Positions 1-57,469 of a stretch of DNA of 57,469 bases are shown here, in pieces. The notes beneath the pieces were generated by a model. The model did not search any database, was not told the origin of the DNA, and saw only the letters and a program-made list of their open reading frames with translations. The stretch comes from an uncultured bacterium (lineage in GTDB: Bacteria > Verrucomicrobiota > Kiritimatiellia > RFP12 > UBA1067): the NCBI GenBank assembly GCA_902763655.1, contig CACWSW010000022.1, positions 1 through 57,469 on the forward strand, given 5' to 3'. Within the stretch, counting starts at the first letter, position 1; each line of letters opens with the position of its first letter. The translations under genes and the position numbers were made by a program.

Positions 1-192
1 CACGGTACGCAGGTGGCACCCCCGCAGGATGGATTATAGAATGCAGGCGGACGACAGTGCCGACACTGCGAATAGGAGAAAGACATGCATCAAGCAATCT
101 GGGCGGGAAATGCGGAAATCGCCAAAGCGATTTCGCCTATTGACATCTGTTCTCATAGGAGATGCGCCCCGCAGGCACATGCGCGGCATTTT

Positions 193-201
193 TGCTATAA
201 T
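193..201 (+). promoter_or_regulatory. Extended -10 promoter (TG-C-TATAAT) for the small lipoprotein/radical SAM pair
   Basis: TGCTATAAT at 193-201; AGGAGG RBS at 212-217; ATG at 225. Confidence 0.7.
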
Positions 202-224
202 ACGGCCGCACAGGAGGTACAGCC

Positions 225-506
225 ATGAAACTTTCGAAGAAGAACCAGGCCCGGCAGAGGGCCATACGCAAGGCGATCGCAAGCGGGAAGTCGGTAGGCG
301 GACTGCTCGCGGGGGCGTTGGCCCTCGCCACGACAGGCTGCTCCCCCAGACCGTCCCCAGGGCCGATAGGCCGTTTCCCGGATCCCAGCTACGAGGAACG
401 GGCCGGGCGCAAGGCCAACAACGAGAAGCCGAGGCGCGTCCCGATGGGAGATGTCCCTAGGGACATCAAGGACGAAGAGACGCCACCGCCAAAACCTGAC
501 AAGTGA
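225..506 (+). CDS. Small (93 aa) putative lipoprotein / radical SAM-associated peptide
   Basis: Perfect RBS; basic N-region, hydrophobic stretch and lipobox-like ALATTG|C; Pro/charged mature part with PIGRFP and PMGDVP motifs; stop TGA overlaps the next ATG (TGATG). Confidence 0.7.
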   Translation: MKLSKKNQARQRAIRKAIASGKSVGGLLAGALALATTGCSPRPSPGPIGRFPDPSYEERAGRKANNEKPRRVPMGDVPRDIKDEETPPPKPDK

Positions 507-1321
507 TGCGCTTTCCGCGCCACATGACGCTGGAACTCACGGCGAAGTGCAACTTCCGCTGCCCTTACTGCTACTGCCTCTGGCACGAGTTCCCCGAGAT
601 AGCCAAGCCCGAGCTCGACACGGCTGTATGGAAGGCCATTCTCGACAAGTGCGCCGACGACGAGGTCGAGGATATCCTTTTCACCGGCGGCGAAACTCTG
701 CTGCGCTCCGACCTCTTCCAGATACTCTCATACGCGCGCCGCCGCCTGCCGCGCGCCGACCTTTCGCTCTTCACGAACGCCAGCCTTCTCGACGAACCGC
801 TTGTCAAGCGCCTCAAGCGGCGGCACGTCAGAATCGCCACGTCGCTCCAAGGCCTCACCACCTACGGCGCCATGACGGGCACTCGCCGCACATTCCGCCG
901 CCTGCTCGCCATCATCGCGCGCGCCGGCGAACTCCACTGGCCAATCTCCGTCTCGATGACGGTCACTAAAGCCAACGTGCACGAGGCGACCGACATGTTC
1001 GCCGCCGCAGTCCTTTCCGGAGCCGCCTCGATCCTTGTTGGGCCGATGATGGCCGGCGGACGCGCACTCGCCCATCCGGAGCTGATGCTCTCACGCGCGG
1101 AATGGAACGCGACAAAGGACGCGATCCGCGCCCTTCCCGACTGCGGCGTGCCTTTCACGTTCTGCGACGAGTTCTTCTGCGAGTGCCGCAACGACCAGCC
1201 CGCGGCCCATCTCCGCAAGAAGTGGCGCGATCCCTCCCATACGCCATGCCCGGCCGGACGAGACTTTGGCGTCATCGGTCCAGCCGGGCACTTCCGTGCA
1301 TGCTTGCACGCGACTACATGA
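506..1321 (+). CDS. Radical SAM protein with a short (Twitch/half-SPASM-like) C-terminal Cys region
   Basis: CNFRCPYC (CxxxCxxC), FTGGE motif, C-terminal CPAG...GHFRAC. ATG at 506 overlaps the upstream stop; GTG at 503 is an alternative start. Confidence 0.9.
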   Translation: MRFPRHMTLELTAKCNFRCPYCYCLWHEFPEIAKPELDTAVWKAILDKCADDEVEDILFTGGETLLRSDLFQILSYARRRLPRADLSLFTNASLLDEPLVKRLKRRHVRIATSLQGLTTYGAMTGTRRTFRRLLAIIARAGELHWPISVSMTVTKANVHEATDMFAAAVLSGAASILVGPMMAGGRALAHPELMLSRAEWNATKDAIRALPDCGVPFTFCDEFFCECRNDQPAAHLRKKWRDPSHTPCPAGRDFGVIGPAGHFRACLHATT

Positions 1322-2429
1322 GCGACTTGTAGAGCTTGGCGATCTGCGCGACGGAACAGTCGCGCGGATTGCCGGGACGGCACGCGTCCTTGTAGGCGCT
1401 CTCCGCGAGGAACTGCACGTCCTCCTTCTTCAGGACGCCCTTGAGGTTCGGCGGGATGCCCACGTCGGCGGAGAGCTTCTCGACCGCCGCGATCGCGGCC
1501 TTGCGCGCCTGGGCGAGCGTCATCTTCTCGACGCCCTTCACGCCCATCGCCTCGGCGATCTTGCGGTACTTCGCCGTGGGGAGCAGGATCGCGCACGCCT
1601 TGCCGTGCGGCATGTCGTAGAGCGCGGAGAGGCCGTGCGCCATCGAGTGGTCCACGCCGAGGCCCACGTTGGAGAAGCCCATGCCGGCGATGTACTGGCC
1701 GAGCGCCATGCCCTCGCGGCCGGACGGCTTGTTCGCCACGGCGTCGCGCAGGTGGAGAGAGATGAGGCGGATCGCCTCGAGGTGCATCATGTCCGTCATC
1801 GGACACGCGGCCTTCGTGATGTAGCCCTCGATCGCGTGCGTGAGCGCGTCCATCCCCGTGAACGCCGTGAGGCCCTTCGGCATGGTCGCCATCATCTCGG
1901 GGTCGACGAACGCCACCACGGGGATGTCGTGCGGGTCCACGCACACGAACTTGCGTTTCTTCTCGACGTCCGTGATCACGTAGTTGATCGTGACCTCGGC
2001 CGCGGTGCCGGCGGTCGTCGGCACGGCGAGGATCGGCTTCGAAGGATTCTTCGTGGGGGCGACGCCCTCGAGCGAGCGCACGTCCGCGAACTTCGGGTTC
2101 GCGATGATGATGCCCACAGCCTTCGCCGTGTCCATCGACGATCCGCCGCCGATCGCGATGATGCAGTCCGCCTTCGCGGCCTTGAACGCCTTCACGCCGT
2201 TCTTCACGTTCGCGATGGTCGGGTTCGGCTTGATCTCGGAATAGACGGCGTACTTGACCTTCGCCTTGTCCAGGAGATCGGTCACCTTCTTCGTGACGCC
2301 GAACTTGATGAGGTCCGGATCGGAGAATACGACCGGCTTCTTGAGCCCGCGATGCGCGAGTTCGCCCACGATTTCCTTCACGGCGCCCGCGCCGTGGTAG
2401 CTTGTCTCGTTCAGGATGATTCTGTTCAT
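1314..2429 (-). CDS. fucO: Lactaldehyde reductase (iron-containing alcohol dehydrogenase)
   Basis: N-terminus MNRIILNETSYHGAGA, GGGSSMD, PTTAGTAAEVT, DALTHAIEG, HSMAH and HG metal-ligand motifs. Appears about 10 aa short after LLPT (see findings). Confidence 0.9.
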   Translation of the reverse strand: MNRIILNETSYHGAGAVKEIVGELAHRGLKKPVVFSDPDLIKFGVTKKVTDLLDKAKVKYAVYSEIKPNPTIANVKNGVKAFKAAKADCIIAIGGGSSMDTAKAVGIIIANPKFADVRSLEGVAPTKNPSKPILAVPTTAGTAAEVTINYVITDVEKKRKFVCVDPHDIPVVAFVDPEMMATMPKGLTAFTGMDALTHAIEGYITKAACPMTDMMHLEAIRLISLHLRDAVANKPSGREGMALGQYIAGMGFSNVGLGVDHSMAHGLSALYDMPHGKACAILLPTAKYRKIAEAMGVKGVEKMTLAQARKAAIAAVEKLSADVGIPPNLKGVLKKEDVQFLAESAYKDACRPGNPRDCSVAQIAKLYKSLM

Positions 2430-2468
2430 GTCTTTATCCTTGTTCGGTTTCGCAGATGGAACGCGTAC

Positions 2469-2497
2469 ATTTTAGCCGATAGGCTCCTGCATGTCAA
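2469..2497 (-). promoter_or_regulatory. sigma70 promoter for fucO
   Basis: TTGACA (2497-2492), 17-nt spacer, TAAAAT (2474-2469). Confidence 0.8.
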
Positions 2498-2556
2498 ACG
2501 GACGTCAGCAGAAGGCGTCAATTGTCCGCATTTCATGCCACACGCAGCGATCTTTT

Positions 2557-2567
2557 TGTGGTATCAT
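2557..2567 (+). promoter_or_regulatory. Extended -10 (TGTGG-TATCAT), 6 nt upstream of ATG 2574 (leaderless-type)
   Basis: TGTGGTATCAT at 2557-2567; no SD before ATG 2574. Confidence 0.55.
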
Positions 2568-2573
2568 GTGCGC

Positions 2574-4535
2574 ATGGAAAACTACATACTCTCCCTCTCC
2601 TTCGCGAAACGCATGCTTGCTGCCGCAGTGGCGGCCGGCACGATGGCTGCCGCGGCAGCCGACGGCACCGTCACGGCGTCATCGTTCGGATTCGACCCGA
2701 ACGACTCCACGGAAATCCTCCAGAAGGCGCTCGACTCCGGCGCGCGGAAGATCGTCATCGACAAGCAGGCGACCCCGTGGATCACGCGCCCGCTCTTCGC
2801 GCGCTCGGACTGCGAGATCGTCTTCGCGCGCGGCACGGAAGTGGTCGCGAAGAAAGGCGCGTTCCTCGGCAAGGGCGACTCCCTCATCACGCTGAAGCGC
2901 TCCAGGAACGTCAAGCTCAGCGGCTACGGCGCCACCCTGCGGATGCACCGCGACGACTACGCGGCGCCGCCCTACGCGAAGGCCGAGTGGCGGATGAGCA
3001 TAAACCTCCTCAGCTGCAGCAACGTCGTCGTCGAGGGACTCACCCTACTGGAGTCCGGCGGCGACGGCGTGTACGTGGGCGTCACGGGGAAGAACGGCCC
3101 GTGCCAGGACATCGTGCTGCGCGACCTGGTCTGCGACCGCCAGTACCGCCAGGGCATCAGCGTCATCTCCGCGCGCAACCTCCTCATCGAGCGGTGCATC
3201 CTCCGCGACACCGGCGGCACGCCGCCCGCGGCCGGCATCGACTTCGAGCCTAACCACGCCAGCGAGGAGCTCACCGGCATCGTGATGCGCGACTGCACGA
3301 TCTCCAACAACCAGGGCATTGGCCTAGACTTCTACCTCGGCCAGCTCGACGGCACCACCAAGCCCGTCTCCATCAGGATCGAGAACTGCCGCATGAGCGG
3401 GAACGCGCACGGGTTCGCCCTCTCCAACGGACGCAAGGAAACGTTCGTGCGCGGACGCGTGACGTGCGAGAACTGCTCGTTCGAGAACGAGCGCGGCTTC
3501 GCCGTCCTCCTGCGCCGCAAGCCGGCCAGCTCCGTCTTCGTCGACTTCGGCAACTGCCAGTTCATCAACTGCCAGACGAACGCCAAGGCCGCGGCCGAGG
3601 TCTGCGACATGTCGTTCGGCGCCACCGCGCCCGGCGCAGGCCCCACCGACGGCGTCGCGTTGCGCGACTGCACGATCCGCCAGCCCGTCGCGCGCAAATG
3701 GCTCTCGCAAAAGCTGGACGCGCTCTCGACCGACATGCCTTCCCAGATATCCGGCAAGCTGACAGTCGAATCCCCGTCCGGCACGAGCACGTTCGTGCTC
3801 GACGCCGCCTGGCGCGACAGCCACTTCTCGAAGCCGGTCCTCGCAGGCGCCCCCAAGCGGCGTAGCTTCGACCTGGCCGCCGCCCGCCCGTTCGATTCCT
3901 GCCCCGGCAAGACGGTGCGCCTCAAGCCGTTCCGCTTCCGCAGCGGAGTCACCTACCGCTTCTTCATGGCCGCGCCGGGCGAGGCCAGGTTCTCGGGCCG
4001 CTTCACCAAGGTCGGCAAACCGGCCTTTACCCCCAAGCCCGTGGTGATCAAGGACGCCGACGGCAAGACTTGCGCGACCATCAAGCTGAACGACACCGCC
4101 GAGACGCCGTTCTCGTTCACGGCCAAGGCGGCAGGGTTCTACACGATGTCCGCCGACGTTGGCAGCCATGCCTTCGGCCTCTCGGCGACGTCCGTGCCGA
4201 TCGCGGTTGCGCCGACAGGTCTCGCCCGCTCCATCTTCGCCACGCAAGGTACCCTCTACTTCCGCGCTACGGCCGACACGCCCTTCGTCGTCGCGGTCTC
4301 GGGCGCGGACATGTCCGAACGCGTGCGCGCGCAGGTGTCGGATCCTGCCGGCAACACGCTGTGGGACCAGGACCAGATCTCGGAATGGGCGGCATACCGT
4401 TCCGCCGGGCATCCGGCGGAAGGTCTCTGGCGCATCACGTTCAGCCGCGCATCGGGATACCCCTTCGAGGACTTCACCGTCCTCCAGCAGGGCGCCGCTC
4501 CCGACTTCTTCCTCACACCAGCGAAGTGCTGGTAA
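2574..4535 (+). CDS. Secreted right-handed parallel beta-helix protein (pectin-lyase-like fold) with C-terminal beta-sandwich region
   Basis: Signal peptide (MLAAAVAAGTMAAAAA); beta-helix motifs GDGVYVG, YRQGISVISA, GIDFEPN and repeated I/V-x-N/D-C rungs. Start is 2574 or 2613; the ORF-track start at 1266 is an antisense shadow of fucO. Confidence 0.75.
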   Translation: MENYILSLSFAKRMLAAAVAAGTMAAAAADGTVTASSFGFDPNDSTEILQKALDSGARKIVIDKQATPWITRPLFARSDCEIVFARGTEVVAKKGAFLGKGDSLITLKRSRNVKLSGYGATLRMHRDDYAAPPYAKAEWRMSINLLSCSNVVVEGLTLLESGGDGVYVGVTGKNGPCQDIVLRDLVCDRQYRQGISVISARNLLIERCILRDTGGTPPAAGIDFEPNHASEELTGIVMRDCTISNNQGIGLDFYLGQLDGTTKPVSIRIENCRMSGNAHGFALSNGRKETFVRGRVTCENCSFENERGFAVLLRRKPASSVFVDFGNCQFINCQTNAKAAAEVCDMSFGATAPGAGPTDGVALRDCTIRQPVARKWLSQKLDALSTDMPSQISGKLTVESPSGTSTFVLDAAWRDSHFSKPVLAGAPKRRSFDLAAARPFDSCPGKTVRLKPFRFRSGVTYRFFMAAPGEARFSGRFTKVGKPAFTPKPVVIKDADGKTCATIKLNDTAETPFSFTAKAAGFYTMSADVGSHAFGLSATSVPIAVAPTGLARSIFATQGTLYFRATADTPFVVAVSGADMSERVRAQVSDPAGNTLWDQDQISEWAAYRSAGHPAEGLWRITFSRASGYPFEDFTVLQQGAAPDFFLTPAKCW

Positions 4536-4538
4536 AGG

Positions 4539-5840
4539 TCACTTCTTGACCGACGCCTCGCCCGGCTTCACGGGCGAGGCCAAGTCGACTCCGTCCCGGA
4601 ACGTCACCACTTCTGGCTTGGCAAGAAACCGCTTCAGGCATTCCTTCCCCTCCGGCGAACGCGGAATCTCGTACCCGCCCCACATGTTAACGAACGCGAA
4701 CCCGACGCCGTCCGCCGTGACCGCCTTGTAGAGCCAGTCGTAGTAGTCCGGCAACGCCGCGCCGATCGCGCCGCTCTCGAACAGCCCGCAAACCTTCCCG
4801 CGCCGACGCGCCTCGGCGGTGATCTGACGCATTTTCTCAACGGCGCTTTCTTGGCGCTTGACGGTGATCTGCATGTTCGTTCCCGTGCCGATCTGATAGT
4901 CGTCGTAGCCGATGATGTCCACGAACCCGTCGCCGGGATACCGCCCCATGAACGAATGCGCGTCCCCGTCGCCTTCCGCTCCCATGCGCCACCAGTAGCG
5001 GTCTGGCGAATAGGCGAACAGTAGATTGTCGCCGCCCGCCAGCTCGCGCAGGCGCGTCGCCGTGTACCTGAAAAGCTCGACGTAGTCCTTCACGCTGACC
5101 GAACCGAGGCCCCACCATTGCCAGTCGTCCTCGCATTCGTGGAACAGCCGCACCACTGCCGGAATCTGCCTGCCGTCCGTCCCCTTCAGCTCGAGGAGGA
5201 AGGACGCGATCTCCGCCAGCCGCGCGTCGTACCACGCGCGTGGATTAGCGTTCGTCGCGACAGGCGCAGACGCGTCGCACGACGAACACCGTCCGAAACC
5301 GCACGGCCCGCCCGTCCCCTCAAGTATCTGGCGTATCACGTGCCTGTTCTCCTGCGGGTAGTCCTTTGAGCTGTAGCGATACCGGTAAGGCGCCTCGCCG
5401 TGCTTGGGATCCTTCCAGCCGTTCGGCACGTACGGGTTCTCGACGTGCCAGCTGAACACCGGGACTGCATGATAGTCGTGCCATGCCTTGCGTATCATCG
5501 CCTTGAGCGACGCGCGGTTCTTCGCGTACTGCGCTTCGCCGAGATACGTGCCTGCGACGAACCGCAGGTCCGTGAAGTACATCACCGGCTCCTCGCCCGT
5601 CAGGTCGTTGAAGCGCGACGAGAACTTGAACTCGCCCGGCTCCTTCGCCCGCCACCCGTCCCCGTCGGCGGCGCGGAACGCGGGGTCCGTCTCCAGCCAC
5701 GGATGCGTCCACGAATACACGAACCGCCCCGAGTCCGCGACGCGGCGCAAGTTCTCGGCAAAAGCCTTCGCGCACTGGTCAGCCGGAAGTGAAACGGCAA
5801 GCGCACACCCCGCAGCGGCAATCAAGCCCTTGACACTCAT
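4539..5840 (-). CDS. Glycoside hydrolase family 26 (beta-mannanase-like)
   Basis: Signal peptide; FSWH, RLFHECE (acid/base), WWG, YPGD..VDIIGYDDY, GLFESG (nucleophile). Confidence 0.85.
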   Translation of the reverse strand: MSVKGLIAAAGCALAVSLPADQCAKAFAENLRRVADSGRFVYSWTHPWLETDPAFRAADGDGWRAKEPGEFKFSSRFNDLTGEEPVMYFTDLRFVAGTYLGEAQYAKNRASLKAMIRKAWHDYHAVPVFSWHVENPYVPNGWKDPKHGEAPYRYRYSSKDYPQENRHVIRQILEGTGGPCGFGRCSSCDASAPVATNANPRAWYDARLAEIASFLLELKGTDGRQIPAVVRLFHECEDDWQWWGLGSVSVKDYVELFRYTATRLRELAGGDNLLFAYSPDRYWWRMGAEGDGDAHSFMGRYPGDGFVDIIGYDDYQIGTGTNMQITVKRQESAVEKMRQITAEARRRGKVCGLFESGAIGAALPDYYDWLYKAVTADGVGFAFVNMWGGYEIPRSPEGKECLKRFLAKPEVVTFRDGVDLASPVKPGEASVKK

Positions 5841-5867
5841 GCTGTGTCCTCGCCGATCCGATTCCGG

Positions 5868-6686
5868 CTACTTGCCCTTCTCGGCCTTGATCTTCTTGAA
5901 TGTCGTGGGATCGTCGGTGTAGAGGCGGTCAAGCCCCATGTCGAGGAAGCACCGCATTTCGGCAGGCGCGTTCACGGTCCAGGCGCCAACCTTGAAGCCG
6001 GCTGCCTTTAGCTTCTGGACGCGCTCCGGCGTCACCTCCGGATGGAAGAGGACGAGCGTCTCGAAGCCATGCTCCTTCGCGAACGCGATGTCCTTGTCCA
6101 CGTCCATGTTGCGCCCGCGGTCCCAGAACACGGGCACCGACGGCTCGAGCTCCTTCACGCGGCTCATCCATTTCGCGTTGCCGTCGTTGAAGCCGACCCA
6201 CTTGAGCGCACCCTTCTGCCGCACAAGCGCCATCGCCTGGTCCACGCAGTCGCACTTGGGCTGGATCGAGAGGCGCGCCTTCTTCTCGGCGAGGATCAGG
6301 TCGAGCGCCTCCTCCAGCCGCACGATCGTCACCTTGGGGCACTGCTCCAGCGTGAGCTTGTGCTGCGCGCGGAACTTCTCGGCCATGTCGAGCTGGGCCA
6401 ACTCGGCGTAGGTGCACTCCTTGATGACCTTGTTCTGCGAACAGTATTCCCCCGTCGTCGCGTTGTGCGAGATCACGAGCTGTCCGTCCTTCGTCAGGTG
6501 GACGTCCGTCTCGATCCAGTCCGCGCCGATCCGGTTCGCGGACGAAAACGCCCGCAACGAGTTCTGCGGCAACCGGATGGAATCCCCGCGATGGGCGGTG
6601 ATGCCGTTCTCCGCCGTCGCGCCACACGCGACATGTGCCGCCAGCATCGCCGCCAGCGTGAAAACAGTTGCCTTTCCTGGTATCAT
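5868..6686 (-). CDS. Secreted glycerophosphodiester phosphodiesterase (GDPD family)
   Basis: AHRG..PQN, IETDVHLTKDG..VISH, WTVN, YTDDP motifs; signal peptide. Confidence 0.9.
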   Translation of the reverse strand: MIPGKATVFTLAAMLAAHVACGATAENGITAHRGDSIRLPQNSLRAFSSANRIGADWIETDVHLTKDGQLVISHNATTGEYCSQNKVIKECTYAELAQLDMAEKFRAQHKLTLEQCPKVTIVRLEEALDLILAEKKARLSIQPKCDCVDQAMALVRQKGALKWVGFNDGNAKWMSRVKELEPSVPVFWDRGRNMDVDKDIAFAKEHGFETLVLFHPEVTPERVQKLKAAGFKVGAWTVNAPAEMRCFLDMGLDRLYTDDPTTFKKIKAEKGK

Positions 6687-6699
6687 CTCTTCTCCTTGC

Positions 6700-7683
6700 T
6701 TAAGCGTTCGCTTCTGTCTGCTGGCATTTCGCCTTCCGCTCCGACAGCTGCTTGATGTCTGCCTCGGTGGGTTGCTTCCGGAAGTAGCGGTAGTTCAGCA
6801 CCCAGCAGGACGGATGGCGACGAATCACGCGCTCCAGGTCGTGGATGCAGTCCTGCGTTCGCCGCCAGACGTCCGTGCCCTTCTGCCACGGGTACAGGTT
6901 TATGAACTCGCAGCGGTATGTGCCGTCCTTTAGCGGACGGCTCCACGCCACCACGATCGTCGCGTGCGTCTTTGCCGCAAGGAACGCCGGCGCAACAGAC
7001 ACAGGCATCGGCCGCCCGAAGAACTCCACCCACACGCCGCCGTTTGCCGGCTTCACCACCTGGTCCACCAGCAGACCGACGTCGGCACCTTCCTTCAGAC
7101 CCTCGAAAAGCGGACGGAACGCGCCGTCTGCCGGGACGATCTCCTGCCCGATGGCCCTGCGCGACTTCATGAGCATCTCCGTCATGGCCGGCGTGCCGAT
7201 GTTCTTCGCCACCGAGATCATGCGCCGCCCCTGGAGATGCACGAGCTGCGAGAGCACCTCCCAGCATCCCATGTGCGCCGACACGGTCACGAGCGGCTTG
7301 TGCTCCGCCAGCACCTCCATGCACCTTGGCGAGAACGAGGCGACCGACGCCGCCCGCTTCATCGCGCGACGGCTGGTCCAGAACACGTGCCCGATGGTGC
7401 GCGCCATGTTGCGGTAGCTCCGCTTCAGGATGAGCTTCTCCTGACGCGTCGGCGGAACCTTCAGGGATATTTCCCTTCCAAGCACTATCCGAAGATTAAT
7501 CAGCGCGAGCATGCGCCCCTTGCGGTCGAAGAAGAACATCACGGCGCTCATGAAGTCGCAAAGCGCAAACAGCAGGCGATGCGGCATGTTCCCGAGGATG
7601 GCGATTCCCAGGAATATGCCCAACCACTCGAACGGGCGCCTCAGCCCGCGCCTGATCGGCTTGCGGTTGCGGTGACTCTTCAT
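6700..7683 (-). CDS. Lipid A biosynthesis-type lysophospholipid acyltransferase (LpxL/HtrB family)
   Basis: AHMGCWE (H-x-G-x-WE), GLLVDQ, VEFFG, C-terminal W..Y.YF. Start corrected to ATG 7683 (MKSHRNRK), 4 nt after the upstream stop. Confidence 0.85.
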   Translation of the reverse strand: MKSHRNRKPIRRGLRRPFEWLGIFLGIAILGNMPHRLLFALCDFMSAVMFFFDRKGRMLALINLRIVLGREISLKVPPTRQEKLILKRSYRNMARTIGHVFWTSRRAMKRAASVASFSPRCMEVLAEHKPLVTVSAHMGCWEVLSQLVHLQGRRMISVAKNIGTPAMTEMLMKSRRAIGQEIVPADGAFRPLFEGLKEGADVGLLVDQVVKPANGGVWVEFFGRPMPVSVAPAFLAAKTHATIVVAWSRPLKDGTYRCEFINLYPWQKGTDVWRRTQDCIHDLERVIRRHPSCWVLNYRYFRKQPTEADIKQLSERKAKCQQTEANA

Positions 7684-7687
7684 GCCG

Positions 7688-9139
7688 TTACGCCTTGATC
7701 TCCCAGCCGTTCCTGTAGGAAGTCTGCAGGTATGCGTTCGCCGCCACATCGTTCGTGATGCGCTTGCCGTCCCACTCGAGCTTCTTCAGTCCGGCGCGCG
7801 CGGCGACGTTGCCGAGCAGCACGGTCCTCGCGAGCGGCGCGGAGTAGTCGAAGTTGCATCCTGCCGGACGGTTCGGGTTGCGGATGGCGCGCAGCCAGTC
7901 AGCCTGGTGCGTCAGTCCCTTCTCGCGCGGGATGGTCTTGGGCGGCTTGGGAAGCTGCTTCATGAGCCCGTTCGGCACAAACTGCAGCCCGCCGCCGTGC
8001 GGACCGATGGCCATCACGCCCTTCTCGCCGATGTAGACGGTTCCGAGGCAACCGAGGTTCTGCCCGTACTTCTTCTCCAGCTCCTCGATGATCGGCGGCA
8101 GGTTCTGGTAGTCGCGCTTGCGGCAGACGCCGATCTTGTCCACGTGCTCCTTGTCGTACGGGATGCCGTCCTTCACGCCGTCGAACCAGTGGAGCGTCAT
8201 CGCGTCCATCCCCTTGCGGGCCGGGAACGTCCAGTGGATCGTGTTGCGCCACGTCCACGAGCCTTCCGCGCCCCACTTGATGTCGGTGGCCTCCACGCTC
8301 GTGGGATCCACCTCGCCCAGGCGCAGCGCCCAGAACGCGGGATCGAGGATGTGCGTGCCCATGTTGCCGATCGCGCCGTTGCCATAGCCGATCCAGGAGT
8401 GCCAGTCGTGCGGATGGAGCCCGTTGTGGTCGGCTGTCGGCGCGTAGTAGTCGCACACGGGCGCCGGACCGCACCAGGAGTCCCAGTCCATCCCCTTCGG
8501 CGGCTCTGCCTTTGGAGGGCGGTACATCATCGCGTTCAGGCGGTCGTCGAACGCCCACACCTCGCGCACCTGCCCGAGCGCGCCGCTCTGGATGTACTCC
8601 ACGAGGCGGCGCATGCCCTCCTCGCTGTGGCCGTGGTTGCCAACCTGCGTCACCACGCCGTACCTCTTCGCTACGGCGTGCATGATGTCCACCTCCGCCA
8701 CCGTGAGGGCCATCGGCTTCTCCACGTAGACGTGCAGGCCCTTCGACATGGCGAGGATCGCAGCCGTGGCGTGGTGGTGGTTGGGCGTGGCGATCGCCAC
8801 GGCGTCCAGCTCGCCCGCCATCTTCTCGAGCATCTCGCGGTAGTCGTAGAACGCGCGGATCTTCGTCACGTCCGTCTGCGGCTGGTGCGCCTTCACCACG
8901 GCGCGCACCTTCTCCCAGCGGCTCGGGTCCGGCTCCGCGATGCAGACGATCTCCTCCTCGCACATGCCGTTGAGGATGCCGTAGCGCGTACTCAGGCCCA
9001 TGCGCCCGCCGCACCCGATGAGGCCCAACCGGATCTTGCGCCCGGCGGCGACCGTTCCCGCGAACGCGGGATTGCCGATATTGAACAGCGGCAGCGCCGA
9101 AGCGCCGGCCGCCAGCCGAATAAATGCCCTTCTCTTCAT
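7688..9139 (-). CDS. Tat-exported Gfo/Idh/MocA oxidoreductase
   Basis: MKRRAF twin-arginine signal; GLIGCGG, ATPNHHH, YVEKPMA, WxSW.GYG.GAIGNMG.HILD motifs. Confidence 0.9.
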   Translation of the reverse strand: MKRRAFIRLAAGASALPLFNIGNPAFAGTVAAGRKIRLGLIGCGGRMGLSTRYGILNGMCEEEIVCIAEPDPSRWEKVRAVVKAHQPQTDVTKIRAFYDYREMLEKMAGELDAVAIATPNHHHATAAILAMSKGLHVYVEKPMALTVAEVDIMHAVAKRYGVVTQVGNHGHSEEGMRRLVEYIQSGALGQVREVWAFDDRLNAMMYRPPKAEPPKGMDWDSWCGPAPVCDYYAPTADHNGLHPHDWHSWIGYGNGAIGNMGTHILDPAFWALRLGEVDPTSVEATDIKWGAEGSWTWRNTIHWTFPARKGMDAMTLHWFDGVKDGIPYDKEHVDKIGVCRKRDYQNLPPIIEELEKKYGQNLGCLGTVYIGEKGVMAIGPHGGGLQFVPNGLMKQLPKPPKTIPREKGLTHQADWLRAIRNPNRPAGCNFDYSAPLARTVLLGNVAARAGLKKLEWDGKRITNDVAANAYLQTSYRNGWEIKA

Positions 9140-9148
9140 GACGCGGGC

Positions 9149-9177
9149 ATTATATATCCTCTCGCGTCCGCCGTCAA
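9149..9177 (-). promoter_or_regulatory. sigma70 promoter whose -35 overlaps the GH92 stop codon; -10 is 9 nt from ATG 9139
   Basis: TTGACG (9177-9172), 17-nt spacer, TATAAT (9154-9149). Confidence 0.7.
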
Positions 9178-11369
9178 TCGCCACGTCCGCACCTGTCGGA
9201 CATCTCGAACGCGAGTTCGCCGCCCTTGCGCAGGTCGGCGAACTTGACGAAGTTGCCGTTCACCGCCCGGCCGGCGAGCGTGACGCGCCTCGCGTAGCGG
9301 CGCGCAGCCGAGACCCCCGGCGCGGAGACGACGAGCGTCGCGTCGCCCGGCATGCGCACGACCGTCCTCTCGAAAAGCGGCGAGCCGAGAGCGTACTCGC
9401 CCGACGCCGGACACACCGGATACATCCCGAGCGCGCTCCAGACGAACCACGCGGATGTCTGGCCGTTGTCCTCGTCGCCGCAGTAGCCGTCCGGCGACGG
9501 CCTGTAGAGACGGTCCATCGCCTCGCGCGCCCAGTGCTGCGCCTTCCACGGCTCGTCGGTCCAGTCGTAGAGGTAGATCATGTGCTGGATGGGCTGGTTG
9601 CCGTGCGCGTACTGGCCGAAGTCCGCCACCTGCATCTCGCGCATCTCGTGTATGACCCTGCCGCCGTAGCCGCGGAACACGGGCGGCAGGACGAACACCT
9701 CGTCCAGCTTCTTCGCGAGGACCGCCTTGCCGCCCATCGCCTCGGCGAGCCCGCCGACGTCGTGGAACACGCTCCAGGTGTAGTGCCAGCTGCACCCCTC
9801 TATGAAATCCGCGCCCCACTCGAACTGGTCGAAGTTCGCGTCGAACGTGCCGTCCGAGGCCCGTCCGCACATCATCCCGCGCGACGGGTCGAAGACGTTC
9901 CGCCAGTTCCCGCTCCGCCGCAGGTAGACGTCCGTCTCGTCCTTCGGACGTCCCAGCGCCACGCCGAGCCGCCAGATGCACCAGTCGTCGTAGGCGTACT
10001 CGAGCGTCCGCGCGGCGGAATACCTGATCTTCACGTCGCGCGGCACGTACCCGAGGCGGTTGTACAGCTCCCACCCGTCGCGTCCGCACGACTTGTTCCC
10101 CTCCTTCACCGCGTTCGCGCCGTGCAGCAGCGCACGGTAGAGCTCCTCGGCAGTCTCGCGGGATGCGACGCCCGGCGTCAGGCAGGCGTCCGCCACCACG
10201 CTCGCCGAGTTGTTGCCTATCATGCAGTTGACGATGCCCGGCGCCGACCATTCCGGCAGCCAGCCGCACTCCAGCCAGCAGTTGCGGAGCCCCTCCGTCA
10301 TCTTCGCGTTCACGTCGGGATATGCGAAGTTGAGGAGCGGGAAGAGCGCCCTAAACGTGTCCCAGAAGCCAGTTCCGGCATAGTAGACGCCCTTCTCGAC
10401 GCGCCCGGTCTCGGGGTTTCTGTGGACGGTCTCGCCGTCCGCGCCGAATTCGTGCAGCGCGAGCGGGAAGAGCTGGGTGCGGTAGAGGCACGTGTAGAAC
10501 TTGCGCATGTCGTCGAGCGCACCCTCCACGCCGATGCGCCCGAGCCGCTCGTTCCATGCCGCGCGACCTTCCTCCACGATGCGCCCGAAGTCGCCGTCGC
10601 CAAGCTCGCCGAGGTTCCGCTCAGCCTGCTCGAAGGAGATGTAGCTCGACGCGATCCTCACGGTGACCGTCTCGCCGCGCCTGGTGGGCGCGAACTTGAT
10701 CCTGGCGATGGACGTCCCTTCGCCGCCGGCCACGGCGAAGTCGCGGTCGAACTCGAGAACGAACCTGTTCGCGAATCCCTGCGGCAGACGTCCCATGCGG
10801 AAGAAGGCGCTCTCGCCCCTGATGCGGCGCGCCGCCGCGTCCACCTCCACGCGGCCGTCCTTGCCGAAGGCGTCCACCACGAGATACGGCGTGTCCGTCG
10901 CTGGATAGACGACGCGCGCGATGGCGGCGCGCTCCGTGGCCGTCAGCTCCACGGTCGTGTCGTCATCGGCGAGGTAGATCTTGAGGCGCTGAGGCTCGAA
11001 AGTCTCCGCCTTGTGCGTGAACCACGAAGCGCGCTGCTCCTCGCCGACGGCGTCGCGCGTGAGCGGCATGAAGCTCCATGCGCCGTGGTCGTTGATCCAC
11101 GGGCTGGGCGAGTGCGTCTGGCGGATGCCGCGGATCTTTTGGTCGCGGTAGCCGTATATCCATCCGTTGCCGTTCTTGCCGGTCTGGAGCGTCCAGAGGT
11201 GCATCCCGTTCGGACGTCCCACCGCCGGATACGTGTTGCCCGTAGAGAACTCGAACGTGCTGTCGGAACCCATGAGCGGCAGCACGTGCCGCGTCAGGTC
11301 CGAGTCCGCCCCAAAGACGGCGGCTCTCCATACGGCCGCGACCGCGGCGGCAATCAGGAGTCTTTCCAT
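9174..11369 (-). CDS. Glycoside hydrolase family 92 (alpha-1,2-mannosidase-like)
   Basis: GNTYP, QTHSPSPWINDHG, GFWDTFR, MIGN, EG.SWHYTW, QYAHGNQP.QH, GDEDNGQTSAW motifs. Start ATG 11369 with RBS GAGGTGA. Confidence 0.95.
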   Translation of the reverse strand: MERLLIAAAVAAVWRAAVFGADSDLTRHVLPLMGSDSTFEFSTGNTYPAVGRPNGMHLWTLQTGKNGNGWIYGYRDQKIRGIRQTHSPSPWINDHGAWSFMPLTRDAVGEEQRASWFTHKAETFEPQRLKIYLADDDTTVELTATERAAIARVVYPATDTPYLVVDAFGKDGRVEVDAAARRIRGESAFFRMGRLPQGFANRFVLEFDRDFAVAGGEGTSIARIKFAPTRRGETVTVRIASSYISFEQAERNLGELGDGDFGRIVEEGRAAWNERLGRIGVEGALDDMRKFYTCLYRTQLFPLALHEFGADGETVHRNPETGRVEKGVYYAGTGFWDTFRALFPLLNFAYPDVNAKMTEGLRNCWLECGWLPEWSAPGIVNCMIGNNSASVVADACLTPGVASRETAEELYRALLHGANAVKEGNKSCGRDGWELYNRLGYVPRDVKIRYSAARTLEYAYDDWCIWRLGVALGRPKDETDVYLRRSGNWRNVFDPSRGMMCGRASDGTFDANFDQFEWGADFIEGCSWHYTWSVFHDVGGLAEAMGGKAVLAKKLDEVFVLPPVFRGYGGRVIHEMREMQVADFGQYAHGNQPIQHMIYLYDWTDEPWKAQHWAREAMDRLYRPSPDGYCGDEDNGQTSAWFVWSALGMYPVCPASGEYALGSPLFERTVVRMPGDATLVVSAPGVSAARRYARRVTLAGRAVNGNFVKFADLRKGGELAFEMSDRCGRGD

Positions 11370-11385
11370 GTCTTCACCTCGTTTA

Positions 11386-12615
11386 TCAGTTGTGGGAAAG
11401 CGCCTCGACCGGGTTCTTCGACGCGGCGAGGAACGCGGGCACGAGAGAGGCCAGGAGTCCGAACACGAACACGATCGCCACCACCCACACCACGTCCGCG
11501 GTGACGAGGCGGTAGGGGATCGAGTCGAGCCCGTACACCGACTTCGGGAAGACCTCGATCCCGAAGCGCGCAAGCATCTCCACCAGGTTCTGCAGGTTCC
11601 TCAGCACCGCGAACGCCGCCGCGAGCCCCAGCACGACGCCCATCGTGCACTGCACGAGGCCGTGCACGACGAACGCGCCCATTATCTTGCCCTTCGGGAA
11701 CCCCAGCGCCTTCAGGAGCCCGATCTCGGACGTCTTCTGCACCGTGAGGACGAGCAGCGTGTTCATCACGCAGAAGAGCGCCACCACCGTGATCAGCATC
11801 AGGAGAAGCGCCGTCATGTTCTTCTCCACGGCGAGCGCGTTGAAGATCTCTCGGTCGGCCTCCTGCCACGTCACGAGGCGGCAGTCCTGCGCCGCCGCCG
11901 ACACCTGGGCGCACACGGCGGGGAACGCGACCGGATCGGCCGGCGCCGCCAGCTTGAGGTGGATCGCGAACACGCCCTTCTCCATCCCCATCAGCTCGCG
12001 CGCGTTGACGAGCGAGGCGACGGCGAACCCGGAATCGTAGTCGCGCTGCCCCGACGAGAAGATGCCCACCACCCGCCACTTCACGGGCAGGAATATCTCG
12101 TCGCGCGCCACCAGCGTCTTGGGCGAATAGACGGTCACGTCGTCGCCGACCCACACGCCGAGCGACCGCGCAAGGTCTATGCCCAGCACGATCGAGTCGC
12201 CTTCCAGGTCGAACGTTCCCGCGCGCGGCCTCCCCACCTTGTAGGCGGCGGCGAACCGTTCGGGGTCAACGCCCAAGACCACCGGAGCCGACACGCGTCC
12301 GCGGTACTCCAGCAGGACGCGCGTGTCGATCTCCGGCGTCACGGCCGTGACGCCGGGAATCGCCTCCAGCCTCTTCGTCAGGTCGTCCTCCCCGTGGATC
12401 ACGTGCCCTCCTCCGAGCGCGGTCAGCGTGATGTGCGGCTTGAAGTCGAGTATCTTCTCCTGCCACAGGTCCCCGAAGCCGGTCATCACGGCGCGGACGA
12501 TGATCACCACCGCCACGCCCAGCAGCACGCCGAGGACGGACACGCAGGTGATGACGCTCGTCACCGAACGCTTCGGCTTCAGGTACTTGAGCGCGAGGAA
12601 GAGGGAGAACGGCAT
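11386..12615 (-). CDS. LolC/E-type lipoprotein-releasing ABC transporter permease (FtsX/MacB family)
   Basis: FLALKYL, GV.LGVAV.I.V.AVM.GF, EKNM, SEIGLLKALG, C-terminal P..AL. Start at ATG 12615 (MPFSLFLA). Confidence 0.9.
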   Translation of the reverse strand: MPFSLFLALKYLKPKRSVTSVITCVSVLGVLLGVAVVIIVRAVMTGFGDLWQEKILDFKPHITLTALGGGHVIHGEDDLTKRLEAIPGVTAVTPEIDTRVLLEYRGRVSAPVVLGVDPERFAAAYKVGRPRAGTFDLEGDSIVLGIDLARSLGVWVGDDVTVYSPKTLVARDEIFLPVKWRVVGIFSSGQRDYDSGFAVASLVNARELMGMEKGVFAIHLKLAAPADPVAFPAVCAQVSAAAQDCRLVTWQEADREIFNALAVEKNMTALLLMLITVVALFCVMNTLLVLTVQKTSEIGLLKALGFPKGKIMGAFVVHGLVQCTMGVVLGLAAAFAVLRNLQNLVEMLARFGIEVFPKSVYGLDSIPYRLVTADVVWVVAIVFVFGLLASLVPAFLAASKNPVEALSHN

Positions 12616-12628
12616 GGGAAGCAGAAGC

Positions 12629-13471
12629 CTACTTGCGGGCCTTGTACTCGTCGAGCTGCTTCTTCGCACAGTTCGTCGTAACGGTCTGCGCGCCGCGCTC
12701 GAAGGCGAGCAGCGACTGGTCGAGGTTGTCGATCGTCCAGGCGTGGAACTCGTAGCCCTTGTCCTTGATCGCCTTGATGAAGTCGGCCGTGATCACCTCC
12801 GGCTTGAAGTGGCAGTCCACGCCGTCCGCACCCGTCTCCTTGAGGCCCTCCAGCACGTAGTTCACGGTGATCGGCGTCCACTTCTTGTCCTTGCCCTTGT
12901 AGCCCGAGGACGTGAGCCAGTACACCTTGTACTCCGGCATCAGCCTCTTCAGCTCCTTGCACGTCGCGCGATTGAAGGCGATGAAGAGCGTGTTCTTGTT
13001 TGTGGCCTTCTTCTGCTTCGCGTAGATTTCCTTGATGTACGGCACGATCTCGGGGCCGGGCTTCACCTCCACGTAGATCTGGCGACCGTCTACGGCGAGC
13101 TCCAGCACCTCCTCGAGAAGCGCCGGGCGCGTAGGCGAGAACTTGCTGCCCTTCCACTTGCCCCAGCCGCCCACGTCGACCTTCGAGATCTCGTCCGCCC
13201 AGCTGGCCTCGGCGCACTTCTTCGTGCAGGCGCCGGCCGTCGTGCGCTTGAGGTTGCCGTCGTGGAACGTGAACACGCGCTTGTCAGCCGAGAGGTAGAT
13301 GTCGCACTCGAAGCCGAAGCCGCGGTCCACGGCCATCTTGTAGGCGGGGAGCGTGTTTTCCGGCGCGTCGTGCGACTCGCCGCGGTGGCAGATGAACGTG
13401 GCATAGTCCGGCTGGGCGGCGCCCAGCATCCCAGCGACGGCAACCGCCGCCAGCCCAATCATCGTCTTCAT
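12629..13471 (-). CDS. Secreted glycerophosphodiester phosphodiesterase (GDPD family), second paralog
   Basis: CHRGESHDAPENT, ECDIY, FHD, YVEVK, WTID, TTN motifs; signal peptide. Confidence 0.9.
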   Translation of the reverse strand: MKTMIGLAAVAVAGMLGAAQPDYATFICHRGESHDAPENTLPAYKMAVDRGFGFECDIYLSADKRVFTFHDGNLKRTTAGACTKKCAEASWADEISKVDVGGWGKWKGSKFSPTRPALLEEVLELAVDGRQIYVEVKPGPEIVPYIKEIYAKQKKATNKNTLFIAFNRATCKELKRLMPEYKVYWLTSSGYKGKDKKWTPITVNYVLEGLKETGADGVDCHFKPEVITADFIKAIKDKGYEFHAWTIDNLDQSLLAFERGAQTVTTNCAKKQLDEYKARK

Positions 13472-13509
13472 TCTATTTTCCTTTCTGGTTTATGAAAAGC
13501 AACGGCAAG

Positions 13510-13537
13510 ATTATACCACGAATGGCCGTCCTGTCAA
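13510..13537 (-). promoter_or_regulatory. sigma70 promoter for GDPD-lolC/E-GH92
   Basis: TTGACA (13537-13532), 16-nt spacer, TGG-TATAAT (13518-13510). Confidence 0.75.
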
Positions 13538-13553
13538 AAGCGGATCGCGCTTC

Positions 13554-14804
13554 TCACTCGAGCGTCAGGAACACGCGGATGCCGTCCTCGTTGGGCGAGC
13601 TTCCGTCCATCGCGCGCCAGCCCCGGTAGGGCGAGCGGATCATCTGGGGCGCCGTCACGTAGGAGCCGCCGCGAATCACGTGGCCGAGACCGGCGGAGCC
13701 GCTCCGACCTTTCAGCGGATCCGTGACAGGGGACGTTCCCAGATTGTGTACAAAACCGTCGCGGCACAGTTCAAACACGTTCCCGTGCATGTCGTAAAGG
13801 CCCCAGGCGTTCGGCGCCTTCTGCCCCACCGGATGCGTGCTGCTCAACGCGTTCGTCGTGTACCAGGCCATGTCCGTCAGCGCGAGGAAGTTCGTGTCCG
13901 CGTTGTAGGGCGTAACCGTCCCCGCGCGGCACGCGTACTCCCACTGCGCGTCGGTCGGCAGCGTGAAGAGGAGCCCCGTCTTCTGGCGCAGCGCGTAGAA
14001 GAACGAGGTCTCGACCACGTCGTTCGACGCCGACGGATCGAAGCCCTCGCCCCACAGCTCGTTCAGCTTCTTGCCGTTCAGGGGCCGCAGTGCGCTGCCG
14101 CTGGACGTTTCCGACGCATCGCCCAGCACCAAACGGTATTGCGCGCGCGTCACCTCAAACACGCCCGCGTAGAACGGCTTGGTGAGCGTGACCTGATGCA
14201 GGTATTCACGGGCCCGCGTATTGTCGTTGTAGTCGTGCCCCACGTCATCCGGAAACGCCCCCATCTTGAACGTGCCGGCCGGGATATACCTGAGCCACAG
14301 CCGGTTTGACACGCAGGAGAGGTCTGCCGGATCGGGAACGGCGCGCGTGAGCGTCACGGGGTAGCGCGCCGCCTCGGGTCCCTCGCTCAGGTCCACCACC
14401 ATGTACACCTCGGGCACGAAGTTGGTGTACCAGGCGGAGACCACGACGCTGGCGTTGCTGCCGATGTTGCCATACCAGTCCTTGCGCGCGTCCCACACGA
14501 TCGTCTTCTCCTGTCCGTCGTCGACCACGGGAGCGCCCGCCATGAAATCGGCGCCGCGCTGCGAGATGTCGCCGCTGACTCTCACGATGTTCTGCATCCC
14601 AATCGAGACGCCGTTCGTCAGCACGTCCATCGTCACCCAGGCCGGCTCGCCCTGGTTGGCGAGCGCGTACTTCACCGTCACCCGCTGCGTTTGGCGATCC
14701 TGCGAGAAGCGCGTGCCGGACACGGCGATCGGCGCCGTCATGTTTGCCGCCCCTGCCGCGAACGGCAGCGCCAGCAACAGATATGCGAAAGAGGATTTCT
14801 TCAT
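13554..14804 (-). CDS. Secreted FGE-sulfatase/SUMF1-domain (C-type lectin fold) protein, copy 1
   Basis: AGTFKMG, HQVTLTKPF..GVFEVT..QY, LPTDAQWEYACRAG, PNAWGLYDMHGNV, RGGS motifs. Start ATG 14804 with RBS AAAGGA. Confidence 0.9.
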   Translation of the reverse strand: MKKSSFAYLLLALPFAAGAANMTAPIAVSGTRFSQDRQTQRVTVKYALANQGEPAWVTMDVLTNGVSIGMQNIVRVSGDISQRGADFMAGAPVVDDGQEKTIVWDARKDWYGNIGSNASVVVSAWYTNFVPEVYMVVDLSEGPEAARYPVTLTRAVPDPADLSCVSNRLWLRYIPAGTFKMGAFPDDVGHDYNDNTRAREYLHQVTLTKPFYAGVFEVTRAQYRLVLGDASETSSGSALRPLNGKKLNELWGEGFDPSASNDVVETSFFYALRQKTGLLFTLPTDAQWEYACRAGTVTPYNADTNFLALTDMAWYTTNALSSTHPVGQKAPNAWGLYDMHGNVFELCRDGFVHNLGTSPVTDPLKGRSGSAGLGHVIRGGSYVTAPQMIRSPYRGWRAMDGSSPNEDGIRVFLTLE

Positions 14805-14831
14805 TTCAAGGTTCCTTTCATGCATGCGCCG

Positions 14832-16064
14832 TCATTCCAGCGTCAACCACAGGCGGAAGCCGTCGTTGGGAGTATTGCCCGCACTGTAGCCCGACGCCGA
14901 GGGCGATGCCGCACGCCAGTTGCGCTGCGCGGAACGGCAGGTCGCCGCGTTCTGCCACGCGCTTCCACCCCGTATCACAAAACCTTCTCCCCCTTCTCCC
15001 TTGTAGAGCGGATCCGTCCGGGCTGCTGACCCCAGATTCTCAAGTATCCTTTCCCTGCAAAACTCAAACACGTTGCCGTGCATGTCGTAAAGGCCCCAGG
15101 CGTTCGGCGTCTTCTGGCCGACCGGATGCACCTTGCTCGACGCGTTCCCGCTGTACCAGGCAATGCTGCTCAGCGCAACCGTCGCGTTCGTCTCCACGTT
15201 GTAGGGCGTGGTCGTGCCCGCGCGGCAGGCGTACTCCCACTGCGCGTCGGTCGGCAGGCTGAAGAGCATCCCCGTCTTCTCGCGGATCTTCGCGAAGAAC
15301 GAGCCTTCCGCCACCGTGTTGGAGACGGCTGGATTGATGCCTTCGCCGACGAGCATGTAAAGCATCAGGTTGTTCACGGGACAGGTCAGCGACGAACCGT
15401 TTCCGGGGTCGCTCCCCATCACGAGCCGGTACTGCGCGCGCGTGACCTCGAACACGCCAGCGAAAAACGGCTTGGTGAGCGTCACCTGATGCTGTGACTC
15501 GCGATTCGAATTACGCCCCGCCTCCGTCGAGGGGCTGCCCTGCGTGAACGTGCCGGCCTCGATGCGCCGCATCCACAACCTGTTCGAGACGCACGTGATG
15601 TCCGTGGGATCGGGCACGTCGAACGTCGCCACCACCGGATACGACGCCGCGTCTGGCCCGCCGCTCAGGTCGATGTAGATGTACTCGAGCTTGGGCGGAG
15701 GATTGTCCACGGAATGTGCGGATATCCGCACGGAGGCATTCGTCATCAGATGATCCGGCCAGTCGTCCATCACCGGCCACGTGATCGTCTTCATCTCGCC
15801 GTCGTCCGGCACGGCGTGCCCGTCGATCTGCGAGATGTCGCCAACCGCCGACTTGATGTTCAGGTTGGCGGACGCGACGGCGATGCCGTCGCCGTCCAGC
15901 ACCTCCATCGTCACATACGCCGGGCTGCCGCCATTCGAGAGCGCGTAGTTCACGGTCACCACGCGCGTGGCACGGTCCTGCCGGAACGACACGTCGCTGA
16001 TCGTGGCCGCCCCCGCCATCAGCGGCAGAAGCACGAAAAGACATGCGAATCTGTATGTTTTCAT
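14832..16064 (-). CDS. Secreted FGE-sulfatase/SUMF1-domain protein, copy 2
   Basis: Same motif set as copy 1; signal peptide; same RBS context (GAAAGGAACCT). Confidence 0.9.
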   Translation of the reverse strand: MKTYRFACLFVLLPLMAGAATISDVSFRQDRATRVVTVNYALSNGGSPAYVTMEVLDGDGIAVASANLNIKSAVGDISQIDGHAVPDDGEMKTITWPVMDDWPDHLMTNASVRISAHSVDNPPPKLEYIYIDLSGGPDAASYPVVATFDVPDPTDITCVSNRLWMRRIEAGTFTQGSPSTEAGRNSNRESQHQVTLTKPFFAGVFEVTRAQYRLVMGSDPGNGSSLTCPVNNLMLYMLVGEGINPAVSNTVAEGSFFAKIREKTGMLFSLPTDAQWEYACRAGTTTPYNVETNATVALSSIAWYSGNASSKVHPVGQKTPNAWGLYDMHGNVFEFCRERILENLGSAARTDPLYKGEGGEGFVIRGGSAWQNAATCRSAQRNWRAASPSASGYSAGNTPNDGFRLWLTLE

Positions 16065-16098
16065 ATCGAGGTTCCTTTCTCGCTCACGTCGGCGCCCT

Positions 16099-17358
16099 TC
16101 ACTCCGCCGTCAACCAGAGGCGGAAACCGTCGTTCTGCCCGGAGCCGCCGTACCACGTGGACGAAGGATCCGACTCGCTCGGCGCGCGCCAGCCGCGCCG
16201 GGCCGAACGGCAGTCGCCAGCCCCTTCGGAGAATGTCCCGCCGCGAATCACGAAACCGCTGCCGCCCCACTTATTTAGCGGATCCGTCCGCGCGTCAGGA
16301 CCCAAACTCGTGTTCAGACGCTCCCTGCAGAACTCGAGCACGTTGCCGTGCATGTCGTAAAGCCCCCAGGCGTTCGGCCTCTTCTGGCCAACGGGATGTA
16401 CCTTGTTCGATGCGTTCCCGGTATACCAGGCGAGGTCGCCCAGTGTGACCGTTGCATTCGTCTCCACGTTGTAGGGCCCGGTCGTTCCCGCTCGGCAGGC
16501 GTACTCCCACTGCGCGTCCGTCGGCAGGTTGAGGAACAGCCCCGTCTTCTCGCGTATCCTCGCGAGGAACGTGCCAGCTACCACCGTGTTGGATACGGCG
16601 GGATTGATGTTCGTGCCGACGAAATCGTAGAACTTCACCTTGTTCACGGGACACGTCATCGTATCGCCAATGCCGGGTTCGCTCCCCATCACCAGACGGT
16701 ACTGTGCCCGCGTGAGCTCGAACACGCCGGCGTAGAAAGGTTTCGTGAGCGTGACCTGATGCTGCGTCTCGCGCCCCGACGTGTCACGCCCCGCCTCGGT
16801 CTCGGGACTGCCCTGCGTGAACGTACCGGCGGAAATGTAGCGCAGCCACAGCTTGTTCGAGACGCAGGACAGGTCCGTCGGGTCGGGCACCACAGTCGAC
16901 AACGAAACCGGATACCGCACCGCCGCCGGGCCTTCGCTCAGGTCCACCACCATGTAGACGCCGGGGGGCGAATTGGTGTACCAGGCCGTTACCTCCACCG
17001 TCACGTTGCTGCCGAGGTTGCCGTGCCAGTCCCGGTGGGCGTCCCACACGATCGTCTTCTCCAGGCCGTCGTCGGCCACCGGCCCGCGCCCCACCATGTC
17101 AAGGCCGTACCGCGAGACGTCGCCGGATACGGAGCTGACGTGCTGCATCCCGATCGAGACGCCGTTCGTCAGCACGTCCATCGTCACCCAGGCCGGCTCG
17201 CCCTGGTTGGCGAGCTCGTAGTTCACCGTCACCCGCTGCGTGGCGCGGTCCTGCGAGAAGCGGACGTTGGAGACCGTGAGCGGCTCCGTGAGGTTCACCG
17301 CCCCCGCCGCGAACGCCAGCGCAAGGGCCGTAACAAGCAAAGTAGTAAATGCTTTCAT
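16099..17358 (-). CDS. Secreted FGE-sulfatase/SUMF1-domain protein, copy 3
   Basis: Same motif set. Start ATG 17358 (MKAFTT) with GGGGAG RBS. Confidence 0.9.
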   Translation of the reverse strand: MKAFTTLLVTALALAFAAGAVNLTEPLTVSNVRFSQDRATQRVTVNYELANQGEPAWVTMDVLTNGVSIGMQHVSSVSGDVSRYGLDMVGRGPVADDGLEKTIVWDAHRDWHGNLGSNVTVEVTAWYTNSPPGVYMVVDLSEGPAAVRYPVSLSTVVPDPTDLSCVSNKLWLRYISAGTFTQGSPETEAGRDTSGRETQHQVTLTKPFYAGVFELTRAQYRLVMGSEPGIGDTMTCPVNKVKFYDFVGTNINPAVSNTVVAGTFLARIREKTGLFLNLPTDAQWEYACRAGTTGPYNVETNATVTLGDLAWYTGNASNKVHPVGQKRPNAWGLYDMHGNVLEFCRERLNTSLGPDARTDPLNKWGGSGFVIRGGTFSEGAGDCRSARRGWRAPSESDPSSTWYGGSGQNDGFRLWLTAE

Positions 17359-17374
17359 CGTCAAACTCCCCCGC

Positions 17375-17614
17375 CTAGCGGAACATGATCAAGGTACCAA
17401 TGGCCGTGGCCGTGTCGAGGGTGAACGTCTCCTCTGACACGGAATCATGTCCCGACCGGGCTTCCAGCACGGGGGTCGCGGCGGCGCTGCCGCTCACACG
17501 AAGGCGGCTGTCAATGACGCCCGGTTGCGACGTTGCCGAATCTGCAGCAAACGCCCATGAGGCTCCTATGATAACGCCTGCCAGCGCAACGACAGGCCTA
17601 CTCCATCTCGCCAT
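17375..17614 (-). CDS. Small secreted hypothetical protein (79 aa) ending in GTLIMFR
   Basis: GAGGAGG RBS before ATG 17614; signal peptide MARWSRPVVALAGVIIGASWAFA; tightly packed at the head of the FGE triplet. Confidence 0.65.
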   Translation of the reverse strand: MARWSRPVVALAGVIIGASWAFAADSATSQPGVIDSRLRVSGSAAATPVLEARSGHDSVSEETFTLDTATAIGTLIMFR

Positions 17615-17719
17615 GCCTTCCTCCTCGCTCATTCTTGTCATTCCAGAACACCTCCGCCGCATAGTCCGAAGGGCACGCCGAACATCGACGGAAACGCGGC
17701 AGAAGAACAAAACAGGCAC

Positions 17720-17748
17720 AGTCTAGCATTTCCGCCCCTGTCGCACAA
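17720..17748 (-). promoter_or_regulatory. Putative promoter for the small protein + FGE triplet operon
   Basis: TTGTGC (17748-17743), 17-nt spacer, TGC-TAGACT (17728-17720). Confidence 0.45.
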
Positions 17749-17766
17749 GGCAGAAAGCGCTTCAAA

Positions 17767-19973
17767 TCAGAACTCGACCTTGATCGACGAGAGTTCGTAG
17801 CCGTGGGGCTTGTCGAGCGAGTCGCCGTATAGCCAGCGGCCGTAGCCGGTAGAAAAGCTCTGCACCTGGCTCATGTCTGGCTTGGTGCCGTCGTCGCGCC
17901 GCGTATTCCAGTACGGACGGAGCTTCTCCACCGGCACGCGGATCGTCTGCCATTCCGGCGTGAGCGGCAGGTCCACGCCCCAGTTGCCGCCGTCACGCTG
18001 GATGAACACGATCTCGACACGTTTCGTGAACGCGTCCGTCGCGCGCGCGCGGAACACGACCGTCTTGCCGGGCCCCGTCTCTCCGAAGATGTTCCTGAAT
18101 TCCTCGGCGTCGCAGTCGAACCGCAGTCCCACGTAGTCGCGCTTGATGAACGCGCCGTCCACGGCGGAGAGACGCACGGCCGGACGGCCCTCCGGGTCAC
18201 GCGATTTCGACTTCTTCACCTCGGGCCAGCCGCCGGTCCGCACCTTCAGCGCCTTCGCCACGTCGAAAAACTCCCAATCGTTCGGTTTTGCGCATTGGTT
18301 GATGGGAAACGCGCGCGTCTCGCTGCCGTCCGCCGTCTGCACCGTCACCACAATATTGGTGGCGCCAATCGCCGAGAGGTTGAGCGAGAGCGGCTGGCGC
18401 GCGCCCCACTGGCTCGGCACGTCGTCTATCCGCCAGCCGCAGATGCGTTCGGGGGCCGTCCGCGCGTGGAAGGGCGGCGTCTCGAGCGCGGCAAGGGCCG
18501 CGCGCGCCTTCGCGTCGAACGCGGGCACGTTCTCCAGCACGTAGTCGCCGGGCGCGAGCGTGACACGTCCCGCGCACGCCTGCGCCACAACCGCGCCGTC
18601 CGCCGCCGCGCGCACTCGGAACGACGCGCCGAGGTCGGGCAGGTTCACGGTGAGCGCCGGCGATTCGGGAAGGACCACCACCTTCGGCTGCGTACCGCCG
18701 GAGTATTCGTCGCGTATGGTGAACACGTTCGGGTGGAGCTGCAGGCGCCACACGCCGTCCGCGGCCTTGTCGAGGAAGTAGACGCCGTTGCCGGTGGACG
18801 CTGCCACGAGCGACTTCCCCACGCCCCACACGCGCCGCAGCTTCGCGGGCGCGGGCGGCGGGTCGATGGGATCGGCCGTGTAGAGGTAGTCCGTCTCGGT
18901 GGCCATCTGCGAAAGGTTGCGCGCGGCGTTGATGCGGAACGGCGGGAACACGATCTCGTTCACGGCATTCGTGTAGTCGCAGCCGCGCGGCAGGCGGCGG
19001 AACGCCTCGGCGGCGATCGCAAAGGCGAGCGCCTTGGCGGGCGTGTAGACGAGGTTGAGGTGGTGCGTCTGCCAGTTTGAGTTCACGTCGGCGAGGCACA
19101 TCGGGTCGTACTGGAACTGCGCGGCCACCTGCACGCCATCGTGGCGGAACACCTTCGCGAAGGCGGGATACATGTAGGCGCCGGGCGTGTCCGCGCAGTC
19201 GAACTCGTAGATCATGCGCGCCTTGCGGGCGATGTGCTCGTCGGGGAAGAGCGACGAACCCCTGATTTTGGCGAGCTGGAGTCCGCGCAGCGCGTGGCCG
19301 GCCACGAGGCCGGTCGGGTACGTGCTTCCCGTCACGCCGTCGATGCGCGCCTTGCCGGCGGCGGCGTTGCGCTTGTGCCAGGAATTGTAGAAGATGGGCT
19401 TCGTCGTGCCGCTCGCGCGCAGGCCGTCGGCGAGCGCGTCGATGTAGGCGGTCACTTCCTCGTCCGGTTGCTTGGGCGGGTAGATCGGCTCGTTGATCAG
19501 CTCGAAGCAGAGGATGGCGGGGTCGTCTGCGTAACGCCGCTTCGTGACTGCGTTCACGTGCTGGCCGAACTCCTTGAGGAAGCGCGCCTGGATGGCCCAA
19601 GCCGTGCGGTTCGAGGTCATTTCGCGCATCGGCCAGTCGTTGGAGAAGCCCTCCTTGTCCTCGGCGTAGGAACCGCCCCACCAGGCGATTGGCGTGAGGA
19701 CCGTGTAGATGCCGTTCCGCGCGCAGAGGTCGATCAGCTCGTCGAGGAGCGCCACGTGGTGGTTCGCCACGAACGCGCCCTCATGCGTGGAGAACTGGCG
19801 GTCGAAGCAGTGGATGCGGATGCAGGTGAGGCCGAGGCGGCGGAAGTGCGCCACGTCCTCGCGCATCACCTGCGAGAAGTCGCGTCAACCTTCGCGAGCC
19901 TTTCCGCGCGCGGCACGGCAAACGCCGCCGCCACAACCGCCACGCACACGCCACACGCTAACGTCTTCTTCAT
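17767..19973 (-). pseudogene. Clan GH-A (GH5-like) glycoside hydrolase with C-terminal CBM-like domain, split by a frameshift near 19882
   Basis: RBS plus signal peptide ORF 19973-19866 (35 aa, ..ERLAKVDA TSRR*) is out of frame with the 700-aa ORF 19869-17767 (DFSQVMREDVAHFRRLG..., FELINEP, MIYEFD). Could be a real lesion or an assembly error. Confidence 0.65.
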
Positions 19974-20018
19974 CTTAACGCTCCTTGTCTATTGCGAGCT
20001 TTTCCTGCGGCAAATCTC

Positions 20019-23000
20019 CTACCGACACAGCGATACGGGACCGAGCAATCCGGCGGGCTTCGGCGGCGTGCCCTTCTTCGGGCCCGCAATCGTCCATGTC
20101 TTGCGGTCCTTTTCAGGCAGCCCCGCGTCGTACGCGAGCCGGTTGAACCACGTGGTGGTCACGTCCACGCGCAGTTCGTTCGCGCCGTCCTTCACGAACT
20201 CGCCGATCGCGCAACGGTATGGCGGCGCCCAGAGCGTACGCACCTTCTTGCCGTTCACGAACACGTCCGCGACGGTCTCCACCACGCCAAGGTCGAGCGT
20301 CAGCGCCGAAACGGCATTGCTGGCGGGAGGGACGCGCTCCCGCGCGTCCGCACAGGTGAAAGTGGCCGTGTACGTGGCCGTGCCAGAGAAGTGGCGGCCT
20401 TCCTCGCCGAGCGGCAGTTCCGTCCAAGATGCGAGCTTGTCAAGCTTGAGCGACGCCGGCGCACCCCACCCGGCGGGGAAGGAGAGCGTCCAGTTGTGCA
20501 GCGAAACGGGAGGGACGCAATTTATTGCGTCCGCGGTCGCAGCAAGCTGCGACCCTCCCGGTTTTTCGGTCGCAACAAGTTGCGACCCTCCCCGATTGAA
20601 CACCACGAACACGCATTCTGCGGAAGCGAGGTCGAGCTTGACCGTCGTGCTGCCTTCCTCCGCGTGCGGAATCTCCGGCGCGTAGCATTTGCCTGTCACG
20701 GGATCCCACACGGTTACGTCCCCTTCCGCACGGAACGTCACCTCTCCCGAGTACGGGTCCATGCCGTTCGCCGACACGAAATACCAGTCCGCCGTGGCGT
20801 CGCGCCGGTGCAGCCACTCGACCGGGCGTTCCCCCTTCCGCCAGTCGGACGGTCCGTCGCCCGCACACGTCACGTCTGGCTTGATTCCCTCGACGACATC
20901 CTTCGCCGAACCGTAGACCACACGACTACCGCATTTTATAAAATGTGATAGCTTGGCCTTCACGGCGTCCGACATCCACCTGCGCTCCGGCACCCACAGC
21001 ACCTTCCACGTCACGCCCTCCGGCGTCGTGAAGAGCCCGTCCTTCACGGAGATGCGGTTCAAGAGCGCGTCCTTGTTCACGTAGTCGTACTTGTATCCTG
21101 GCGGGAACGGACTGCGCTCGCTCGGCTTGTGGCCGACCTCCTCGCCGAGGTACCACAGGATGTCGTTCACTGGCTTGCCTGCCTCGAGCATCGTCTCGCA
21201 CCGCGCCACCCACTTCGTGAACTCCGGCATGTGCTTCCACCAGGCCTGGCCGCGGATGAACGGCGTGCCGATGCAGTGGCCAAAGCTCGACCCCGGCGGC
21301 AGCCAGTCCGTGCGCGGGTTGTGCGTGTAGGTGTGGAACACGAGGTGCGTCACGCCGCGCGCGAACGCGTGGTTGATCGTGCCCTTCAGGTTCTTGAAGT
21401 CCTCGTCCCACTTGAGGCGCATCGACGTGCAGGCTTCGGCCGCCACGCGCCCCTTGCCGTACACGTGCGCCGCCGACGCGCATGGGATGATCGGCTTGAA
21501 GTCGTCCTGCCCCACGCTCGACTCGGCGCGCGGGAACCAGAACTCGCACATCGGCGTGTCGCAGTACTTCCAGAACGCCATCAGGTCGCCCGGCAGCACG
21601 TCGCCGAACGCCGTCTCGTACTGCGCCGTCATGCCGTACACGCGCGCCAGCTCGTCCATGCGCGCGTAGTAGTTCTTCTCCACCAGCTCACCGAGCGTCT
21701 GGCGCCAGTCGCGCAGGAAGTCTTCCGTCTTCTCCGGCGAGTCGATCACCCAGCCGAAGACGGCCGGCAGCTTCCTGCGGAAGTCGTAGCCGCGCGCCGC
21801 GCGGAAATCGGATTCCAGCGAGCGCGTCCAGGTCTGGCGGCGGCACTCCCAGCTGTCCACCACGAAGCCCTTAAGCTTGCCGCCCGCGAGCGGTCCCTTG
21901 GCGAGACGGCCGATGTAGGCGGCGAAGTGCGCGTCGATGCCTGCGCGATCCATCTTGTTGCACTCCCAGCCCGTCGCCTCCTTCGGCGCAGGGCCGTTGC
22001 GCGTGCCGTTGTTCACGTGGCCGATGCGAAGGATCGTCCATGCGCCTGCGGGCGGAGCCCACTCGAGGGTGCCGTCCTTGAACTTGTCCGTCAGGTCCAG
22101 AACCGCATCGCCGCGGATGCAACCGGGAGGGACGCAATTTATTGCGTCCGCCGAACCTTTCTCGGTCGCAACAAGTTGCGACCCTCCCCGTTTCGCGGTC
22201 GCGCAGGAGCGCGACCCTCCCAGACCTCGCAGCACCCAGCCGGCCTTGCCCTCCCAGTTGTGGAGGCGTGCGCCTGTGCGGAAACGCACGAACGGCACGT
22301 TGGCCGGATGCGCGTGCTTGATCTCCACTGTCCATTCCGCGGACGGCGGCATGTCGCCGAGCGCCATCGTGAACGGCACGCCATCCTGCCAGCAGCCTTG
22401 CGGCACTTCCGCCGAAACGCCACGGACCGAGACCGTCACGCCGGGGGCATACGCCCAGTCGTGGTTCATCTGGCGCGGCGACGGCAGCTCCACCGAACGG
22501 AACGCCATCGGCTTGTCGAAGCGGTAGACGAGCCTCAGCACGCCGTCCTTGTCCGTACGCTCTTTCGGCTTCGTCTCATAAAATCCAGGCGTGTCTCCGG
22601 AGGGCGTAGGGAACGCGAGCACGAAGAGGTCGTGGTAGTCGAGGTCTTCCGCTTTCAGGCGCGACTCCATCTGCCAGTCCGGAACTTGCAACGCCAGCCT
22701 CACGGGCTTGCCGCCAGTCACGTCCGTGCGCGAGTAGGTGAGGTTGCGCATAGCGTTCGACGGAGCGATCCACGGGCCGCCGCTCATAGACCAGCCGGGG
22801 CAGTTCTGCATCTTGAACGAGAGGCCGCGCGCCGCGCAGCCATCGGCGGCGAAGCGGATGAGGTCGTCCCAGTCTGCGCTAAGGCAGGGAATCTGCGGCG
22901 AGACGCCCGGCCACGGTCCGCCAAACTGCCCGTGGAAGAGCTGTATGCCAGAGATGCCGGCCGACGCCACCGCGTCGAGATCGGCCGCCAGGCCGCCTTT

Positions 23001-23138
23001 CGCCACGTTGCCGCCTATGAGGTGGAACCACGTCTCCGGGCGGTGTTCTTTCGATGGATCAACGAACGGACCGACCTCGATGGCCCACGCCGTTCCCGCC
23101 GCCAGCAGCAGCGCGCTTGCGCACAACGATCTTTTCAT
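20019..23138 (-). CDS. Glycoside hydrolase family 106 (alpha-L-rhamnosidase-like) carrying in-frame palindromic insertions
   Basis: RPETWFH.IGGN, MQNCPGWSMSGGPW, GWEC.K, VDSWE, PMCEFW, VAAEACT, HTYTHNP, HFSGTATY, GLLGPV motifs. Confidence 0.9.
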   Translation of the reverse strand: MKRSLCASALLLAAGTAWAIEVGPFVDPSKEHRPETWFHLIGGNVAKGGLAADLDAVASAGISGIQLFHGQFGGPWPGVSPQIPCLSADWDDLIRFAADGCAARGLSFKMQNCPGWSMSGGPWIAPSNAMRNLTYSRTDVTGGKPVRLALQVPDWQMESRLKAEDLDYHDLFVLAFPTPSGDTPGFYETKPKERTDKDGVLRLVYRFDKPMAFRSVELPSPRQMNHDWAYAPGVTVSVRGVSAEVPQGCWQDGVPFTMALGDMPPSAEWTVEIKHAHPANVPFVRFRTGARLHNWEGKAGWVLRGLGGSRSCATAKRGGSQLVATEKGSADAINCVPPGCIRGDAVLDLTDKFKDGTLEWAPPAGAWTILRIGHVNNGTRNGPAPKEATGWECNKMDRAGIDAHFAAYIGRLAKGPLAGGKLKGFVVDSWECRRQTWTRSLESDFRAARGYDFRRKLPAVFGWVIDSPEKTEDFLRDWRQTLGELVEKNYYARMDELARVYGMTAQYETAFGDVLPGDLMAFWKYCDTPMCEFWFPRAESSVGQDDFKPIIPCASAAHVYGKGRVAAEACTSMRLKWDEDFKNLKGTINHAFARGVTHLVFHTYTHNPRTDWLPPGSSFGHCIGTPFIRGQAWWKHMPEFTKWVARCETMLEAGKPVNDILWYLGEEVGHKPSERSPFPPGYKYDYVNKDALLNRISVKDGLFTTPEGVTWKVLWVPERRWMSDAVKAKLSHFIKCGSRVVYGSAKDVVEGIKPDVTCAGDGPSDWRKGERPVEWLHRRDATADWYFVSANGMDPYSGEVTFRAEGDVTVWDPVTGKCYAPEIPHAEEGSTTVKLDLASAECVFVVFNRGGSQLVATEKPGGSQLAATADAINCVPPVSLHNWTLSFPAGWGAPASLKLDKLASWTELPLGEEGRHFSGTATYTATFTCADARERVPPASNAVSALTLDLGVVETVADVFVNGKKVRTLWAPPYRCAIGEFVKDGANELRVDVTTTWFNRLAYDAGLPEKDRKTWTIAGPKKGTPPKPAGLLGPVSLCR
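20325..20351. repeat. REP-like palindrome, single copy, inside the GH106 CDS (encodes ADARERVPP)
   Basis: GGGAG-GGACGCGC-TCCC-GCGCGTCC-GC: 8-bp perfect stem. Confidence 0.8.
20508..20593. repeat. Cluster of three REP-like palindromes inside the GH106 CDS
   Basis: GGGAG-GGACGCAAT-TT-ATTGCGTCC (20508-20532); GGTCGCAGC-AA-GCTGCGACC-CTCCC (20535-20559); GGTCGCAAC-AA-GTTGCGACC-CTCCCC (20568-20593). Confidence 0.9.
22125..22221. repeat. Cluster of three REP-like palindromes inside the GH106 CDS
   Basis: GGGAG-GGACGCAAT-TT-ATTGCGTCC (22125-22149); GGTCGCAAC-AA-GTTGCGACC-CTCCCC (22164-22189); GGTCGCGC-AGGA-GCGCGACC-CTCCC (22197-22221). Confidence 0.9.
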
Positions 23139-23149
23139 GTAATTCCCTC

Positions 23150-23632
23150 CTATCGCTTGAGAATCTTCTCGGCCAGCTCCTTCGCTCCGGCGTGGTGCCA
23201 GGTGTCGAGCGTGAAGCGGCGACCGTCATTCGCGTAGACGACGAGGATCCCCTTCTTCTCCCATCGGCGGTCGTCGACTCCGCTCACGTCGGAGAACGCG
23301 AGCGGCTTGCCTCCAGTGAGCGAACCGCACATCTTCTCGTCGTCCCACTCGAGCGTCTGCAGGCGGCACCGGCCGACGCCGAGAGCGATCAGCAACGACG
23401 CGATGCCGCAGATGCCCGCGAACTGGTACTGGCGGTTGATGGCCTCCTTCTTGAGCTTGTCGAAGTCGCCCTGCCTGTCGCGCCCGTGAAGGATCTGCTC
23501 GCTGAACGTGGTGTCGTCCATCTTCGGATAGGTGATCGCGCCGTCGTACAGGAACCAGCCGCACAGGCCGAGGAAGAGAACGGCCACGCCAAGGTGGCGC
23601 ATGGCATATTCGCGATTGAGCTGAAGTTTCAT
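23150..23632 (-). CDS. Hypothetical membrane protein (two TM helices)
   Basis: Two hydrophobic segments (LGVAVLFLGLCGWFLY; FAGICGIASLLIALGV); 2-nt gap to the upstream gene; codon usage like neighbours. Confidence 0.75.
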   Translation of the reverse strand: MKLQLNREYAMRHLGVAVLFLGLCGWFLYDGAITYPKMDDTTFSEQILHGRDRQGDFDKLKKEAINRQYQFAGICGIASLLIALGVGRCRLQTLEWDDEKMCGSLTGGKPLAFSDVSGVDDRRWEKKGILVVYANDGRRFTLDTWHHAGAKELAEKILKR

Positions 23633-23634
23633 GG

Positions 23635-25491
23635 CTACTCCTTTATTCTGATGTTACGGAACTCTACCTTCATGGGCGGCCCCTGGTGGAGCTGCAGGGC
23701 GACATGCCCCTTCGCGGGGAAGAACTCCAGTCGCGGATCCTCCACGGAGGTGGTGCGCACGCCGTTGATCCACACCGTGATCGTACGCCCCTTCACCTTG
23801 ACGCGGATGTCGTTCCACTGCTCCGTGCGGTAGAGCTTCTGGAGCGCCGCGCCGTCCGCGAAGCGCGTGACCTGCTTCTTGCCGGCAGCGTCGATCACCA
23901 CATCCGCCCCGCGCTCGCCTACGAGATGCTGGCGAGGGTGATAGAGGAAGCCGACGTAGTTGCCGCCTCCGTTCATGTCCGCCTGGTAGCCGTTGTCCCC
24001 GATGAACTGGGAGAGGCAGCGCAGCTGGATGCCGCTGTTTGCGCCCTTCGAGAGACGGAACTCGGCGCGCAGCTCGAAGTCGGCTAGTTCCTTTGCCGTG
24101 TACACGAGATGATGGTTGGGCTTGCAGAGGCGCTCCTTAGTGGATTCGCCCACGATCACGCCGTCGCGCACCGAGAAGTACCCGTCCTGCTGGCTCCAGC
24201 CGGCGAGGTCGCGCCCGTTGAAGATCGGATGGAACAGCACGGCATCGGCACCGGGCACGGAGCCGCGGCGGTCGAGCGTGTCGAGAATGCGCACGAGCGC
24301 AGCCCGCTCGTCGCCTTTCGCCGCCTGCGCGGCAGACACGATCGGCTTCGCCACGGCGTCCGGTAGACGCGTTCCCGTGAGGTGGACCTCGCCGTTCTCC
24401 TGCGTGATGGTCGAGACCTCCGGTCCGTCGCCGATGCGGTACGTGAGATGGAGCTCCTTGACCTTGCCCGGAGCGGGGTCGCGCGCGAAGCCGCCGCGTC
24501 CCGCCAGGCGGTTACCCGACATGATCGAACGCGAACCACCATCGACAAGCGAACATACCATGTCCATGACGTCTACGACCGGGCGCGCAACGGGCTTGCC
24601 GTCGGCCCCAGTGACGGCATCGGGGCCGAAATAGCCGTACAGGGCCTTGATCACGGTGACCTTGGCATCGTCCGCTTCGAACGAGCGCGTGGCAATGCGG
24701 ATGATGGAGCCCGCAAGACGGTCCTCGTTCGGGAACTCCTTCAGCAAGGCAAGCAGCTGCGGCATGTCGGCCGGATCGCAGAGCGTGGCGAAGGACCTGA
24801 ACACCTCGGCGCGCAGGCCAGCGTCCTTCGTCTTGCGCGCGAGCTCCACGAAGCGCGGCAGCAGGGACCGCACGCGGCGGTCGCCCAGCACGCCAACGGC
24901 GAGGCGGGCCTTCTTGGAATCGGGCCCGTCGACGAGCGCGAGCAGCTTCTCGACGACACCGTCGTTCGGAAACCCGACGAGCTGGCGGCGGGCAAGTGTG
25001 GCCTCGAAGCCCGACCCCAGCGCCGCATCCACGAGCGCGGGCACGACGGAGAGGTCGCCCTTCTGCACGGCGGTCTTCGGAGGAAACGCTGTTATCGCGG
25101 CGGAAGCGCCGGCATAGCCCGGCGCCACCGGCTCCTTGCGGATGCGCAGGGAGGCATCAAGCGCGGCGCGGCGTTTCGCGTCCTTCACCTTCGCGAGCGC
25201 GGCGACAAGCGCGGCCTCGGCCTCAGGGCCGGGGATGTTCTGCAGACCGTAGCGCGCGGCATGGAAGAGCGGCGGTTCGGTCGCGTCGGCGAGCAGCGCG
25301 GCGAGCGCGGGCACGCACGCGGCAGTGCCCTTGTGGCACAGTTCCTGGCAGGCCGTGACCTTGTCGTTTAGGCCGTTCTCCTTAAGCACCGCGAGCAGTT
25401 CCGGCTCGGTCATGCGGAACGCGGGCTGCTTCAGCTCAGCGGCAAAAGCGCCCAGCGCAACCAAACCACATGTCAAAAATACTTTCTTCAT
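23635..25491 (-). CDS. Secreted HEAT-repeat + small lectin-like + DUF1080 (3-keto-disaccharide hydrolase family) protein
   Basis: HEAT-like helices; DPAPGKVKEL.LTY module; DUF1080 motifs IFNGRDL.GW, DFELRAEF, NSGIQ.R, GYQAD, WND, GH.ALQLH, VEFRNI. Start corrected to ATG 25491. Confidence 0.85.
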   Translation of the reverse strand: MKKVFLTCGLVALGAFAAELKQPAFRMTEPELLAVLKENGLNDKVTACQELCHKGTAACVPALAALLADATEPPLFHAARYGLQNIPGPEAEAALVAALAKVKDAKRRAALDASLRIRKEPVAPGYAGASAAITAFPPKTAVQKGDLSVVPALVDAALGSGFEATLARRQLVGFPNDGVVEKLLALVDGPDSKKARLAVGVLGDRRVRSLLPRFVELARKTKDAGLRAEVFRSFATLCDPADMPQLLALLKEFPNEDRLAGSIIRIATRSFEADDAKVTVIKALYGYFGPDAVTGADGKPVARPVVDVMDMVCSLVDGGSRSIMSGNRLAGRGGFARDPAPGKVKELHLTYRIGDGPEVSTITQENGEVHLTGTRLPDAVAKPIVSAAQAAKGDERAALVRILDTLDRRGSVPGADAVLFHPIFNGRDLAGWSQQDGYFSVRDGVIVGESTKERLCKPNHHLVYTAKELADFELRAEFRLSKGANSGIQLRCLSQFIGDNGYQADMNGGGNYVGFLYHPRQHLVGERGADVVIDAAGKKQVTRFADGAALQKLYRTEQWNDIRVKVKGRTITVWINGVRTTSVEDPRLEFFPAKGHVALQLHQGPPMKVEFRNIRIKE

Positions 25492-25514
25492 GTTTTTCAC
25501 TCTTTCTTCATTAC

Positions 25515-25565
25515 GCCGCCAAGATGGCGGCTCTCCATACGGTCGCAATAAATTGCGACCCTCCC
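25515..25565. repeat. Two intergenic REP-like palindromes
   Basis: GCCGCC-AAGAT-GGCGGC-TCTCCA (25515-25537) and GGTCGCAAT-AA-ATTGCGACC-CTCCC (25541-25565). Confidence 0.85.
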
Positions 25566-25584
25566 GTTTCTGCTTTTCCTACCT

Positions 25585-25619
25585 ATTCACCCTTCACCTT
25601 TCACCCTTCACCTTTCACT
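25585..25619 (-). repeat. Heptamer tandem array, about 5 x GGTGAA(A/G), starting at the stop codon of the upstream gene
   Basis: + strand ATTCACC CTTCACC TTTCACC CTTCACC TTTCACT. Confidence 0.85.
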
Positions 25620-26940
25620 AGATTATCTGCCATCCTTCGCGCTGGGCGCGGGAGAGCATGCGGTTGGCCTCGGGGTCGTTGACGAATTCCTCCTTCACCG
25701 GATCCCAGGTCATATCGCGCCCGAGCCACTGGGCAATGTTGGCGCAGTGGACGGTCGTCATCGAGCGATGCATCATCACGGGATTGGCGACAGTCTTCGC
25801 GCGCGTCTTCACCGAGTTGAGGAACTGGCGCAAGTGGTTCTGGCCCGTGTAGCCCGTGCGCACGCAGTAATCGGCGAGGATCTTCTGGTAGTCGGCGAGC
25901 AGCGACGGGCGCGACGCCTCGGGCATCGTGTAGCCGTCCGCGCACGACACCCACCCCTCGGTGCCCACGTACCGGACGCCGCATGTGCCGCGCCAGCCGC
26001 GCTGCACCGCCACCATCTCCACTCCGTTCGCGAAACGCATGCGCAGGCCGTCGGGGACGGGCGTGTTCAAGCACGGATAGAACACAGGGGACGACCCCTC
26101 CATGCCGAGCGCGTCGTGGCACTGCGCGAACGTGTGGGATCCCCATTCGCCGATGATGCCGGTGTAGAGGTCGTGGTCGCGGTGCCATGCGCCGTGCAGG
26201 TAGGCCTTGTTGTACGGACGCCACGCGCAGGGCCCCAGCCAGGCGTCCCAGTCCACCTCCTCGCGCGGCGGCTCGGGCTCGGCAGGCAGCCATTGCCGCG
26301 CCAGGTTCACGTTGCCGCCAGGCGCGAGGTGGGCGTAGACGGTCTTGACCTCGCCGAGGCGGCCGAGGCGCACGAGCTCGTTGCACACTACGAAGTTGGG
26401 CTCGCTGAGGCGCTGCATGCCGGCCTGGTAGACCCGCTTGTGCTTGGCGGCGGCCGCCACCACGGCCTGTCCCTCGCGCACGGTCATCGACGCTGGCTTC
26501 TCGGTGTAGACGTCCTTGCCAGCGCGCATGGCGGTGATGGAGACGCCGGCGTGCCAGCGGTCGCCCGTTGCGGTGAGAATTGCATCGATATCCGACCGCG
26601 CGAGGAGCTCCTTCATGTCGATGTACTGCGCGCAGTCGGTGTTGCCGTAGTGCTTGTCCACGATGCCCTTGATCGCGTCGCGGCGCTCCTTGCGCACGTC
26701 GCAGATGGCGACGAACTGGACATCCTTCTCCGGCAGCACCCAGCTGCGCAGGTCGCCGGTGCCGCGATTGCCGAGGCCGATTGCACCCATGACGATGCGG
26801 TTGGAGGGGGCTACGGCGCCATCGCGCCCGAGCGCGGACGCCGGCACCAGCCACGGCAACGCCGCCGCGCTGCCAGCCCGCGCGAGAAACGAACGGCGGG
26901 ATATGCCCGTCCGCCCAGAAGCAGAGACCTTGTTTTCCAT
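25618..26940 (-). CDS. Tat-exported Gfo/Idh/MocA oxidoreductase
   Basis: SRRSFL twin-arginine signal; GAIGLGNRG, ATGDRWH, YTEKP, YQAG.QR, G.IGEWGSH motifs. Start ATG 26940. Confidence 0.9.
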   Translation of the reverse strand: MENKVSASGRTGISRRSFLARAGSAAALPWLVPASALGRDGAVAPSNRIVMGAIGLGNRGTGDLRSWVLPEKDVQFVAICDVRKERRDAIKGIVDKHYGNTDCAQYIDMKELLARSDIDAILTATGDRWHAGVSITAMRAGKDVYTEKPASMTVREGQAVVAAAAKHKRVYQAGMQRLSEPNFVVCNELVRLGRLGEVKTVYAHLAPGGNVNLARQWLPAEPEPPREEVDWDAWLGPCAWRPYNKAYLHGAWHRDHDLYTGIIGEWGSHTFAQCHDALGMEGSSPVFYPCLNTPVPDGLRMRFANGVEMVAVQRGWRGTCGVRYVGTEGWVSCADGYTMPEASRPSLLADYQKILADYCVRTGYTGQNHLRQFLNSVKTRAKTVANPVMMHRSMTTVHCANIAQWLGRDMTWDPVKEEFVNDPEANRMLSRAQREGWQII

Positions 26941-26947
26941 GCGCACC

Positions 26948-26957
26948 ATTATACACA
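26948..26957 (-). promoter_or_regulatory. -10 box (TGTG-TATAAT) 7 nt upstream of ATG 26940 (leaderless-type)
   Basis: TATAAT at 26953-26948; no SD between it and the ATG. Confidence 0.6.
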
Positions 26958-26995
26958 ATCCATGGTCCGCATGGGGAGAAAAGAATCAGGCAGCC

Positions 26996-28933
26996 CTATG
27001 GCGCGAGCGTGACGGAGATGGTTGCGGTGCCATCGGCTGCGGCAGGGACAGCGAACGAGATACGGCGGAAACCCTTGTTGGTGCAATCCCACGGATTGAC
27101 GGGCTTGTCGAGCTCCAGCACATCCCACTTCACCTGCTTCGGCGTCTCCACGTGCAAGAAGAGCCGTTTGCCCTTCTGCGCCAGCACGAGACGATTCCCC
27201 TCGCTCGACTCCACCGTGCCCGAGGTGACCATCTGCCAGCGCAGCGGCGTGCCGGGCGCAACGCCGGAGAAGTCGTCCCGCACCGTGGCCGCGCGCGTCG
27301 CGCGGTCGAGCGTGAAGGTGCGCCTGGCGGATTTCACGCAAGGGCCGTAGATGGACGCGAGGTCCAGCTGCACGGTGGTGAGTCCGGCCGGGACGACATT
27401 CGCGAAGCCGGCGACCATCTGGCGGTTGGTGCCGACGACCACGAGGTTGTGGCTCTCGTTGCCGAGGCGGAACACGTCCCAGCGCGAGGAATTCTGCTTC
27501 ATGTTGAAGAGCGTGAACGTGCCGAGTTTCTCGATCGAGTGGTAGTTCTGCGAACCAAGGTCCTCAGCCCAGCGCACACCGTCCGCGTCGAACACGAACG
27601 AGCCCACGTCCATGTGCCCGTGGTTGTATTTTGGCATGCCGCCCTTGACGCCGAGGAACGACGCGTCCGGCGTAAAGCCGCTGCGGAGCGCGGCGACCGG
27701 ATTCTCGCCATGCGAAAGGTAGCGGAGCGGCAAGCGGCTGGGCGCGTCCACGAGCGGAAAGCGTCCCCAGAGAAGGACGAGCGCGGGAAAGCGTCCTGTG
27801 ACATCCTCGGTCTTGCCCGTCTCTTTCCACTTCGCCGTGGCGGCGCGGAGAGCGGCATGCTCGCGGGCTAGCCAGTCCGTGCGCCCAGTCTGCGCGGCGA
27901 ACCACCAGAGCGTGTCGGCGCTGCGCCGAGAGCGTCCGCAGTCGGAATAGTTGAAGTAGAATCCGGACGTTCCGGTGAGGGCGTTGATGTATTCGCCCGT
28001 GTGCAGGAAGCCGGGCGCGTCGGCAAGGCCGAAGTCCGTGCCGAGGGCGGAGCGCCAGATGGCGAGAAGGTAGACGATGCGTCCCGTGCCGTAGCCCCAG
28101 TAGCCGGGCCCTTCGGGATATGCACCCACGGGAGCGTATGGCTCGAACGTGCGTGGAAGAGCGTGGACGGCCTCGAGAATGAGCGCCTCGGCACGCGCGG
28201 GATCGTCCTCGGCTGTGGCGATGGCGGCGGCGGTGACGCCGTTCCAGCAGACCTGCCCCCAGTTGTTGTTCGTCTTGCGCCACCAGCTCTGCTGGCGCTC
28301 GATCTCGTCGAAGCCCTTGTCCTTCATCGCCGCCAGGATCGTCGCCCGGTCGTCGGGACCGAGCGCGTCGTAGCACCAGTCGTAGCCGATCGCGAGGCCG
28401 AGCAGCATCTCGGCGACTCCGAGGTAGTGCGTGGGCACCCAGTCGCTCCAGGCGCACGCGGACAGCATCTCCTCGCGGCAGCGGTCGGCGTAGCGGCGTT
28501 CGCCGAACATCTGCCATGCCGAGGAAAGCGCGATGACGCGCGAGGTGAACGTGTTGCCGGTCGACAGGCGGCGTCCCGTCTGGCGGCGCGGCGGCGCCTT
28601 CGAGCCCATCACATCGTCTGCCGCCTGGCGGATGCGCGCCACGAGAAAGCGCTGCTCGTCGCACAGTCCGGCGTCGTCGCGGAATCGCGACAGGGCGGAA
28701 GAGCTGTTGATGAAGAGGCGCGGATGCGTCTTAGGCATCGTCGCAAGACGGTCGCGAACCTGCTGCGCCGTGACCTTGCGTGGATCCTGCGACTTCTTCT
28801 TCGCCTCTGGCGTTGCCGCGGTTGTGGCATCCACGGCGGGCTTGGCCGACGCGGACGGCGTCGGGCTGCTGGTGCTGACGGTACAGCCGCCAAGCAGCAG
28901 TACCGCGAACAAAGCATAGATTCTGATCTGCAT
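26996..28933 (-). CDS. Heparinase II/III-like polysaccharide lyase, lipoprotein
   Basis: Lipobox LLGGC; HPRLF, NNWGQVC, EGPGYWGYG, FNYSD, HGHMDVGSFV.D..GVRWA.DLG, HN motifs. Start ATG 28933. Confidence 0.85.
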   Translation of the reverse strand: MQIRIYALFAVLLLGGCTVSTSSPTPSASAKPAVDATTAATPEAKKKSQDPRKVTAQQVRDRLATMPKTHPRLFINSSSALSRFRDDAGLCDEQRFLVARIRQAADDVMGSKAPPRRQTGRRLSTGNTFTSRVIALSSAWQMFGERRYADRCREEMLSACAWSDWVPTHYLGVAEMLLGLAIGYDWCYDALGPDDRATILAAMKDKGFDEIERQQSWWRKTNNNWGQVCWNGVTAAAIATAEDDPARAEALILEAVHALPRTFEPYAPVGAYPEGPGYWGYGTGRIVYLLAIWRSALGTDFGLADAPGFLHTGEYINALTGTSGFYFNYSDCGRSRRSADTLWWFAAQTGRTDWLAREHAALRAATAKWKETGKTEDVTGRFPALVLLWGRFPLVDAPSRLPLRYLSHGENPVAALRSGFTPDASFLGVKGGMPKYNHGHMDVGSFVFDADGVRWAEDLGSQNYHSIEKLGTFTLFNMKQNSSRWDVFRLGNESHNLVVVGTNRQMVAGFANVVPAGLTTVQLDLASIYGPCVKSARRTFTLDRATRAATVRDDFSGVAPGTPLRWQMVTSGTVESSEGNRLVLAQKGKRLFLHVETPKQVKWDVLELDKPVNPWDCTNKGFRRISFAVPAAADGTATISVTLAP

Positions 28934-28939
28934 GCGGGA

Positions 28940-28950
28940 AGTATACCACA
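28940..28950 (-). promoter_or_regulatory. Extended -10 (TGTGG-TATACT) 6 nt upstream of ATG 28933 (leaderless-type)
   Basis: Seen directly; no SD. Confidence 0.65.
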
Positions 28951-28952
28951 AA

Positions 28953-31900
28953 TCACCGGAAGATCACGGCCGTGCCGGCACCGAACACCCGGCAGAAGAA
29001 CGCGCCGCCCGCGATCCCGAAGCGCACATGCCTGTTCGCACCGAGGTTCGTCACCGTCCAGCGCGCGGCGAGGTCGCCCGTGCCGGTGTCCACCACCTCC
29101 GCGCCCTGGCCGATCACCCACGTGCCCGTGGCCGTCGGCGACGGCAGCGTCACCGTGCCGCCGCCGCAGACGATGACCTTGCGCGGCGTCGAAACGAACG
29201 GACCCTTGTTCGCGTCCGAGACCGTGAGCGCCGTGCCGTCGACGATCTCCACGTCGCCCGGATAGGCGGTACTGGCGGCCGGGTCAATCGTGAGCGGACG
29301 GAACGTGGCCGGAATGGACGTGACGCCCGCCGGCAGCACGAGCGCGCCGCCCGCCATCTCGAAGACACCCGTGAAGTTCGTCGGGTTCTGCCCGAGCGTC
29401 AGCTCCGCCCCAGCCGGCAGCACGAGCAGACCGTCGCCCGCGAGCGTACCCGCGAACGTGTTGGTGGAGGTAATCGCGAGGCGGCCGCTCGCAAGGTCGA
29501 GCGTGCCCGCGCCCGTGAGCGCGCCGAAGGACTCGTCCGTGCCGTTCACCTCCAGCGTCGCCCCGGCGTCCACCGCCACCGCGCCGTCCGCGGGCAGCAC
29601 GCGCAGCGCCCCGGCGTCCGCGCGCATCACGGCGCGCACCTGCGGGATGTTGAACGGCTTGTCGAACACCTTCACCTCGTCGAGGCAGCCCCTGAACGGC
29701 GCATCCACCGCCGTCGACTTCCCGCCAAGGTAGAACACGCCGCCATTGCGGCAGGAATCGTAGTTGAACGCCCCGGCCGAGTTCTTGCCGCTCACGTCCT
29801 CGCCGTCCGTGTAGATGTTGACGCCGCGCGCCGGGTCGTAGACGAGCGCCAGATGGTGCCAGCGCAGGTCCCGCTCGGAAAGAAAGAGCCCCGCAAGCGC
29901 GTTCTCGAGAAAGACGTCCTTGGCAACGCCTTCCACAGGCCTCACGTAATAGCGCAAGCTTTTCCAGCTATGGTCGTGGTGGTCGCAGGAGAGCATGCAG
30001 CCGATCGTCGCCGCCGTGGGGCTGCCCCAGCAAATGAACGTCGGCGCATGGTATGCATTGAGCGCTTCGATCTTCGTCAGGTCGTCCAGAACGGATCCCT
30101 GCACCCACAGCGACACGGTGAAGGGCCGTCCGTTGGAGGGAATCGCCTCGGGGAACGTCGTGCTCTCCAGCCGCGCCCCGAACCGAAGCGCCTTGCCGCC
30201 GAGCGGGGAGTCAACCTGCGTGAGCGTGCCGTTTCCGGCCTTCTTCAGGTGGGCGCCACCCGGCGCGGAATCCTTGCCGAGATTGGAGGAATCCTCGAAG
30301 GCGTAGTGCAGGACGGGCGCGGGCACGTGCGCGAGCGTGTCCGGCGCCTCGCCGCGCGCCGCGCCGACGGGGTCGCGCCCCGCGTAGAGGCGAAGCACGT
30401 CCGCCTCGTCGAGCGCCTTCGCGTAGATGCGCACGTCGTCGAGGAGTCCCTTGTACTGGCGGTCCGTCTTCTCGAGCTGACGACCGATGCAGACCTGCTT
30501 TGACTCCGGGATCATCAGAACCTGGGTGTTGGCTTGCGTCCATTTCTGCACGCCGTCGCAGTAGACGGTGTACGTCGTTCCCTTTCGCACAGCCACGTAG
30601 TGGTGCCACGCGCCGGCGGGGTTCGCCACGGTGGGGATGCCGGTGAAGTCGAGCACTCCGCCCCAGTGCGTCAGGACAAAACTGCCTCCTGATACGGCGT
30701 TCTGATGGCGGAAGACGATTTCCTGGAAGTCGGCCTGCTGGCCAAGGGAAACGAGCGTCGCGTTGTTGGGCGCGTCGGCGTCCGGCTTCGCCCACACGCT
30801 GACCGTGTAGTCCGTGTTGCCCGAGAGAACCGGCGAGTTGATCGTGGTCTCCAGCCCTTGGGTGGCCGTGCCCGGCAGGCGCACGACCCATCCGCGGGAC
30901 GCATCCCACTCCCGCGTCACTTCCTTCTGTGTGCTGAGGCGCCGGTGAGACCGGCTCCACTCGAAGCCGGGGTCGTCGCCATCGAAGTCGTAGATGCCGA
31001 AGATGGTCGGCTGCGTGGCCGTGCTGAGGAGCGTGAGCCGTCCGGCCTTCACCTCCGTGCCGCCCGTGTGCTTGGCCGTGCCCGTGAGCTTCAGCTCGCC
31101 GTCGCCGTCCTTCACGAGGGCGTTCGCGCCCATGGTCTCGCCGCTGTACGTGCCGCCGCCCGTCAGCGTGAGCGTACCGCCCGACGGCATCGCGAGCGCG
31201 CCGCGCACACCGTCGCAGACGATGTTCGTGGCAGGAATGACAGGAGAACCTGCGAGCAGGATGCGCCCGTTCAGCTCCGTCCGAAGCTTCGTCCCTGCTG
31301 GAATCCCCAGCGGCTCGCCCGCCGCCGCCACCGAACTGGCCGCAAACGGCTCCTCGCCCGCAAAGAGGCGCGCCACGCCCGTGCGGCCCACGGCGTGCGA
31401 ATAGACGGTCACGTCGTCGATGTCGCCGCAGAAAAAGCGTTCGCTCTGGGCGAGCCAGCCGAGGCTGATCTGCACGGTCGCCGGCAGTTTGAGCTCCAGC
31501 CTCATGTCGGACTTGTCGTACAGCTGCACGCCGTCGCACCACACGCCCACGCGCGGACCTTCGCGCATGATGACGAAGTGGTGCCACTCCGCCGGATTCG
31601 CGGGTGCCGGAAGATCGGAGAAGTCGCCCGTCGGGTTCCAGTGTCCGAGCAGCATCTGGGCGCAGTTCTGGTCCTTGTACCGGAACTGGATGAGCTGGCT
31701 GTCGGTCTGGGTGCTGCCGATGGAGATCATCGTCGGGAAGCCGTTCGCCACGGGCGTCGCCTTCGTCTTCGCCCACAGGCTCACCGTGTAGTCGGTGTCG
31801 CCCGTCAGCTCGGACTGTCCCGCCACGGTGGCGACGAGCTTGCCGCCGGAAGTGGCCGCCCCCTCGAAATGCGCCACCTTGCCGCCGCGCGCAGCGTCGT

Positions 31901-32861
31901 CGATCCACGTCACGGCGCCGCTGGCCACGAGATTGCGGCCGTGCCCCGAGGAGTCCGCCGTGAGGGAGGTCTCGAAATCGTACTTCGCGAACGGCTTCGC
32001 GGCGCCCGTCTTGGATTCAAGGTGCAGCACGCCCTCGCGCGCGCCGTACGTGACGTTCGGCTGGATGTTCGTGACCGCGAGGCTCGTCACCACGGCCATG
32101 ACGCCGCCCGTGCCCGTAACGTCCGCCTCCAGCCCGCCCGGCCCCGTCGCGCCCATCAGCACGGTGTTGCCCGCGAGGTCGAACGTGCCGCCCACGTCGC
32201 TGCGGAGCGAGCCGACGCCGACGCGCGACGAGAAGTTGGTGAACACGAACTGCCCGGCCGGATCCGTCACGCGCACGTCCGTCCAGAAGAGCGCGTCCTG
32301 CACCATCGGGATCAGCTTGCCCTCCGCCACCTGGAACTCGCGGCGGGAGTGCAGCTGCCTGTAGAAGGAGGAGATGCGGATGATGCCGTCGCCTTCCTTG
32401 CGCACCGGCCCCTTGTCTTCCGGCACGAGCGTGCCGTCGGAAACGTTGAACGGAAAGTAGCCGAACGACGACGTGTACGTATGGAACGTGGAGTTTCCAT
32501 CGTTCTTCACCCACCAGGTGCTCGCCATGGTCCCGTCCGGTTCGGCCGGGCGCATCACGAGTCCGTCCAGACGCGCCACCGCATTGTTTCCGTAGAAGTC
32601 CTTATACGCCAAGATGGTCGCGCCGTCCGCCAACGGGAAATACGCGACGTTCGTCGAGATGCAGTGCTCGCCCCCCTGCCAGTTCGTGTACACGACGTTC
32701 GTCGTGACGACTTCCAGCCCGCCCTCCACGTTCGTGCTCACGACGTTTGCGGAGGCGAACCAATCGCCGCCGCCCGGCGTGATCCACGTGTTCGTGACAA
32801 CGTCAGCCCGCGCGGCGATGCCGATCGCCGCCGTGCAAGCCAAACAGGCCAATCTCCTCAT
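28953..32861 (-). CDS. Large secreted protein with three LamG/concanavalin-A-like domains and autotransporter-associated beta-strand (PATR-like) repeats; no C-terminal beta-barrel
   Basis: Three modules with Y.F(E/D)...DYTVS.W.K...WHH...YxDG...F.G.LD(D/E)V; PATR-like LVKDGDGELKLTG...TGGTEVKAGRL; ends GAGTAVIFR. Confidence 0.85.
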   Translation of the reverse strand: MRRLACLACTAAIGIAARADVVTNTWITPGGGDWFASANVVSTNVEGGLEVVTTNVVYTNWQGGEHCISTNVAYFPLADGATILAYKDFYGNNAVARLDGLVMRPAEPDGTMASTWWVKNDGNSTFHTYTSSFGYFPFNVSDGTLVPEDKGPVRKEGDGIIRISSFYRQLHSRREFQVAEGKLIPMVQDALFWTDVRVTDPAGQFVFTNFSSRVGVGSLRSDVGGTFDLAGNTVLMGATGPGGLEADVTGTGGVMAVVTSLAVTNIQPNVTYGAREGVLHLESKTGAAKPFAKYDFETSLTADSSGHGRNLVASGAVTWIDDAARGGKVAHFEGAATSGGKLVATVAGQSELTGDTDYTVSLWAKTKATPVANGFPTMISIGSTQTDSQLIQFRYKDQNCAQMLLGHWNPTGDFSDLPAPANPAEWHHFVIMREGPRVGVWCDGVQLYDKSDMRLELKLPATVQISLGWLAQSERFFCGDIDDVTVYSHAVGRTGVARLFAGEEPFAASSVAAAGEPLGIPAGTKLRTELNGRILLAGSPVIPATNIVCDGVRGALAMPSGGTLTLTGGGTYSGETMGANALVKDGDGELKLTGTAKHTGGTEVKAGRLTLLSTATQPTIFGIYDFDGDDPGFEWSRSHRRLSTQKEVTREWDASRGWVVRLPGTATQGLETTINSPVLSGNTDYTVSVWAKPDADAPNNATLVSLGQQADFQEIVFRHQNAVSGGSFVLTHWGGVLDFTGIPTVANPAGAWHHYVAVRKGTTYTVYCDGVQKWTQANTQVLMIPESKQVCIGRQLEKTDRQYKGLLDDVRIYAKALDEADVLRLYAGRDPVGAARGEAPDTLAHVPAPVLHYAFEDSSNLGKDSAPGGAHLKKAGNGTLTQVDSPLGGKALRFGARLESTTFPEAIPSNGRPFTVSLWVQGSVLDDLTKIEALNAYHAPTFICWGSPTAATIGCMLSCDHHDHSWKSLRYYVRPVEGVAKDVFLENALAGLFLSERDLRWHHLALVYDPARGVNIYTDGEDVSGKNSAGAFNYDSCRNGGVFYLGGKSTAVDAPFRGCLDEVKVFDKPFNIPQVRAVMRADAGALRVLPADGAVAVDAGATLEVNGTDESFGALTGAGTLDLASGRLAITSTNTFAGTLAGDGLLVLPAGAELTLGQNPTNFTGVFEMAGGALVLPAGVTSIPATFRPLTIDPAASTAYPGDVEIVDGTALTVSDANKGPFVSTPRKVIVCGGGTVTLPSPTATGTWVIGQGAEVVDTGTGDLAARWTVTNLGANRHVRFGIAGGAFFCRVFGAGTAVIFR

Positions 32862-32939
32862 CTTCTGCGCTCCTTCTTGTCGGCGCGCACCGCTCGCGCG
32901 GCGCGCAAACTTTACCTAGCTGCAAGTTTACGTGCGGCA

Positions 32940-32950
32940 ATCATATCATA
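32940..32950 (-). promoter_or_regulatory. Extended -10 (TATGA-TATGAT) for the LamG protein gene
   Basis: AT-rich intergenic; TTGCCG about 18 nt upstream as a possible -35. Confidence 0.45.
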
Positions 32951-33007
32951 TTCCAGCCTTTTTCGGCAAGACGCTTCGTCAGTGCGAGCGACACCGTGTA
33001 AACGTGC

Positions 33008-35380
33008 TTACGGCGCGATAACGACGCGCTCGAGAGGCGACAATGTGAAGGACAGCTTGCCGCAGGACGGCTGTTTGACTTCGCGTGGCGCACCGAACAT
33101 CACACGAGTGCCGGCAAAAGGAAGCGTTACCGCCGTCTCCTTGTTCCGCGCGTTGACCACCACGAGCCGACGCTCCGCACCGAGTGTCCAGGCCATCGCA
33201 TAGACGCCATCGACGTCCTCAGCCAGCAGTTCGCCTTTTCCGTCCAGCACGAAAGGAACAATTCCGCGCATCTCGGCGGGAAACATCTGCACCGCCTCCA
33301 GCAGGTCTGGCGCCTGGCGGATGTCGAAGGAACCGTCCGAGAACACGTAGTAGATGATACCCTTCGCGCCAGCCATCAGCGAGAGATAGCTCATCGCACG
33401 GAACTCACGCGCGTCGGGCCACCGCGGCCACGAACCTTTCTTGTCGTACTTCTGCCCGCCAAACGCCTGCCCCACGGCCCAAAGCGCCGTGTCCGCCTTG
33501 TTGGCCGCCGCCTTCGCCTCCTTGAACCGGCGGTAGACGTCGTCGACGGGACGGCGCGGCACCGGATATGGGTCGGGGGCGAGCACGTCCGTGCCCGCCG
33601 CGTAGTTGGCGTACTGGCTCGGCACGCAGATGACCGTATAGGCGATGTGGTCGGAGTCGATCTGCTTGAAGCTGTCGTAGCGTCGGAACATCTCCTGCGG
33701 CGTAATCCCCTTAGGCGCCGGCTCGTCACCGGGGTTCCACCCCATCACGGCCGGTTTCCCGCGGTACTTGCGGATCACCGACTCTGCCCTTCCCACGTCG
33801 AACTCGGTGATCACGCGAATCCCGAGTTTCGCGCACGCGTCGAGGAACGCGCCGTACCCGTCACCATCGTACTCGTCGCCGCGCATGCCCACGTGAACCG
33901 TGTTGTATCCCCACTTCGCCACGTCCTTGACCATGGCGAGACGCTCCGCCGCCGGAATCGTCCAGGAGACCTCGTAGAAGCCAAGCGGGAAGAACGGCCT
34001 GCCGTTCTCCAGCAGCACATGGTCGTCGCGCATCCGGTACTTCGGCTCGGGATGCGTGAAGAAGTACGTTTCCTCGCCTTCGCCCCAGTCAAGCAGTTTG
34101 CGCTCCAACCGATCCAGCGACTCCAGGAATCCGTCCCGGTAGCAGAGCTTCGCGCGGAACACGTGCGCGCCGGGGGCAAGGCCGTCCACCGGGATCGTCC
34201 AGTCGCCATCCTTCGCCTCGCGCATCTGCCACGCACCATCGTCGATTTGCCACGCCGCCCCATCAGGGGAGGACCACGCTCCCGCGCGGCCGCATCCTGC
34301 AAACGCCATCTGCGCCACCAACTCATCTCCCGGATACAAATGCTTGCGCTTCAGGCGGATCCCGACCGCGAGCGGCGTCGTTTCCTCCCATTCGCAGGAG
34401 AGAAGCGGCTGGCCATCCGCCTGCACGTCCAGCTTCGACTCCACTTTTCCGCTGCGCATGATCGCGCACGCCACCTCCAACGTCACCTCGCCGTTCGCAG
34501 GCACCTTGACGAAGGCCGTTTCCGTTGCCGTTGCCGCGTTGCCCTTCCACGAGGCGTTCCGTACGTTCAACAAGGCGGACAGTTTCCGGATGCGCCCCGG
34601 CTCCACCTTCATTTGGATACGCGCGACGCGCTTGCCGGGGCCGCCGCCGTCGAGGTTCGGCTCGAAGGAAATGATCTCTGCGCCCTTCTCGCGCAGACGG
34701 CGGTGTGCCGCAATGTTCTCGAGAAGCGCCAGCGCAATCGGGCTGTTCTTAAGCGACGCCGCGCTCGTAAGCACCACCATTCCTTTACCCCATTTGCGGT
34801 AGGCGAAGATCGGCGCGCCGTCCACGCACGCGACCGGCTTGTGCCACGCCTCGCCAAGTTTCGTCAGATGTGTCCACTGGTGGTAGTTGTCGCGGATGAG
34901 GCGGCCGAGCGGCTTCGGGCAGTCGGTCAGCGGATCCGGATGTGCGGTGAGGACGCGCGTCTCCTCGGAAGGTTTCGTGTGCGCGGAGCAAGAAGCGCAG
35001 CCACACGCGAACTCGGGACCGAACGCCCCCACCCAAGCCCCCAGCACGGAACCGTAGTTTGCGTCCGTGATGATGAGATTGCCGCCGCCTTCGAGCCACT
35101 TCCGCCATGCCGCAGCGTATGGACCAATATTCACCGTCTGGGTGTAGTTGGCGACCGACGCCGCGATGACAAACTGGTAGTCGCCAAGCTTTTCCGTCAG
35201 CTCAGGCAGGCGCGTGTTCTGAAATTTGTCGAATGACCATCCGAGAGCCTTTAGGTGCTTGTCGTACTCGCTCGCGAACGCACTCTTCGACCAGTCGCTG
35301 TGCACGACGGCGGCGCGTTCAGCCTCGGCCGAACATGCAAGCAAGGTGGCATACAAAAGCACGAAGATGCTCTTCTTCAT
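33008..35380 (-). CDS. Secreted uncharacterised glycoside-hydrolase-like protein (TIM-barrel C-terminal domain)
   Basis: Signal peptide (start ATG 35380); ENGRPFFPLGFY, GYNTV, MGWNPGDEP, PDPYP, GQAF, GAKGIIYY motifs typical of uncharacterised clan GH-A-like barrels. Confidence 0.75.
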   Translation of the reverse strand: MKKSIFVLLYATLLACSAEAERAAVVHSDWSKSAFASEYDKHLKALGWSFDKFQNTRLPELTEKLGDYQFVIAASVANYTQTVNIGPYAAAWRKWLEGGGNLIITDANYGSVLGAWVGAFGPEFACGCASCSAHTKPSEETRVLTAHPDPLTDCPKPLGRLIRDNYHQWTHLTKLGEAWHKPVACVDGAPIFAYRKWGKGMVVLTSAASLKNSPIALALLENIAAHRRLREKGAEIISFEPNLDGGGPGKRVARIQMKVEPGRIRKLSALLNVRNASWKGNAATATETAFVKVPANGEVTLEVACAIMRSGKVESKLDVQADGQPLLSCEWEETTPLAVGIRLKRKHLYPGDELVAQMAFAGCGRAGAWSSPDGAAWQIDDGAWQMREAKDGDWTIPVDGLAPGAHVFRAKLCYRDGFLESLDRLERKLLDWGEGEETYFFTHPEPKYRMRDDHVLLENGRPFFPLGFYEVSWTIPAAERLAMVKDVAKWGYNTVHVGMRGDEYDGDGYGAFLDACAKLGIRVITEFDVGRAESVIRKYRGKPAVMGWNPGDEPAPKGITPQEMFRRYDSFKQIDSDHIAYTVICVPSQYANYAAGTDVLAPDPYPVPRRPVDDVYRRFKEAKAAANKADTALWAVGQAFGGQKYDKKGSWPRWPDAREFRAMSYLSLMAGAKGIIYYVFSDGSFDIRQAPDLLEAVQMFPAEMRGIVPFVLDGKGELLAEDVDGVYAMAWTLGAERRLVVVNARNKETAVTLPFAGTRVMFGAPREVKQPSCGKLSFTLSPLERVVIAP
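34267..34293. repeat. Degenerate REP-like copy inside CDS 33008-35380
   Basis: GGGAG-GACCACGC-TCCC-GCGCGGCC-GC matches the 20325-20351 copy at 23 of 27 positions (manual alignment). Confidence 0.65.
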
Positions 35381-35402
35381 CGTCCTCGTCCCCAATGATG
35401 GA

Positions 35403-37526
35403 TTACAGATCGCCGCCGAAACGCGCACGCCAGTACGCGGCGAAGAGATGGACGGCGCGGCACGCGCCGACCTTGTCCGCCGGCGTGTGGACGATTGCGT
35501 TCGCGAGGATCGCCTGCTGGAAACCGCTCCACACGAACGCGTCGCGCGGCACCATCTGCTGGGCTAGATGCACTTCTGCGCATCCGCAGAGCCAACGCGA
35601 ATCGTTCCCGCGAATGGACTTCGCGCGTGCGCGCGCCTGGCGCGCGCACGTGACCATCGCGCTGATGATCTTCGCTCGGAACTTCACGCTCTTCTCGATG
35701 CCGAGCAGCACCTCGAGCGACGTGTTCATCTGCAGGAGCGTGTAGCTCGGCATCCAACGCGAGATGTCCTTCTCGGAGAGGTTCGCCAAACGGCAGGAAC
35801 CGTCGAGCGCCTCTTCGCGCAAGGAGCGATAGAGCTTCGTCCACTTCGCGTCGCCAGTGATCTCGCCAGCCGCCGCGTAGACCATGGCGAGGCGCGCCGC
35901 CTCGTGCGGCATCGTCTCGCGCATCTTGCAGATGCCGCGCGGGTCGGGCGTGCCGTCGGCCTGCAGGAAGTTCCAGCCGTTCGCCTCCGTCACGTTGCGC
36001 TCCATCAGGCCCGCCACGTCGGCGAACGCCGCGCGGATCGGAGCCTTCAGCTCGTCGGGCACAAGACCCGACCGCCAGTAGCGCCACAGTCCGTGCGCCC
36101 AGTGCGTAACCTGGTCGCGCGAAGAGAGGCGGCAGATTGACGTGCCGTCCTCCACGCAGAGGCCGCGCGCCACGAACCCCTTGTACGGATGGGCGTTGAC
36201 GAGGTTGAGAAGTCCCCTCGCGATCTTCGCCGCGTCGGCGGCGTATGCCTGGTCCTTCGTCACGGCGTATGCGTCCACAAGGCCAGACAGCGCCACGCCG
36301 CCGTTGATCGCGCAGTCCTCAAGTCCTTTTCCGTAGCCAAGCTCCGGCTTGAGAAGTCCGCCGGGGAAGTCGCGCGCCGGCTGCACGTCCTTCGGCGCGC
36401 ACACGTAGATGCCGCCCGTCTTCGGACTGTAGAACTCCTTCATCACGCGCTTCCAGGCGGCATCGACCCATGCGCGGAGCTCGGTCTCCGGCGGACGATC
36501 AAGCTTCGGCTCTGGTTTGGGAACCGCGTCGTACACGCGCACGTAGTCGACCTCGAAGAAGTCGGGCAACTGAGCCTTGAAGAGGCGTTCGTCCGGCTTG
36601 CCCCACGTGCGACGCCCGGCCGAAAGTCCGCCGTCGTTGCCGGCCTTACGGTAGCCGCCCGGCTCGGTGGAGACGAGGAGGAACTCCTCGACATGCGAGA
36701 CGGGGTAGTTCTGCTCGCCAACCTTCTTGCCGTCGCAGTAGAATGTGTAGCCTTCCGGCGTCCAGTCGCAGCCGTAGTTGTGCCAGCCGTCTGCCGTTTC
36801 CTCGTGCTTCCACGCGAAGTGGTCGAACCAGCAGGAGTTCTTCCCGTAGCCGTTCCAGCCGTTGCCGCCCACGACGATGCCGTCGGAGACAAGCCGGTAG
36901 GTTTCCATGATGTCCGTCTCCACGCCGGAGACCGCGGGGTCGGGCGTGGCGCCGACGCCCGGCGCCTGCAGCCAGAACGCGGCGTGCCAGCCGGAGTTCT
37001 TCGGCAGGCGGCAACGGATCTCGAAGTAGCCGTACTTCTTCATGAACAGTGGCTTGCGGTAGGTGCCGAACGGCCAGAAGCCGGTGGAGTCCTTCGGGAT
37101 GTCGTACGTGAGCGAGCCGGTCTGGAGGTGCGGCGAGCTGAAGTCGTCGCCCTTCCGCACGAGGTGGAGCTTCGCGGTCTCGCCGGTCATCTCCACCCCC
37201 CCGAAGTCGTGCGCAAACGCGGGGAAGTCCTGTCCCCAAAAGCTTTCGCGGCACATCCACTTCGTCTTGTCGATCTCGGCGCCGTCGAACTCGTCGTGCC
37301 AGACGAGCTTCCACGTCTTGCCGCGCGGCAGGAGGGAGTCTGCCTTGCCGGGCACGGCGGCCATCTTCACCTGGATGACCGGCGACTTTTCGATCTCGGG
37401 ATCGACGAACCGCGCCTCGGCCGTCAGCGCTGCCATCGCGACAAGCAGTGGAGTACCGTATCGTGATATCGTTTTATCACGCAGAGGCGCAGAGAACACA
37501 GAGGAGAATGAGTGTGAATAAAACAT
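35403..37526 (-). CDS. GH16 domain fused to an uncharacterised helical (probably alpha/alpha-barrel) domain
   Basis: WKLVWHDEFDG, YGYFEIR, AAFWL, ETDIME (ExDxxE), WHNYG.DW, FYCDG, VDYVRVY; second domain from about aa 345. Start uncertain (37526 or 37436). Confidence 0.8.
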   Translation of the reverse strand: MFYSHSFSSVFSAPLRDKTISRYGTPLLVAMAALTAEARFVDPEIEKSPVIQVKMAAVPGKADSLLPRGKTWKLVWHDEFDGAEIDKTKWMCRESFWGQDFPAFAHDFGGVEMTGETAKLHLVRKGDDFSSPHLQTGSLTYDIPKDSTGFWPFGTYRKPLFMKKYGYFEIRCRLPKNSGWHAAFWLQAPGVGATPDPAVSGVETDIMETYRLVSDGIVVGGNGWNGYGKNSCWFDHFAWKHEETADGWHNYGCDWTPEGYTFYCDGKKVGEQNYPVSHVEEFLLVSTEPGGYRKAGNDGGLSAGRRTWGKPDERLFKAQLPDFFEVDYVRVYDAVPKPEPKLDRPPETELRAWVDAAWKRVMKEFYSPKTGGIYVCAPKDVQPARDFPGGLLKPELGYGKGLEDCAINGGVALSGLVDAYAVTKDQAYAADAAKIARGLLNLVNAHPYKGFVARGLCVEDGTSICRLSSRDQVTHWAHGLWRYWRSGLVPDELKAPIRAAFADVAGLMERNVTEANGWNFLQADGTPDPRGICKMRETMPHEAARLAMVYAAAGEITGDAKWTKLYRSLREEALDGSCRLANLSEKDISRWMPSYTLLQMNTSLEVLLGIEKSVKFRAKIISAMVTCARQARARAKSIRGNDSRWLCGCAEVHLAQQMVPRDAFVWSGFQQAILANAIVHTPADKVGACRAVHLFAAYWRARFGGDL

Positions 37527-37561
37527 CTCTGTGCTCTCAATCTCTCTGCACCTCTGCGTGA
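37477..37561. repeat. Long imperfect inverted repeat (TCACGCAGAGG...CCTCTGCGTGA) at the RND/GH16 junction
   Basis: 11-bp perfect outer stem (37477-37487 / 37551-37561), then GCAGAGA/TCTCTGC and CACAGAG/CTCTGTG stems. Confidence 0.85.
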
Positions 37562-40500
37562 GATTGATCGGATTCTCTCGCCTTCAGGTCGCGGCGGCGG
37601 CGCGCCCGCGTCGACAGGAACGCGAAGAACCGCTTGATGCGCTCGCGCCAAGTCTGGAAGAGCGCGTAGAGTCCGGGGACGAGCAGGATGCCGAACATCA
37701 CAGACGCGAGCATTCCGAAGAACTCGGTGGTGCCGAGGTGGTTGCGGCTCGCGGCGCCCGCTCCGGTGGCGAGCATCATCGGGAGCGTGCCGAGGAGCGT
37801 GGTGAGGGCCGTCATCAGCAGGGCGCGCAGACGCTCGCCCGCCGCCGCGCCGGCGGCATCCACGATGGACAGCCCCTCGTTCTCGTGCTTGTCCTTCGCG
37901 AACTCCACGAGCAGGATGGCGTTCTTCGAGGCGAGGCCTACGAGCAGCACCAGACCGAGCTGCGCGTATATCGATAGCGCGAACGGCTTGCCGGTCGCGA
38001 AGAAGCCCCAGTACTTGAGGCCCATGAGCGCACCGAACACGGCCACGAAGATGGAGAGCATCACGGGGAGCGGAATCGTCCAGCTCTCGTACTGCGCCAC
38101 GAGGAAGAGGTAGCCGAACAGAACGGCGAGCAGCAGGAGCGGCGCGGCCGTGCCCTCGTTGCGCGCCTCCTGGAAGGAGAGCGCCGCCCAGTCGTAGCCG
38201 TATCCGTCGGGCAGCTCTTCCTTGAACAGCTCGCGGATCTCGTTCATCACCAGACCCGAGGGGACGCCGGGCATCGGCAGGATGTTGAGGCCGGCGGTCA
38301 CGTACTTGTCGCGCGTGTAGATCGTGCGCGGACCCAGCTCGCGGGTGATCGTGCCGAGCGACCCGACGGGCACCATCGCCCCCAGGTCGGACCGCACGTA
38401 CAGACGTTCCACGGCCTCGGGCGTCGCGCGGGCCGACGCCTCGGCTGCAACGGTCACGCGGTTGACCTGTGTGCCGAGGTTGACGTCATTCACGTAGCGG
38501 GAGCCAAGGTAGTTCTGGAGCGTCGCGTAGATCGTCGCGACCGGCACGTGGAACATCTCGGTCTTCACGCGGTCGAGGTTGAACTTGAGGTGCGGGGTCT
38601 CCGCGTTGTAGCCCGCGAACGCCGCGAGGATGTGCGGGTTCTGGTTTAGCTTCATCAGGATCTTCTTCTTCAGCTCGTCGATCTTCATCGGATCGGCGTG
38701 CGCCTTGTCCTGGATGTGCACGGAGATGCCGTTCGACATGCCGAGGCCGGGGATGGCGGGCGGCATGAACACCTGCCACTTCGGTTCAGGCACCGCGGCA
38801 AGCATCATCTGTATCTTGCCGACGAGCATGGCGGCGTGCTGCTCCGGGAGCGGGCGCTTGTCCCAGCCCTTCAAGTCGATGATGAGCGTGGTCTGGTTCT
38901 CGCCGCGCCCGCCGATCATGCCCCAGCCCGTGATGGAGAGCACGCTCGCCACCTCCGGCATCTGCCGCAGCAGCTCCACGGCGCGGAGGGCCGTGTCGCG
39001 GCTGCGGTCGCGCGCCGTGCCCTCGGGCATCTCCATCGAGGCGAAGATCACGCGCTGGTCCTCGTCGGGCAGGAACGCGGTCTGCGTCTTGACGAAGAGC
39101 GAGACGGTGAGCAGGATCGTGAGTATCAGAAGCACGCCAGCGAGGAAGATGCGGCTCGCCAGCCACTTGGCCGCCGTAATGAACAGCCCCTTGAACGAGT
39201 TCACAACCCAGTTGAACCAGGCGAGAGGGCCGTGCTTGTACGGACGCGACTCGCGCAGGATGAGCGAGCAAAGCGCCGGCGCGAGCGTGAGAGCGCACAC
39301 CGTGGAGAAGCACACGGCCGCAGAGAGCGTAACGGAGAACTGCTGGTAGATGCGGCCCGTGATGCCGCTCATGAAACCCACCGGCACGAAGATGCCGAGC
39401 AGCACGAGCGTCGTGGCGATGACGGCGCTCGTCACGTCGCTCATCGCCTGGATGGCAGCCTCCTTCGAGTTGAGCCCGCGCGTCTCGATGAGGAACTGCA
39501 CGCGTTCGACGACCACGATGCAGTCGTCCACCACCACGCCGATGGCCAGAACTAGTCCGAACAAGGTGAGGATGTTGATCGTGTAGCCGAGGAGCGCCAT
39601 CAGGATGAACGTGGAGCAGAGCGAGACGGGAATCGTGAGGCACGGGATGAGCGTCGCGCGCCAGTCCTGGAGGAACAGGTAGCACACCAGCACCACTAGG
39701 CCGAATGTGATGCCGAGCGTCAAGACGATCTCCTTCACGCACATGCGCACGTAGTCGGTGGCGTCGTAAGGCGTGATCCACTCGAGGTCGTCCGGGAACG
39801 ACTGCGCGAGACGATCCATCTCCTTGTAGATCATGTCCATCGTGGCGATCGCGTTTGCGCCCGGCTTCTGCTGGAGGGCGATGGATACTGCATTGCCGGC
39901 GTTGAACTGGCCGGTGAACATGTAGTTCTCCTCGCCCACCTCGGTGCGCGCGATGTCCTTGAGCTTCACGAGGCCGCCGTTCTCGTCGCGGCGGATGACG
40001 ATCTCGTTGAACTCCTTCGGCGACATGAGTCGCCCCTTCGCGGTGAGCGTGTACACGTGCGCGCCGTGGGACGGGATGGGCGATGCGCCCACGGATCCGA
40101 CCGAGGCCTGCACGTTCTGGCGCGTCACGGCCGCGATCACCTCCTCCGTGTTGAGGCCCTGCGCCGCCATGCGGTCGGGATCCATCCACACGCGCATGGC
40201 GATCTTCGGTCCGTACACGGTGGCCTCGCCCACGCCGGGGATGCGCAGCAGCACGGGCTGGATGTTGCCGTAGATGTAGTCGCTGATCTGCAGGCGCGAC
40301 AGGGTGCCCTTCGGCGAACGGAGGCAGACGACGCCGAGCATGTCCTCGGCCTGCGCGCGGATGCGCCCGCCGAGCTGCTTCACCTCGGTCGGCAGCTTCG
40401 CCTCGGCCTGCGCCACGCGGTTCTGCACCTTGACCATGTCCATGTCGCGGTCGCTCTCCACCTCGAACGAGACCGTGAGCTGGTAGTTGCCGGTGTCTGA

Positions 40501-40788
40501 GCAGGAGCCGACCATGTAGAGCATGTCGTCCACGCCGTTCACCTCGTCCTCGATCGGCATGGCGACCGTGTTGAGGATCTCCTTCGCGTTCGCGCCGGGG
40601 TAGTTGTACATCACGGAGATGGACGGAGGCGTAAGGCGCGGATACTGCGAGATCGGCAGCTTGAATATGGCCATCGCTCCCGCCATCGTGAGGACGATTG
40701 AGATGACCATCGCGAAGCGCGGCCGCTCCACGAACGTCCTCGAGAACGTCTTGATCTTGTCGATCGCAGGTCTTAGTGACAATTTCAT
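37537..40788 (-). CDS. RND efflux permease (HAE1, AcrB/MexB-like)
   Basis: F.ERPRFA.VISI, LP.SQYP, AIGVVVDDCIVVVE (proton-relay DD), SKNAIL, R..LMT motifs. Confidence 0.95.
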   Translation of the reverse strand: MKLSLRPAIDKIKTFSRTFVERPRFAMVISIVLTMAGAMAIFKLPISQYPRLTPPSISVMYNYPGANAKEILNTVAMPIEDEVNGVDDMLYMVGSCSDTGNYQLTVSFEVESDRDMDMVKVQNRVAQAEAKLPTEVKQLGGRIRAQAEDMLGVVCLRSPKGTLSRLQISDYIYGNIQPVLLRIPGVGEATVYGPKIAMRVWMDPDRMAAQGLNTEEVIAAVTRQNVQASVGSVGASPIPSHGAHVYTLTAKGRLMSPKEFNEIVIRRDENGGLVKLKDIARTEVGEENYMFTGQFNAGNAVSIALQQKPGANAIATMDMIYKEMDRLAQSFPDDLEWITPYDATDYVRMCVKEIVLTLGITFGLVVLVCYLFLQDWRATLIPCLTIPVSLCSTFILMALLGYTINILTLFGLVLAIGVVVDDCIVVVERVQFLIETRGLNSKEAAIQAMSDVTSAVIATTLVLLGIFVPVGFMSGITGRIYQQFSVTLSAAVCFSTVCALTLAPALCSLILRESRPYKHGPLAWFNWVVNSFKGLFITAAKWLASRIFLAGVLLILTILLTVSLFVKTQTAFLPDEDQRVIFASMEMPEGTARDRSRDTALRAVELLRQMPEVASVLSITGWGMIGGRGENQTTLIIDLKGWDKRPLPEQHAAMLVGKIQMMLAAVPEPKWQVFMPPAIPGLGMSNGISVHIQDKAHADPMKIDELKKKILMKLNQNPHILAAFAGYNAETPHLKFNLDRVKTEMFHVPVATIYATLQNYLGSRYVNDVNLGTQVNRVTVAAEASARATPEAVERLYVRSDLGAMVPVGSLGTITRELGPRTIYTRDKYVTAGLNILPMPGVPSGLVMNEIRELFKEELPDGYGYDWAALSFQEARNEGTAAPLLLLAVLFGYLFLVAQYESWTIPLPVMLSIFVAVFGALMGLKYWGFFATGKPFALSIYAQLGLVLLVGLASKNAILLVEFAKDKHENEGLSIVDAAGAAAGERLRALLMTALTTLLGTLPMMLATGAGAASRNHLGTTEFFGMLASVMFGILLVPGLYALFQTWRERIKRFFAFLSTRARRRRDLKARESDQSHAEVQRD

Positions 40789-42003
40789 TTAGTTTTCCTT
40801 CACCGGGGGCTTGTAGTTGGGGTCGAGGTCGTCGTTCATCGTGGGCTCGACGACCTTCACCTTCATGCCGGGGGCGAGCTTGCCGATGCCGGAAATGACC
40901 ACCTTCTCTCCGAGCTTGAGGCCGGAGATGACGGGCGACCAGCCCTCGCTCATCTCGCGCACCTCTACCACGCGTTCCTCCACGGTCTCGTCCTCCTTCA
41001 GCACCCACACGCCCTGGCTGCCGCCCGTGAGGTCGAAGAGCGCCTGCTGCGGTATGCTCGCCATCTTCGGCGGCACCTTGCGGTCGGTGAGGAGCGTGAC
41101 GTAGCTGTTCGGGATGAGGAGACGGTCCGGGTTGGGGAAGGAGAGACGCATGATGATGGTGGCCGTGTCCTTGCTCATCTCGTTGTCGTCGAAGTCCCAC
41201 TTGCCCTCTTCGCCGTACTCGCTGCCGTCGGGAAGCATGAGGCGCATGCGGTACTCGGGCGCCTTGCCCTTCTTGAGCGCCGCGCGCCAGCCGATGTAGG
41301 CGCGGTCGGTGAGCGGGAAGGTGACGCGGATGGGATCGATCTGCACGATGCGCGCAAGCGCGCCCTTCGACGGCGCCACGTAGTCGCCCACGTGCGCGCT
41401 CGTCTTGCCGATCTGCCCGCTGATCGGCGCCAGCACGATCGCCTTCTTGAGGTCGTACTCCGCCACCACCAGGTTGGCCTTCGCCTGCAGGACGGCGGCC
41501 TTCGCCTTGTCCGCGCCGGCCTCGGCGTCGTCGCGCTCCTTCTGCGTGATGCCGCGCGCGTCGGCCTTCTGCATGCGCTCCCAGTAGCGCTCCGCGCGGC
41601 GAGCCTCCGCCTCGGCGGCCTCGAGGTCGGCCTTGCGCTGGTTCGCCACGGCGCGGTAGCGCTCGTCGTCGAGCACGTAGAGGACCGCGCCCGCCTTCAC
41701 GATGTCGCCCTCCTTGAACTTTATCTCCTTGATGTAGCCGTCGACCTGCGGCAGAAGATCGACCTCCTGCATCGCCTCGGCGTGCGCCACGAACTTCTCC
41801 GGCAGGTTGTACGTGCGCTCCTCCACCTCCTTGACGGCCACCGTCGCAGTCATCTGCGGCAGCTGCGGCATCACCGGCGGCCTCTTCGGCCAGAGGTCGT
41901 TGGCGACCCAGCCGCCCACCGCGCAGGCAACCGCCAGCACTATCGTTCCGATCACGGCGCCGATCGCGCCGCCCTTGCCCTTCTTCTCGTTGTTCTCGCT
42001 CAT
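40789..42003 (-). CDS. RND efflux periplasmic adaptor (membrane fusion protein)
   Basis: N-terminal TM anchor; V.LLPQVDGYI, EGDIVKAG.VL, APISGQIG, G.YV motifs. Start ATG 42003 with AAGGA RBS. Confidence 0.95.
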   Translation of the reverse strand: MSENNEKKGKGGAIGAVIGTIVLAVACAVGGWVANDLWPKRPPVMPQLPQMTATVAVKEVEERTYNLPEKFVAHAEAMQEVDLLPQVDGYIKEIKFKEGDIVKAGAVLYVLDDERYRAVANQRKADLEAAEAEARRAERYWERMQKADARGITQKERDDAEAGADKAKAAVLQAKANLVVAEYDLKKAIVLAPISGQIGKTSAHVGDYVAPSKGALARIVQIDPIRVTFPLTDRAYIGWRAALKKGKAPEYRMRLMLPDGSEYGEEGKWDFDDNEMSKDTATIIMRLSFPNPDRLLIPNSYVTLLTDRKVPPKMASIPQQALFDLTGGSQGVWVLKEDETVEERVVEVREMSEGWSPVISGLKLGEKVVISGIGKLAPGMKVKVVEPTMNDDLDPNYKPPVKEN

Positions 42004-42031
42004 TTCCTTGTTCCTTTGCTGAAATCCGTTT

Positions 42032-42059
42032 TTGACATTCGACATCCGTCATCCGACGA
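42032..42059 (-). repeat. Degenerate heptamer array spanning the TetR stop codon
   Basis: Minus strand TCGTCGG ATGACGG ATGTCGA ATGTCAA. Confidence 0.5.
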
Positions 42060-42717
42060 CCGTGGCTGCCGGACGCCGGTTGCCGACAGTCCTGATCGAC
42101 TCCCACACCGCCGCGTACGACTTGCGCAAGGTGTCCACCAGGTCGCACTGGAGAAGCCGCACGATCCGCGTGTGCACGAGGCCGTCCCACATTGCGATGC
42201 ACACGCTCGCCACCTGCACGGGATCCGTGCCATCCTTCACGCGCCCCGCGCGCACGTCGTTCTCCACCGCGGTCCTGAACGCGGCCCACGGCCCGAAGCG
42301 CTGGTTGCGCATCAGGTCCGCGCGCACGCTTTCCATCGACGCCTCCGCCCACTGGATCTGCTCGTGGATGAGCAGGAAGAACGCGGTCCCCTTCGGGTCG
42401 CCCGTGATCTGCTCCGCGTTGCGCACCATCATGTCCGCCACCACCGGGAAGGACAGCCCCTCGAACGAAGACTCTCCTTCCGGCAGCAGCTCGGCGATCT
42501 GGCGGCGGAACTTCTCCAGCATCTCGTCGATGAGCGCCATCAGGAGCGCCTGCTTCGACTCGAAGTGCCAGTACACCGCGCCCTTCGTCATCTTGAGCCT
42601 ACCCGCGATGTCCGTGAAGGTGGTATGCACGTACCCCTTCTTCGCAAATAGGGAGAGCGCGCTCGCTAGGATCCGAGCGCGCGTCTTCTCCGCATCTCTC
42701 TGTGCTTTTCGTGGCAT
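42049..42717 (-). CDS. TetR/AcrR family transcriptional regulator
   Basis: TRARILASALSLF..KGY..TT..DIA....MTKGAVYWHF.SK HTH. Start ATG 42717. Confidence 0.95.
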   Translation of the reverse strand: MPRKAQRDAEKTRARILASALSLFAKKGYVHTTFTDIAGRLKMTKGAVYWHFESKQALLMALIDEMLEKFRRQIAELLPEGESSFEGLSFPVVADMMVRNAEQITGDPKGTAFFLLIHEQIQWAEASMESVRADLMRNQRFGPWAAFRTAVENDVRAGRVKDGTDPVQVASVCIAMWDGLVHTRIVRLLQCDLVDTLRKSYAAVWESIRTVGNRRPAATVVG

Positions 42718-42726
42718 GTCGCGCAC

Positions 42727-42757
42727 ATTATAACATACCTTCGGGTAGGTATGTCAA
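42727..42757 (-). promoter_or_regulatory. Promoter with embedded TetR-type operator palindrome
   Basis: TTGACA (42757-42752), 19-nt spacer, TGT-TATAAT (42735-42727); palindrome ACATACCT-N6-AGGTATGT at 42733-42754. Confidence 0.8.
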
Positions 42758-42817
42758 TTGGTATCTTGATCTTTAAGTCGTCTCGGTAGTCTCAATGGTC
42801 ACGGCGGTCCCTTCACC

Positions 42818-43207
42818 TCACCGGATCTCCAGATGCACGCTAAATCGCTTGGGGGCCGTTGGAAGCGTGGCAAGCGCCTTCTTGATCTTCGTCAGTTTCG
42901 GGCGCATGCCGAAGAGCTGGCCGGACGTACGCACGTACAGGAAGAGCCGCCCGTCCTGCCAGCGTCCGGGCTTCGCGACGCTATCCGGGAAGAGCTTCGG
43001 CCATTGCTCGCACACCTGGTCGAAGAACGGACTCTTCTCCACCAGCAAGGTCGCGAGCAGTCCGTCCATCAGCGTACCCATGCTCGGCATCGGCACGCGC
43101 GTCTCCACCACGTCGCCGTCGATCGGCAGACCTGGCGTCGCATGCGCCGCGAGGCGACCGCGAGCGGCGATGTCGCGCTTCAGTTTCCTTGGGTCAACCT
43201 TGCCCAT
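42818..43207 (-). CDS. DUF721/DciA-like protein
   Basis: About 129 aa; W..LF...A.P..W..G.L.L.V...Q.......I pattern resembles the DUF721 family. Motif-level recognition only. Confidence 0.55.
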   Translation of the reverse strand: MGKVDPRKLKRDIAARGRLAAHATPGLPIDGDVVETRVPMPSMGTLMDGLLATLLVEKSPFFDQVCEQWPKLFPDSVAKPGRWQDGRLFLYVRTSGQLFGMRPKLTKIKKALATLPTAPKRFSVHLEIR

Positions 43208-43403
43208 ACAGCTCCCCGACCGTCTCGACCTTCTGGAACGCTTCGATGTCCATGCGCACGCCGAGCTCGTTCTCCAGCATGACAAGCAACCCGAACGCCT
43301 GGAGCGAGCACCAGCCGTCCAGCTCGCGGAAGCGCGTGTCGTCCGTGACGGACTCCACCTCCAGCACCTCAGCGACCCTCTTGAGGAAATCTTCCCGCGT
43401 CAT
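43194..43403 (-). CDS. Acyl carrier protein (69 aa)
   Basis: Acidic four-helix pattern with W-C-S-L phosphopantetheine Ser motif (WDSL-like), LENELGV, VETVGEL. Confidence 0.8.
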   Translation of the reverse strand: MTREDFLKRVAEVLEVESVTDDTRFRELDGWCSLQAFGLLVMLENELGVRMDIEAFQKVETVGELYGQG

Positions 43404-44004
43404 AGATCTCGTCCGCTCCCTCCAGTTCATCGCGGCTGCCGTATCCCCACGTGCAGCCGATAGTGTACATCCCCGCCGTCTTGCCGGCAACGACATCGCC
43501 GGCCGTATCCCCCACCATCACCGCATCGGCGGGATCGATCCCGCGCGTCTCCATCACGTGCGCCAGAAGCTCGGACTTCTTCAGCCGGCGTCCCTCGTAC
43601 ATGTCGAAGGCGTACCAGCCGTCGAACACGTCCTCCCAGCCGAGACGAGTGCGTAGCGCCTCCAGCGGACGCCATCTCTTGTTGGTCGCCACGTAGAGTC
43701 CGCATCCGCGCGCGCGCAGGTCCGCCAGCCAGCCAGGCACCCAGGGGTATGGCCGCGTGTTCGGGAACCCGCTCATGTCGTAGGCAGGACCGAAGAGCTC
43801 GCGTATGCGCGCAACAAGCTCCGGCGTCGCGTCGTCGAACAGCATGTACGTCACCTGGTCCAGTGTCGGACCGGTGCGGTAGATGCTGTCGAACTGCGGG
43901 CATGTGCGACCGAGACCACGCAGCGCCGCGCGCCACGCCTCCTTGATGTCCGCCTCCGTATCGCAGAGCGTCCCGTCGAAATCGAAGAACCAATGATGTC
44001 TCAT
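43369..44004 (-). CDS. HAD-IA family hydrolase (phosphoglycolate phosphatase-like)
   Basis: FDFDGTLCDT (motif I), ATNK (II), K (III), MVGDT..DV..G (IV). Start ATG 44004. Confidence 0.9.
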   Translation of the reverse strand: MRHHWFFDFDGTLCDTEADIKEAWRAALRGLGRTCPQFDSIYRTGPTLDQVTYMLFDDATPELVARIRELFGPAYDMSGFPNTRPYPWVPGWLADLRARGCGLYVATNKRWRPLEALRTRLGWEDVFDGWYAFDMYEGRRLKKSELLAHVMETRGIDPADAVMVGDTAGDVVAGKTAGMYTIGCTWGYGSRDELEGADEIYDAGRFPQEGR

Positions 44005-44013
44005 GACCGTGCC

Positions 44014-44022
44014 ATTATACCA
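44014..44022 (-). promoter_or_regulatory. Extended -10 (TGG-TATAAT) 9 nt upstream of ATG 44004
   Basis: Seen directly; no SD. Confidence 0.65.
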
Positions 44023-44058
44023 AAACCAAAGGCCGGACGCGCACAAGCACATCCGGCC
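44022..44058 (-). terminator. Putative intrinsic terminator
   Basis: Minus-strand hairpin GGCCGGATGTGC-TTGT-GCGCGTCCGGCC (12 bp, two G.U pairs) followed by TTTGGTTTT. Confidence 0.5.
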
Positions 44059-44302
44059 ATCGGCCGCCCTAGGGCGGAAGCACGCGTTTCCGCGCACCTA
44101 AAAAACACCGTCGGTCCGCTCAATCCTCCGTCCGCGCCTCAGACGTGCCCTCGACTGTCAGCAGAAGAGCCGTAATTGTTGATGATTACGATGGCCGCCC
44201 GCTAACGCATTCGAAAGATCTCGCATTCCTTCCGGCTTCCAAAGGACTCACCGGTTTCCCGACAAGCCCTCCTTGAATTTCCGCAAGCAGTTTACCACAT
44301 CC

Positions 44303-45982
44303 TCACTCCCCGCGCAAGGGGTAATCTCGAAAAATCTTCACCCAGACAAAATCAAGCTTCTTCGGCACCTTGACCTTGAGCATGCCTTCAGAAATGGATG
44401 CCTCGCCGCGGCCCCCTATGACGATCGGCTTCGCACCGTCTGTAAGAATGTAGCTTGAGATCGGCAGGGAGAATTCCTCATCCGCGGAGAGCTCGCGAAA
44501 CAACAGCGCGGTACCTTCGTTCCCTTTGCGCGATGCGGACACGAAACCGGTCCAGGCAAGCCCGTCCGGAGCCTCGCCAACCGGATACACGTAGCCATCG
44601 TGAACGGCATCGCGCTCCTGTTTCCAGCGCGCGATAAGCGGCTTCCATGCCGCAACTGTCTCTGGCGACAGGTTCTGTATCTCGAACCATCCGAGCGGCG
44701 ATGCGAACATCGAGATCGCGAAGATGGCATCGCGCGGCCAGCAGGCGGGCGCGAGCGGGTCGCCCTTCGGGTATAGTTCGGGCAACCTCTCGGGATTGAG
44801 GACCTCCATCCTCAAGCGCGCCGGATCAACGACATGCGCAAGGCCCCAGAAGTTCCTAAGCGTACGATGTGGCCACCATAGGCGATTGTCCTTCTTTCTG
44901 ATATATCGGTTCTCAACGAAGACGGGTCCTATCTTCGGGAAAGCGAAATACCCAGGCCGCACTCCCGCCGTCACGTCAAGGTCGATGGTTATGCGTCCCT
45001 GGGATTCTCCGACAAGACGATCCATCAGCTTCGCCTGTCTCGACAGAGCTGTCGGCGTAAGCGTCTTCATCGCGTCAAGCTTGAAATAGTCTACGCCGAG
45101 GTTGCGATGGGTGGACAGCAGAAAGTCGGCGTCCTTGCTCCAGTTCTTCGCGTCATCGGAAGAATCCGGCCCGAACCACAGACCAAACTTCATGCCTTTT
45201 GCCCGCGCCGCGGCGACAATAGGTTCGAGGCCGGAGGGAAAGCGGACGGGATCGACATCCCAGAATCCATCGACTTCCCACCACGAGCCCCAGCGCCCCT
45301 TCTCGCCCTTGGCAAGCGCGGCGGAGTTGGCCGAGCGCCCCTTCTGCCACCCGTCGTCAATCTGGATCACGTCCACTCCGAGTTCCGCTCCGGCAGCGAC
45401 TTCACGCATCAGGAACGACTCATTGATGCATGCGTCGCGGTTGCCGTCCCCCCAAGTGTTGGAGAGGAGAAGCCCGTCTCGACCCGAGACGTACGGCCTG
45501 AACGCGCGATGAAAATCTGTCGCCGCACGCACACGTCCTGCGCGTCCGCCTCGATAGCGCACCTTCACGCAAGGATACCCGTTATTGAGAACGCGAACCA
45601 CTCCAGATGCCGGATTGACGCGATAGTCTGGCGAGCTGTCAGGCCGAACGTGCGGCAATGGCGCCTGCCGGAAGAACGCCACTCCGTCTCCGCTCAGCGA
45701 GTCCTCGACGAAAAACGACGGCGCCGAGACGTCAAAGGCCTTCTCGCATCGCGAAAGGAGATACTCCTTCTCGAAATACAACTCGTCATGCTGGTCCGTG
45801 GCGTCCATCAGCTGCACGATGACAAGCCTTGGATGTGCCCATTTGCAGGAAAAATCCCCAGGCGAGAAGTCCAGATGGCCTGCCGCATCGTCCGCATAGG
45901 CAGAAGATAGCATCCCCACCGAACCGGCCATCGCCAATGCTGCGGTCGCCATGGCCATCGTAATTCTCGTAAAGTATCCCAT
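44303..45982 (-). CDS. GH36-like (clan GH-D) alpha-galactosidase
   Basis: Signal peptide; SNTWGD, QIDDGWQ, FP.GL, KFGLWFGP, YFKLD (nucleophile) motifs. Start ATG 45982 with GGAGA RBS. Confidence 0.8.
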   Translation of the reverse strand: MGYFTRITMAMATAALAMAGSVGMLSSAYADDAAGHLDFSPGDFSCKWAHPRLVIVQLMDATDQHDELYFEKEYLLSRCEKAFDVSAPSFFVEDSLSGDGVAFFRQAPLPHVRPDSSPDYRVNPASGVVRVLNNGYPCVKVRYRGGRAGRVRAATDFHRAFRPYVSGRDGLLLSNTWGDGNRDACINESFLMREVAAGAELGVDVIQIDDGWQKGRSANSAALAKGEKGRWGSWWEVDGFWDVDPVRFPSGLEPIVAAARAKGMKFGLWFGPDSSDDAKNWSKDADFLLSTHRNLGVDYFKLDAMKTLTPTALSRQAKLMDRLVGESQGRITIDLDVTAGVRPGYFAFPKIGPVFVENRYIRKKDNRLWWPHRTLRNFWGLAHVVDPARLRMEVLNPERLPELYPKGDPLAPACWPRDAIFAISMFASPLGWFEIQNLSPETVAAWKPLIARWKQERDAVHDGYVYPVGEAPDGLAWTGFVSASRKGNEGTALLFRELSADEEFSLPISSYILTDGAKPIVIGGRGEASISEGMLKVKVPKKLDFVWVKIFRDYPLRGE

Positions 45983-46064
45983 ATTGATTTCTCCATGCCT
46001 TTCGACTGGTGATTTGTCGAACACAAGGATACTAAAATCGCATACGCGGGGCAATGCGGAATTT

Positions 46065-46073
46065 TGATATACT
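46065..46073 (+). promoter_or_regulatory. Extended -10 (TGA-TATACT) for the mutarotase-sppA genes
   Basis: AT-rich intergenic, 45 nt upstream of ATG 46118. Confidence 0.55.
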
Positions 46074-46117
46074 TTCGGGGCTGCGCGGCATGGTTGCCGG
46101 CGGCGAGAGAGGTGACG

Positions 46118-47023
46118 ATGGACTTCAAGGCAAAGACAATGCTTCTGGCGGCAGTGGCGGCCATGGCCGCAAGTGCCGCAACCGTGGAATTGACGTCGAC
46201 GGACGGCGGCAAGGCCACAGCGGACACATACGGCGCACGTCTCTTCAGCTGGCGTCCCGCCGGCGGCGAAGAGGTGTTCGCCCTGCCCAAGCCCTACGAC
46301 AAGTGCCCCCGTGGCGTAGGCGTCCAGATACACGGTGGTCTGCCCATCTACTGGCCGTGGTTCGTTTACGAGGGACCGCAAGGCTGCAAGATACACGGCG
46401 TCACCAGCTACGCGGAATGGAAGATCAAGGAACGCGCGAGGGACCGCGTCGTGTTCGCGCTGGACGACACGCCTGAGACGCGCAATGCATGGCCGCACCC
46501 CTTCCATGCCGAGCTAACCTACGAACTTGGCTCAACCCTCACCGCCACCTTCACCGTCACGAACACCGGCAACGAGCCTTACTCCTGCACAGAGGGATTC
46601 CACCCCTACTACCGCGTAGGCGACACAATGCGGTGCACCGTCACTGGCACGGACGGCGCACGCTACTTCTGGAAGGGAGAGGCGAACATGGGCGACAAGC
46701 GCGTGTGGAAAGGCGATTTCCCCTGCCGCCTGGTCGCCGTCGGCAAGCCTGGCTACGTGTTCGAGGAAGGTCCGCACCGCCATCTGCTGAAGGATCCTGC
46801 CCTCAAGCGCGTGATCGATATCTCATACGAGGGCAACATCAAGTTCGTGATGTGGAACTCCGGTCCCGATTTCTCCGCGCTCGGCGAATCTGACGACCCT
46901 GACTACGGGCGACACTTCATCTGCGTGGAGGGTGGCACGCTCTACCGCGACCGGGCCTACACCCTCGCTCCAGACGCCTCGCACACGCTCAAGGCGATTG
47001 TCGCCGTGCGTCCTCTTTACTGA
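46118..47023 (+). CDS. Secreted aldose 1-epimerase / D-hexose-6-phosphate mutarotase family protein
   Basis: HGGLPIYWPWF, WPHPF.AEL.Y, FHPYY, FICVE motifs; signal peptide. Start ATG 46118 with GAGAGG RBS. Confidence 0.85.
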   Translation: MDFKAKTMLLAAVAAMAASAATVELTSTDGGKATADTYGARLFSWRPAGGEEVFALPKPYDKCPRGVGVQIHGGLPIYWPWFVYEGPQGCKIHGVTSYAEWKIKERARDRVVFALDDTPETRNAWPHPFHAELTYELGSTLTATFTVTNTGNEPYSCTEGFHPYYRVGDTMRCTVTGTDGARYFWKGEANMGDKRVWKGDFPCRLVAVGKPGYVFEEGPHRHLLKDPALKRVIDISYEGNIKFVMWNSGPDFSALGESDDPDYGRHFICVEGGTLYRDRAYTLAPDASHTLKAIVAVRPLY

Positions 47024-47063
47024 CGCTCTCACATCGTAACCAAAACAAGGAAGGAATACCGCC

Positions 47064-48122
47064 ATGGAAGAAAACACGCATAAAGGCTGTCTCATCGGAT
47101 GCCTGTCGTCGGTAGGAATACTGGTCGGAATAGTGATGCTGATGTCCGCAATGATCGCATTATGCATCCGCGGATGCGCGAATGTGGCCACCTCCGACAT
47201 GTCCGAGGCAATGGAAAATGCCGCTGAGAAGCGCCCGCAGGACGAAGTCCCATACAAGAAGACATGGCTGTCTGGCAAGGGAGGCACGAATGCGGCACAT
47301 GTCCTCAAGATACGCCTGCGCGGCATCATATCTGAAAGCATCCAGCGCAACATCTTCGATCCAACAGAGGACACGGGCGCGCCGACCGCGCTCCGCAAGA
47401 TTCGCGCCGCCACCAAGGACAAGACGATCCGTGGTCTTTATCTCGACATAGATTCTCCCGGCGGCGGAGTGACCATCTCGGACGAACTGCACGACGCGAT
47501 ACGCCGCTTCCGCCAGTCGAACACCAACCGCTTCGTGTTCGTCCACATGGGCGACCTCTGCTGCTCCGGCGGCTACTACGCAGCCGCGCCGGCCACGTGG
47601 ATCATGGCGCGCCCCACCACTCTCACCGGCTCAATCGGCGTGATCATGAGCAGCGTCAACATCGCCGAACTTGCCCGCAAGATCGGACTCGAGGGCGTCA
47701 CCATCGCGTCGGGCGACAACAAGGACCTTCTCAATCCCCTGAAGCCTGTCGACACGAACCACGTCGCCATCCTGAAGCACGCGATCAGCCAGCTCTACGA
47801 GCGGTTCGTCTCCATCGTCGCAGAGGGTCGGCACCTGCCGCTGGAGACGGTCCGCCTTCTCGCAGACGGGCGGATATTCTCCGCAAAGGACGCGCTGAAG
47901 GAGAAGCTGATCGACAGCATCGGCCACGAAGCCGACGCCATGGAGCAGATCAAGAAGCTTGCCGGCGGCGACGTCCGCATCTACGGCTACAAGGAGAAGC
48001 CGAACTTCCAGTCGCTGTTCGACGGCATCCTGCTCTTCGAATCCGCAGACGGACTCATCCGCAAAATGAAGGCGGCACTCGACGAGGGAGACGCCCCGCG
48101 CGCCGAGTACCGCGTCCGCTAG
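47064..48122 (+). CDS. sppA: Signal peptide peptidase SppA (S49, short form)
   Basis: N-terminal TM; DSPGGGV, CCSGGYY (catalytic Ser), TLTGSIGV, GDNKD (Lys), GRIF...A....LID motifs. Confidence 0.9.
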   Translation: MEENTHKGCLIGCLSSVGILVGIVMLMSAMIALCIRGCANVATSDMSEAMENAAEKRPQDEVPYKKTWLSGKGGTNAAHVLKIRLRGIISESIQRNIFDPTEDTGAPTALRKIRAATKDKTIRGLYLDIDSPGGGVTISDELHDAIRRFRQSNTNRFVFVHMGDLCCSGGYYAAAPATWIMARPTTLTGSIGVIMSSVNIAELARKIGLEGVTIASGDNKDLLNPLKPVDTNHVAILKHAISQLYERFVSIVAEGRHLPLETVRLLADGRIFSAKDALKEKLIDSIGHEADAMEQIKKLAGGDVRIYGYKEKPNFQSLFDGILLFESADGLIRKMKAALDEGDAPRAEYRVR

Positions 48123-48150
48123 GCGGCCAGGACCGCCCATTTCTTGATCG

Positions 48151-49353
48151 TCATGCCGCGGAGGGTGCCGCGCCAGACGCCGTCTTCGCGGCCTTGGCCG
48201 CCCTGCACTTCTTGAAGAGCATCCACCCGAAGAATCCTGCGACCGCCAGCAGGATTATCCCCAGCACCGGGCGGTAGAACACCCAGGCGATGGCGATCGT
48301 CACGAGCGAGCAGATGAACGCAATGAGACCAGCCACGAGTCCCATGCCCATCTCTACTATGTCGCCGAGGATCGGCAGCACGTCCGCGAGCACGCTCAGC
48401 GGCTTGAACACCATCGAGAGGCCGATGAACATCATGAGGAACCCGCCGACGCGGACGAGCCATGTCATGATCGCGTTGTTCGTGCGAGCCGTCTGGAACA
48501 TCTCCGCAGCGTCCTTGACCCCGTCTTCGAGATAGCTCAGCTTCTTCCCGTTCTTCGCCGTGTATGCGACGAACGTGTCGCCACGCTGCTTGGCGATGAG
48601 CGAGATTTCGTGCGGATAGACCACGCGGAACGTCACGCGCATGTCGCCGATGCGAGTCTGCGAGGCGACGTCGCGGGTGTTGAGTGCGTTGTTGCGCGTC
48701 TCCGCGTTCGGCACGTAGATCGTGCCGCCCTGGACCTTGACGCGTTCCACCTTGCACACGAAACCGGTGGGAAACGCATACTGTTTCGCCGAACCGATGT
48801 GGTCGATCTGGCTTTCGTTCAAGCGGAACGCGCCAAACGTGACGTTGGCGGCCTGCATCTTCTGTGACTCGAACTCCATCACGCCGGGATTGTCATGCCC
48901 CTGCTCCTTGAATCCGCTCGAATCGATCGCGGTCGGCATCCAGTCCTTCTTGTAGGTGTAGGTGGTCACCTTCTCGACGCTGCCGCCCATCTTCTTCTTC
49001 TCAGAGGTGTGCGACTCCTCGATCCACTGGTACATCTCCACATTGCGCTCCAAACGAATCGCCGTCGCGGAGACGCCGAACGTGTCGTCCGTGAGGACAT
49101 CCTTGGTGTCGGCCTTGCCGCTCATGTGGACCAGCTTGCCCTCCATCTCCTGATCGACCGAGGCGTTCGACTCCACCGAGATGCATGCCCCCTCGCCTTC
49201 ATCGATAGCCTTGGCCGTCTTGACCGAGTCTCCCTCGTTCCAGAACAAGACCGGGAACCCCGCTATGAAAAGCGCGAACCCGATTATCACGCCCTTGATG
49301 GAACTTCCAAGACGTGACCCCCAAGATTCCGTTGTCGTCTCCGTTACTGCCAT
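48151..49353 (-). CDS. TMEM43/DUF1625 family membrane protein
   Basis: SWGSRLGSSIKG...G..LF......LFWNEG, GKLVH.SG, LERNVEMYQW.E, IGDMRV.F, three C-terminal TMs. Start ATG 49353. Confidence 0.85.
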   Translation of the reverse strand: MAVTETTTESWGSRLGSSIKGVIIGFALFIAGFPVLFWNEGDSVKTAKAIDEGEGACISVESNASVDQEMEGKLVHMSGKADTKDVLTDDTFGVSATAIRLERNVEMYQWIEESHTSEKKKMGGSVEKVTTYTYKKDWMPTAIDSSGFKEQGHDNPGVMEFESQKMQAANVTFGAFRLNESQIDHIGSAKQYAFPTGFVCKVERVKVQGGTIYVPNAETRNNALNTRDVASQTRIGDMRVTFRVVYPHEISLIAKQRGDTFVAYTAKNGKKLSYLEDGVKDAAEMFQTARTNNAIMTWLVRVGGFLMMFIGLSMVFKPLSVLADVLPILGDIVEMGMGLVAGLIAFICSLVTIAIAWVFYRPVLGIILLAVAGFFGWMLFKKCRAAKAAKTASGAAPSAA

Positions 49354-49409
49354 AACATCTCCTTGTTTTTTATGTGCCCGATGCGGCACCATGCCGCAGA
49401 GGCATGTCT

Positions 49410-49420
49410 AGTATACCATA
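49410..49420 (-). promoter_or_regulatory. Extended -10 (TATGG-TATACT) for the TMEM43 gene
   Basis: Seen directly, overlapping the end of the upstream gene region. Confidence 0.6.
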
Positions 49421-49423
49421 AAA

Positions 49424-52400
49424 TCAGAGTTCTTCGCGAACCTGCAAGGTTCCGTCGTCCGCGATCTGCAGGTAGCCGGCGCGTTTCGGCCCGACAGAGA
49501 GCGCGTGGCCGCCGCGGCGAACCTCCACAGGCGACTCGCCGCCGTTCCAGAACACCCAGCCCGTCGCGCCCTCGCCCGGCACGCGATACGTCTCAAGCGT
49601 CTCGGGATCCTCCGCCCGCCGCGTGAACGCGCAGCCCGCCGCCCGCAGCTTCTCGCCCACCACGCGCCGCAGCGCCGCGGCGTCGTCCGTCGGCAACGCC
49701 TCGGGATCCAGCACGAGCTTCACGGAGCACTTCCCCATCGCGCTTTCCGTGATCTTCGACCAGTTCGCGCCCCAGTGCTTGAGCGCGGCGTCGACAGCGT
49801 ACGCCCGCTCCAGATACGCCATGCGGGTGTCCTGCGCCATGCGCGGCTCCTCGCGGAGACGGATGATCACGTCCGGAGGGTTCTCCGCCAGACGCAACTT
49901 GCCGAACGCGAGCGCCATCCGCGAGAAGATCGCCGCCGTGGGGCGCGGCACGCCCGTCGCGTGCACCATGCCGCACGGGAACAGCCCTTCCATCGGGTCG
50001 CGCCAGTGCCAGGTGAGGAGCGCGGTCGCCCCCAGCCCGAACGCGTGCGACACGAGGTTGCGGAACCGCGCCGTGTAGGCCTCGTCCGTGTCGCCTTGGT
50101 GCCACGGATCCTCCTTCACGAACGTGGGGTGGCACTTCGCGCCGCACTCCGGCATCGTCAGGGGCTTCCCGAGAGCGCGCATGTCGACGTCCTTCAGGTC
50201 GCGGAACATGCGGTCCGGCGGACCGTAGTAGTGGCGGTCGGTGAAGTCGAGGTCGAGCGTGCACCACGCCGGATCCTTCGAGGCGGCGCCGCCAGCCCAG
50301 CCCTGGCTCCAGCCGACGGAGACGAGCACGTCGGGCCGCCCTTCGCGTGCGGCCGCGCGACAAGAGGTAAGCCAGTGGCGCATCCGCTTCGCGCTGTCCC
50401 ACGACGGCGGCAGCTTCATGACCGGCTCGTTGCGGATGTCGATCATGAACCCAGGCACGTCGCGGTAGCGCACGGCGATCTCGCGGAAGTGCGCGGTCTG
50501 CTGCGTGAACGCCTCTCCCTCTGCCATGGGGTCGATGCGCTGCTGCGTGTGGTAGATCACGATGCCGTGCTTCTGCGCGAGCTGCACGCACGCGTCGGAG
50601 ATGCGCTTGTCCTCCTCGCACGTCCACGGCAGAAAGAGACGCGTGAACCGGAGTCCCATCGCGCGCATCTGGCGGAAGTCGCGGTCAAAGGACATCGGCG
50701 AACGCGCCACGGTGGGACGCGTCTGCCCCCAGTACGTCTGCGCGCCCATCCAGAACCCCGGGCGCCCGTCAAGCGCAAAGCGCGAACCGACCTGCGTGAG
50801 CTTCGGTCCGGCGGCGACCACGGACGGACTCCACACCACGAACGCGCCCGGCTCGCGGTCGATCACGCGCCCCTTCTCGTCCAGCAGCTCCGCCGTGAAG
50901 GAAACATAGTCCGGCGCGTCCGGCCCGACCGGCCACTCCGCCTCGACGGACGTGTTCTCGCCCGCGGACGCCGTGACGGCACAGGTGCGCATGCCGAGCG
51001 CGCGTCCCTTCTCGTCAGACAGCGCGAACCGCACCGTCGCGCGGCGCGCCTTCGCTCCGAAGTTCCCCACGCGCGCCCGGAGACGCGCCGTCTCGCCCAC
51101 GCGGTAGCAGGCGTAGGACGTGGTGGTCTCGTTGAGCGCGAAGCGGTCGAGCAGCTTTTGGGCGACAGCCCGCGCGAATGCGGCGGCCGACGCGTCGCCG
51201 GCGGGGAAGAGATCGACATTGTCCACGCCGAAGATCGCCCAGGCCGATCCGGCGAACGTTCCCGAATGATGGTAGACGAACGCGGCGGCGGGTCCGCGGT
51301 CCGAACCGTCCGCGGCGTACGCCTCGAGGATCGGATGCCACGCGCAACGGTTGGCGTCGTAGCCATGCCCGTTCACGCCCAACTGCGCGATGGCGGCGAG
51401 GCCCGCGCACGGACCCGTGCGCGAAAACGCCGGCAGGTCCGTGCCCGCCAGCGCGGGCGCGGGCGCGAGACGCGCCACCTGCCGCAGTTCGAACGAGGGG
51501 TCGAATGCGTTGACCTGCTTGGGAAGCGGATGGATGGCGTCGCGGATGCGCGCCGTACGCGTGTTGATCTGCGGCGGCTTCCGCGCGCGCAAAGCGGCAG
51601 AGGGATCCACGCCCGCCTTGAGGTCGGCAAACGCCACGCCCATGCGCAGGCCGTCGGCGGCCTCGCCCGGTCCAGGACCGAACGAGACGGACGTCACGGC
51701 GTCGAAGTTCAGCCGGTCACACGGGCCGCCGCGCCCGACGGCCGGCGAATCGTGCCAGTTCGCGAAGTCGGAGGGACAAAAGCGGTATTCCGTCCAGTCG
51801 CCCGTCACGGGCACGTGCACCTGCCAGCGAGAGCCGTCCTGTTCGTCCAGCTCCAGCGTCAGACGTTTGGCGCCCGTTGCCGCGCGGGCACGGAAGGACA
51901 GCAGGCTCTTGCCGGCGAGCGCGCCTTTCGGCAGCCGCATGGCCGCCGTCGCCCACAGGTGGAATCCCTCGCTGCGGACCTCGACGGACGGCAAGCCGTC
52001 CGGTCCGGAGACGTCGACGACCGAGGCCTTTTTCCCGGGCGGTGTGCTCGGCCGCCAGTCAGAGGCGGGAGCGAGGGGAATCTGCGTGTCGGCCGCGGGA
52101 TAGGGCAACTTCGTGTGGGTGATCCAGCGTCCATTTCCCGGGATGGTCGCGCTTGTCGCGACCGTATCTTTTGGATAGACGGGCTTGTCGAAGGCGTAGC
52201 CGCCGCAGGTGAAGAGCGAGCCGCCGGCGCTCAGGTAGCCGACAAGCGCGTCCGCCGCGTCGGCCGGCCAGGCCGAGCCGGTGGGAACGACGAGCAGGTC
52301 GATGGTTTCGCGCGCAAGGCAACCCTTCCGCACGAGGTCGTCGCCCATCACGCGGAAGACGTGCCCGAGCGGCGCGAGCGCGTCGAGGAACACGCCGGGG

Positions 52401-53134
52401 TCGCTCATGCAGCCGAAAGTGTTCGTGCCGGCGGGAAAGCCGAGGTCGAGCACGCCGATGCGCGGCGTGCCTGGCGGGAGGGCGTCGAGCCCCTTCGCCG
52501 CGCGCCACGCGGCGGCGGCGCGCAGGTCCTCGGCCGCGCGCTTCGCCTCGGCGAGGTCGGCGGCGGACGGCGCGTAGGCGGTCGCCGTCGTCCCCAGCTC
52601 CACCTGCGGCTCGGCGAACCAGGCCGTCCCGGAGCCGCAGAGGCAGAACACGAAATTCGCCTCGGAGGTGCCCCTCGGCAACGCGGGGATGGTCTTCACG
52701 ATGCGGGTCCAGTCCTTGTCTCCGACGACCTTGCTGTCGGAATCGTTCGCCGCAAGACGCTTGCCGCTCGCGAAGCAGTTCAGCGAGATGTAGGCCATGG
52801 AGTCGGCGGAAAGACCCTCAGTCTTCGCCCAGACGCTGATCGTGTACGGCGTGTTCGGGCGCAGGTCGCGCACGGGATGCGTGACGAGGTGCCAGACGCG
52901 CTGCTCGGCCGGCGCGGCCGTGACACGCACTGCCGGCGCGTCACCGTGGCGCACGGCGGGATCGACCTCTAACCGCACGGACGATGGGCTCTGGCACGTC
53001 CACCCTGCAGGCAGCCGCCCAAGCAGAGAGTTGGTCTGGAAGAGCGTGCCGGAGAGCAGGTTCTGCGCCCACACGGCAGACGGCGCAACGGCAAGCGCCA
53101 ACATGCAGACTCCAAGAAACGAACGACGTGTCAT
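49424..53134 (-). CDS. Large multidomain secreted glycoside hydrolase: CBM-like N-terminus, CBM11/CIA30-like insert, Ig-like domain, C-terminal clan GH-A (GH5/GH42-like) barrel
   Basis: MTRRSFL signal; YTISVWAKT..AWF..PQ.E (CBM4/9-like); LSFRAR...ELDE.DGSRW; D..RMRAMGL..TR, IDIRNEP, MPECG. Confidence 0.75.
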   Translation of the reverse strand: MTRRSFLGVCMLALAVAPSAVWAQNLLSGTLFQTNSLLGRLPAGWTCQSPSSVRLEVDPAVRHGDAPAVRVTAAPAEQRVWHLVTHPVRDLRPNTPYTISVWAKTEGLSADSMAYISLNCFASGKRLAANDSDSKVVGDKDWTRIVKTIPALPRGTSEANFVFCLCGSGTAWFAEPQVELGTTATAYAPSAADLAEAKRAAEDLRAAAAWRAAKGLDALPPGTPRIGVLDLGFPAGTNTFGCMSDPGVFLDALAPLGHVFRVMGDDLVRKGCLARETIDLLVVPTGSAWPADAADALVGYLSAGGSLFTCGGYAFDKPVYPKDTVATSATIPGNGRWITHTKLPYPAADTQIPLAPASDWRPSTPPGKKASVVDVSGPDGLPSVEVRSEGFHLWATAAMRLPKGALAGKSLLSFRARAATGAKRLTLELDEQDGSRWQVHVPVTGDWTEYRFCPSDFANWHDSPAVGRGGPCDRLNFDAVTSVSFGPGPGEAADGLRMGVAFADLKAGVDPSAALRARKPPQINTRTARIRDAIHPLPKQVNAFDPSFELRQVARLAPAPALAGTDLPAFSRTGPCAGLAAIAQLGVNGHGYDANRCAWHPILEAYAADGSDRGPAAAFVYHHSGTFAGSAWAIFGVDNVDLFPAGDASAAAFARAVAQKLLDRFALNETTTSYACYRVGETARLRARVGNFGAKARRATVRFALSDEKGRALGMRTCAVTASAGENTSVEAEWPVGPDAPDYVSFTAELLDEKGRVIDREPGAFVVWSPSVVAAGPKLTQVGSRFALDGRPGFWMGAQTYWGQTRPTVARSPMSFDRDFRQMRAMGLRFTRLFLPWTCEEDKRISDACVQLAQKHGIVIYHTQQRIDPMAEGEAFTQQTAHFREIAVRYRDVPGFMIDIRNEPVMKLPPSWDSAKRMRHWLTSCRAAAREGRPDVLVSVGWSQGWAGGAASKDPAWCTLDLDFTDRHYYGPPDRMFRDLKDVDMRALGKPLTMPECGAKCHPTFVKEDPWHQGDTDEAYTARFRNLVSHAFGLGATALLTWHWRDPMEGLFPCGMVHATGVPRPTAAIFSRMALAFGKLRLAENPPDVIIRLREEPRMAQDTRMAYLERAYAVDAALKHWGANWSKITESAMGKCSVKLVLDPEALPTDDAAALRRVVGEKLRAAGCAFTRRAEDPETLETYRVPGEGATGWVFWNGGESPVEVRRGGHALSVGPKRAGYLQIADDGTLQVREEL

Positions 53135-53143
53135 CACGACTCC

Positions 53144-53178
53144 TTTCACCTTTCACCCTTCACCTTTCACCCTTCAAA
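53144..53178 (-). repeat. Heptamer tandem array, about 5 x GGTGAA(A/G), from the upstream stop codon to the downstream RBS
   Basis: Minus strand TTTGAAG GGTGAAA GGTGAAG GGTGAAA GGTGAAA then GGAG..ATG 53134. Confidence 0.85.
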
Positions 53179-56100
53179 ACGAGTGCGTGCCTGGCAGGAG
53201 GACGCGACTCTGGTCGTGCCAGACGAATTCGCCCGTCGTGCCCGGCGGCACGGTGATCGTGACTGCCAGGCCGTCGCCCTTCTTCTCCCAGCGCGCGCGG
53301 ATGTCGCCGAAGTACGTGGGGACAGTCCCTTCGGCGAACGTGAGACCGTCCGTCTGGGGATGGAACGAGAACCGCTGGAATCCGGGCGTGAGCGGCACGA
53401 TGCCGAGAACGTAGGACGAGTAGATGCCGGCGATCGCAGTGTCCGGATGCGACTCGTCGCCCCAGCCCCTGTGATGGAGACCCATGCATTCGCTAACCGT
53501 TAGCGAACCCTTCCACGACGGATCGAGCAGCTTGTACCAGTTGTGGTCCTCCAACGCCTTCAGCGCGCCGGCCGCATCGCCGTACTCGTACTTGCCGCGC
53601 GCCGCAAGCGCCTGGAACTTGCCATGGCCATCGCGCTTAAGCTGCGGCATGATCCTGTCCGCCTCCTGCTGCGTCGCGAAGCGAACGGCAAGCGCGAGCG
53701 CGTTCGCGGTGAAGTTGAACGAGCCGTCCTCGATCGAAGTGCAGAAGAAACCGCCGTCGTCTTTCCAGAACGTCTTGCGAACCACGTCCGCGAACCGCTT
53801 CGCGTCCGCGCGCCACACCGCCGCCTCGTGGTCGTGCCGAAGCGCTGTCGCGATGGCCGCCGCGTCCTCGAGCGTCTTCCACAGGAGGATGTTCATGTAC
53901 GTACGGTGATGGAGCGAAGTGCCGCCGAACTGGAGTCCCGCAGCGTGCTTGCACGTCTCCTTGCGCTGCTCGAAGATGCCGTCGCCACGCCGGTGGGCGT
54001 TGAGGTAGCGCATGAGCGCCGCCACGTCCGGCCACACGTCGCGCAGAGTCTCGCGGTCCGCGGTGTAGAGGTAGTAGTCCCACGTCACCGGCACGAACCA
54101 AGCGGCGAACTCGTCGGACCCGAACGGACCGTAGTCGCCCGTAGGCGGACGCACGGAACGCTCCGCGTAGGGCGAGGCGTGGACGTAGCCCTCCGGCGTG
54201 CGGTTGAACGCGAGCATCTTCACGCTTCCCTTCATGTACGGCGATTCGCCGCCGAAGGCGTAGAACATGTTGCGCTCGGCCCACCACAGGTCGCCGCTCC
54301 AGATCAGACGGTCGCGCTTCGCGCCGTCGGCGATGTAAGGAAGCGTGCGCGCGTAGTCCCATCCATCGAGATCCATCAGGCTCTGCCCTCCAAGCGTCAT
54401 GTTCCACACCACGGGCCACGACTCCTTCGGCACGGAAAGCCCGATGCGGTCGCCCTTCTTCACCGGCACCTCCAGGTGACGCACCTCGTTCGTCGCGTCC
54501 TGCGCCACCGAGATGCGGTCTTCGCCTACGAGTATCTCGAACTTGCCGACTGGGAAGTGCGGGTTCGCGTCGAATTCGTAGTCGATGCGAAGCGTGCCGT
54601 CCGCCGCCGCAGGCTGCCGCCGCCAGCAATCGGCCTCGCCCTGCTCCAGCTTGCGCGGAAGGAGGCGCCCCGCGACGATGCGCCATGCGTCGTGGTTAGG
54701 GAAGCTCGCGAGCTGGCACGTCCACACGCTGATGTCCCAAAGGCGCGTCAGCCGGTCGTCGGAGCAGCGGAACGAGCCGCGGCGCGGCTCTGAGGAGAAC
54801 ACGTCCGCGTTGACGATCGCCAACGCTTCGATCGCCACCTCGCCCGGCGTGTCCAGCTGCACGCGCACGTAGCGCTCCTGCCCCTGGATGAGCGGCGCCA
54901 CGTAGAGGCCGGTGCGTCCGATGGAGTAGATCTCGTGCCGGTTGATGTTGCCGGGAAGGACGGGTATGTCGAAATCGGGACCCAGGTAGCGCGCGCTTGT
55001 CTCGCGCGAGAAGCATCCCTTCTCGCCCAGGCCGTCGGGATGGTTGGCGTAGGCGAGGCGCAGCGTGGGCCGCCCCTTCGCTTCCTTCACGCAGAAGACC
55101 GCGTACCCGCCCACGGACGGTCCGCCGAAATCCAGCGCGAGCACCGGCTTCTCGCCTGCACCGTCCCACGCGAGGCGGCAGACTTTCCCGTTCTTGGCAA
55201 CCAGCCCGGCGGCATCGGTCACGCCGCCGCGCGTGTACAGCACGTCCTTCGGCATCGCCGCATCCGCGGACAGCACGACGCGCGGGGACGTCTCGCCCGC
55301 TATGAGCACGTCCTCGAACTTCATGTTGCGGAACGGACGCGCGGGCGTGTCGTCGAAGATCGACGGCTCGCGCACCTTCCCGCGCACATGCCGGAAGGTG
55401 ATACCGTCGAAGACGCTCTTCGTCGCGTGCTTGTAGTAGAACTTGCAGAATGCCTTCGCGTCGATCGTCATGTCGCGGAACGACACGTTCGAGATGTCTA
55501 CGCCGGGCTCGGGACGCGACCACGCGCCGACGGCGTTGACGGCGTAGCGCGTGTTCTCGATGCAGATGTCCGCGAACGAGCAGTCGCGGATGCGGCCGTT
55601 GCCCACTCCGAGGCGTATGGCGTTGCAGTCGGACGAGAACGTGCAGTTGGACACCGTCACGTCCGCGCAGGGACCGTCGTTCTTGAGGCGGTTCTGCCCC
55701 GCCGCACGGATGGTGATGGAGTCGTCGGCCGTGAAGATGCGGCAGCCTGTCACGCGCACGCGGCGCGACGAGTCGATGTCAAGCCCGTCGCCGTTGTACG
55801 TGTGCGGATGGCGAACCGTGTGGATGTAGGCGTTGTCCACCGTCACGTCCTCGCAGCCGTAGACGAAGCAGCTCCAGTACGGAGCGTCGGCCAGCTCGAT
55901 GTCGCGGATCGTGATGTTTCGCGACTCCACGAACCACACCATCTGCGCCGGACGCCACGGAATCTTGAGCTTGTTCGCCGGATGCGAGCCGTCGGGCATC
56001 TTGAGGAACGCCTTCACGTTGCCGTCCACCTTGCCAGGCCCGCGCAGTGTGACGTTCTTCTGCTCGATGCAGAGGATGAGGTGGCCGCCGCTTATGTTGT

Positions 56101-56434
56101 CGCCGCTGCCTAGCCTGCCCCAGTTCTGCGGCGCGACGTCGAGCGCGTTGTAGTCCGCCGGATCGGGGCTACCCTTGAGCGTCGCGTCCTCGGCGAGATG
56201 GAAGTCGACTCCGCTCTTCAGGAACACGGAGCCGCAGAGATACGTGCCCTTGGGAAGCAGCACCTCGCCGCCACCCGCAGCGCTTGCAGCGTCGACGGCC
56301 TTCTGCACCGCGACAGTGTCCTTGGATGTGCCGTCGCCCTTCGCGCCGTAGTCGCGCACGTTGAACACGGCTGCCTGCGCGGCGCAAGCCGCCATGGCGG
56401 CAAGGAGGCCGATCGAAAACGTTCTTGCCGTCAT
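53174..56434 (-). CDS. GH28-like beta-helix fused to GH78 alpha-L-rhamnosidase-like domain
   Basis: FNVRDYGAKGDG, AIQ-like VQKAVD, G.V.LPKGTYL.GSVFLKS, NGDGLD, ADD (GH28); GSFRCSDD.L..LW, DGAKRDRLIWSGD, SE, GTVPT.FGDI (GH78). Confidence 0.85.
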   Translation of the reverse strand: MTARTFSIGLLAAMAACAAQAAVFNVRDYGAKGDGTSKDTVAVQKAVDAASAAGGGEVLLPKGTYLCGSVFLKSGVDFHLAEDATLKGSPDPADYNALDVAPQNWGRLGSGDNISGGHLILCIEQKNVTLRGPGKVDGNVKAFLKMPDGSHPANKLKIPWRPAQMVWFVESRNITIRDIELADAPYWSCFVYGCEDVTVDNAYIHTVRHPHTYNGDGLDIDSSRRVRVTGCRIFTADDSITIRAAGQNRLKNDGPCADVTVSNCTFSSDCNAIRLGVGNGRIRDCSFADICIENTRYAVNAVGAWSRPEPGVDISNVSFRDMTIDAKAFCKFYYKHATKSVFDGITFRHVRGKVREPSIFDDTPARPFRNMKFEDVLIAGETSPRVVLSADAAMPKDVLYTRGGVTDAAGLVAKNGKVCRLAWDGAGEKPVLALDFGGPSVGGYAVFCVKEAKGRPTLRLAYANHPDGLGEKGCFSRETSARYLGPDFDIPVLPGNINRHEIYSIGRTGLYVAPLIQGQERYVRVQLDTPGEVAIEALAIVNADVFSSEPRRGSFRCSDDRLTRLWDISVWTCQLASFPNHDAWRIVAGRLLPRKLEQGEADCWRRQPAAADGTLRIDYEFDANPHFPVGKFEILVGEDRISVAQDATNEVRHLEVPVKKGDRIGLSVPKESWPVVWNMTLGGQSLMDLDGWDYARTLPYIADGAKRDRLIWSGDLWWAERNMFYAFGGESPYMKGSVKMLAFNRTPEGYVHASPYAERSVRPPTGDYGPFGSDEFAAWFVPVTWDYYLYTADRETLRDVWPDVAALMRYLNAHRRGDGIFEQRKETCKHAAGLQFGGTSLHHRTYMNILLWKTLEDAAAIATALRHDHEAAVWRADAKRFADVVRKTFWKDDGGFFCTSIEDGSFNFTANALALAVRFATQQEADRIMPQLKRDGHGKFQALAARGKYEYGDAAGALKALEDHNWYKLLDPSWKGSLTVSECMGLHHRGWGDESHPDTAIAGIYSSYVLGIVPLTPGFQRFSFHPQTDGLTFAEGTVPTYFGDIRARWEKKGDGLAVTITVPPGTTGEFVWHDQSRVLLPGTHSF

Positions 56435-56452
56435 TTGCTATGTACCTCGCGC

Positions 56453-57469
56453 CTACTTGATATCGCGGATGTACACCTGACGGCTGCCCTCGTGCACGGA
56501 GTTGAAGCCGATCTGCTTGCCGTCGGGACGGTAGCGCGCGTGGAGGTCGCAGCGCCAGTAGGTCTGGCGGTACGGCTCGGGCACGAAGAACGCGCCCATC
56601 GGCATCGTCATGCCGTCTGCAAGGCGGACCAACACGAACGGACGCTCGAAATTGCCGTTCCAGTACGTGTCGCCGCTCATGAACTTGCCGTCGGGAGAAT
56701 AGATGCAGTGCCAGTCCCAGTCGAGCACGCCCGCGCCGATGCGACGAACCTTCTCCTCCTCGCCGACCGTGAACTCCACGGGGCTCCACGCCGTGCGCCC
56801 CCACTCGCCCTTGATGTGTCCGTCCCACGCCGCCGTCACGAGCAGCTTCGGGCTGCCGTCGGGCGCCCAGTTGAAGTGCGAGCCGGCCCAACCGTCCTTG
56901 AAGCAGCGGCGCAGCTCCGTGCCGTCCTTGCGCACGGTGAAGGACGTCGTGTGCCAGCGCGACGCCTTGTGGATCTTCTTGTCGAACCAATCGACCGAGC
57001 GAGCAAGGAAGAAGATGTGCGAGCCGGCCTTGTCCTTCTGGATGACCGTGTGGCAGTAGTAGGCGAGAGGGTGGCCGGGCTTCTTCGGGTCCGCCTGCGT
57101 GGCGGGCATGAGGCTGCGTCCCTGCGCGACCGAGAGGATGAGCTTGTGCTCGCCGGTCTTGAGGTCCATCACCCACAGGCCGTCGTCCTCCGGCCACTCC
57201 ACGTCCTCGCGGGCGTCCTGTCCGGGACCGGCGTAGCCGTAGTCGGGACGCGTGAGGGAGAGGCGCGCGTAGTTGATCGAAACGGCCCACGTGCGGTCCT
57301 CGCTCACGGCGCTCACGGGAAGCGGCAGGATGCGCTCGGTCTTCGTCTTCCAGTTCATGATCACCGTCACGAACTTGCCGTTGCGCACGTCGTTGAAGAG
57401 AAGCGTGTCGTCGTCGATCCAGTGCGCCATCGCGGCCTCCTGGAAGTTCCAGCACGCCGTGGTGGTGAC
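56453..57469 (-). CDS. Beta-propeller (TolB/oligogalacturonate-lyase-like) hypothetical protein, 5' end outside the window
   Basis: Open frame runs to the window edge; WNFQ, HFNW, HC.YSPDG, CDLH.R..PDGKQI.FNS.HEG.RQVY motifs. Confidence 0.65.
   Translation of the reverse strand, partial: VTTTACWNFQEAAMAHWIDDDTLLFNDVRNGKFVTVIMNWKTKTERILPLPVSAVSEDRTWAVSINYARLSLTRPDYGYAGPGQDAREDVEWPEDDGLWVMDLKTGEHKLILSVAQGRSLMPATQADPKKPGHPLAYYCHTVIQKDKAGSHIFFLARSVDWFDKKIHKASRWHTTSFTVRKDGTELRRCFKDGWAGSHFNWAPDGSPKLLVTAAWDGHIKGEWGRTAWSPVEFTVGEEEKVRRIGAGVLDWDWHCIYSPDGKFMSGDTYWNGNFERPFVLVRLADGMTMPMGAFFVPEPYRQTYWRCDLHARYRPDGKQIGFNSVHEGSRQVYIRDIK

Follow-up and report, generated by a model that had tools for sequence, protein, structure and literature searches.

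A lipoprotein gene coupled to a compact radical SAM gene in a rumen bacterium: a candidate radical SAM version of the RiPP-lipoproteins

Does the small lipoprotein encoded immediately upstream of a radical SAM gene in an uncultured rumen bacterium serve as the substrate of that enzyme, and what kind of system would the two genes then form? The window analysed here, the whole stretch of 57,469 nucleotides from a member of the Kiritimatiellia (contig CACWSW010000022.1), carries the two genes as a cassette on the forward strand, the lipoprotein gene (ORF A) followed by the radical SAM gene (Table 1). ORF A encodes 93 aa, MKLSKKNQARQRAIRKAIASGKSVGGLLAGALALATTGC followed by SPRPSPGPIGRFPDPSYEERAGRKANNEKPRRVPMGDVPRDIKDEETPPPKPDK, with one cysteine, the lipobox Cys39, and a disordered tail that contains PIGRFP and PMGDVP. 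An initial annotation had proposed a radical SAM modification system with these two motifs as its sites. We are slightly inclined to read the cassette as the radical SAM counterpart of the DAG-RiPPs, that is, as a self-contained pair of an enzyme and its lipoprotein substrate.

The lipobox that the initial annotation had recognized (TTG-C) stands within AGALALATTGC, which fits a pattern of the PROSITE PS51257 type, and the overlap that it had described between ORF A and a CxxxCxxC radical SAM gene is also as stated: the stop codon TGA of ORF A shares its last nucleotide with the ATG of the enzyme gene (506-508), an arrangement of translational coupling. Most of the orthologous loci likewise have a small gap or overlap at this junction, from -4 to +22 nt. 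The claim that the pair has its own promoter fared less evenly. The approximately 55 nt preceding the ATG of ORF A are 87% identical to those of the closest orthologous locus (G004), and everything further upstream is different; this conserved stretch includes the Shine-Dalgarno sequence and an extended -10 element, TGCTATAAT. A consensus promoter scanner called no -35/-10 pair upstream of ORF A, and TGCTATAAT was left uncalled because there is no -35. The putative promoter is thus partly confirmed, with the conserved TGCTATAAT as its one basis. Metatranscriptome contigs of relatives (90-99% alike, short and of low depth) cover positions 345-624 and span the junction of the two genes. They are weak evidence that the cassette is transcribed in relatives, as DNA carry-over is a possible source of the contigs.

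Table 1. Positions of the features of the cassette in the window.
Feature	Position	Strand	Basis
Extended -10 promoter element, TGCTATAAT	195-203	+	Sequence reading; within approximately 55 nt conserved with the G004 locus
Shine-Dalgarno sequence AGGAGG, 7 nt 5' of the ORF A start	212-217	+	Sequence reading; conserved in L032
ORF A, pre-lipoprotein, candidate radical SAM substrate	225-506	+	N-terminal profile match, homologs, selection against G004
N-terminal helix / n-region, residues 1-22, MKLSKKNQARQRAIRKAIASGK; candidate recognition ("leader") element	225-290	+	Conservation across 86 homologs and classes
Hydrophobic h-region and lipobox, residues 23-39	291-341	+	PROSITE-like pattern on AGALALATTGC; Cys39 at 339-341
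Motif 1, P-I-G-R-F-P; Gly49, 10 residues past the lipobox Cys	363-380	+	Conserved island in the 86-sequence alignment
K-A-N-N-E, degenerate copy of N-x-x-N-E	411-425	+	Module alignment, 87 instances; N and E kept in close homologs
Motif 2, P-M-G-D-V-P; Gly75	441-458	+	Sequence reading, motif enrichment, conservation
TGATG, ORF A stop over radical SAM start; translational coupling	504-508	+	Sequence reading
Radical SAM enzyme, 271 aa, no RRE, twitch-like C-terminus	506-1321	+	Pfam Radical_SAM, AF2, fold and profile matches
CX3CX2C motif C15/C19/C22 (548-571) and invariant fourth Cys C24, in CNFRCPYCYC	548-577	+	Invariant columns of alignment A1
C-terminal four-Cys auxiliary cluster site, C225, C227, C248, C266	1178-1303	+	Invariant in alignment A1; C-x12-G-x4-C at the end

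Over codons 1-78, ORF A differs from its ortholog in G004 by 15 synonymous and 2 non-synonymous changes, and the radical SAM gene differs by 54 and 30. Judged from these substitutions, ORF A is under strong purifying selection, and at the sequence level it is confirmed as a genuine gene and not a high-GC shadow ORF. Its homologs form 88 clusters, all unnamed and none with a Pfam hit, and ORF A matched 0 NCBIfam families at E<=1. When a profile of the helix alone was run against the source genome, ORF A was the unique match (E=1e-12; runner-up 1.1). The best-conserved part of the protein is its N-terminal 40 residues, in which the helix of the n-region is unusually conserved among 86 homologs and also across classes (alignment A2). 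The initial annotation had mentioned neither this helix nor the N-x-x-N-E element described below. The window protein carries the lipobox pattern, as do 29 of 48 family members under its strict form; by pattern and sequence reading, a minority of the relatives have an SPase I-like signal or no signal. Lentisphaeria peptides without a signal peptide still have the homologous N-terminal helix, and these versions carry a C-terminal amphipathic KKLFGK tail. Many relatives are longer (about 130-230 aa) and have a C-terminal LysM domain. The idea of a free-standing small peptide partner therefore had to be given up: the "peptide" of the window is one of the shorter forms in a family of exported envelope lipoproteins, most of them with a lipobox.

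The pairing with the enzyme recurs across the orthologous loci. Among 51 orthologous loci from gut and rumen Kiritimatiellia and Lentisphaeria, the ORF directly upstream of the radical SAM gene matched the N-terminal profile of ORF A in 40. This profile (A2) gave 41 matches against the 4,972 six-frame ORFs of these loci, of which 40 were the same-strand ORF immediately 5' of the enzyme gene and the last was a second tandem copy in L063, the locus of a MAG assigned to Victivallis vadensis. In the loci outside the 40, the peptide has diverged, lies one gene off or is fused in frame, or the contig ends there. A peptide with the homologous N-terminal helix lies one gene away from the enzyme in L062, L064 and L065, small peptides adjoin the enzyme gene in L070-L077, and in L075 the enzyme has an in-frame N-terminal extension with LMGRTVP, encountered again as P0224. 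These exceptional loci are variations on the same pairing. The adjacency persists across 36-89% enzyme identity and in genomic contexts that are otherwise unrelated, and no other conserved neighbour, including a protease, a transporter or an RRE protein, was found across 44 loci. In 41 related genomes, strong matches to the profile occurred in carriers of the radical SAM ortholog and in 0 of the 34 others; in one carrier (G005) the contig ends within the upstream gene, which gave a weak partial match only. As far as these assemblies tell, the co-occurrence of the two genes holds exactly within the genus. The initial annotation had set a test in advance: its proposal would fall if radical SAM homologs had no small ORF beside them or no conserved motif. 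The adjacency in the 40 loci, the co-occurrence, the coupling and the motif conservation described below did not refute it.

The conserved islands of ORF A are residues 1-40, GPIGRFP, N.NE and G75, and its relatives carry repeated modules of the form N-x-x-N-E...G-x-hydrophobic-(P). In 43 non-redundant upstream proteins, the pattern [MIVLF]-G-x-[MIVLFY]-x0-2-P was observed 34 times against 4.5 +/- 2.1 in composition-preserving shuffles, and the MG dipeptide 42 times against 8.1 +/- 2.8; because the 43 sequences are related, this enrichment reflects conservation and not independent occurrence. Of 26 relatives with a lipobox, 22 have the Gly at +10 or +11 relative to the lipobox Cys, and the N-x-x-N-E element (K-A-N-N-E in the window protein) sits 7-9 residues before the Gly of the later motifs. 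In relatives, additional cysteines are frequently found beside the motifs, for example MGDVPC, QGNMVC and MGSC. The hydrophobic-Gly-x-hydrophobic-Pro motif of the initial annotation was right insofar as it is conserved and makes up one of the few islands of the tail, but the Pro and the pre-Gly residue (mostly Met) vary, and the robust core is G-x-hydrophobic. A 25-aa HMM of the module (N-x-x-N-E...G) was unspecific against the 56,738 six-frame ORFs of the source genome, where it placed ORF A about 40th (E=42) and detected no further substrates. A module HMM built without the Lentisphaeria small peptides was not significant on them (E=0.21 for L074; worse for L070, L076 and L077), so that the N..NE...G read in these peptides by eye is only suggestive. 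The same HMM picked the peptide upstream of gpsA in L064 at E=0.019.

The enzyme is a member of the radical SAM superfamily. It matches Pfam Radical_SAM (PF04055) at 7.9e-21, with 75 bits against a cutoff of 29.5; C15/C19/C22 and the SAM-binding GGE motif (G61-G62-E63) are invariant in alignment A1, as is W-H-E at residues 26-28, just downstream of the cluster motif. In the ORF, 14 residues precede the first cluster Cys, a stop codon lies shortly before its start, and an RRE or PqqD-like domain is absent from the enzyme and from all 18 aligned orthologs. Its AF2 model (pLDDT 90) matches radical SAM structures. The top fold match in Foldseek was SkfB (6efn; TMq 0.75 over 277 columns, a whole-length alignment), and SkfB was also the best match when the profile was compared with PDB sequences (1.7e-27). 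By sequence and fold, the best matches are the RiPP maturases SkfB, SuiB, PqqE and CteB; BtrN was among the weak sequence matches in the same profile comparison, and by fold EpeE stood far off, at rank 35 (TMq 0.62). This likeness, together with the pairing, partly supports the initial idea of a radical SAM modification system, with the motifs as its proposed sites. SPASM and twitch domains are C-terminal Cys-rich domains with two or one auxiliary Fe-S clusters, respectively, and a C-x9-15-G-x4-C motif. Pfam SPASM was not detected in the enzyme, and the order of its auxiliary Cys motifs is atypical for SPASM/twitch; the predicted auxiliary site is a single one of four cysteines, C225, C227, C248 and C266, which are invariant, unlike C220.

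The enzyme reached no NCBIfam model, and membership of four known families was rejected on the tested features. The uncharacterised radical SAM/SPASM family TIGR04133 ("rSAM_w_lipo") embodies the same concept: in lineages of the gut and of anaerobes, its members are linked genetically to a predicted lipoprotein. However, it is a 350-aa full SPASM family and the enzyme here is a 271-aa twitch-like protein that scored 42.2 bits against a cutoff of 425, and membership was rejected, ORF A also having no NCBIfam match. PlpX-type spliceases act on x-Y-G motifs, and protein-sized substrates are known; as in our proposal, a radical SAM enzyme works there on a short Gly-containing motif. They were rejected because ORF A has no YG and only 7 of 48 family proteins contain one. 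No splicease model stood among the best 25 of the 84 NCBIfam matches to the enzyme, and the cassette has no PlpY-like partner. With an enzyme that fits neither the splicease nor the TIGR04133 models, the expectation of the initial annotation that the chemistry differs from that of PlpX was reasonable. The cyclopropyl synthases TvgB and TigE are comparable to the proposed system in that their target is a hydrophobic residue beside a Gly, within a short motif that recurs along the precursor. The 472-aa radical SAM entry 8vpo, which we take to be TigE, matched the enzyme profile at E=3.4e-6, far more weakly than SkfB. TvgB and TigE contain an RRE, a diagnostic GYW that ligates auxiliary cluster I, and a complete SPASM domain, and their precursors have repeated TVGG or TIGSVS motifs (PMC10878394). 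They were rejected because GYW occurs in 0 of 18 family sequences and an RRE is absent; moreover, the pre-Gly residue is mostly Met in the cassette family.

SkfB, the sporulation killing factor sactisynthase, is a peptide-modifying enzyme and has, like the enzyme here, a radical SAM core; its C-terminal domain is of the twitch type with one auxiliary cluster, a layout that the twitch-like C-terminus of the enzyme here may share. The two are about 22-25% identical. The N-terminus of SkfB is an RRE of about 100 aa, whereas the enzyme here begins at the cluster motif; the C-terminal Cys pattern CxC...C...C, ending in C-x12-G-x4-C, differs from that of SkfB, which also has no Cys at the position of the invariant Cys24. 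The candidate substrate family of the cassette has no universal Cys donor, in contrast to an SkfB-type system. Assignment to the sactipeptide synthases of the SkfB, AlbA and CteB type was therefore rejected, on the absence of an RRE/PqqD-like domain and of a conserved donor Cys. Full-text searches of the literature on Kiritimatiellae, Lentisphaerae or Victivallis together with radical SAM turned up no account of the family.

The DAG-RiPPs are RiPP-lipoprotein hybrids such as DybA/DybH and NedA (PNAS 2026; PMC13056109). For MNIO enzymes, experiments on these and on the bufferins (PMC12452194) established that precursors with Sec or lipoprotein signal peptides are modified in the cytoplasm and then enter the lipoprotein pathway. 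Proof of RiPP-lipoprotein hybrids came only in 2026 and only for MNIO enzymes, other enzyme classes being predicted to follow the same logic (PMC13056109); the term "radical SAM" is absent from the main text of that paper, in which the non-MNIO examples are only predicted. Like these systems, the cassette has a precursor with a Sec/SPase II lipoprotein signal and a lipobox, a modifying enzyme that is encoded adjacent and is predicted to be cytoplasmic here, and no protease or transporter of its own, leaving export and lipidation of the precursor and removal of its leader to the general lipoprotein pathway. Protein-sized precursors occur in both. The difference lies in the enzyme and its target. 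All published DAG-RiPPs depend on iron enzymes of the MNIO (DUF692) type, with Cys motifs such as CPACGMG as targets, whereas the cassette has a radical SAM enzyme, Cys-independent motifs and a putative modification.

We propose that ORF A would be made as a pre-lipoprotein and that the co-translated radical SAM enzyme, coupled through TGATG, would bind it while it is cytoplasmic and unfolded, probably via the conserved N-terminal helix, which would double as the n-region of the signal peptide. Radical chemistry of the SAM-derived 5'-deoxyadenosyl species would act on the Gly motifs, PIGRFP and ANNE-x7-MGDVP, and the general Sec/Lgt/LspA pathway would then export the protein, lipidate Cys39 and remove the signal peptide. 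The cassette may do without a protease or transporter gene because this general pathway would serve. The product would be a modified, membrane-anchored, disordered lipopeptide or, in many relatives, a peptidoglycan-binding LysM lipoprotein. Against ORF A as a substrate, neither an RRE nor a partner protein is present to account for leader recognition, the motifs are short, and the window's own copies are weak against the family module. An exported LysM envelope protein would also be an unusual substrate for a radical SAM enzyme. In an AF2 model of the natural fusion in L075, the peptide-like extension was unstructured and undocked (pLDDT 31-52), which is uninformative on docking.

Perhaps ORF A is a partner of the enzyme instead, its N-terminal helix, cytoplasmic before cleavage or as an uncleaved anchor, recruiting or regulating the enzyme at the membrane, where it would act on a lipid, an envelope precursor or another protein. 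The strong conservation of the helix would suit such an adaptor, as would the enzyme without an RRE and the combination of helix and KKLFGK tail in the signal-less Lentisphaeria versions, by which all forms look membrane-associated. In a paralogous radical SAM family, the gene upstream encodes a folded Zn-ribbon/SH3 protein, and fusions of it to the enzyme occur (P0251), as expected of a partner, so that a partner encoded by the upstream gene is also possible in the superfamily. However, lipoprotein signal peptides are as a rule cut off and degraded, the nearest relatives of the enzyme with a solved structure modify peptides, and an adaptor leaves the conserved, duplicated Gly motifs and the N-x-x-N-E modules of an exported disordered tail unexplained; we consider this role unlikely. 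It is also improbable that the two genes are co-expressed but chemically independent, with the enzyme modifying another substrate and ORF A being an envelope lipoprotein of the same physiological context. Compact twitch enzymes such as BtrN, itself a weak sequence match, act on small molecules, the enzyme-substrate relation is our own proposal, and the weak scores of the window's motif copies would agree with independence. But there are no linked small-molecule pathway genes, and the exact co-occurrence, the adjacency and the lack of a third conserved gene are what a self-sufficient enzyme-substrate pair predicts.

A classical sactipeptide or ranthipeptide, in which an SkfB-like thioether would join a Cys such as Cys39 to the residue before the Gly, 9-10 positions on, seems to us very unlikely. 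SkfB, the closest relative, links Cys4 to Met12, the Cys-to-Gly spacing of the family is strikingly constant, and the extra cysteines beside the motifs in relatives would fit such a linkage. On the other side, Cys39 would then not be lipidated, although in 29 of 48 proteins the Cys stands in a canonical lipobox after a standard h-region; the window protein has this single Cys only; and L054, L082, L071 and the L075 extension have no Cys, while others have none near the motif. Because some members of the family are without Cys, a classical Cys thioether is not universal.

If ORF A is indeed the substrate, the auxiliary cluster and the SkfB/SuiB/PqqE-like fold favour, at low confidence, an oxidative outcome, which would be a cross-link or a dehydrogenation involving the invariant Gly or a position beside it. 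Neither splicing nor a universal thioether is likely. Epimerisation is possible: peptide epimerases (EpeE/YydG, PoyD) are marked by a conserved H-atom-donor Cys outside the clusters, and C24, two residues past the cluster motif, is the only invariant non-cluster Cys of the enzyme. A new peptide modification would be likely because no Cys is required and Gly is the only invariant residue of the motif. Under the same reading, a signal peptide can double as a radical SAM leader, and radical SAM chemistry would extend to the maturation of envelope proteins in PVC gut bacteria. The cassette would then be a so far undescribed radical SAM version of the lipoprotein-type modified peptides. Tentatively, and with more doubt than confidence, we suggest that it may be the first RiPP-lipoprotein made by a radical SAM enzyme: an RRE-less, SkfB-derived twitch enzyme would use the n-region helix as leader and carry out a Cys-independent modification at 1-5 Gly motifs per protein before Sec export, giving modified, membrane-anchored and often LysM-bearing envelope proteins in gut PVC bacteria, with a chemistry at an invariant Gly with variable flanks that would be new for peptide-modifying radical SAM enzymes.

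As a candidate for the radical SAM form of this logic the cassette is minimal, with two genes and a putative promoter of their own (negative in the scanner, with a conserved -10). A 271-aa enzyme without accessory domains and a 93-aa candidate substrate with two sites make for an unusually easy co-expression test. Native validation may be possible as well, because the system is present in a MAG assigned to Victivallis vadensis, of which a type strain is in culture.

The initial annotation described a lipoprotein-like small peptide coupled to a radical SAM enzyme under its own promoter. The features of ORF A, including its Pro- and charge-rich tail, and its TGATG overlap with the CX3CX2C gene were confirmed from the window sequence. 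The unit comprises two genes, because the downstream gene fucO is convergent; it shares 8 nt with the 3' end of rSAM (1314-1321), and no terminator-like hairpin was found between them. The window starts at the contig end, leaving 224 nt upstream of ORF A. The promoter was confirmed in part: an extended -10 element lies with AGGAGG in ~55 nt shared with the closest orthologous locus, where nothing else upstream is conserved, but the consensus scanner called no promoter upstream of ORF A.

Features of the ORF A/rSAM locus and of related loci
Feature	Position	Strand	Remark
Extended -10 element TGCTATAAT	195-203	+	precedes ORF A
AGGAGG	212-217	+	precedes ORF A
ORF A	225-506	+	93 aa
Basic helix of ORF A, MKLSKKNQARQRAIRKAIASGK		+	read from sequence
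Hydrophobic stretch to lipobox-like ATTG/C (cut before Cys)	Cys39	+	read from sequence
PIGRFP, ORF A tail	363-380	+	
KANNE, ORF A tail	411-425	+	
PMGDVP, ORF A tail	441-458	+	
TGATG, ORF A TGA overlapping rSAM ATG		+	read from sequence
rSAM	506-1321	+	271 aa; Pfam Radical_SAM 7.9e-21
CPYCYCLWHE, C24 and W-H-E directly after CX3CX2C	575-589		18/18 aligned orthologs
fucO (lactaldehyde reductase)	1314-2429	-	596 bits; convergent to rSAM
Peptide genes apart from rSAM	L062:1628-1921, L064:260-571, L065:1617-1904		Lentisphaeria
Paralogous rSAM/SPASM loci	L088 (G002:C78), L090 (G019:C36), L091 (G021:C121), L092 (G017:C214)		

ORF A and rSAM are coupled, co-occur exclusively and form an autonomous cassette. 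An N-terminal profile of ORF A matched 41 of the 4,972 six-frame ORFs in 51 loci. Forty matches were the same-strand ORF directly 5' of rSAM, a count that is partly circular because 19 of the matched sequences had built the profile; the lack of matches elsewhere in these loci is not circular. The adjacent small ORF looked for beside rSAM homologs was thus found directly upstream in 40 loci of the 51, so that the homolog test proposed in the annotation was positive; the remaining match came from L063 (MAG assigned to Victivallis vadensis), where the gene is duplicated in tandem. In a set of 41 related genomes, strong matches were confined to those with an rSAM ortholog; in G005, which has the ortholog, the upstream gene is truncated at the contig end, and the other 34 gave no match. 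Clustering of all flanking ORFs revealed no other conserved neighbour, so the cassette lacks a gene for a protease, a transporter or an RRE protein.

The 11 loci that the profile did not match are variations on this pairing rather than exceptions. In three of them (L062, L064 and L065) the genes run peptide, glycerol-3-phosphate dehydrogenase-like gene (gpsA-like), rSAM. Their peptides begin MQLSEEEKQKQNAITDAIKN, which is homologous to the helix of the window ORF A (with the profile, these are the best matches among 781 ORFs, at E 0.0065, 0.0098 and 0.06). They have no signal peptide, and their C-terminus is an amphipathic tail, ...(F/L)(R/K)KLFGK. A tail of the KKLFGK type is also common to the small peptides of L070-L074. 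In L070-L077 rSAM is abutted by non-secreted proteins, small or containing a Zn-ribbon; in L075, rSAM is extended in frame by ~75 N-terminal aa that contain LMGRTVP, and cluster P0224 independently shows this type of extension. L050 and L060 are truncated at contig ends.

With 93 clusters at E<=1e-30 among 1.84 billion representatives, the rSAM family is small, and its distribution is sporadic. Orthologs, 36-89% identical, were found only in rumen and gut MAGs of Kiritimatiellia and Lentisphaeria/Victivallales; 7 of 25 genomes of the genus have one, as does one of 251 genomes drawn evenly from the class, that one being the window's own. Two further cassette contigs are in bins labelled Anaerovoracaceae (L060) and Ruminococcaceae (L083), and seem more likely to be mis-binned than transferred. 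The tail encoded in L060 is that of a typical family lipoprotein, and its rSAM ortholog is 53% identical. Many metagenomes from bovine and sheep guts contain DNA of the ORF A/rSAM locus, and short metatranscriptome contigs of relatives cover positions 345-624, including the gene junction, which is weakly suggestive of co-transcription.

ORF A had no match in Pfam or NCBIfam. It is a real gene under constraint. Compared with its G004 ortholog, codons 1-78 have 15 synonymous and 2 non-synonymous differences; the rSAM counts are 54 and 30. Homologs formed 88 clusters in a set of 5.8 billion proteins; none had a functional name (three were labelled 'hypothetical protein') or a Pfam match. Most members start M-K-L-S-K-K-x-x-x-R-Q-R-A-I-x-K-A-x-A-S-G-K, followed by a hydrophobic stretch. 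A strict lipobox occurs in 29 of 48 proteins and the variant IPGC in 3 more, and a few have an SPase I-like signal or none. About 17 sampled members, 130-230 aa long, have a C-terminal LysM domain (PF01476 at 1e-12 and 2e-10 in the two that were checked), so the window ORF A is a short representative, without LysM, of a family of exported envelope proteins and not a typical RiPP precursor. The partner is lipoprotein-like, as annotated, but it is not a free-standing small peptide. The tandem precursors of L063 (2266-2721 and 2711-2989) both stand in front of rSAM; one has LysM together with an NQKNE...AGVPAP module, and the other has no LysM. Because Victivallis vadensis has a cultured type strain, a native test is feasible if that strain carries the cassette.

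The conserved islands in an alignment of 86 sequences were residues 1-40, GPIGRFP, N.NE and Gly75, while linkers and C-terminus varied freely; a third site, [MV]RT.G[IV].P, occurs in many close relatives and is missing from the window copy. In 22 of 26 proteins, the first Gly motif is placed at +10 or +11 relative to the lipobox Cys (TMGSYP, TMGRFP, PMGDVP, PVGRFP; PIGRFP in the window). Later modules, [KP]-P-N-A-x-N-E-x7-9-G-x-hydrophobic-x-x-P, number one to five per tail (87 instances aligned); their HMM is too short for genome-wide specificity and did not significantly detect the most diverged Lentisphaeria peptides. The proposed hydrophobic-Gly motif was enriched, with [MIVLF]-G-x-[MIVLFY]-x0-2-P observed 34 times against 4.5 +/- 2.1 in shuffles and the dipeptide MG 42 times against 8.1. 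The invariant element is Gly-x-hydrophobic; the pre-Gly residue and the Pro vary. The short tail motifs are under purifying selection.

The predicted fold of rSAM (AF2, pLDDT 90, pTM 0.87) is RiPP-maturase-like. Foldseek against the PDB ranked SkfB first (E 7e-14, TMq 0.75, 277 columns), then SuiB, PqqE, MoaA and CteB, with EpeE at rank 35; the family profile gave SkfB 1.7e-27 and PqqE and MoaA ~1e-12 against PDB sequences. The best partial NCBIfam matches were PqqE, AhbD, MoaA, NirJ and SkfB, none near its cutoff among the best 25 of 84 matches. TIGR04133 ('rSAM_w_lipo') was rejected at 42 of 425 bits. Across 18 aligned orthologs, C15, C19 and C22 (CX3CX2C, residues 15-22), an extra C24, W26-H27-E28, G61-G62-E63 and the C-terminal C225, C227, C248 and C266 are invariant; C220 is not conserved. 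SkfB differs in having Tyr-Ala in place of C24. The four C-terminal Cys and the end C-x12-G-x4-C point to one predicted auxiliary cluster, twitch-like but with its motifs in an atypical order; Pfam SPASM was not detected. Only 14 residues precede the first cluster Cys, too few for an RRE. Full-length relatives at a greater distance, from the representative library, have N-terminal extensions of ~100 aa (e.g. cluster P0296), which would fit an ancestor that had an RRE. In an AF2 model of the natural fusion L075, the ~75-aa extension of that protein was not docked.

The interpretation in the initial annotation is supported in part: the most likely reading of the cassette is an enzyme with a dedicated candidate substrate. 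We suggest that the cytoplasmic rSAM would modify the nascent, unfolded pre-lipoprotein ahead of Sec export, with the conserved n-region helix, which is kept even where the signal peptide is lost, as recognition element and the Gly motifs as modification sites. Lipidation and removal of the 'leader' would then fall to Lgt and LspA, and this would explain the missing protease and exporter. In DAG-RiPPs, modification is cytoplasmic and a diacylglyceryl is placed on the lipobox Cys, a logic predicted for other enzyme classes (PMC13056109). Bufferins have signal peptides of the Sec or lipoprotein type, 'highly unusual' among RiPPs, and preliminary evidence suggests that the signal peptide is part of their recognition sequence (PMC12452194). 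In those systems the logic was shown experimentally for MNIO enzymes, whereas here the enzyme is a radical SAM protein and we infer it. By this analogy, the pair is a radical SAM peptide or protein maturase and a precursor with RiPP-lipoprotein logic, whose modification is putative; no description of the family was found in curated models or the searched literature.

An oxidative two-electron outcome, cross-link or dehydrogenation, would be favoured by the auxiliary cluster and the kinship with SkfB, SuiB and PqqE, and our best guess for the site is the Gly C-alpha or a direct neighbour, since Gly is the only invariant motif residue. Splicing is unlikely because ORF A has no YG, in line with the annotated expectation of a different chemistry, and so is cyclopropanation, given the absence of a GYW motif and a pre-Gly residue that is mostly Met. 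Epimerisation is possible, with no obvious H-donor Cys besides C24. A universal Cys thioether is excluded, as some family members have no Cys at all. These Cys-free members, and likewise the canonical lipobox, also count against a sactionine from Cys39 to residue 48, in which the 'lipobox' Cys would be the donor.

ORF A could instead be a membrane adaptor acting via its helix: the gene upstream of a paralogous rSAM/SPASM encodes a folded Zn-ribbon/SH3 protein, and in cluster P0251 this protein and the enzyme form one chain. The two genes could also be co-expressed and chemically independent. The conservation and duplication of the tail motifs argue against both. The paralogous enzymes, from the same genus, are ~331 aa long and 30-32% identical to the window rSAM, with the full SPASM Cys pattern. 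Their upstream proteins (236-358 aa, 4-nt overlap) combine a Zn-ribbon with an SH3_3 domain (AASPEPK...CP.CG), and the fused P0251 measures 576 aa. This looks like a separate, also undescribed, system of a radical SAM enzyme plus partner.

Follow-up and report, generated by a model that had tools for sequence, protein, structure and literature searches.

Short REP-type hairpin units read in frame in the loops of a rumen GH106 gene, with a RAYT-like gene beside the same units in relatives

The closest described systems are the REP elements of E. coli, Pseudomonas, and Stenotrophomonas, which as REPINs or BIMEs combine with a RAYT gene into REPtrons (PMC2817692, PMC3116915, PMC6006769). In these, a brief 5' foot that is conserved precedes a GC-rich hairpin of 20-25 nt; the units come in two sub-types arranged as inverted doublets or arrays; copies of them border an HUH/Tyr gene with a Y---NP motif; and “master” variants are particular to each genome. 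The units described below resemble them in all of these respects. Y---NP is the signature of class 2 TnpA-Y1 (PMC6006769), and it is important to remember that a demonstration of transposition is lacking even for the canonical RAYTs (Quentin et al. 2018, PMC6006769).

Di Nocera et al. 2013 (PMC3733652) catalogued short REPs inside open reading frames (ORFs), with Opitutus terrae, a PVC bacterium, contributing most of them. These GTAG/CGTC elements, found also in Thauera and as RPE-4/6 in Rickettsia conorii, occur as singles, dimers, and clusters within known genes, encode 20-82 aa, and were proposed to lie in linkers or loops (PMC3733652). REPs inside RAYT genes have likewise been described (Quentin et al. 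2018, PMC6006769). A third precedent is RPE-1 (Ogata et al. 2000, as cited in PMC3733652), a selfish palindromic DNA of ~100-150 nt carried in frame within functional proteins of alphaproteobacterial endosymbionts, with no linked transposase in that account. The preliminary description of the present locus held that in-frame insertion was known only for the longer Rickettsia elements; the short intragenic REPs of PMC3733652 and PMC6006769 contradict this, and because both they and REPs in RAYT genes were already published, it overrated the novelty of the find. REP/RAYT biology is unchanged in kind, and the phenomenon has been described before.

The window, that is, the whole stretch of DNA analyzed, comprises 57,469 bases from a cattle-rumen Kiritimatiellae bacterium. 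The pattern GGGAGGGWCGC-N(6-12)-GCGWCC has eight exact matches in it, against 0.00 expected from 100 shuffles, and defines a unit of 25 nt, GGGAGGG(A/T)CGC-N8-GCG(T/A)CC, of type T or A. The exact matches and the features that concern us are as follows.

Exact matches, start and strand: 20325+, 20508+, 20535-, 20568-, 22125+, 22164-, 22197-, 25541-
20019..23138, minus strand: GH106 alpha-L-rhamnosidase-family gene, host of the inserts, 1039 aa with a signal peptide
22125..22221: site 1 cluster, aa ~306-338; T 22197-22221 (-), T 22164-22188 (-), A 22125-22149 (+); reads GGSRSCAT..GGSQLVAT..ADAINCVPP
20508..20592: site 2 cluster, aa ~849-878; T 20568-20592 (-), T 20535-20559 (-), A 20508-20532 (+); reads GGSQLVAT..GGSQLAAT..ADAINCVPP
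20322..20354, plus strand: site 3, a clean 33-nt insert with one A-type unit (20325-20349); reads TCADARERVPP
25541..25565, minus strand: intergenic T-type unit between two co-directional genes
52140..52163, plus strand: degenerate unit with foot GGGATGG, in frame in ORF 49424-53152 (-), read VATSATIP
34267..34291, plus strand: eroded unit with a broken stem in ORF 33008-35563 (-), in a different phase, read GRAGAWSSP

Whereas REPs are mainly extragenic, seven of the eight units lie within one gene, the uninterrupted minus-strand GH106 ORF, and the eighth lies between genes. Exact scanning and translation reproduced the seven in-frame palindromes of the preliminary description, with their positions and peptides (GGSRSCAT, GGSQLVAT twice, GGSQLAAT, ADAINCVPP twice, and ADARERVPP), and measurement on the units gave the same 33-nt spacing of tandem copies. 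Unit-to-unit spacings are regular throughout (27-51 nt), all seven units share one codon phase, and those on the sense strand are always of type T and those on the antisense strand always of type A. The copy at 25541-25565, which had been reported as an intergenic member of the family, is truly so: it lies ~36 nt 3' of the stop codon of the GFO_IDH-like gene upstream of it, is missing from the syntenic position in a contig of a related strain (L122), and is identical over its 25 nt to a copy flanking the RAYT-like gene of other rumen assemblies (L229-L231).

With stems of 8-9 bp and loops of 2-4 nt, the units are short GC-rich hairpins of the REP kind, and at sites 1 and 2 the T and A units converge, as in the inverted doublets of REPINs and BIMEs. 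The foot differs from that of the REPtrons of E. coli and others: it is an invariant GGGAG(GG), in which GGAG occupies the position of GTAG, in place of GT[AG]G, and the published foot variants are only degenerate, such as GTGG (PMC3733652). Differences between the stems of unit variants are paired changes, and the same foot precedes 41 distinct stems. A hairpin of at least 7 bp directly follows 79 of 161 GGGAGGG sites, an unbiased count because the sites were not preselected for pairing. Also unlike those REPtrons, many copies here sit in ORFs, the RAYT-like family is missed by Pfam Y1_Tnp, and the hosts are rumen or gut Kiritimatiellae-Lentisphaerae.

The intragenic REPs of PMC3733652 come nearer, since they too are most numerous in a PVC bacterium and include a GTGG foot without the TAG stop; their unit and foot are nevertheless different, and their hosts are mainly DNA-repair genes, whereas ours include secreted CAZymes. 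Beyond that work, the present analysis documents empty sites in orthologues, units that turn over in loops whose place is fixed, and a strong bias in reading phase. At 25-33 nt and unrelated in sequence, the units fall outside the RPE-1 families, and the likeness to RPE-1, as far as it is described in PMC3733652, is one of behavior only. A CRISPR array can be ruled out by the two unit orientations, the spacers of only 2-26 nt, and the position inside an ORF. So can an ancestral protein repeat or linker, by 25-mers identical to the intergenic and RAYT-flanking copies and by the paired stem changes.

The host gene is a well-supported member of its family. Its 1039-aa product matches Pfam PF17132 (GH106; E 3e-137, 459 bits) and, in sequence, PDB entries 6q2f and 5mqm, and its fold agrees with that of GH106 (TM 0.72-0.73). 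Against orthologues, dN/dS of the core is 0.08-0.13, by which measure the core is under strong purifying selection; these values, together with intact ORFs in all orthologues, rule out a pseudogene. The AlphaFold model has coils with pLDDT <50 at residues 295-335, 851-875, and 933-943, with which the three inserts coincide. On this prediction, the inserts lie in unstructured or flexible loops or linkers of the enzyme, in line with the placement anticipated in the preliminary description.

Repeat-induced chimeric joins during assembly might put repeat DNA into a gene, and two observations would suit such an artefact: the units are present in multiple copies, and unitigs built from short words break off there. 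In four rumen runs, depth at the units rises ~20-fold with many unrelated flanks, and the units occur on many contigs from single MAGs; they are multi-copy in rumen metagenomes. Against a mis-assembly, the window is matched with 0 differences over the whole of site 1, the greater part of site 2, and site 3 by unitigs of the probable source run and of independent studies (one of the latter covers 20137-20537 with 0 differences), which rules it out and bears out the earlier view that the repeats in the gene are real. Moreover, orthologues from eight separate assemblies carry units in frame at the same loops, and P0002 is identical on four contigs. We give an artefact almost no credence.

The account that we consider probable is of a REP-type family with a RAYT-like enzyme, inserted in frame in the GH106 loops, selected by phase, and still turning over. 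The units would be REP-type elements, each a hairpin of 8-9 bp preceded by a GGGAG(GG) foot, whose mirror sub-types T and A pair as REPIN/BIME-like inverted doublets. The family would belong to a RAYT-like (class 2 TnpA-Y1, HUH/Tyr) single-stranded DNA enzyme of a rumen Kiritimatiellae/Lentisphaerae lineage, and copies would have reached three flexible loops or linkers in the secreted GH106 enzyme, by landing there or by being copied in. The units being free of stops in nearly every frame, selection would let survive only frame-keeping copies read in one mild phase, that of Gly/Ser/Ala/Thr-rich or Asp/Ala/Val/Pro-rich peptides. On translation these copies would add disordered residues to the loops, with purifying selection still acting on the enzyme core, and the filled loops would go on gaining, losing, and swapping units, so that close strains differ there.

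Such differences are found. Site 3, in a loop of the C-terminal domain, holds the insert in three of eight close orthologues (the window, L122, and L126), is exactly empty in the other five (L124, L125, L127, L128, and L129), and lacks the insert in 27 of 30 aligned proteins; comparison of orthologue DNA revealed no target-site duplication at the insert. With the window as WIN, the gene tree is (WIN,(L122,L124)),((L126,L129),(L125,(L127,L128))), and presence or absence at site 3 is at odds with it. At site 1 and at site 2 (the linker preceding the C-terminal galactose-binding-like domain), the unit combination differs genome by genome; in orthologues, site 1 is a 14-16 aa loop, or holds different units, or holds other hairpin families. 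Comparing empty with filled sites in the aligned orthologue DNA shows, at the level of sequence, that the units are insertions in the GH106 gene; in the structural model they fall in loops and linkers, where the preliminary description had expected them.

Could the units have arrived once, long ago, and the strains have come to differ by ordinary homologous recombination, by gene conversion among dispersed copies, and by slippage during replication of the tandem 33-nt units, with no present enzyme-driven transposition? That seven of the eight window copies cluster in one gene is explained by local amplification or recombination no less well than by hopping around the genome, and the regular spacings point the same way. 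Sites 1 and 2 are alike within a genome, each carrying its own variants (QLV/AIN in the window, RSC/AQE in L122), which resembles concerted evolution, and even the “unit-free” orthologue L125 retains eroded relics at both sites. Co-existing rumen strains can also recombine, which would account as well for the departure of site 3 from the gene tree. Harder to reconcile with a single arrival is the precise 33-nt unit by which the filled site 3 of L126 differs from the empty one of its sister sequence L129, the flanks being otherwise collinear; so is the presence of different hairpin families in the same loops, of identical variants in unrelated genes and at the RAYT-like locus, and of a doublet array beside the RAYT-like gene that varies in copy number between assemblies. 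We regard a single ancient arrival as unlikely, though it is the rival that we take most seriously.

Ongoing, enzyme-linked turnover calls for a candidate enzyme, and a Y1/RAYT-type gene flanked by these repeats, the search for which had been suggested earlier, was indeed found in related assemblies. A Lentisphaeraceae MAG (L208) and the bovine rumen assemblies L229-L231 hold a RAYT-like HUH/Tyr gene with the motifs PDHIHFF (HUH) and WEYVRNNPV (Y---NP), and units identical to those of the window flank the gene and interrupt it between the two motifs. The 90-nt period of the adjoining array is that of its doublets. In L208, P0152, and the A4 family, the RAYT-like genes contain units of their own, in frame, at the N-terminus and exactly between the HUH and Tyr motifs, much as in the RAYT genes of PMC6006769, though the hosts and foot are different. 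The 24 aligned A4 members have an invariant PDH(I/V/L)HFF followed by Y-V-R-N-N-P, thus HUH then Y---NP. The best PDB match of the A4 profile is 4er8, E. coli TnpA-REP (E 9e-7), with the IS200-like 2ec2 and 2f4f at ~0.1; hhalign gives a probability of 90% over 45 columns, the similarity to RayT being confined to the two motif regions.

Pfam Y1_Tnp (PF01797) did not match the L208 protein at E 0.1, and in the first ~1 Mb of loci neither a regular expression (HUH...Y..NP) nor phmmer with E. coli RayT gave a match. The REPtron loci were located by a second, more specific pattern scan, and the RAYT gene flanked by the same units was seen in relatives only. The genome of the window itself presumably encodes a RAYT-like enzyme, which would catalyze insertion and excision of the units. 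Taken with the empty and filled orthologous sites and the multi-copy status in rumen metagenomes, the same variants at the RAYT-like gene uphold the mobile-repeat origin first suggested for this family.

The same units occur in frame in a GH2, in Ser/Thr kinases, in a 4Fe-4S (Fer4) protein, and in others. At other PVC-group loci, 68 of 230 hairpin units (~30%) lie in confident ORFs (at least 250 aa), a biased sample in that the 230 units come from ~1.6 Mb of loci chosen by motif. One phase accounts for 55 of the 68 (P 1e-15), and its peptides follow GG(S/T)xxxA(T/S) or xDAxxxVPP; its share is 49 of 55 among interior copies and only 6 of 13 among copies at ORF edges. The proposal that an active family is remodelling CAZyme loops therefore stands as to loop insertion and turnover, given the filled and empty orthologues and the low-pLDDT loops, and falls as to CAZymes in particular, given the kinases and the Fer4 protein.

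A phase preference this strong in interior copies might mean that the peptides or mRNA hairpins serve some use and are retained for it, as variable surface loops (in substrate reach, proteolysis, or recognition by phage or antibody) or in pausing translation between domains of a secreted enzyme. The inserts do lie at domain boundaries, filled loops persist in orthologues at 85-95% identity, and the mRNA hairpins are very stable: units 2 and 3 of site 1 form one long hairpin (-65.4 kcal/mol, z -4.9), and site 2 folds at -52.6 kcal/mol (z -4.9). Yet purifying selection against the Arg/Cys-rich frames would give the same bias, which, moreover, is missing in ORF-edge copies. Unit content is not conserved among close strains, many orthologues are without units while their cores are equally constrained, and identical peptides appear in unrelated proteins. 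Usefulness is thus very unlikely in our view; under in-frame insertion filtered by phase, the inserted peptides are probably neutral.

The locus shows mobile hairpin DNA turning into protein sequence. Among strains a few percent apart, a given loop of this one conserved enzyme is variously empty, filled, refilled with other variants, or eroding, and a candidate enzyme adjoins identical units in relatives. Those who annotate rumen or gut PVC genomes should be aware that REP-encoded peptides lengthen proteins, split domain matches, and create false N-termini. The system also lends itself to asking whether it is RAYT-type enzymes that mobilize REPs, and which of the reading frames a protein can accommodate.

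A bolder reading, which we think distinctly doubtful, is that the REP family has adapted to life in coding DNA and that RAYT-driven turnover yields strain-specific hypervariable surface loops that are adaptive for the host. It leans on a foot without the TAG of GTAG, on nearly all six frames being open (five of six unit variants are without a stop in all six), and on the one benign phase inside ORFs. As to expression, metatranscriptomes cover only bits of the GH106 gene and leave the insert junctions uncovered; the predicted insert-spanning tryptic peptides of its product would include GGSQLVATEK and GSADAINCVPPGCIR.

Exact matches to the pattern GGGAGGGWCGC-N(6-12)-GCGWCC number eight in the 57,469-nt window and zero in 100 shuffles. 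Seven of the eight fall, as the preliminary description had proposed, inside a stop-free 1039-aa ORF, and their translation agrees exactly with the peptides claimed there. The eighth, also reported there, is intergenic between two co-directional genes. Two further, decayed copies can be recognised.

20019-23138, minus strand: GH106 gene, with units at site 1 (22125-22221), site 2 (20508-20592) and site 3 (20322-20354)
25541-25565: intergenic unit
34267-34291: eroded unit, stem broken, in ORF 33008-35563, in a different phase (peptide GRAGAWSSP)
52140-52163: degenerate unit with foot GGGATGG, in frame in the 1242-aa ORF 49424-53152, in the usual antisense phase (peptide VATSATIP)

Within the GH106 ORF, the T-type (GGGAGGG-T-CGC...GCG-A-CC) lies on the gene's sense strand every time and encodes GGSxxxAT, the A-type (GGGAGGG-A-CGC...GCG-T-CC) is antisense every time and encodes ADAxxxVPP, and codon phase is identical for all seven units. 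A tandem array of short GTGAAAG/GTGAAGG units (25566-25615, minus strand, 3' of a GFO_IDH-like gene) adjoins the intergenic copy. The array is also present at 3583-3650 of L122, a contig with a close GH106 orthologue, and the REP stands beside it only in the window.

Mis-assembly was a doubt raised in the preliminary description. Unitigs from the bovine-gut run that covers the sequence best show 0 differences to the window over site 3, over site 1 in its entirety and over the greater part of site 2, and the same junctions recur in runs of other studies (for example 20137-20537, 0 differences). In addition, a 94%-identical orthologue with its own units (P0002) is identical on four contigs. An assembly artefact is ruled out by these independent matches together with P0002. 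The units are multi-copy: summed depth rises from ~45-50 to ~900-1100 at them, with many unrelated flanks.

Of ~1,500 GH106 homologues, those nearest the window gene (60-95% identity) were recovered from gut and rumen metagenomes and, where named, carry the label Kiritimatiellae. Thirty proteins were aligned, as were eight close orthologues at the DNA level. Site 3 is a clean 33-nt insert, TGTGC-GGACGCGCGGGAGCGCGTCC-CTCCC-GCC, carried by the window, L122 and L126, exactly missing from L124, L125, L127, L128 and L129, and missing in 27 of the 30 proteins; comparison with the close orthologues' DNA revealed no target duplication. On the core-gene tree, (WIN,(L122,L124)),((L126,L129),(L125,(L127,L128))), with WIN the window, filled sites are distributed without regard to the branching, and this requires precise loss, recombination or repeated gain. 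Sites 1 and 2 are loops of ~15-20 aa even in Bacteroidota orthologues, and in close orthologues their unit combinations differ; both sites of any one genome draw on common variants, with stems QLV/AIN for the window and RSC/AQE for L122. GGGA-footed hairpins of other families, such as GGGAGAACGGGCGTCTCGCCCGTTC and GGGAAGCGGCG-NNN-CGCCGCTTC, occur in L124, L128, L126, L127 and L129 at window-equivalent residues ~240, ~306 and ~850, both in the loops just named and in a fourth one that the window leaves unfilled, and L125 retains only eroded relics. The units in this gene are thus insertions, and they are turning over. With its empty and filled sites and multi-copy units, the earlier reading of a mobile REP-like family inserted in frame was essentially right.

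A separate difference between the contigs, which are 91-97% identical, is a strain-level replacement: the window has a 655-aa ORF (26996-28963) where L122 has a 368-aa ATPase_2 gene (980-2086).

The host gene encodes a GH106-family glycoside hydrolase (Pfam PF17132, E 3e-137) related by sequence and by fold (TM 0.72-0.73) to 6q2f and BT_0986 (5mqm). It is functional; dN/dS of its core against orthologues is 0.08-0.13. The AlphaFold2 model (mean pLDDT 74, pTM 0.79) predicts that the inserts lie in loops: all three sites (residues 295-335, 851-875 and 933-943) are among the segments with pLDDT <50 and no secondary structure. PDB alignments put site 1 between a variable beta-sandwich and the catalytic domain, site 2 in the linker preceding the C-terminal galactose-binding-like domain, and site 3 in a loop inside that domain. 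Placement in loops or linkers, anticipated beforehand, agrees with both the model and the PDB alignments.

As a family, the units keep the GGGAGGG foot invariant and vary their stems by paired changes (GGTCGCAAC/GTTGCGACC, GGTCGCAGC/GCTGCGACC, GGACGCAAT/ATTGCGTCC, GGGCGCAAC/GTTGCGCCC). In fetched PVC-group loci, a hairpin of at least 7 bp follows in register after 79 of 161 GGGAGGG sites, with 41 distinct stems. T and A units converge to form doublets; the RNA fold of the doublet at site 1 is a single long hairpin (-65.4 kcal/mol, z -4.9). Five of six unit variants seen in GH106 genes are stop-free in all six frames.

Two scans of species-representative genomes found the units, among the matches listed, mainly in rumen/gut Kiritimatiellae, Lentisphaerae/Victivallales, Verrucomicrobiota and Hydrogenedentota. 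Other in-frame hosts include a GH2 beta-galactosidase (Kiritimatiellae RGIG2765), Ser/Thr kinases and a 4Fe-4S protein. Outside GH106 loci, 68 of 230 units lie in 49 confident ORFs (at least 250 aa by a strict codon-position GC rule), and 55 of these 68 share one phase (P 1e-15, tandem units of one ORF not being independent), encoding GG(S/T)xxxA(T/S) or x(D/V)AxxxxPP; the remaining phases yield Arg/Cys-rich peptides. The favoured phase is used by 49 of 55 interior copies but by only 6 of the 13 at ORF edges, copies that are unlikely to be translated. We infer that the bias reflects selection on the translated product; the strong bias and the turnover at fixed loops are what merits further work.

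Short GTAG/CGTC REPs within ORFs, as singles, dimers or clusters encoding 20-82 aa, were described by Di Nocera et al. 2013 (PMC3733652), who obtained their highest count from Opitutus terrae, a PVC bacterium, and suggested a linker or loop position. REPs located within RAYT genes were described by Quentin et al. 2018 (PMC6006769). Our literature search found no paper on Kiritimatiellae REPs. The window units are a new REP-type family; the phenomenon itself is not new.

A RAYT-like gene flanked by these repeats, of the kind that the preliminary description had suggested seeking, was found in relatives. A phmmer search with E. coli RayT led to L208, a Lentisphaeraceae MAG, whose gene has units on both sides and, in frame between its MPDHLHFF and WEYVRNNAV motifs, GGSRSC...GGSRSCAT...ADAQERVPP. 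A one-base frameshift at ~3341 splits it between the HUH and Tyr halves and could reflect pseudogenisation or faulty assembly; there are homologues with an intact gene. Read through, the protein has 1,221 homologues (168-335 aa, none with a recorded Pfam domain) that align over an invariant ~150-aa core, with REP-encoded inserts N-terminally and between the two motifs. Among PDB entries the family profile best matches 4er8 (E. coli TnpA-REP, E 9e-7), then IS200-like transposases; hhalign puts the probability at 90%. The family's Y-V-R-N-N-P motif agrees with Y---NP, the signature of class 2 (PMC6006769). Pfam Y1_Tnp gave no match to the protein.

Kiritimatiellae RGIG2765 also has, at L144 220-1338, a 373-aa protein with a Y1_Tnp (IS200-like) N-terminal part and a Fic-like C-terminal domain; no units flank its gene.

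An intact RAYT-like member, P0152, occurs on 14 bovine-rumen contigs, and four window variants, the intergenic one included, recur as exact 25-mers on both sides of its gene and within it. We infer that the window's own genome encodes such an enzyme. Directly after the gene stands a T+A doublet array of 90-nt period, with 2 to 5 doublets by assembly:

L229 (bovine rumen contig), 3749-4020: T+A doublet array
L230 (bovine rumen contig), 3749-4260: T+A doublet array
L231 (bovine rumen contig), 3749-3930: T+A doublet array

Gene calling in both L229 and L231 treats this array as an in-frame N-terminal extension of the next gene (an FAD-oxidoreductase in L229).
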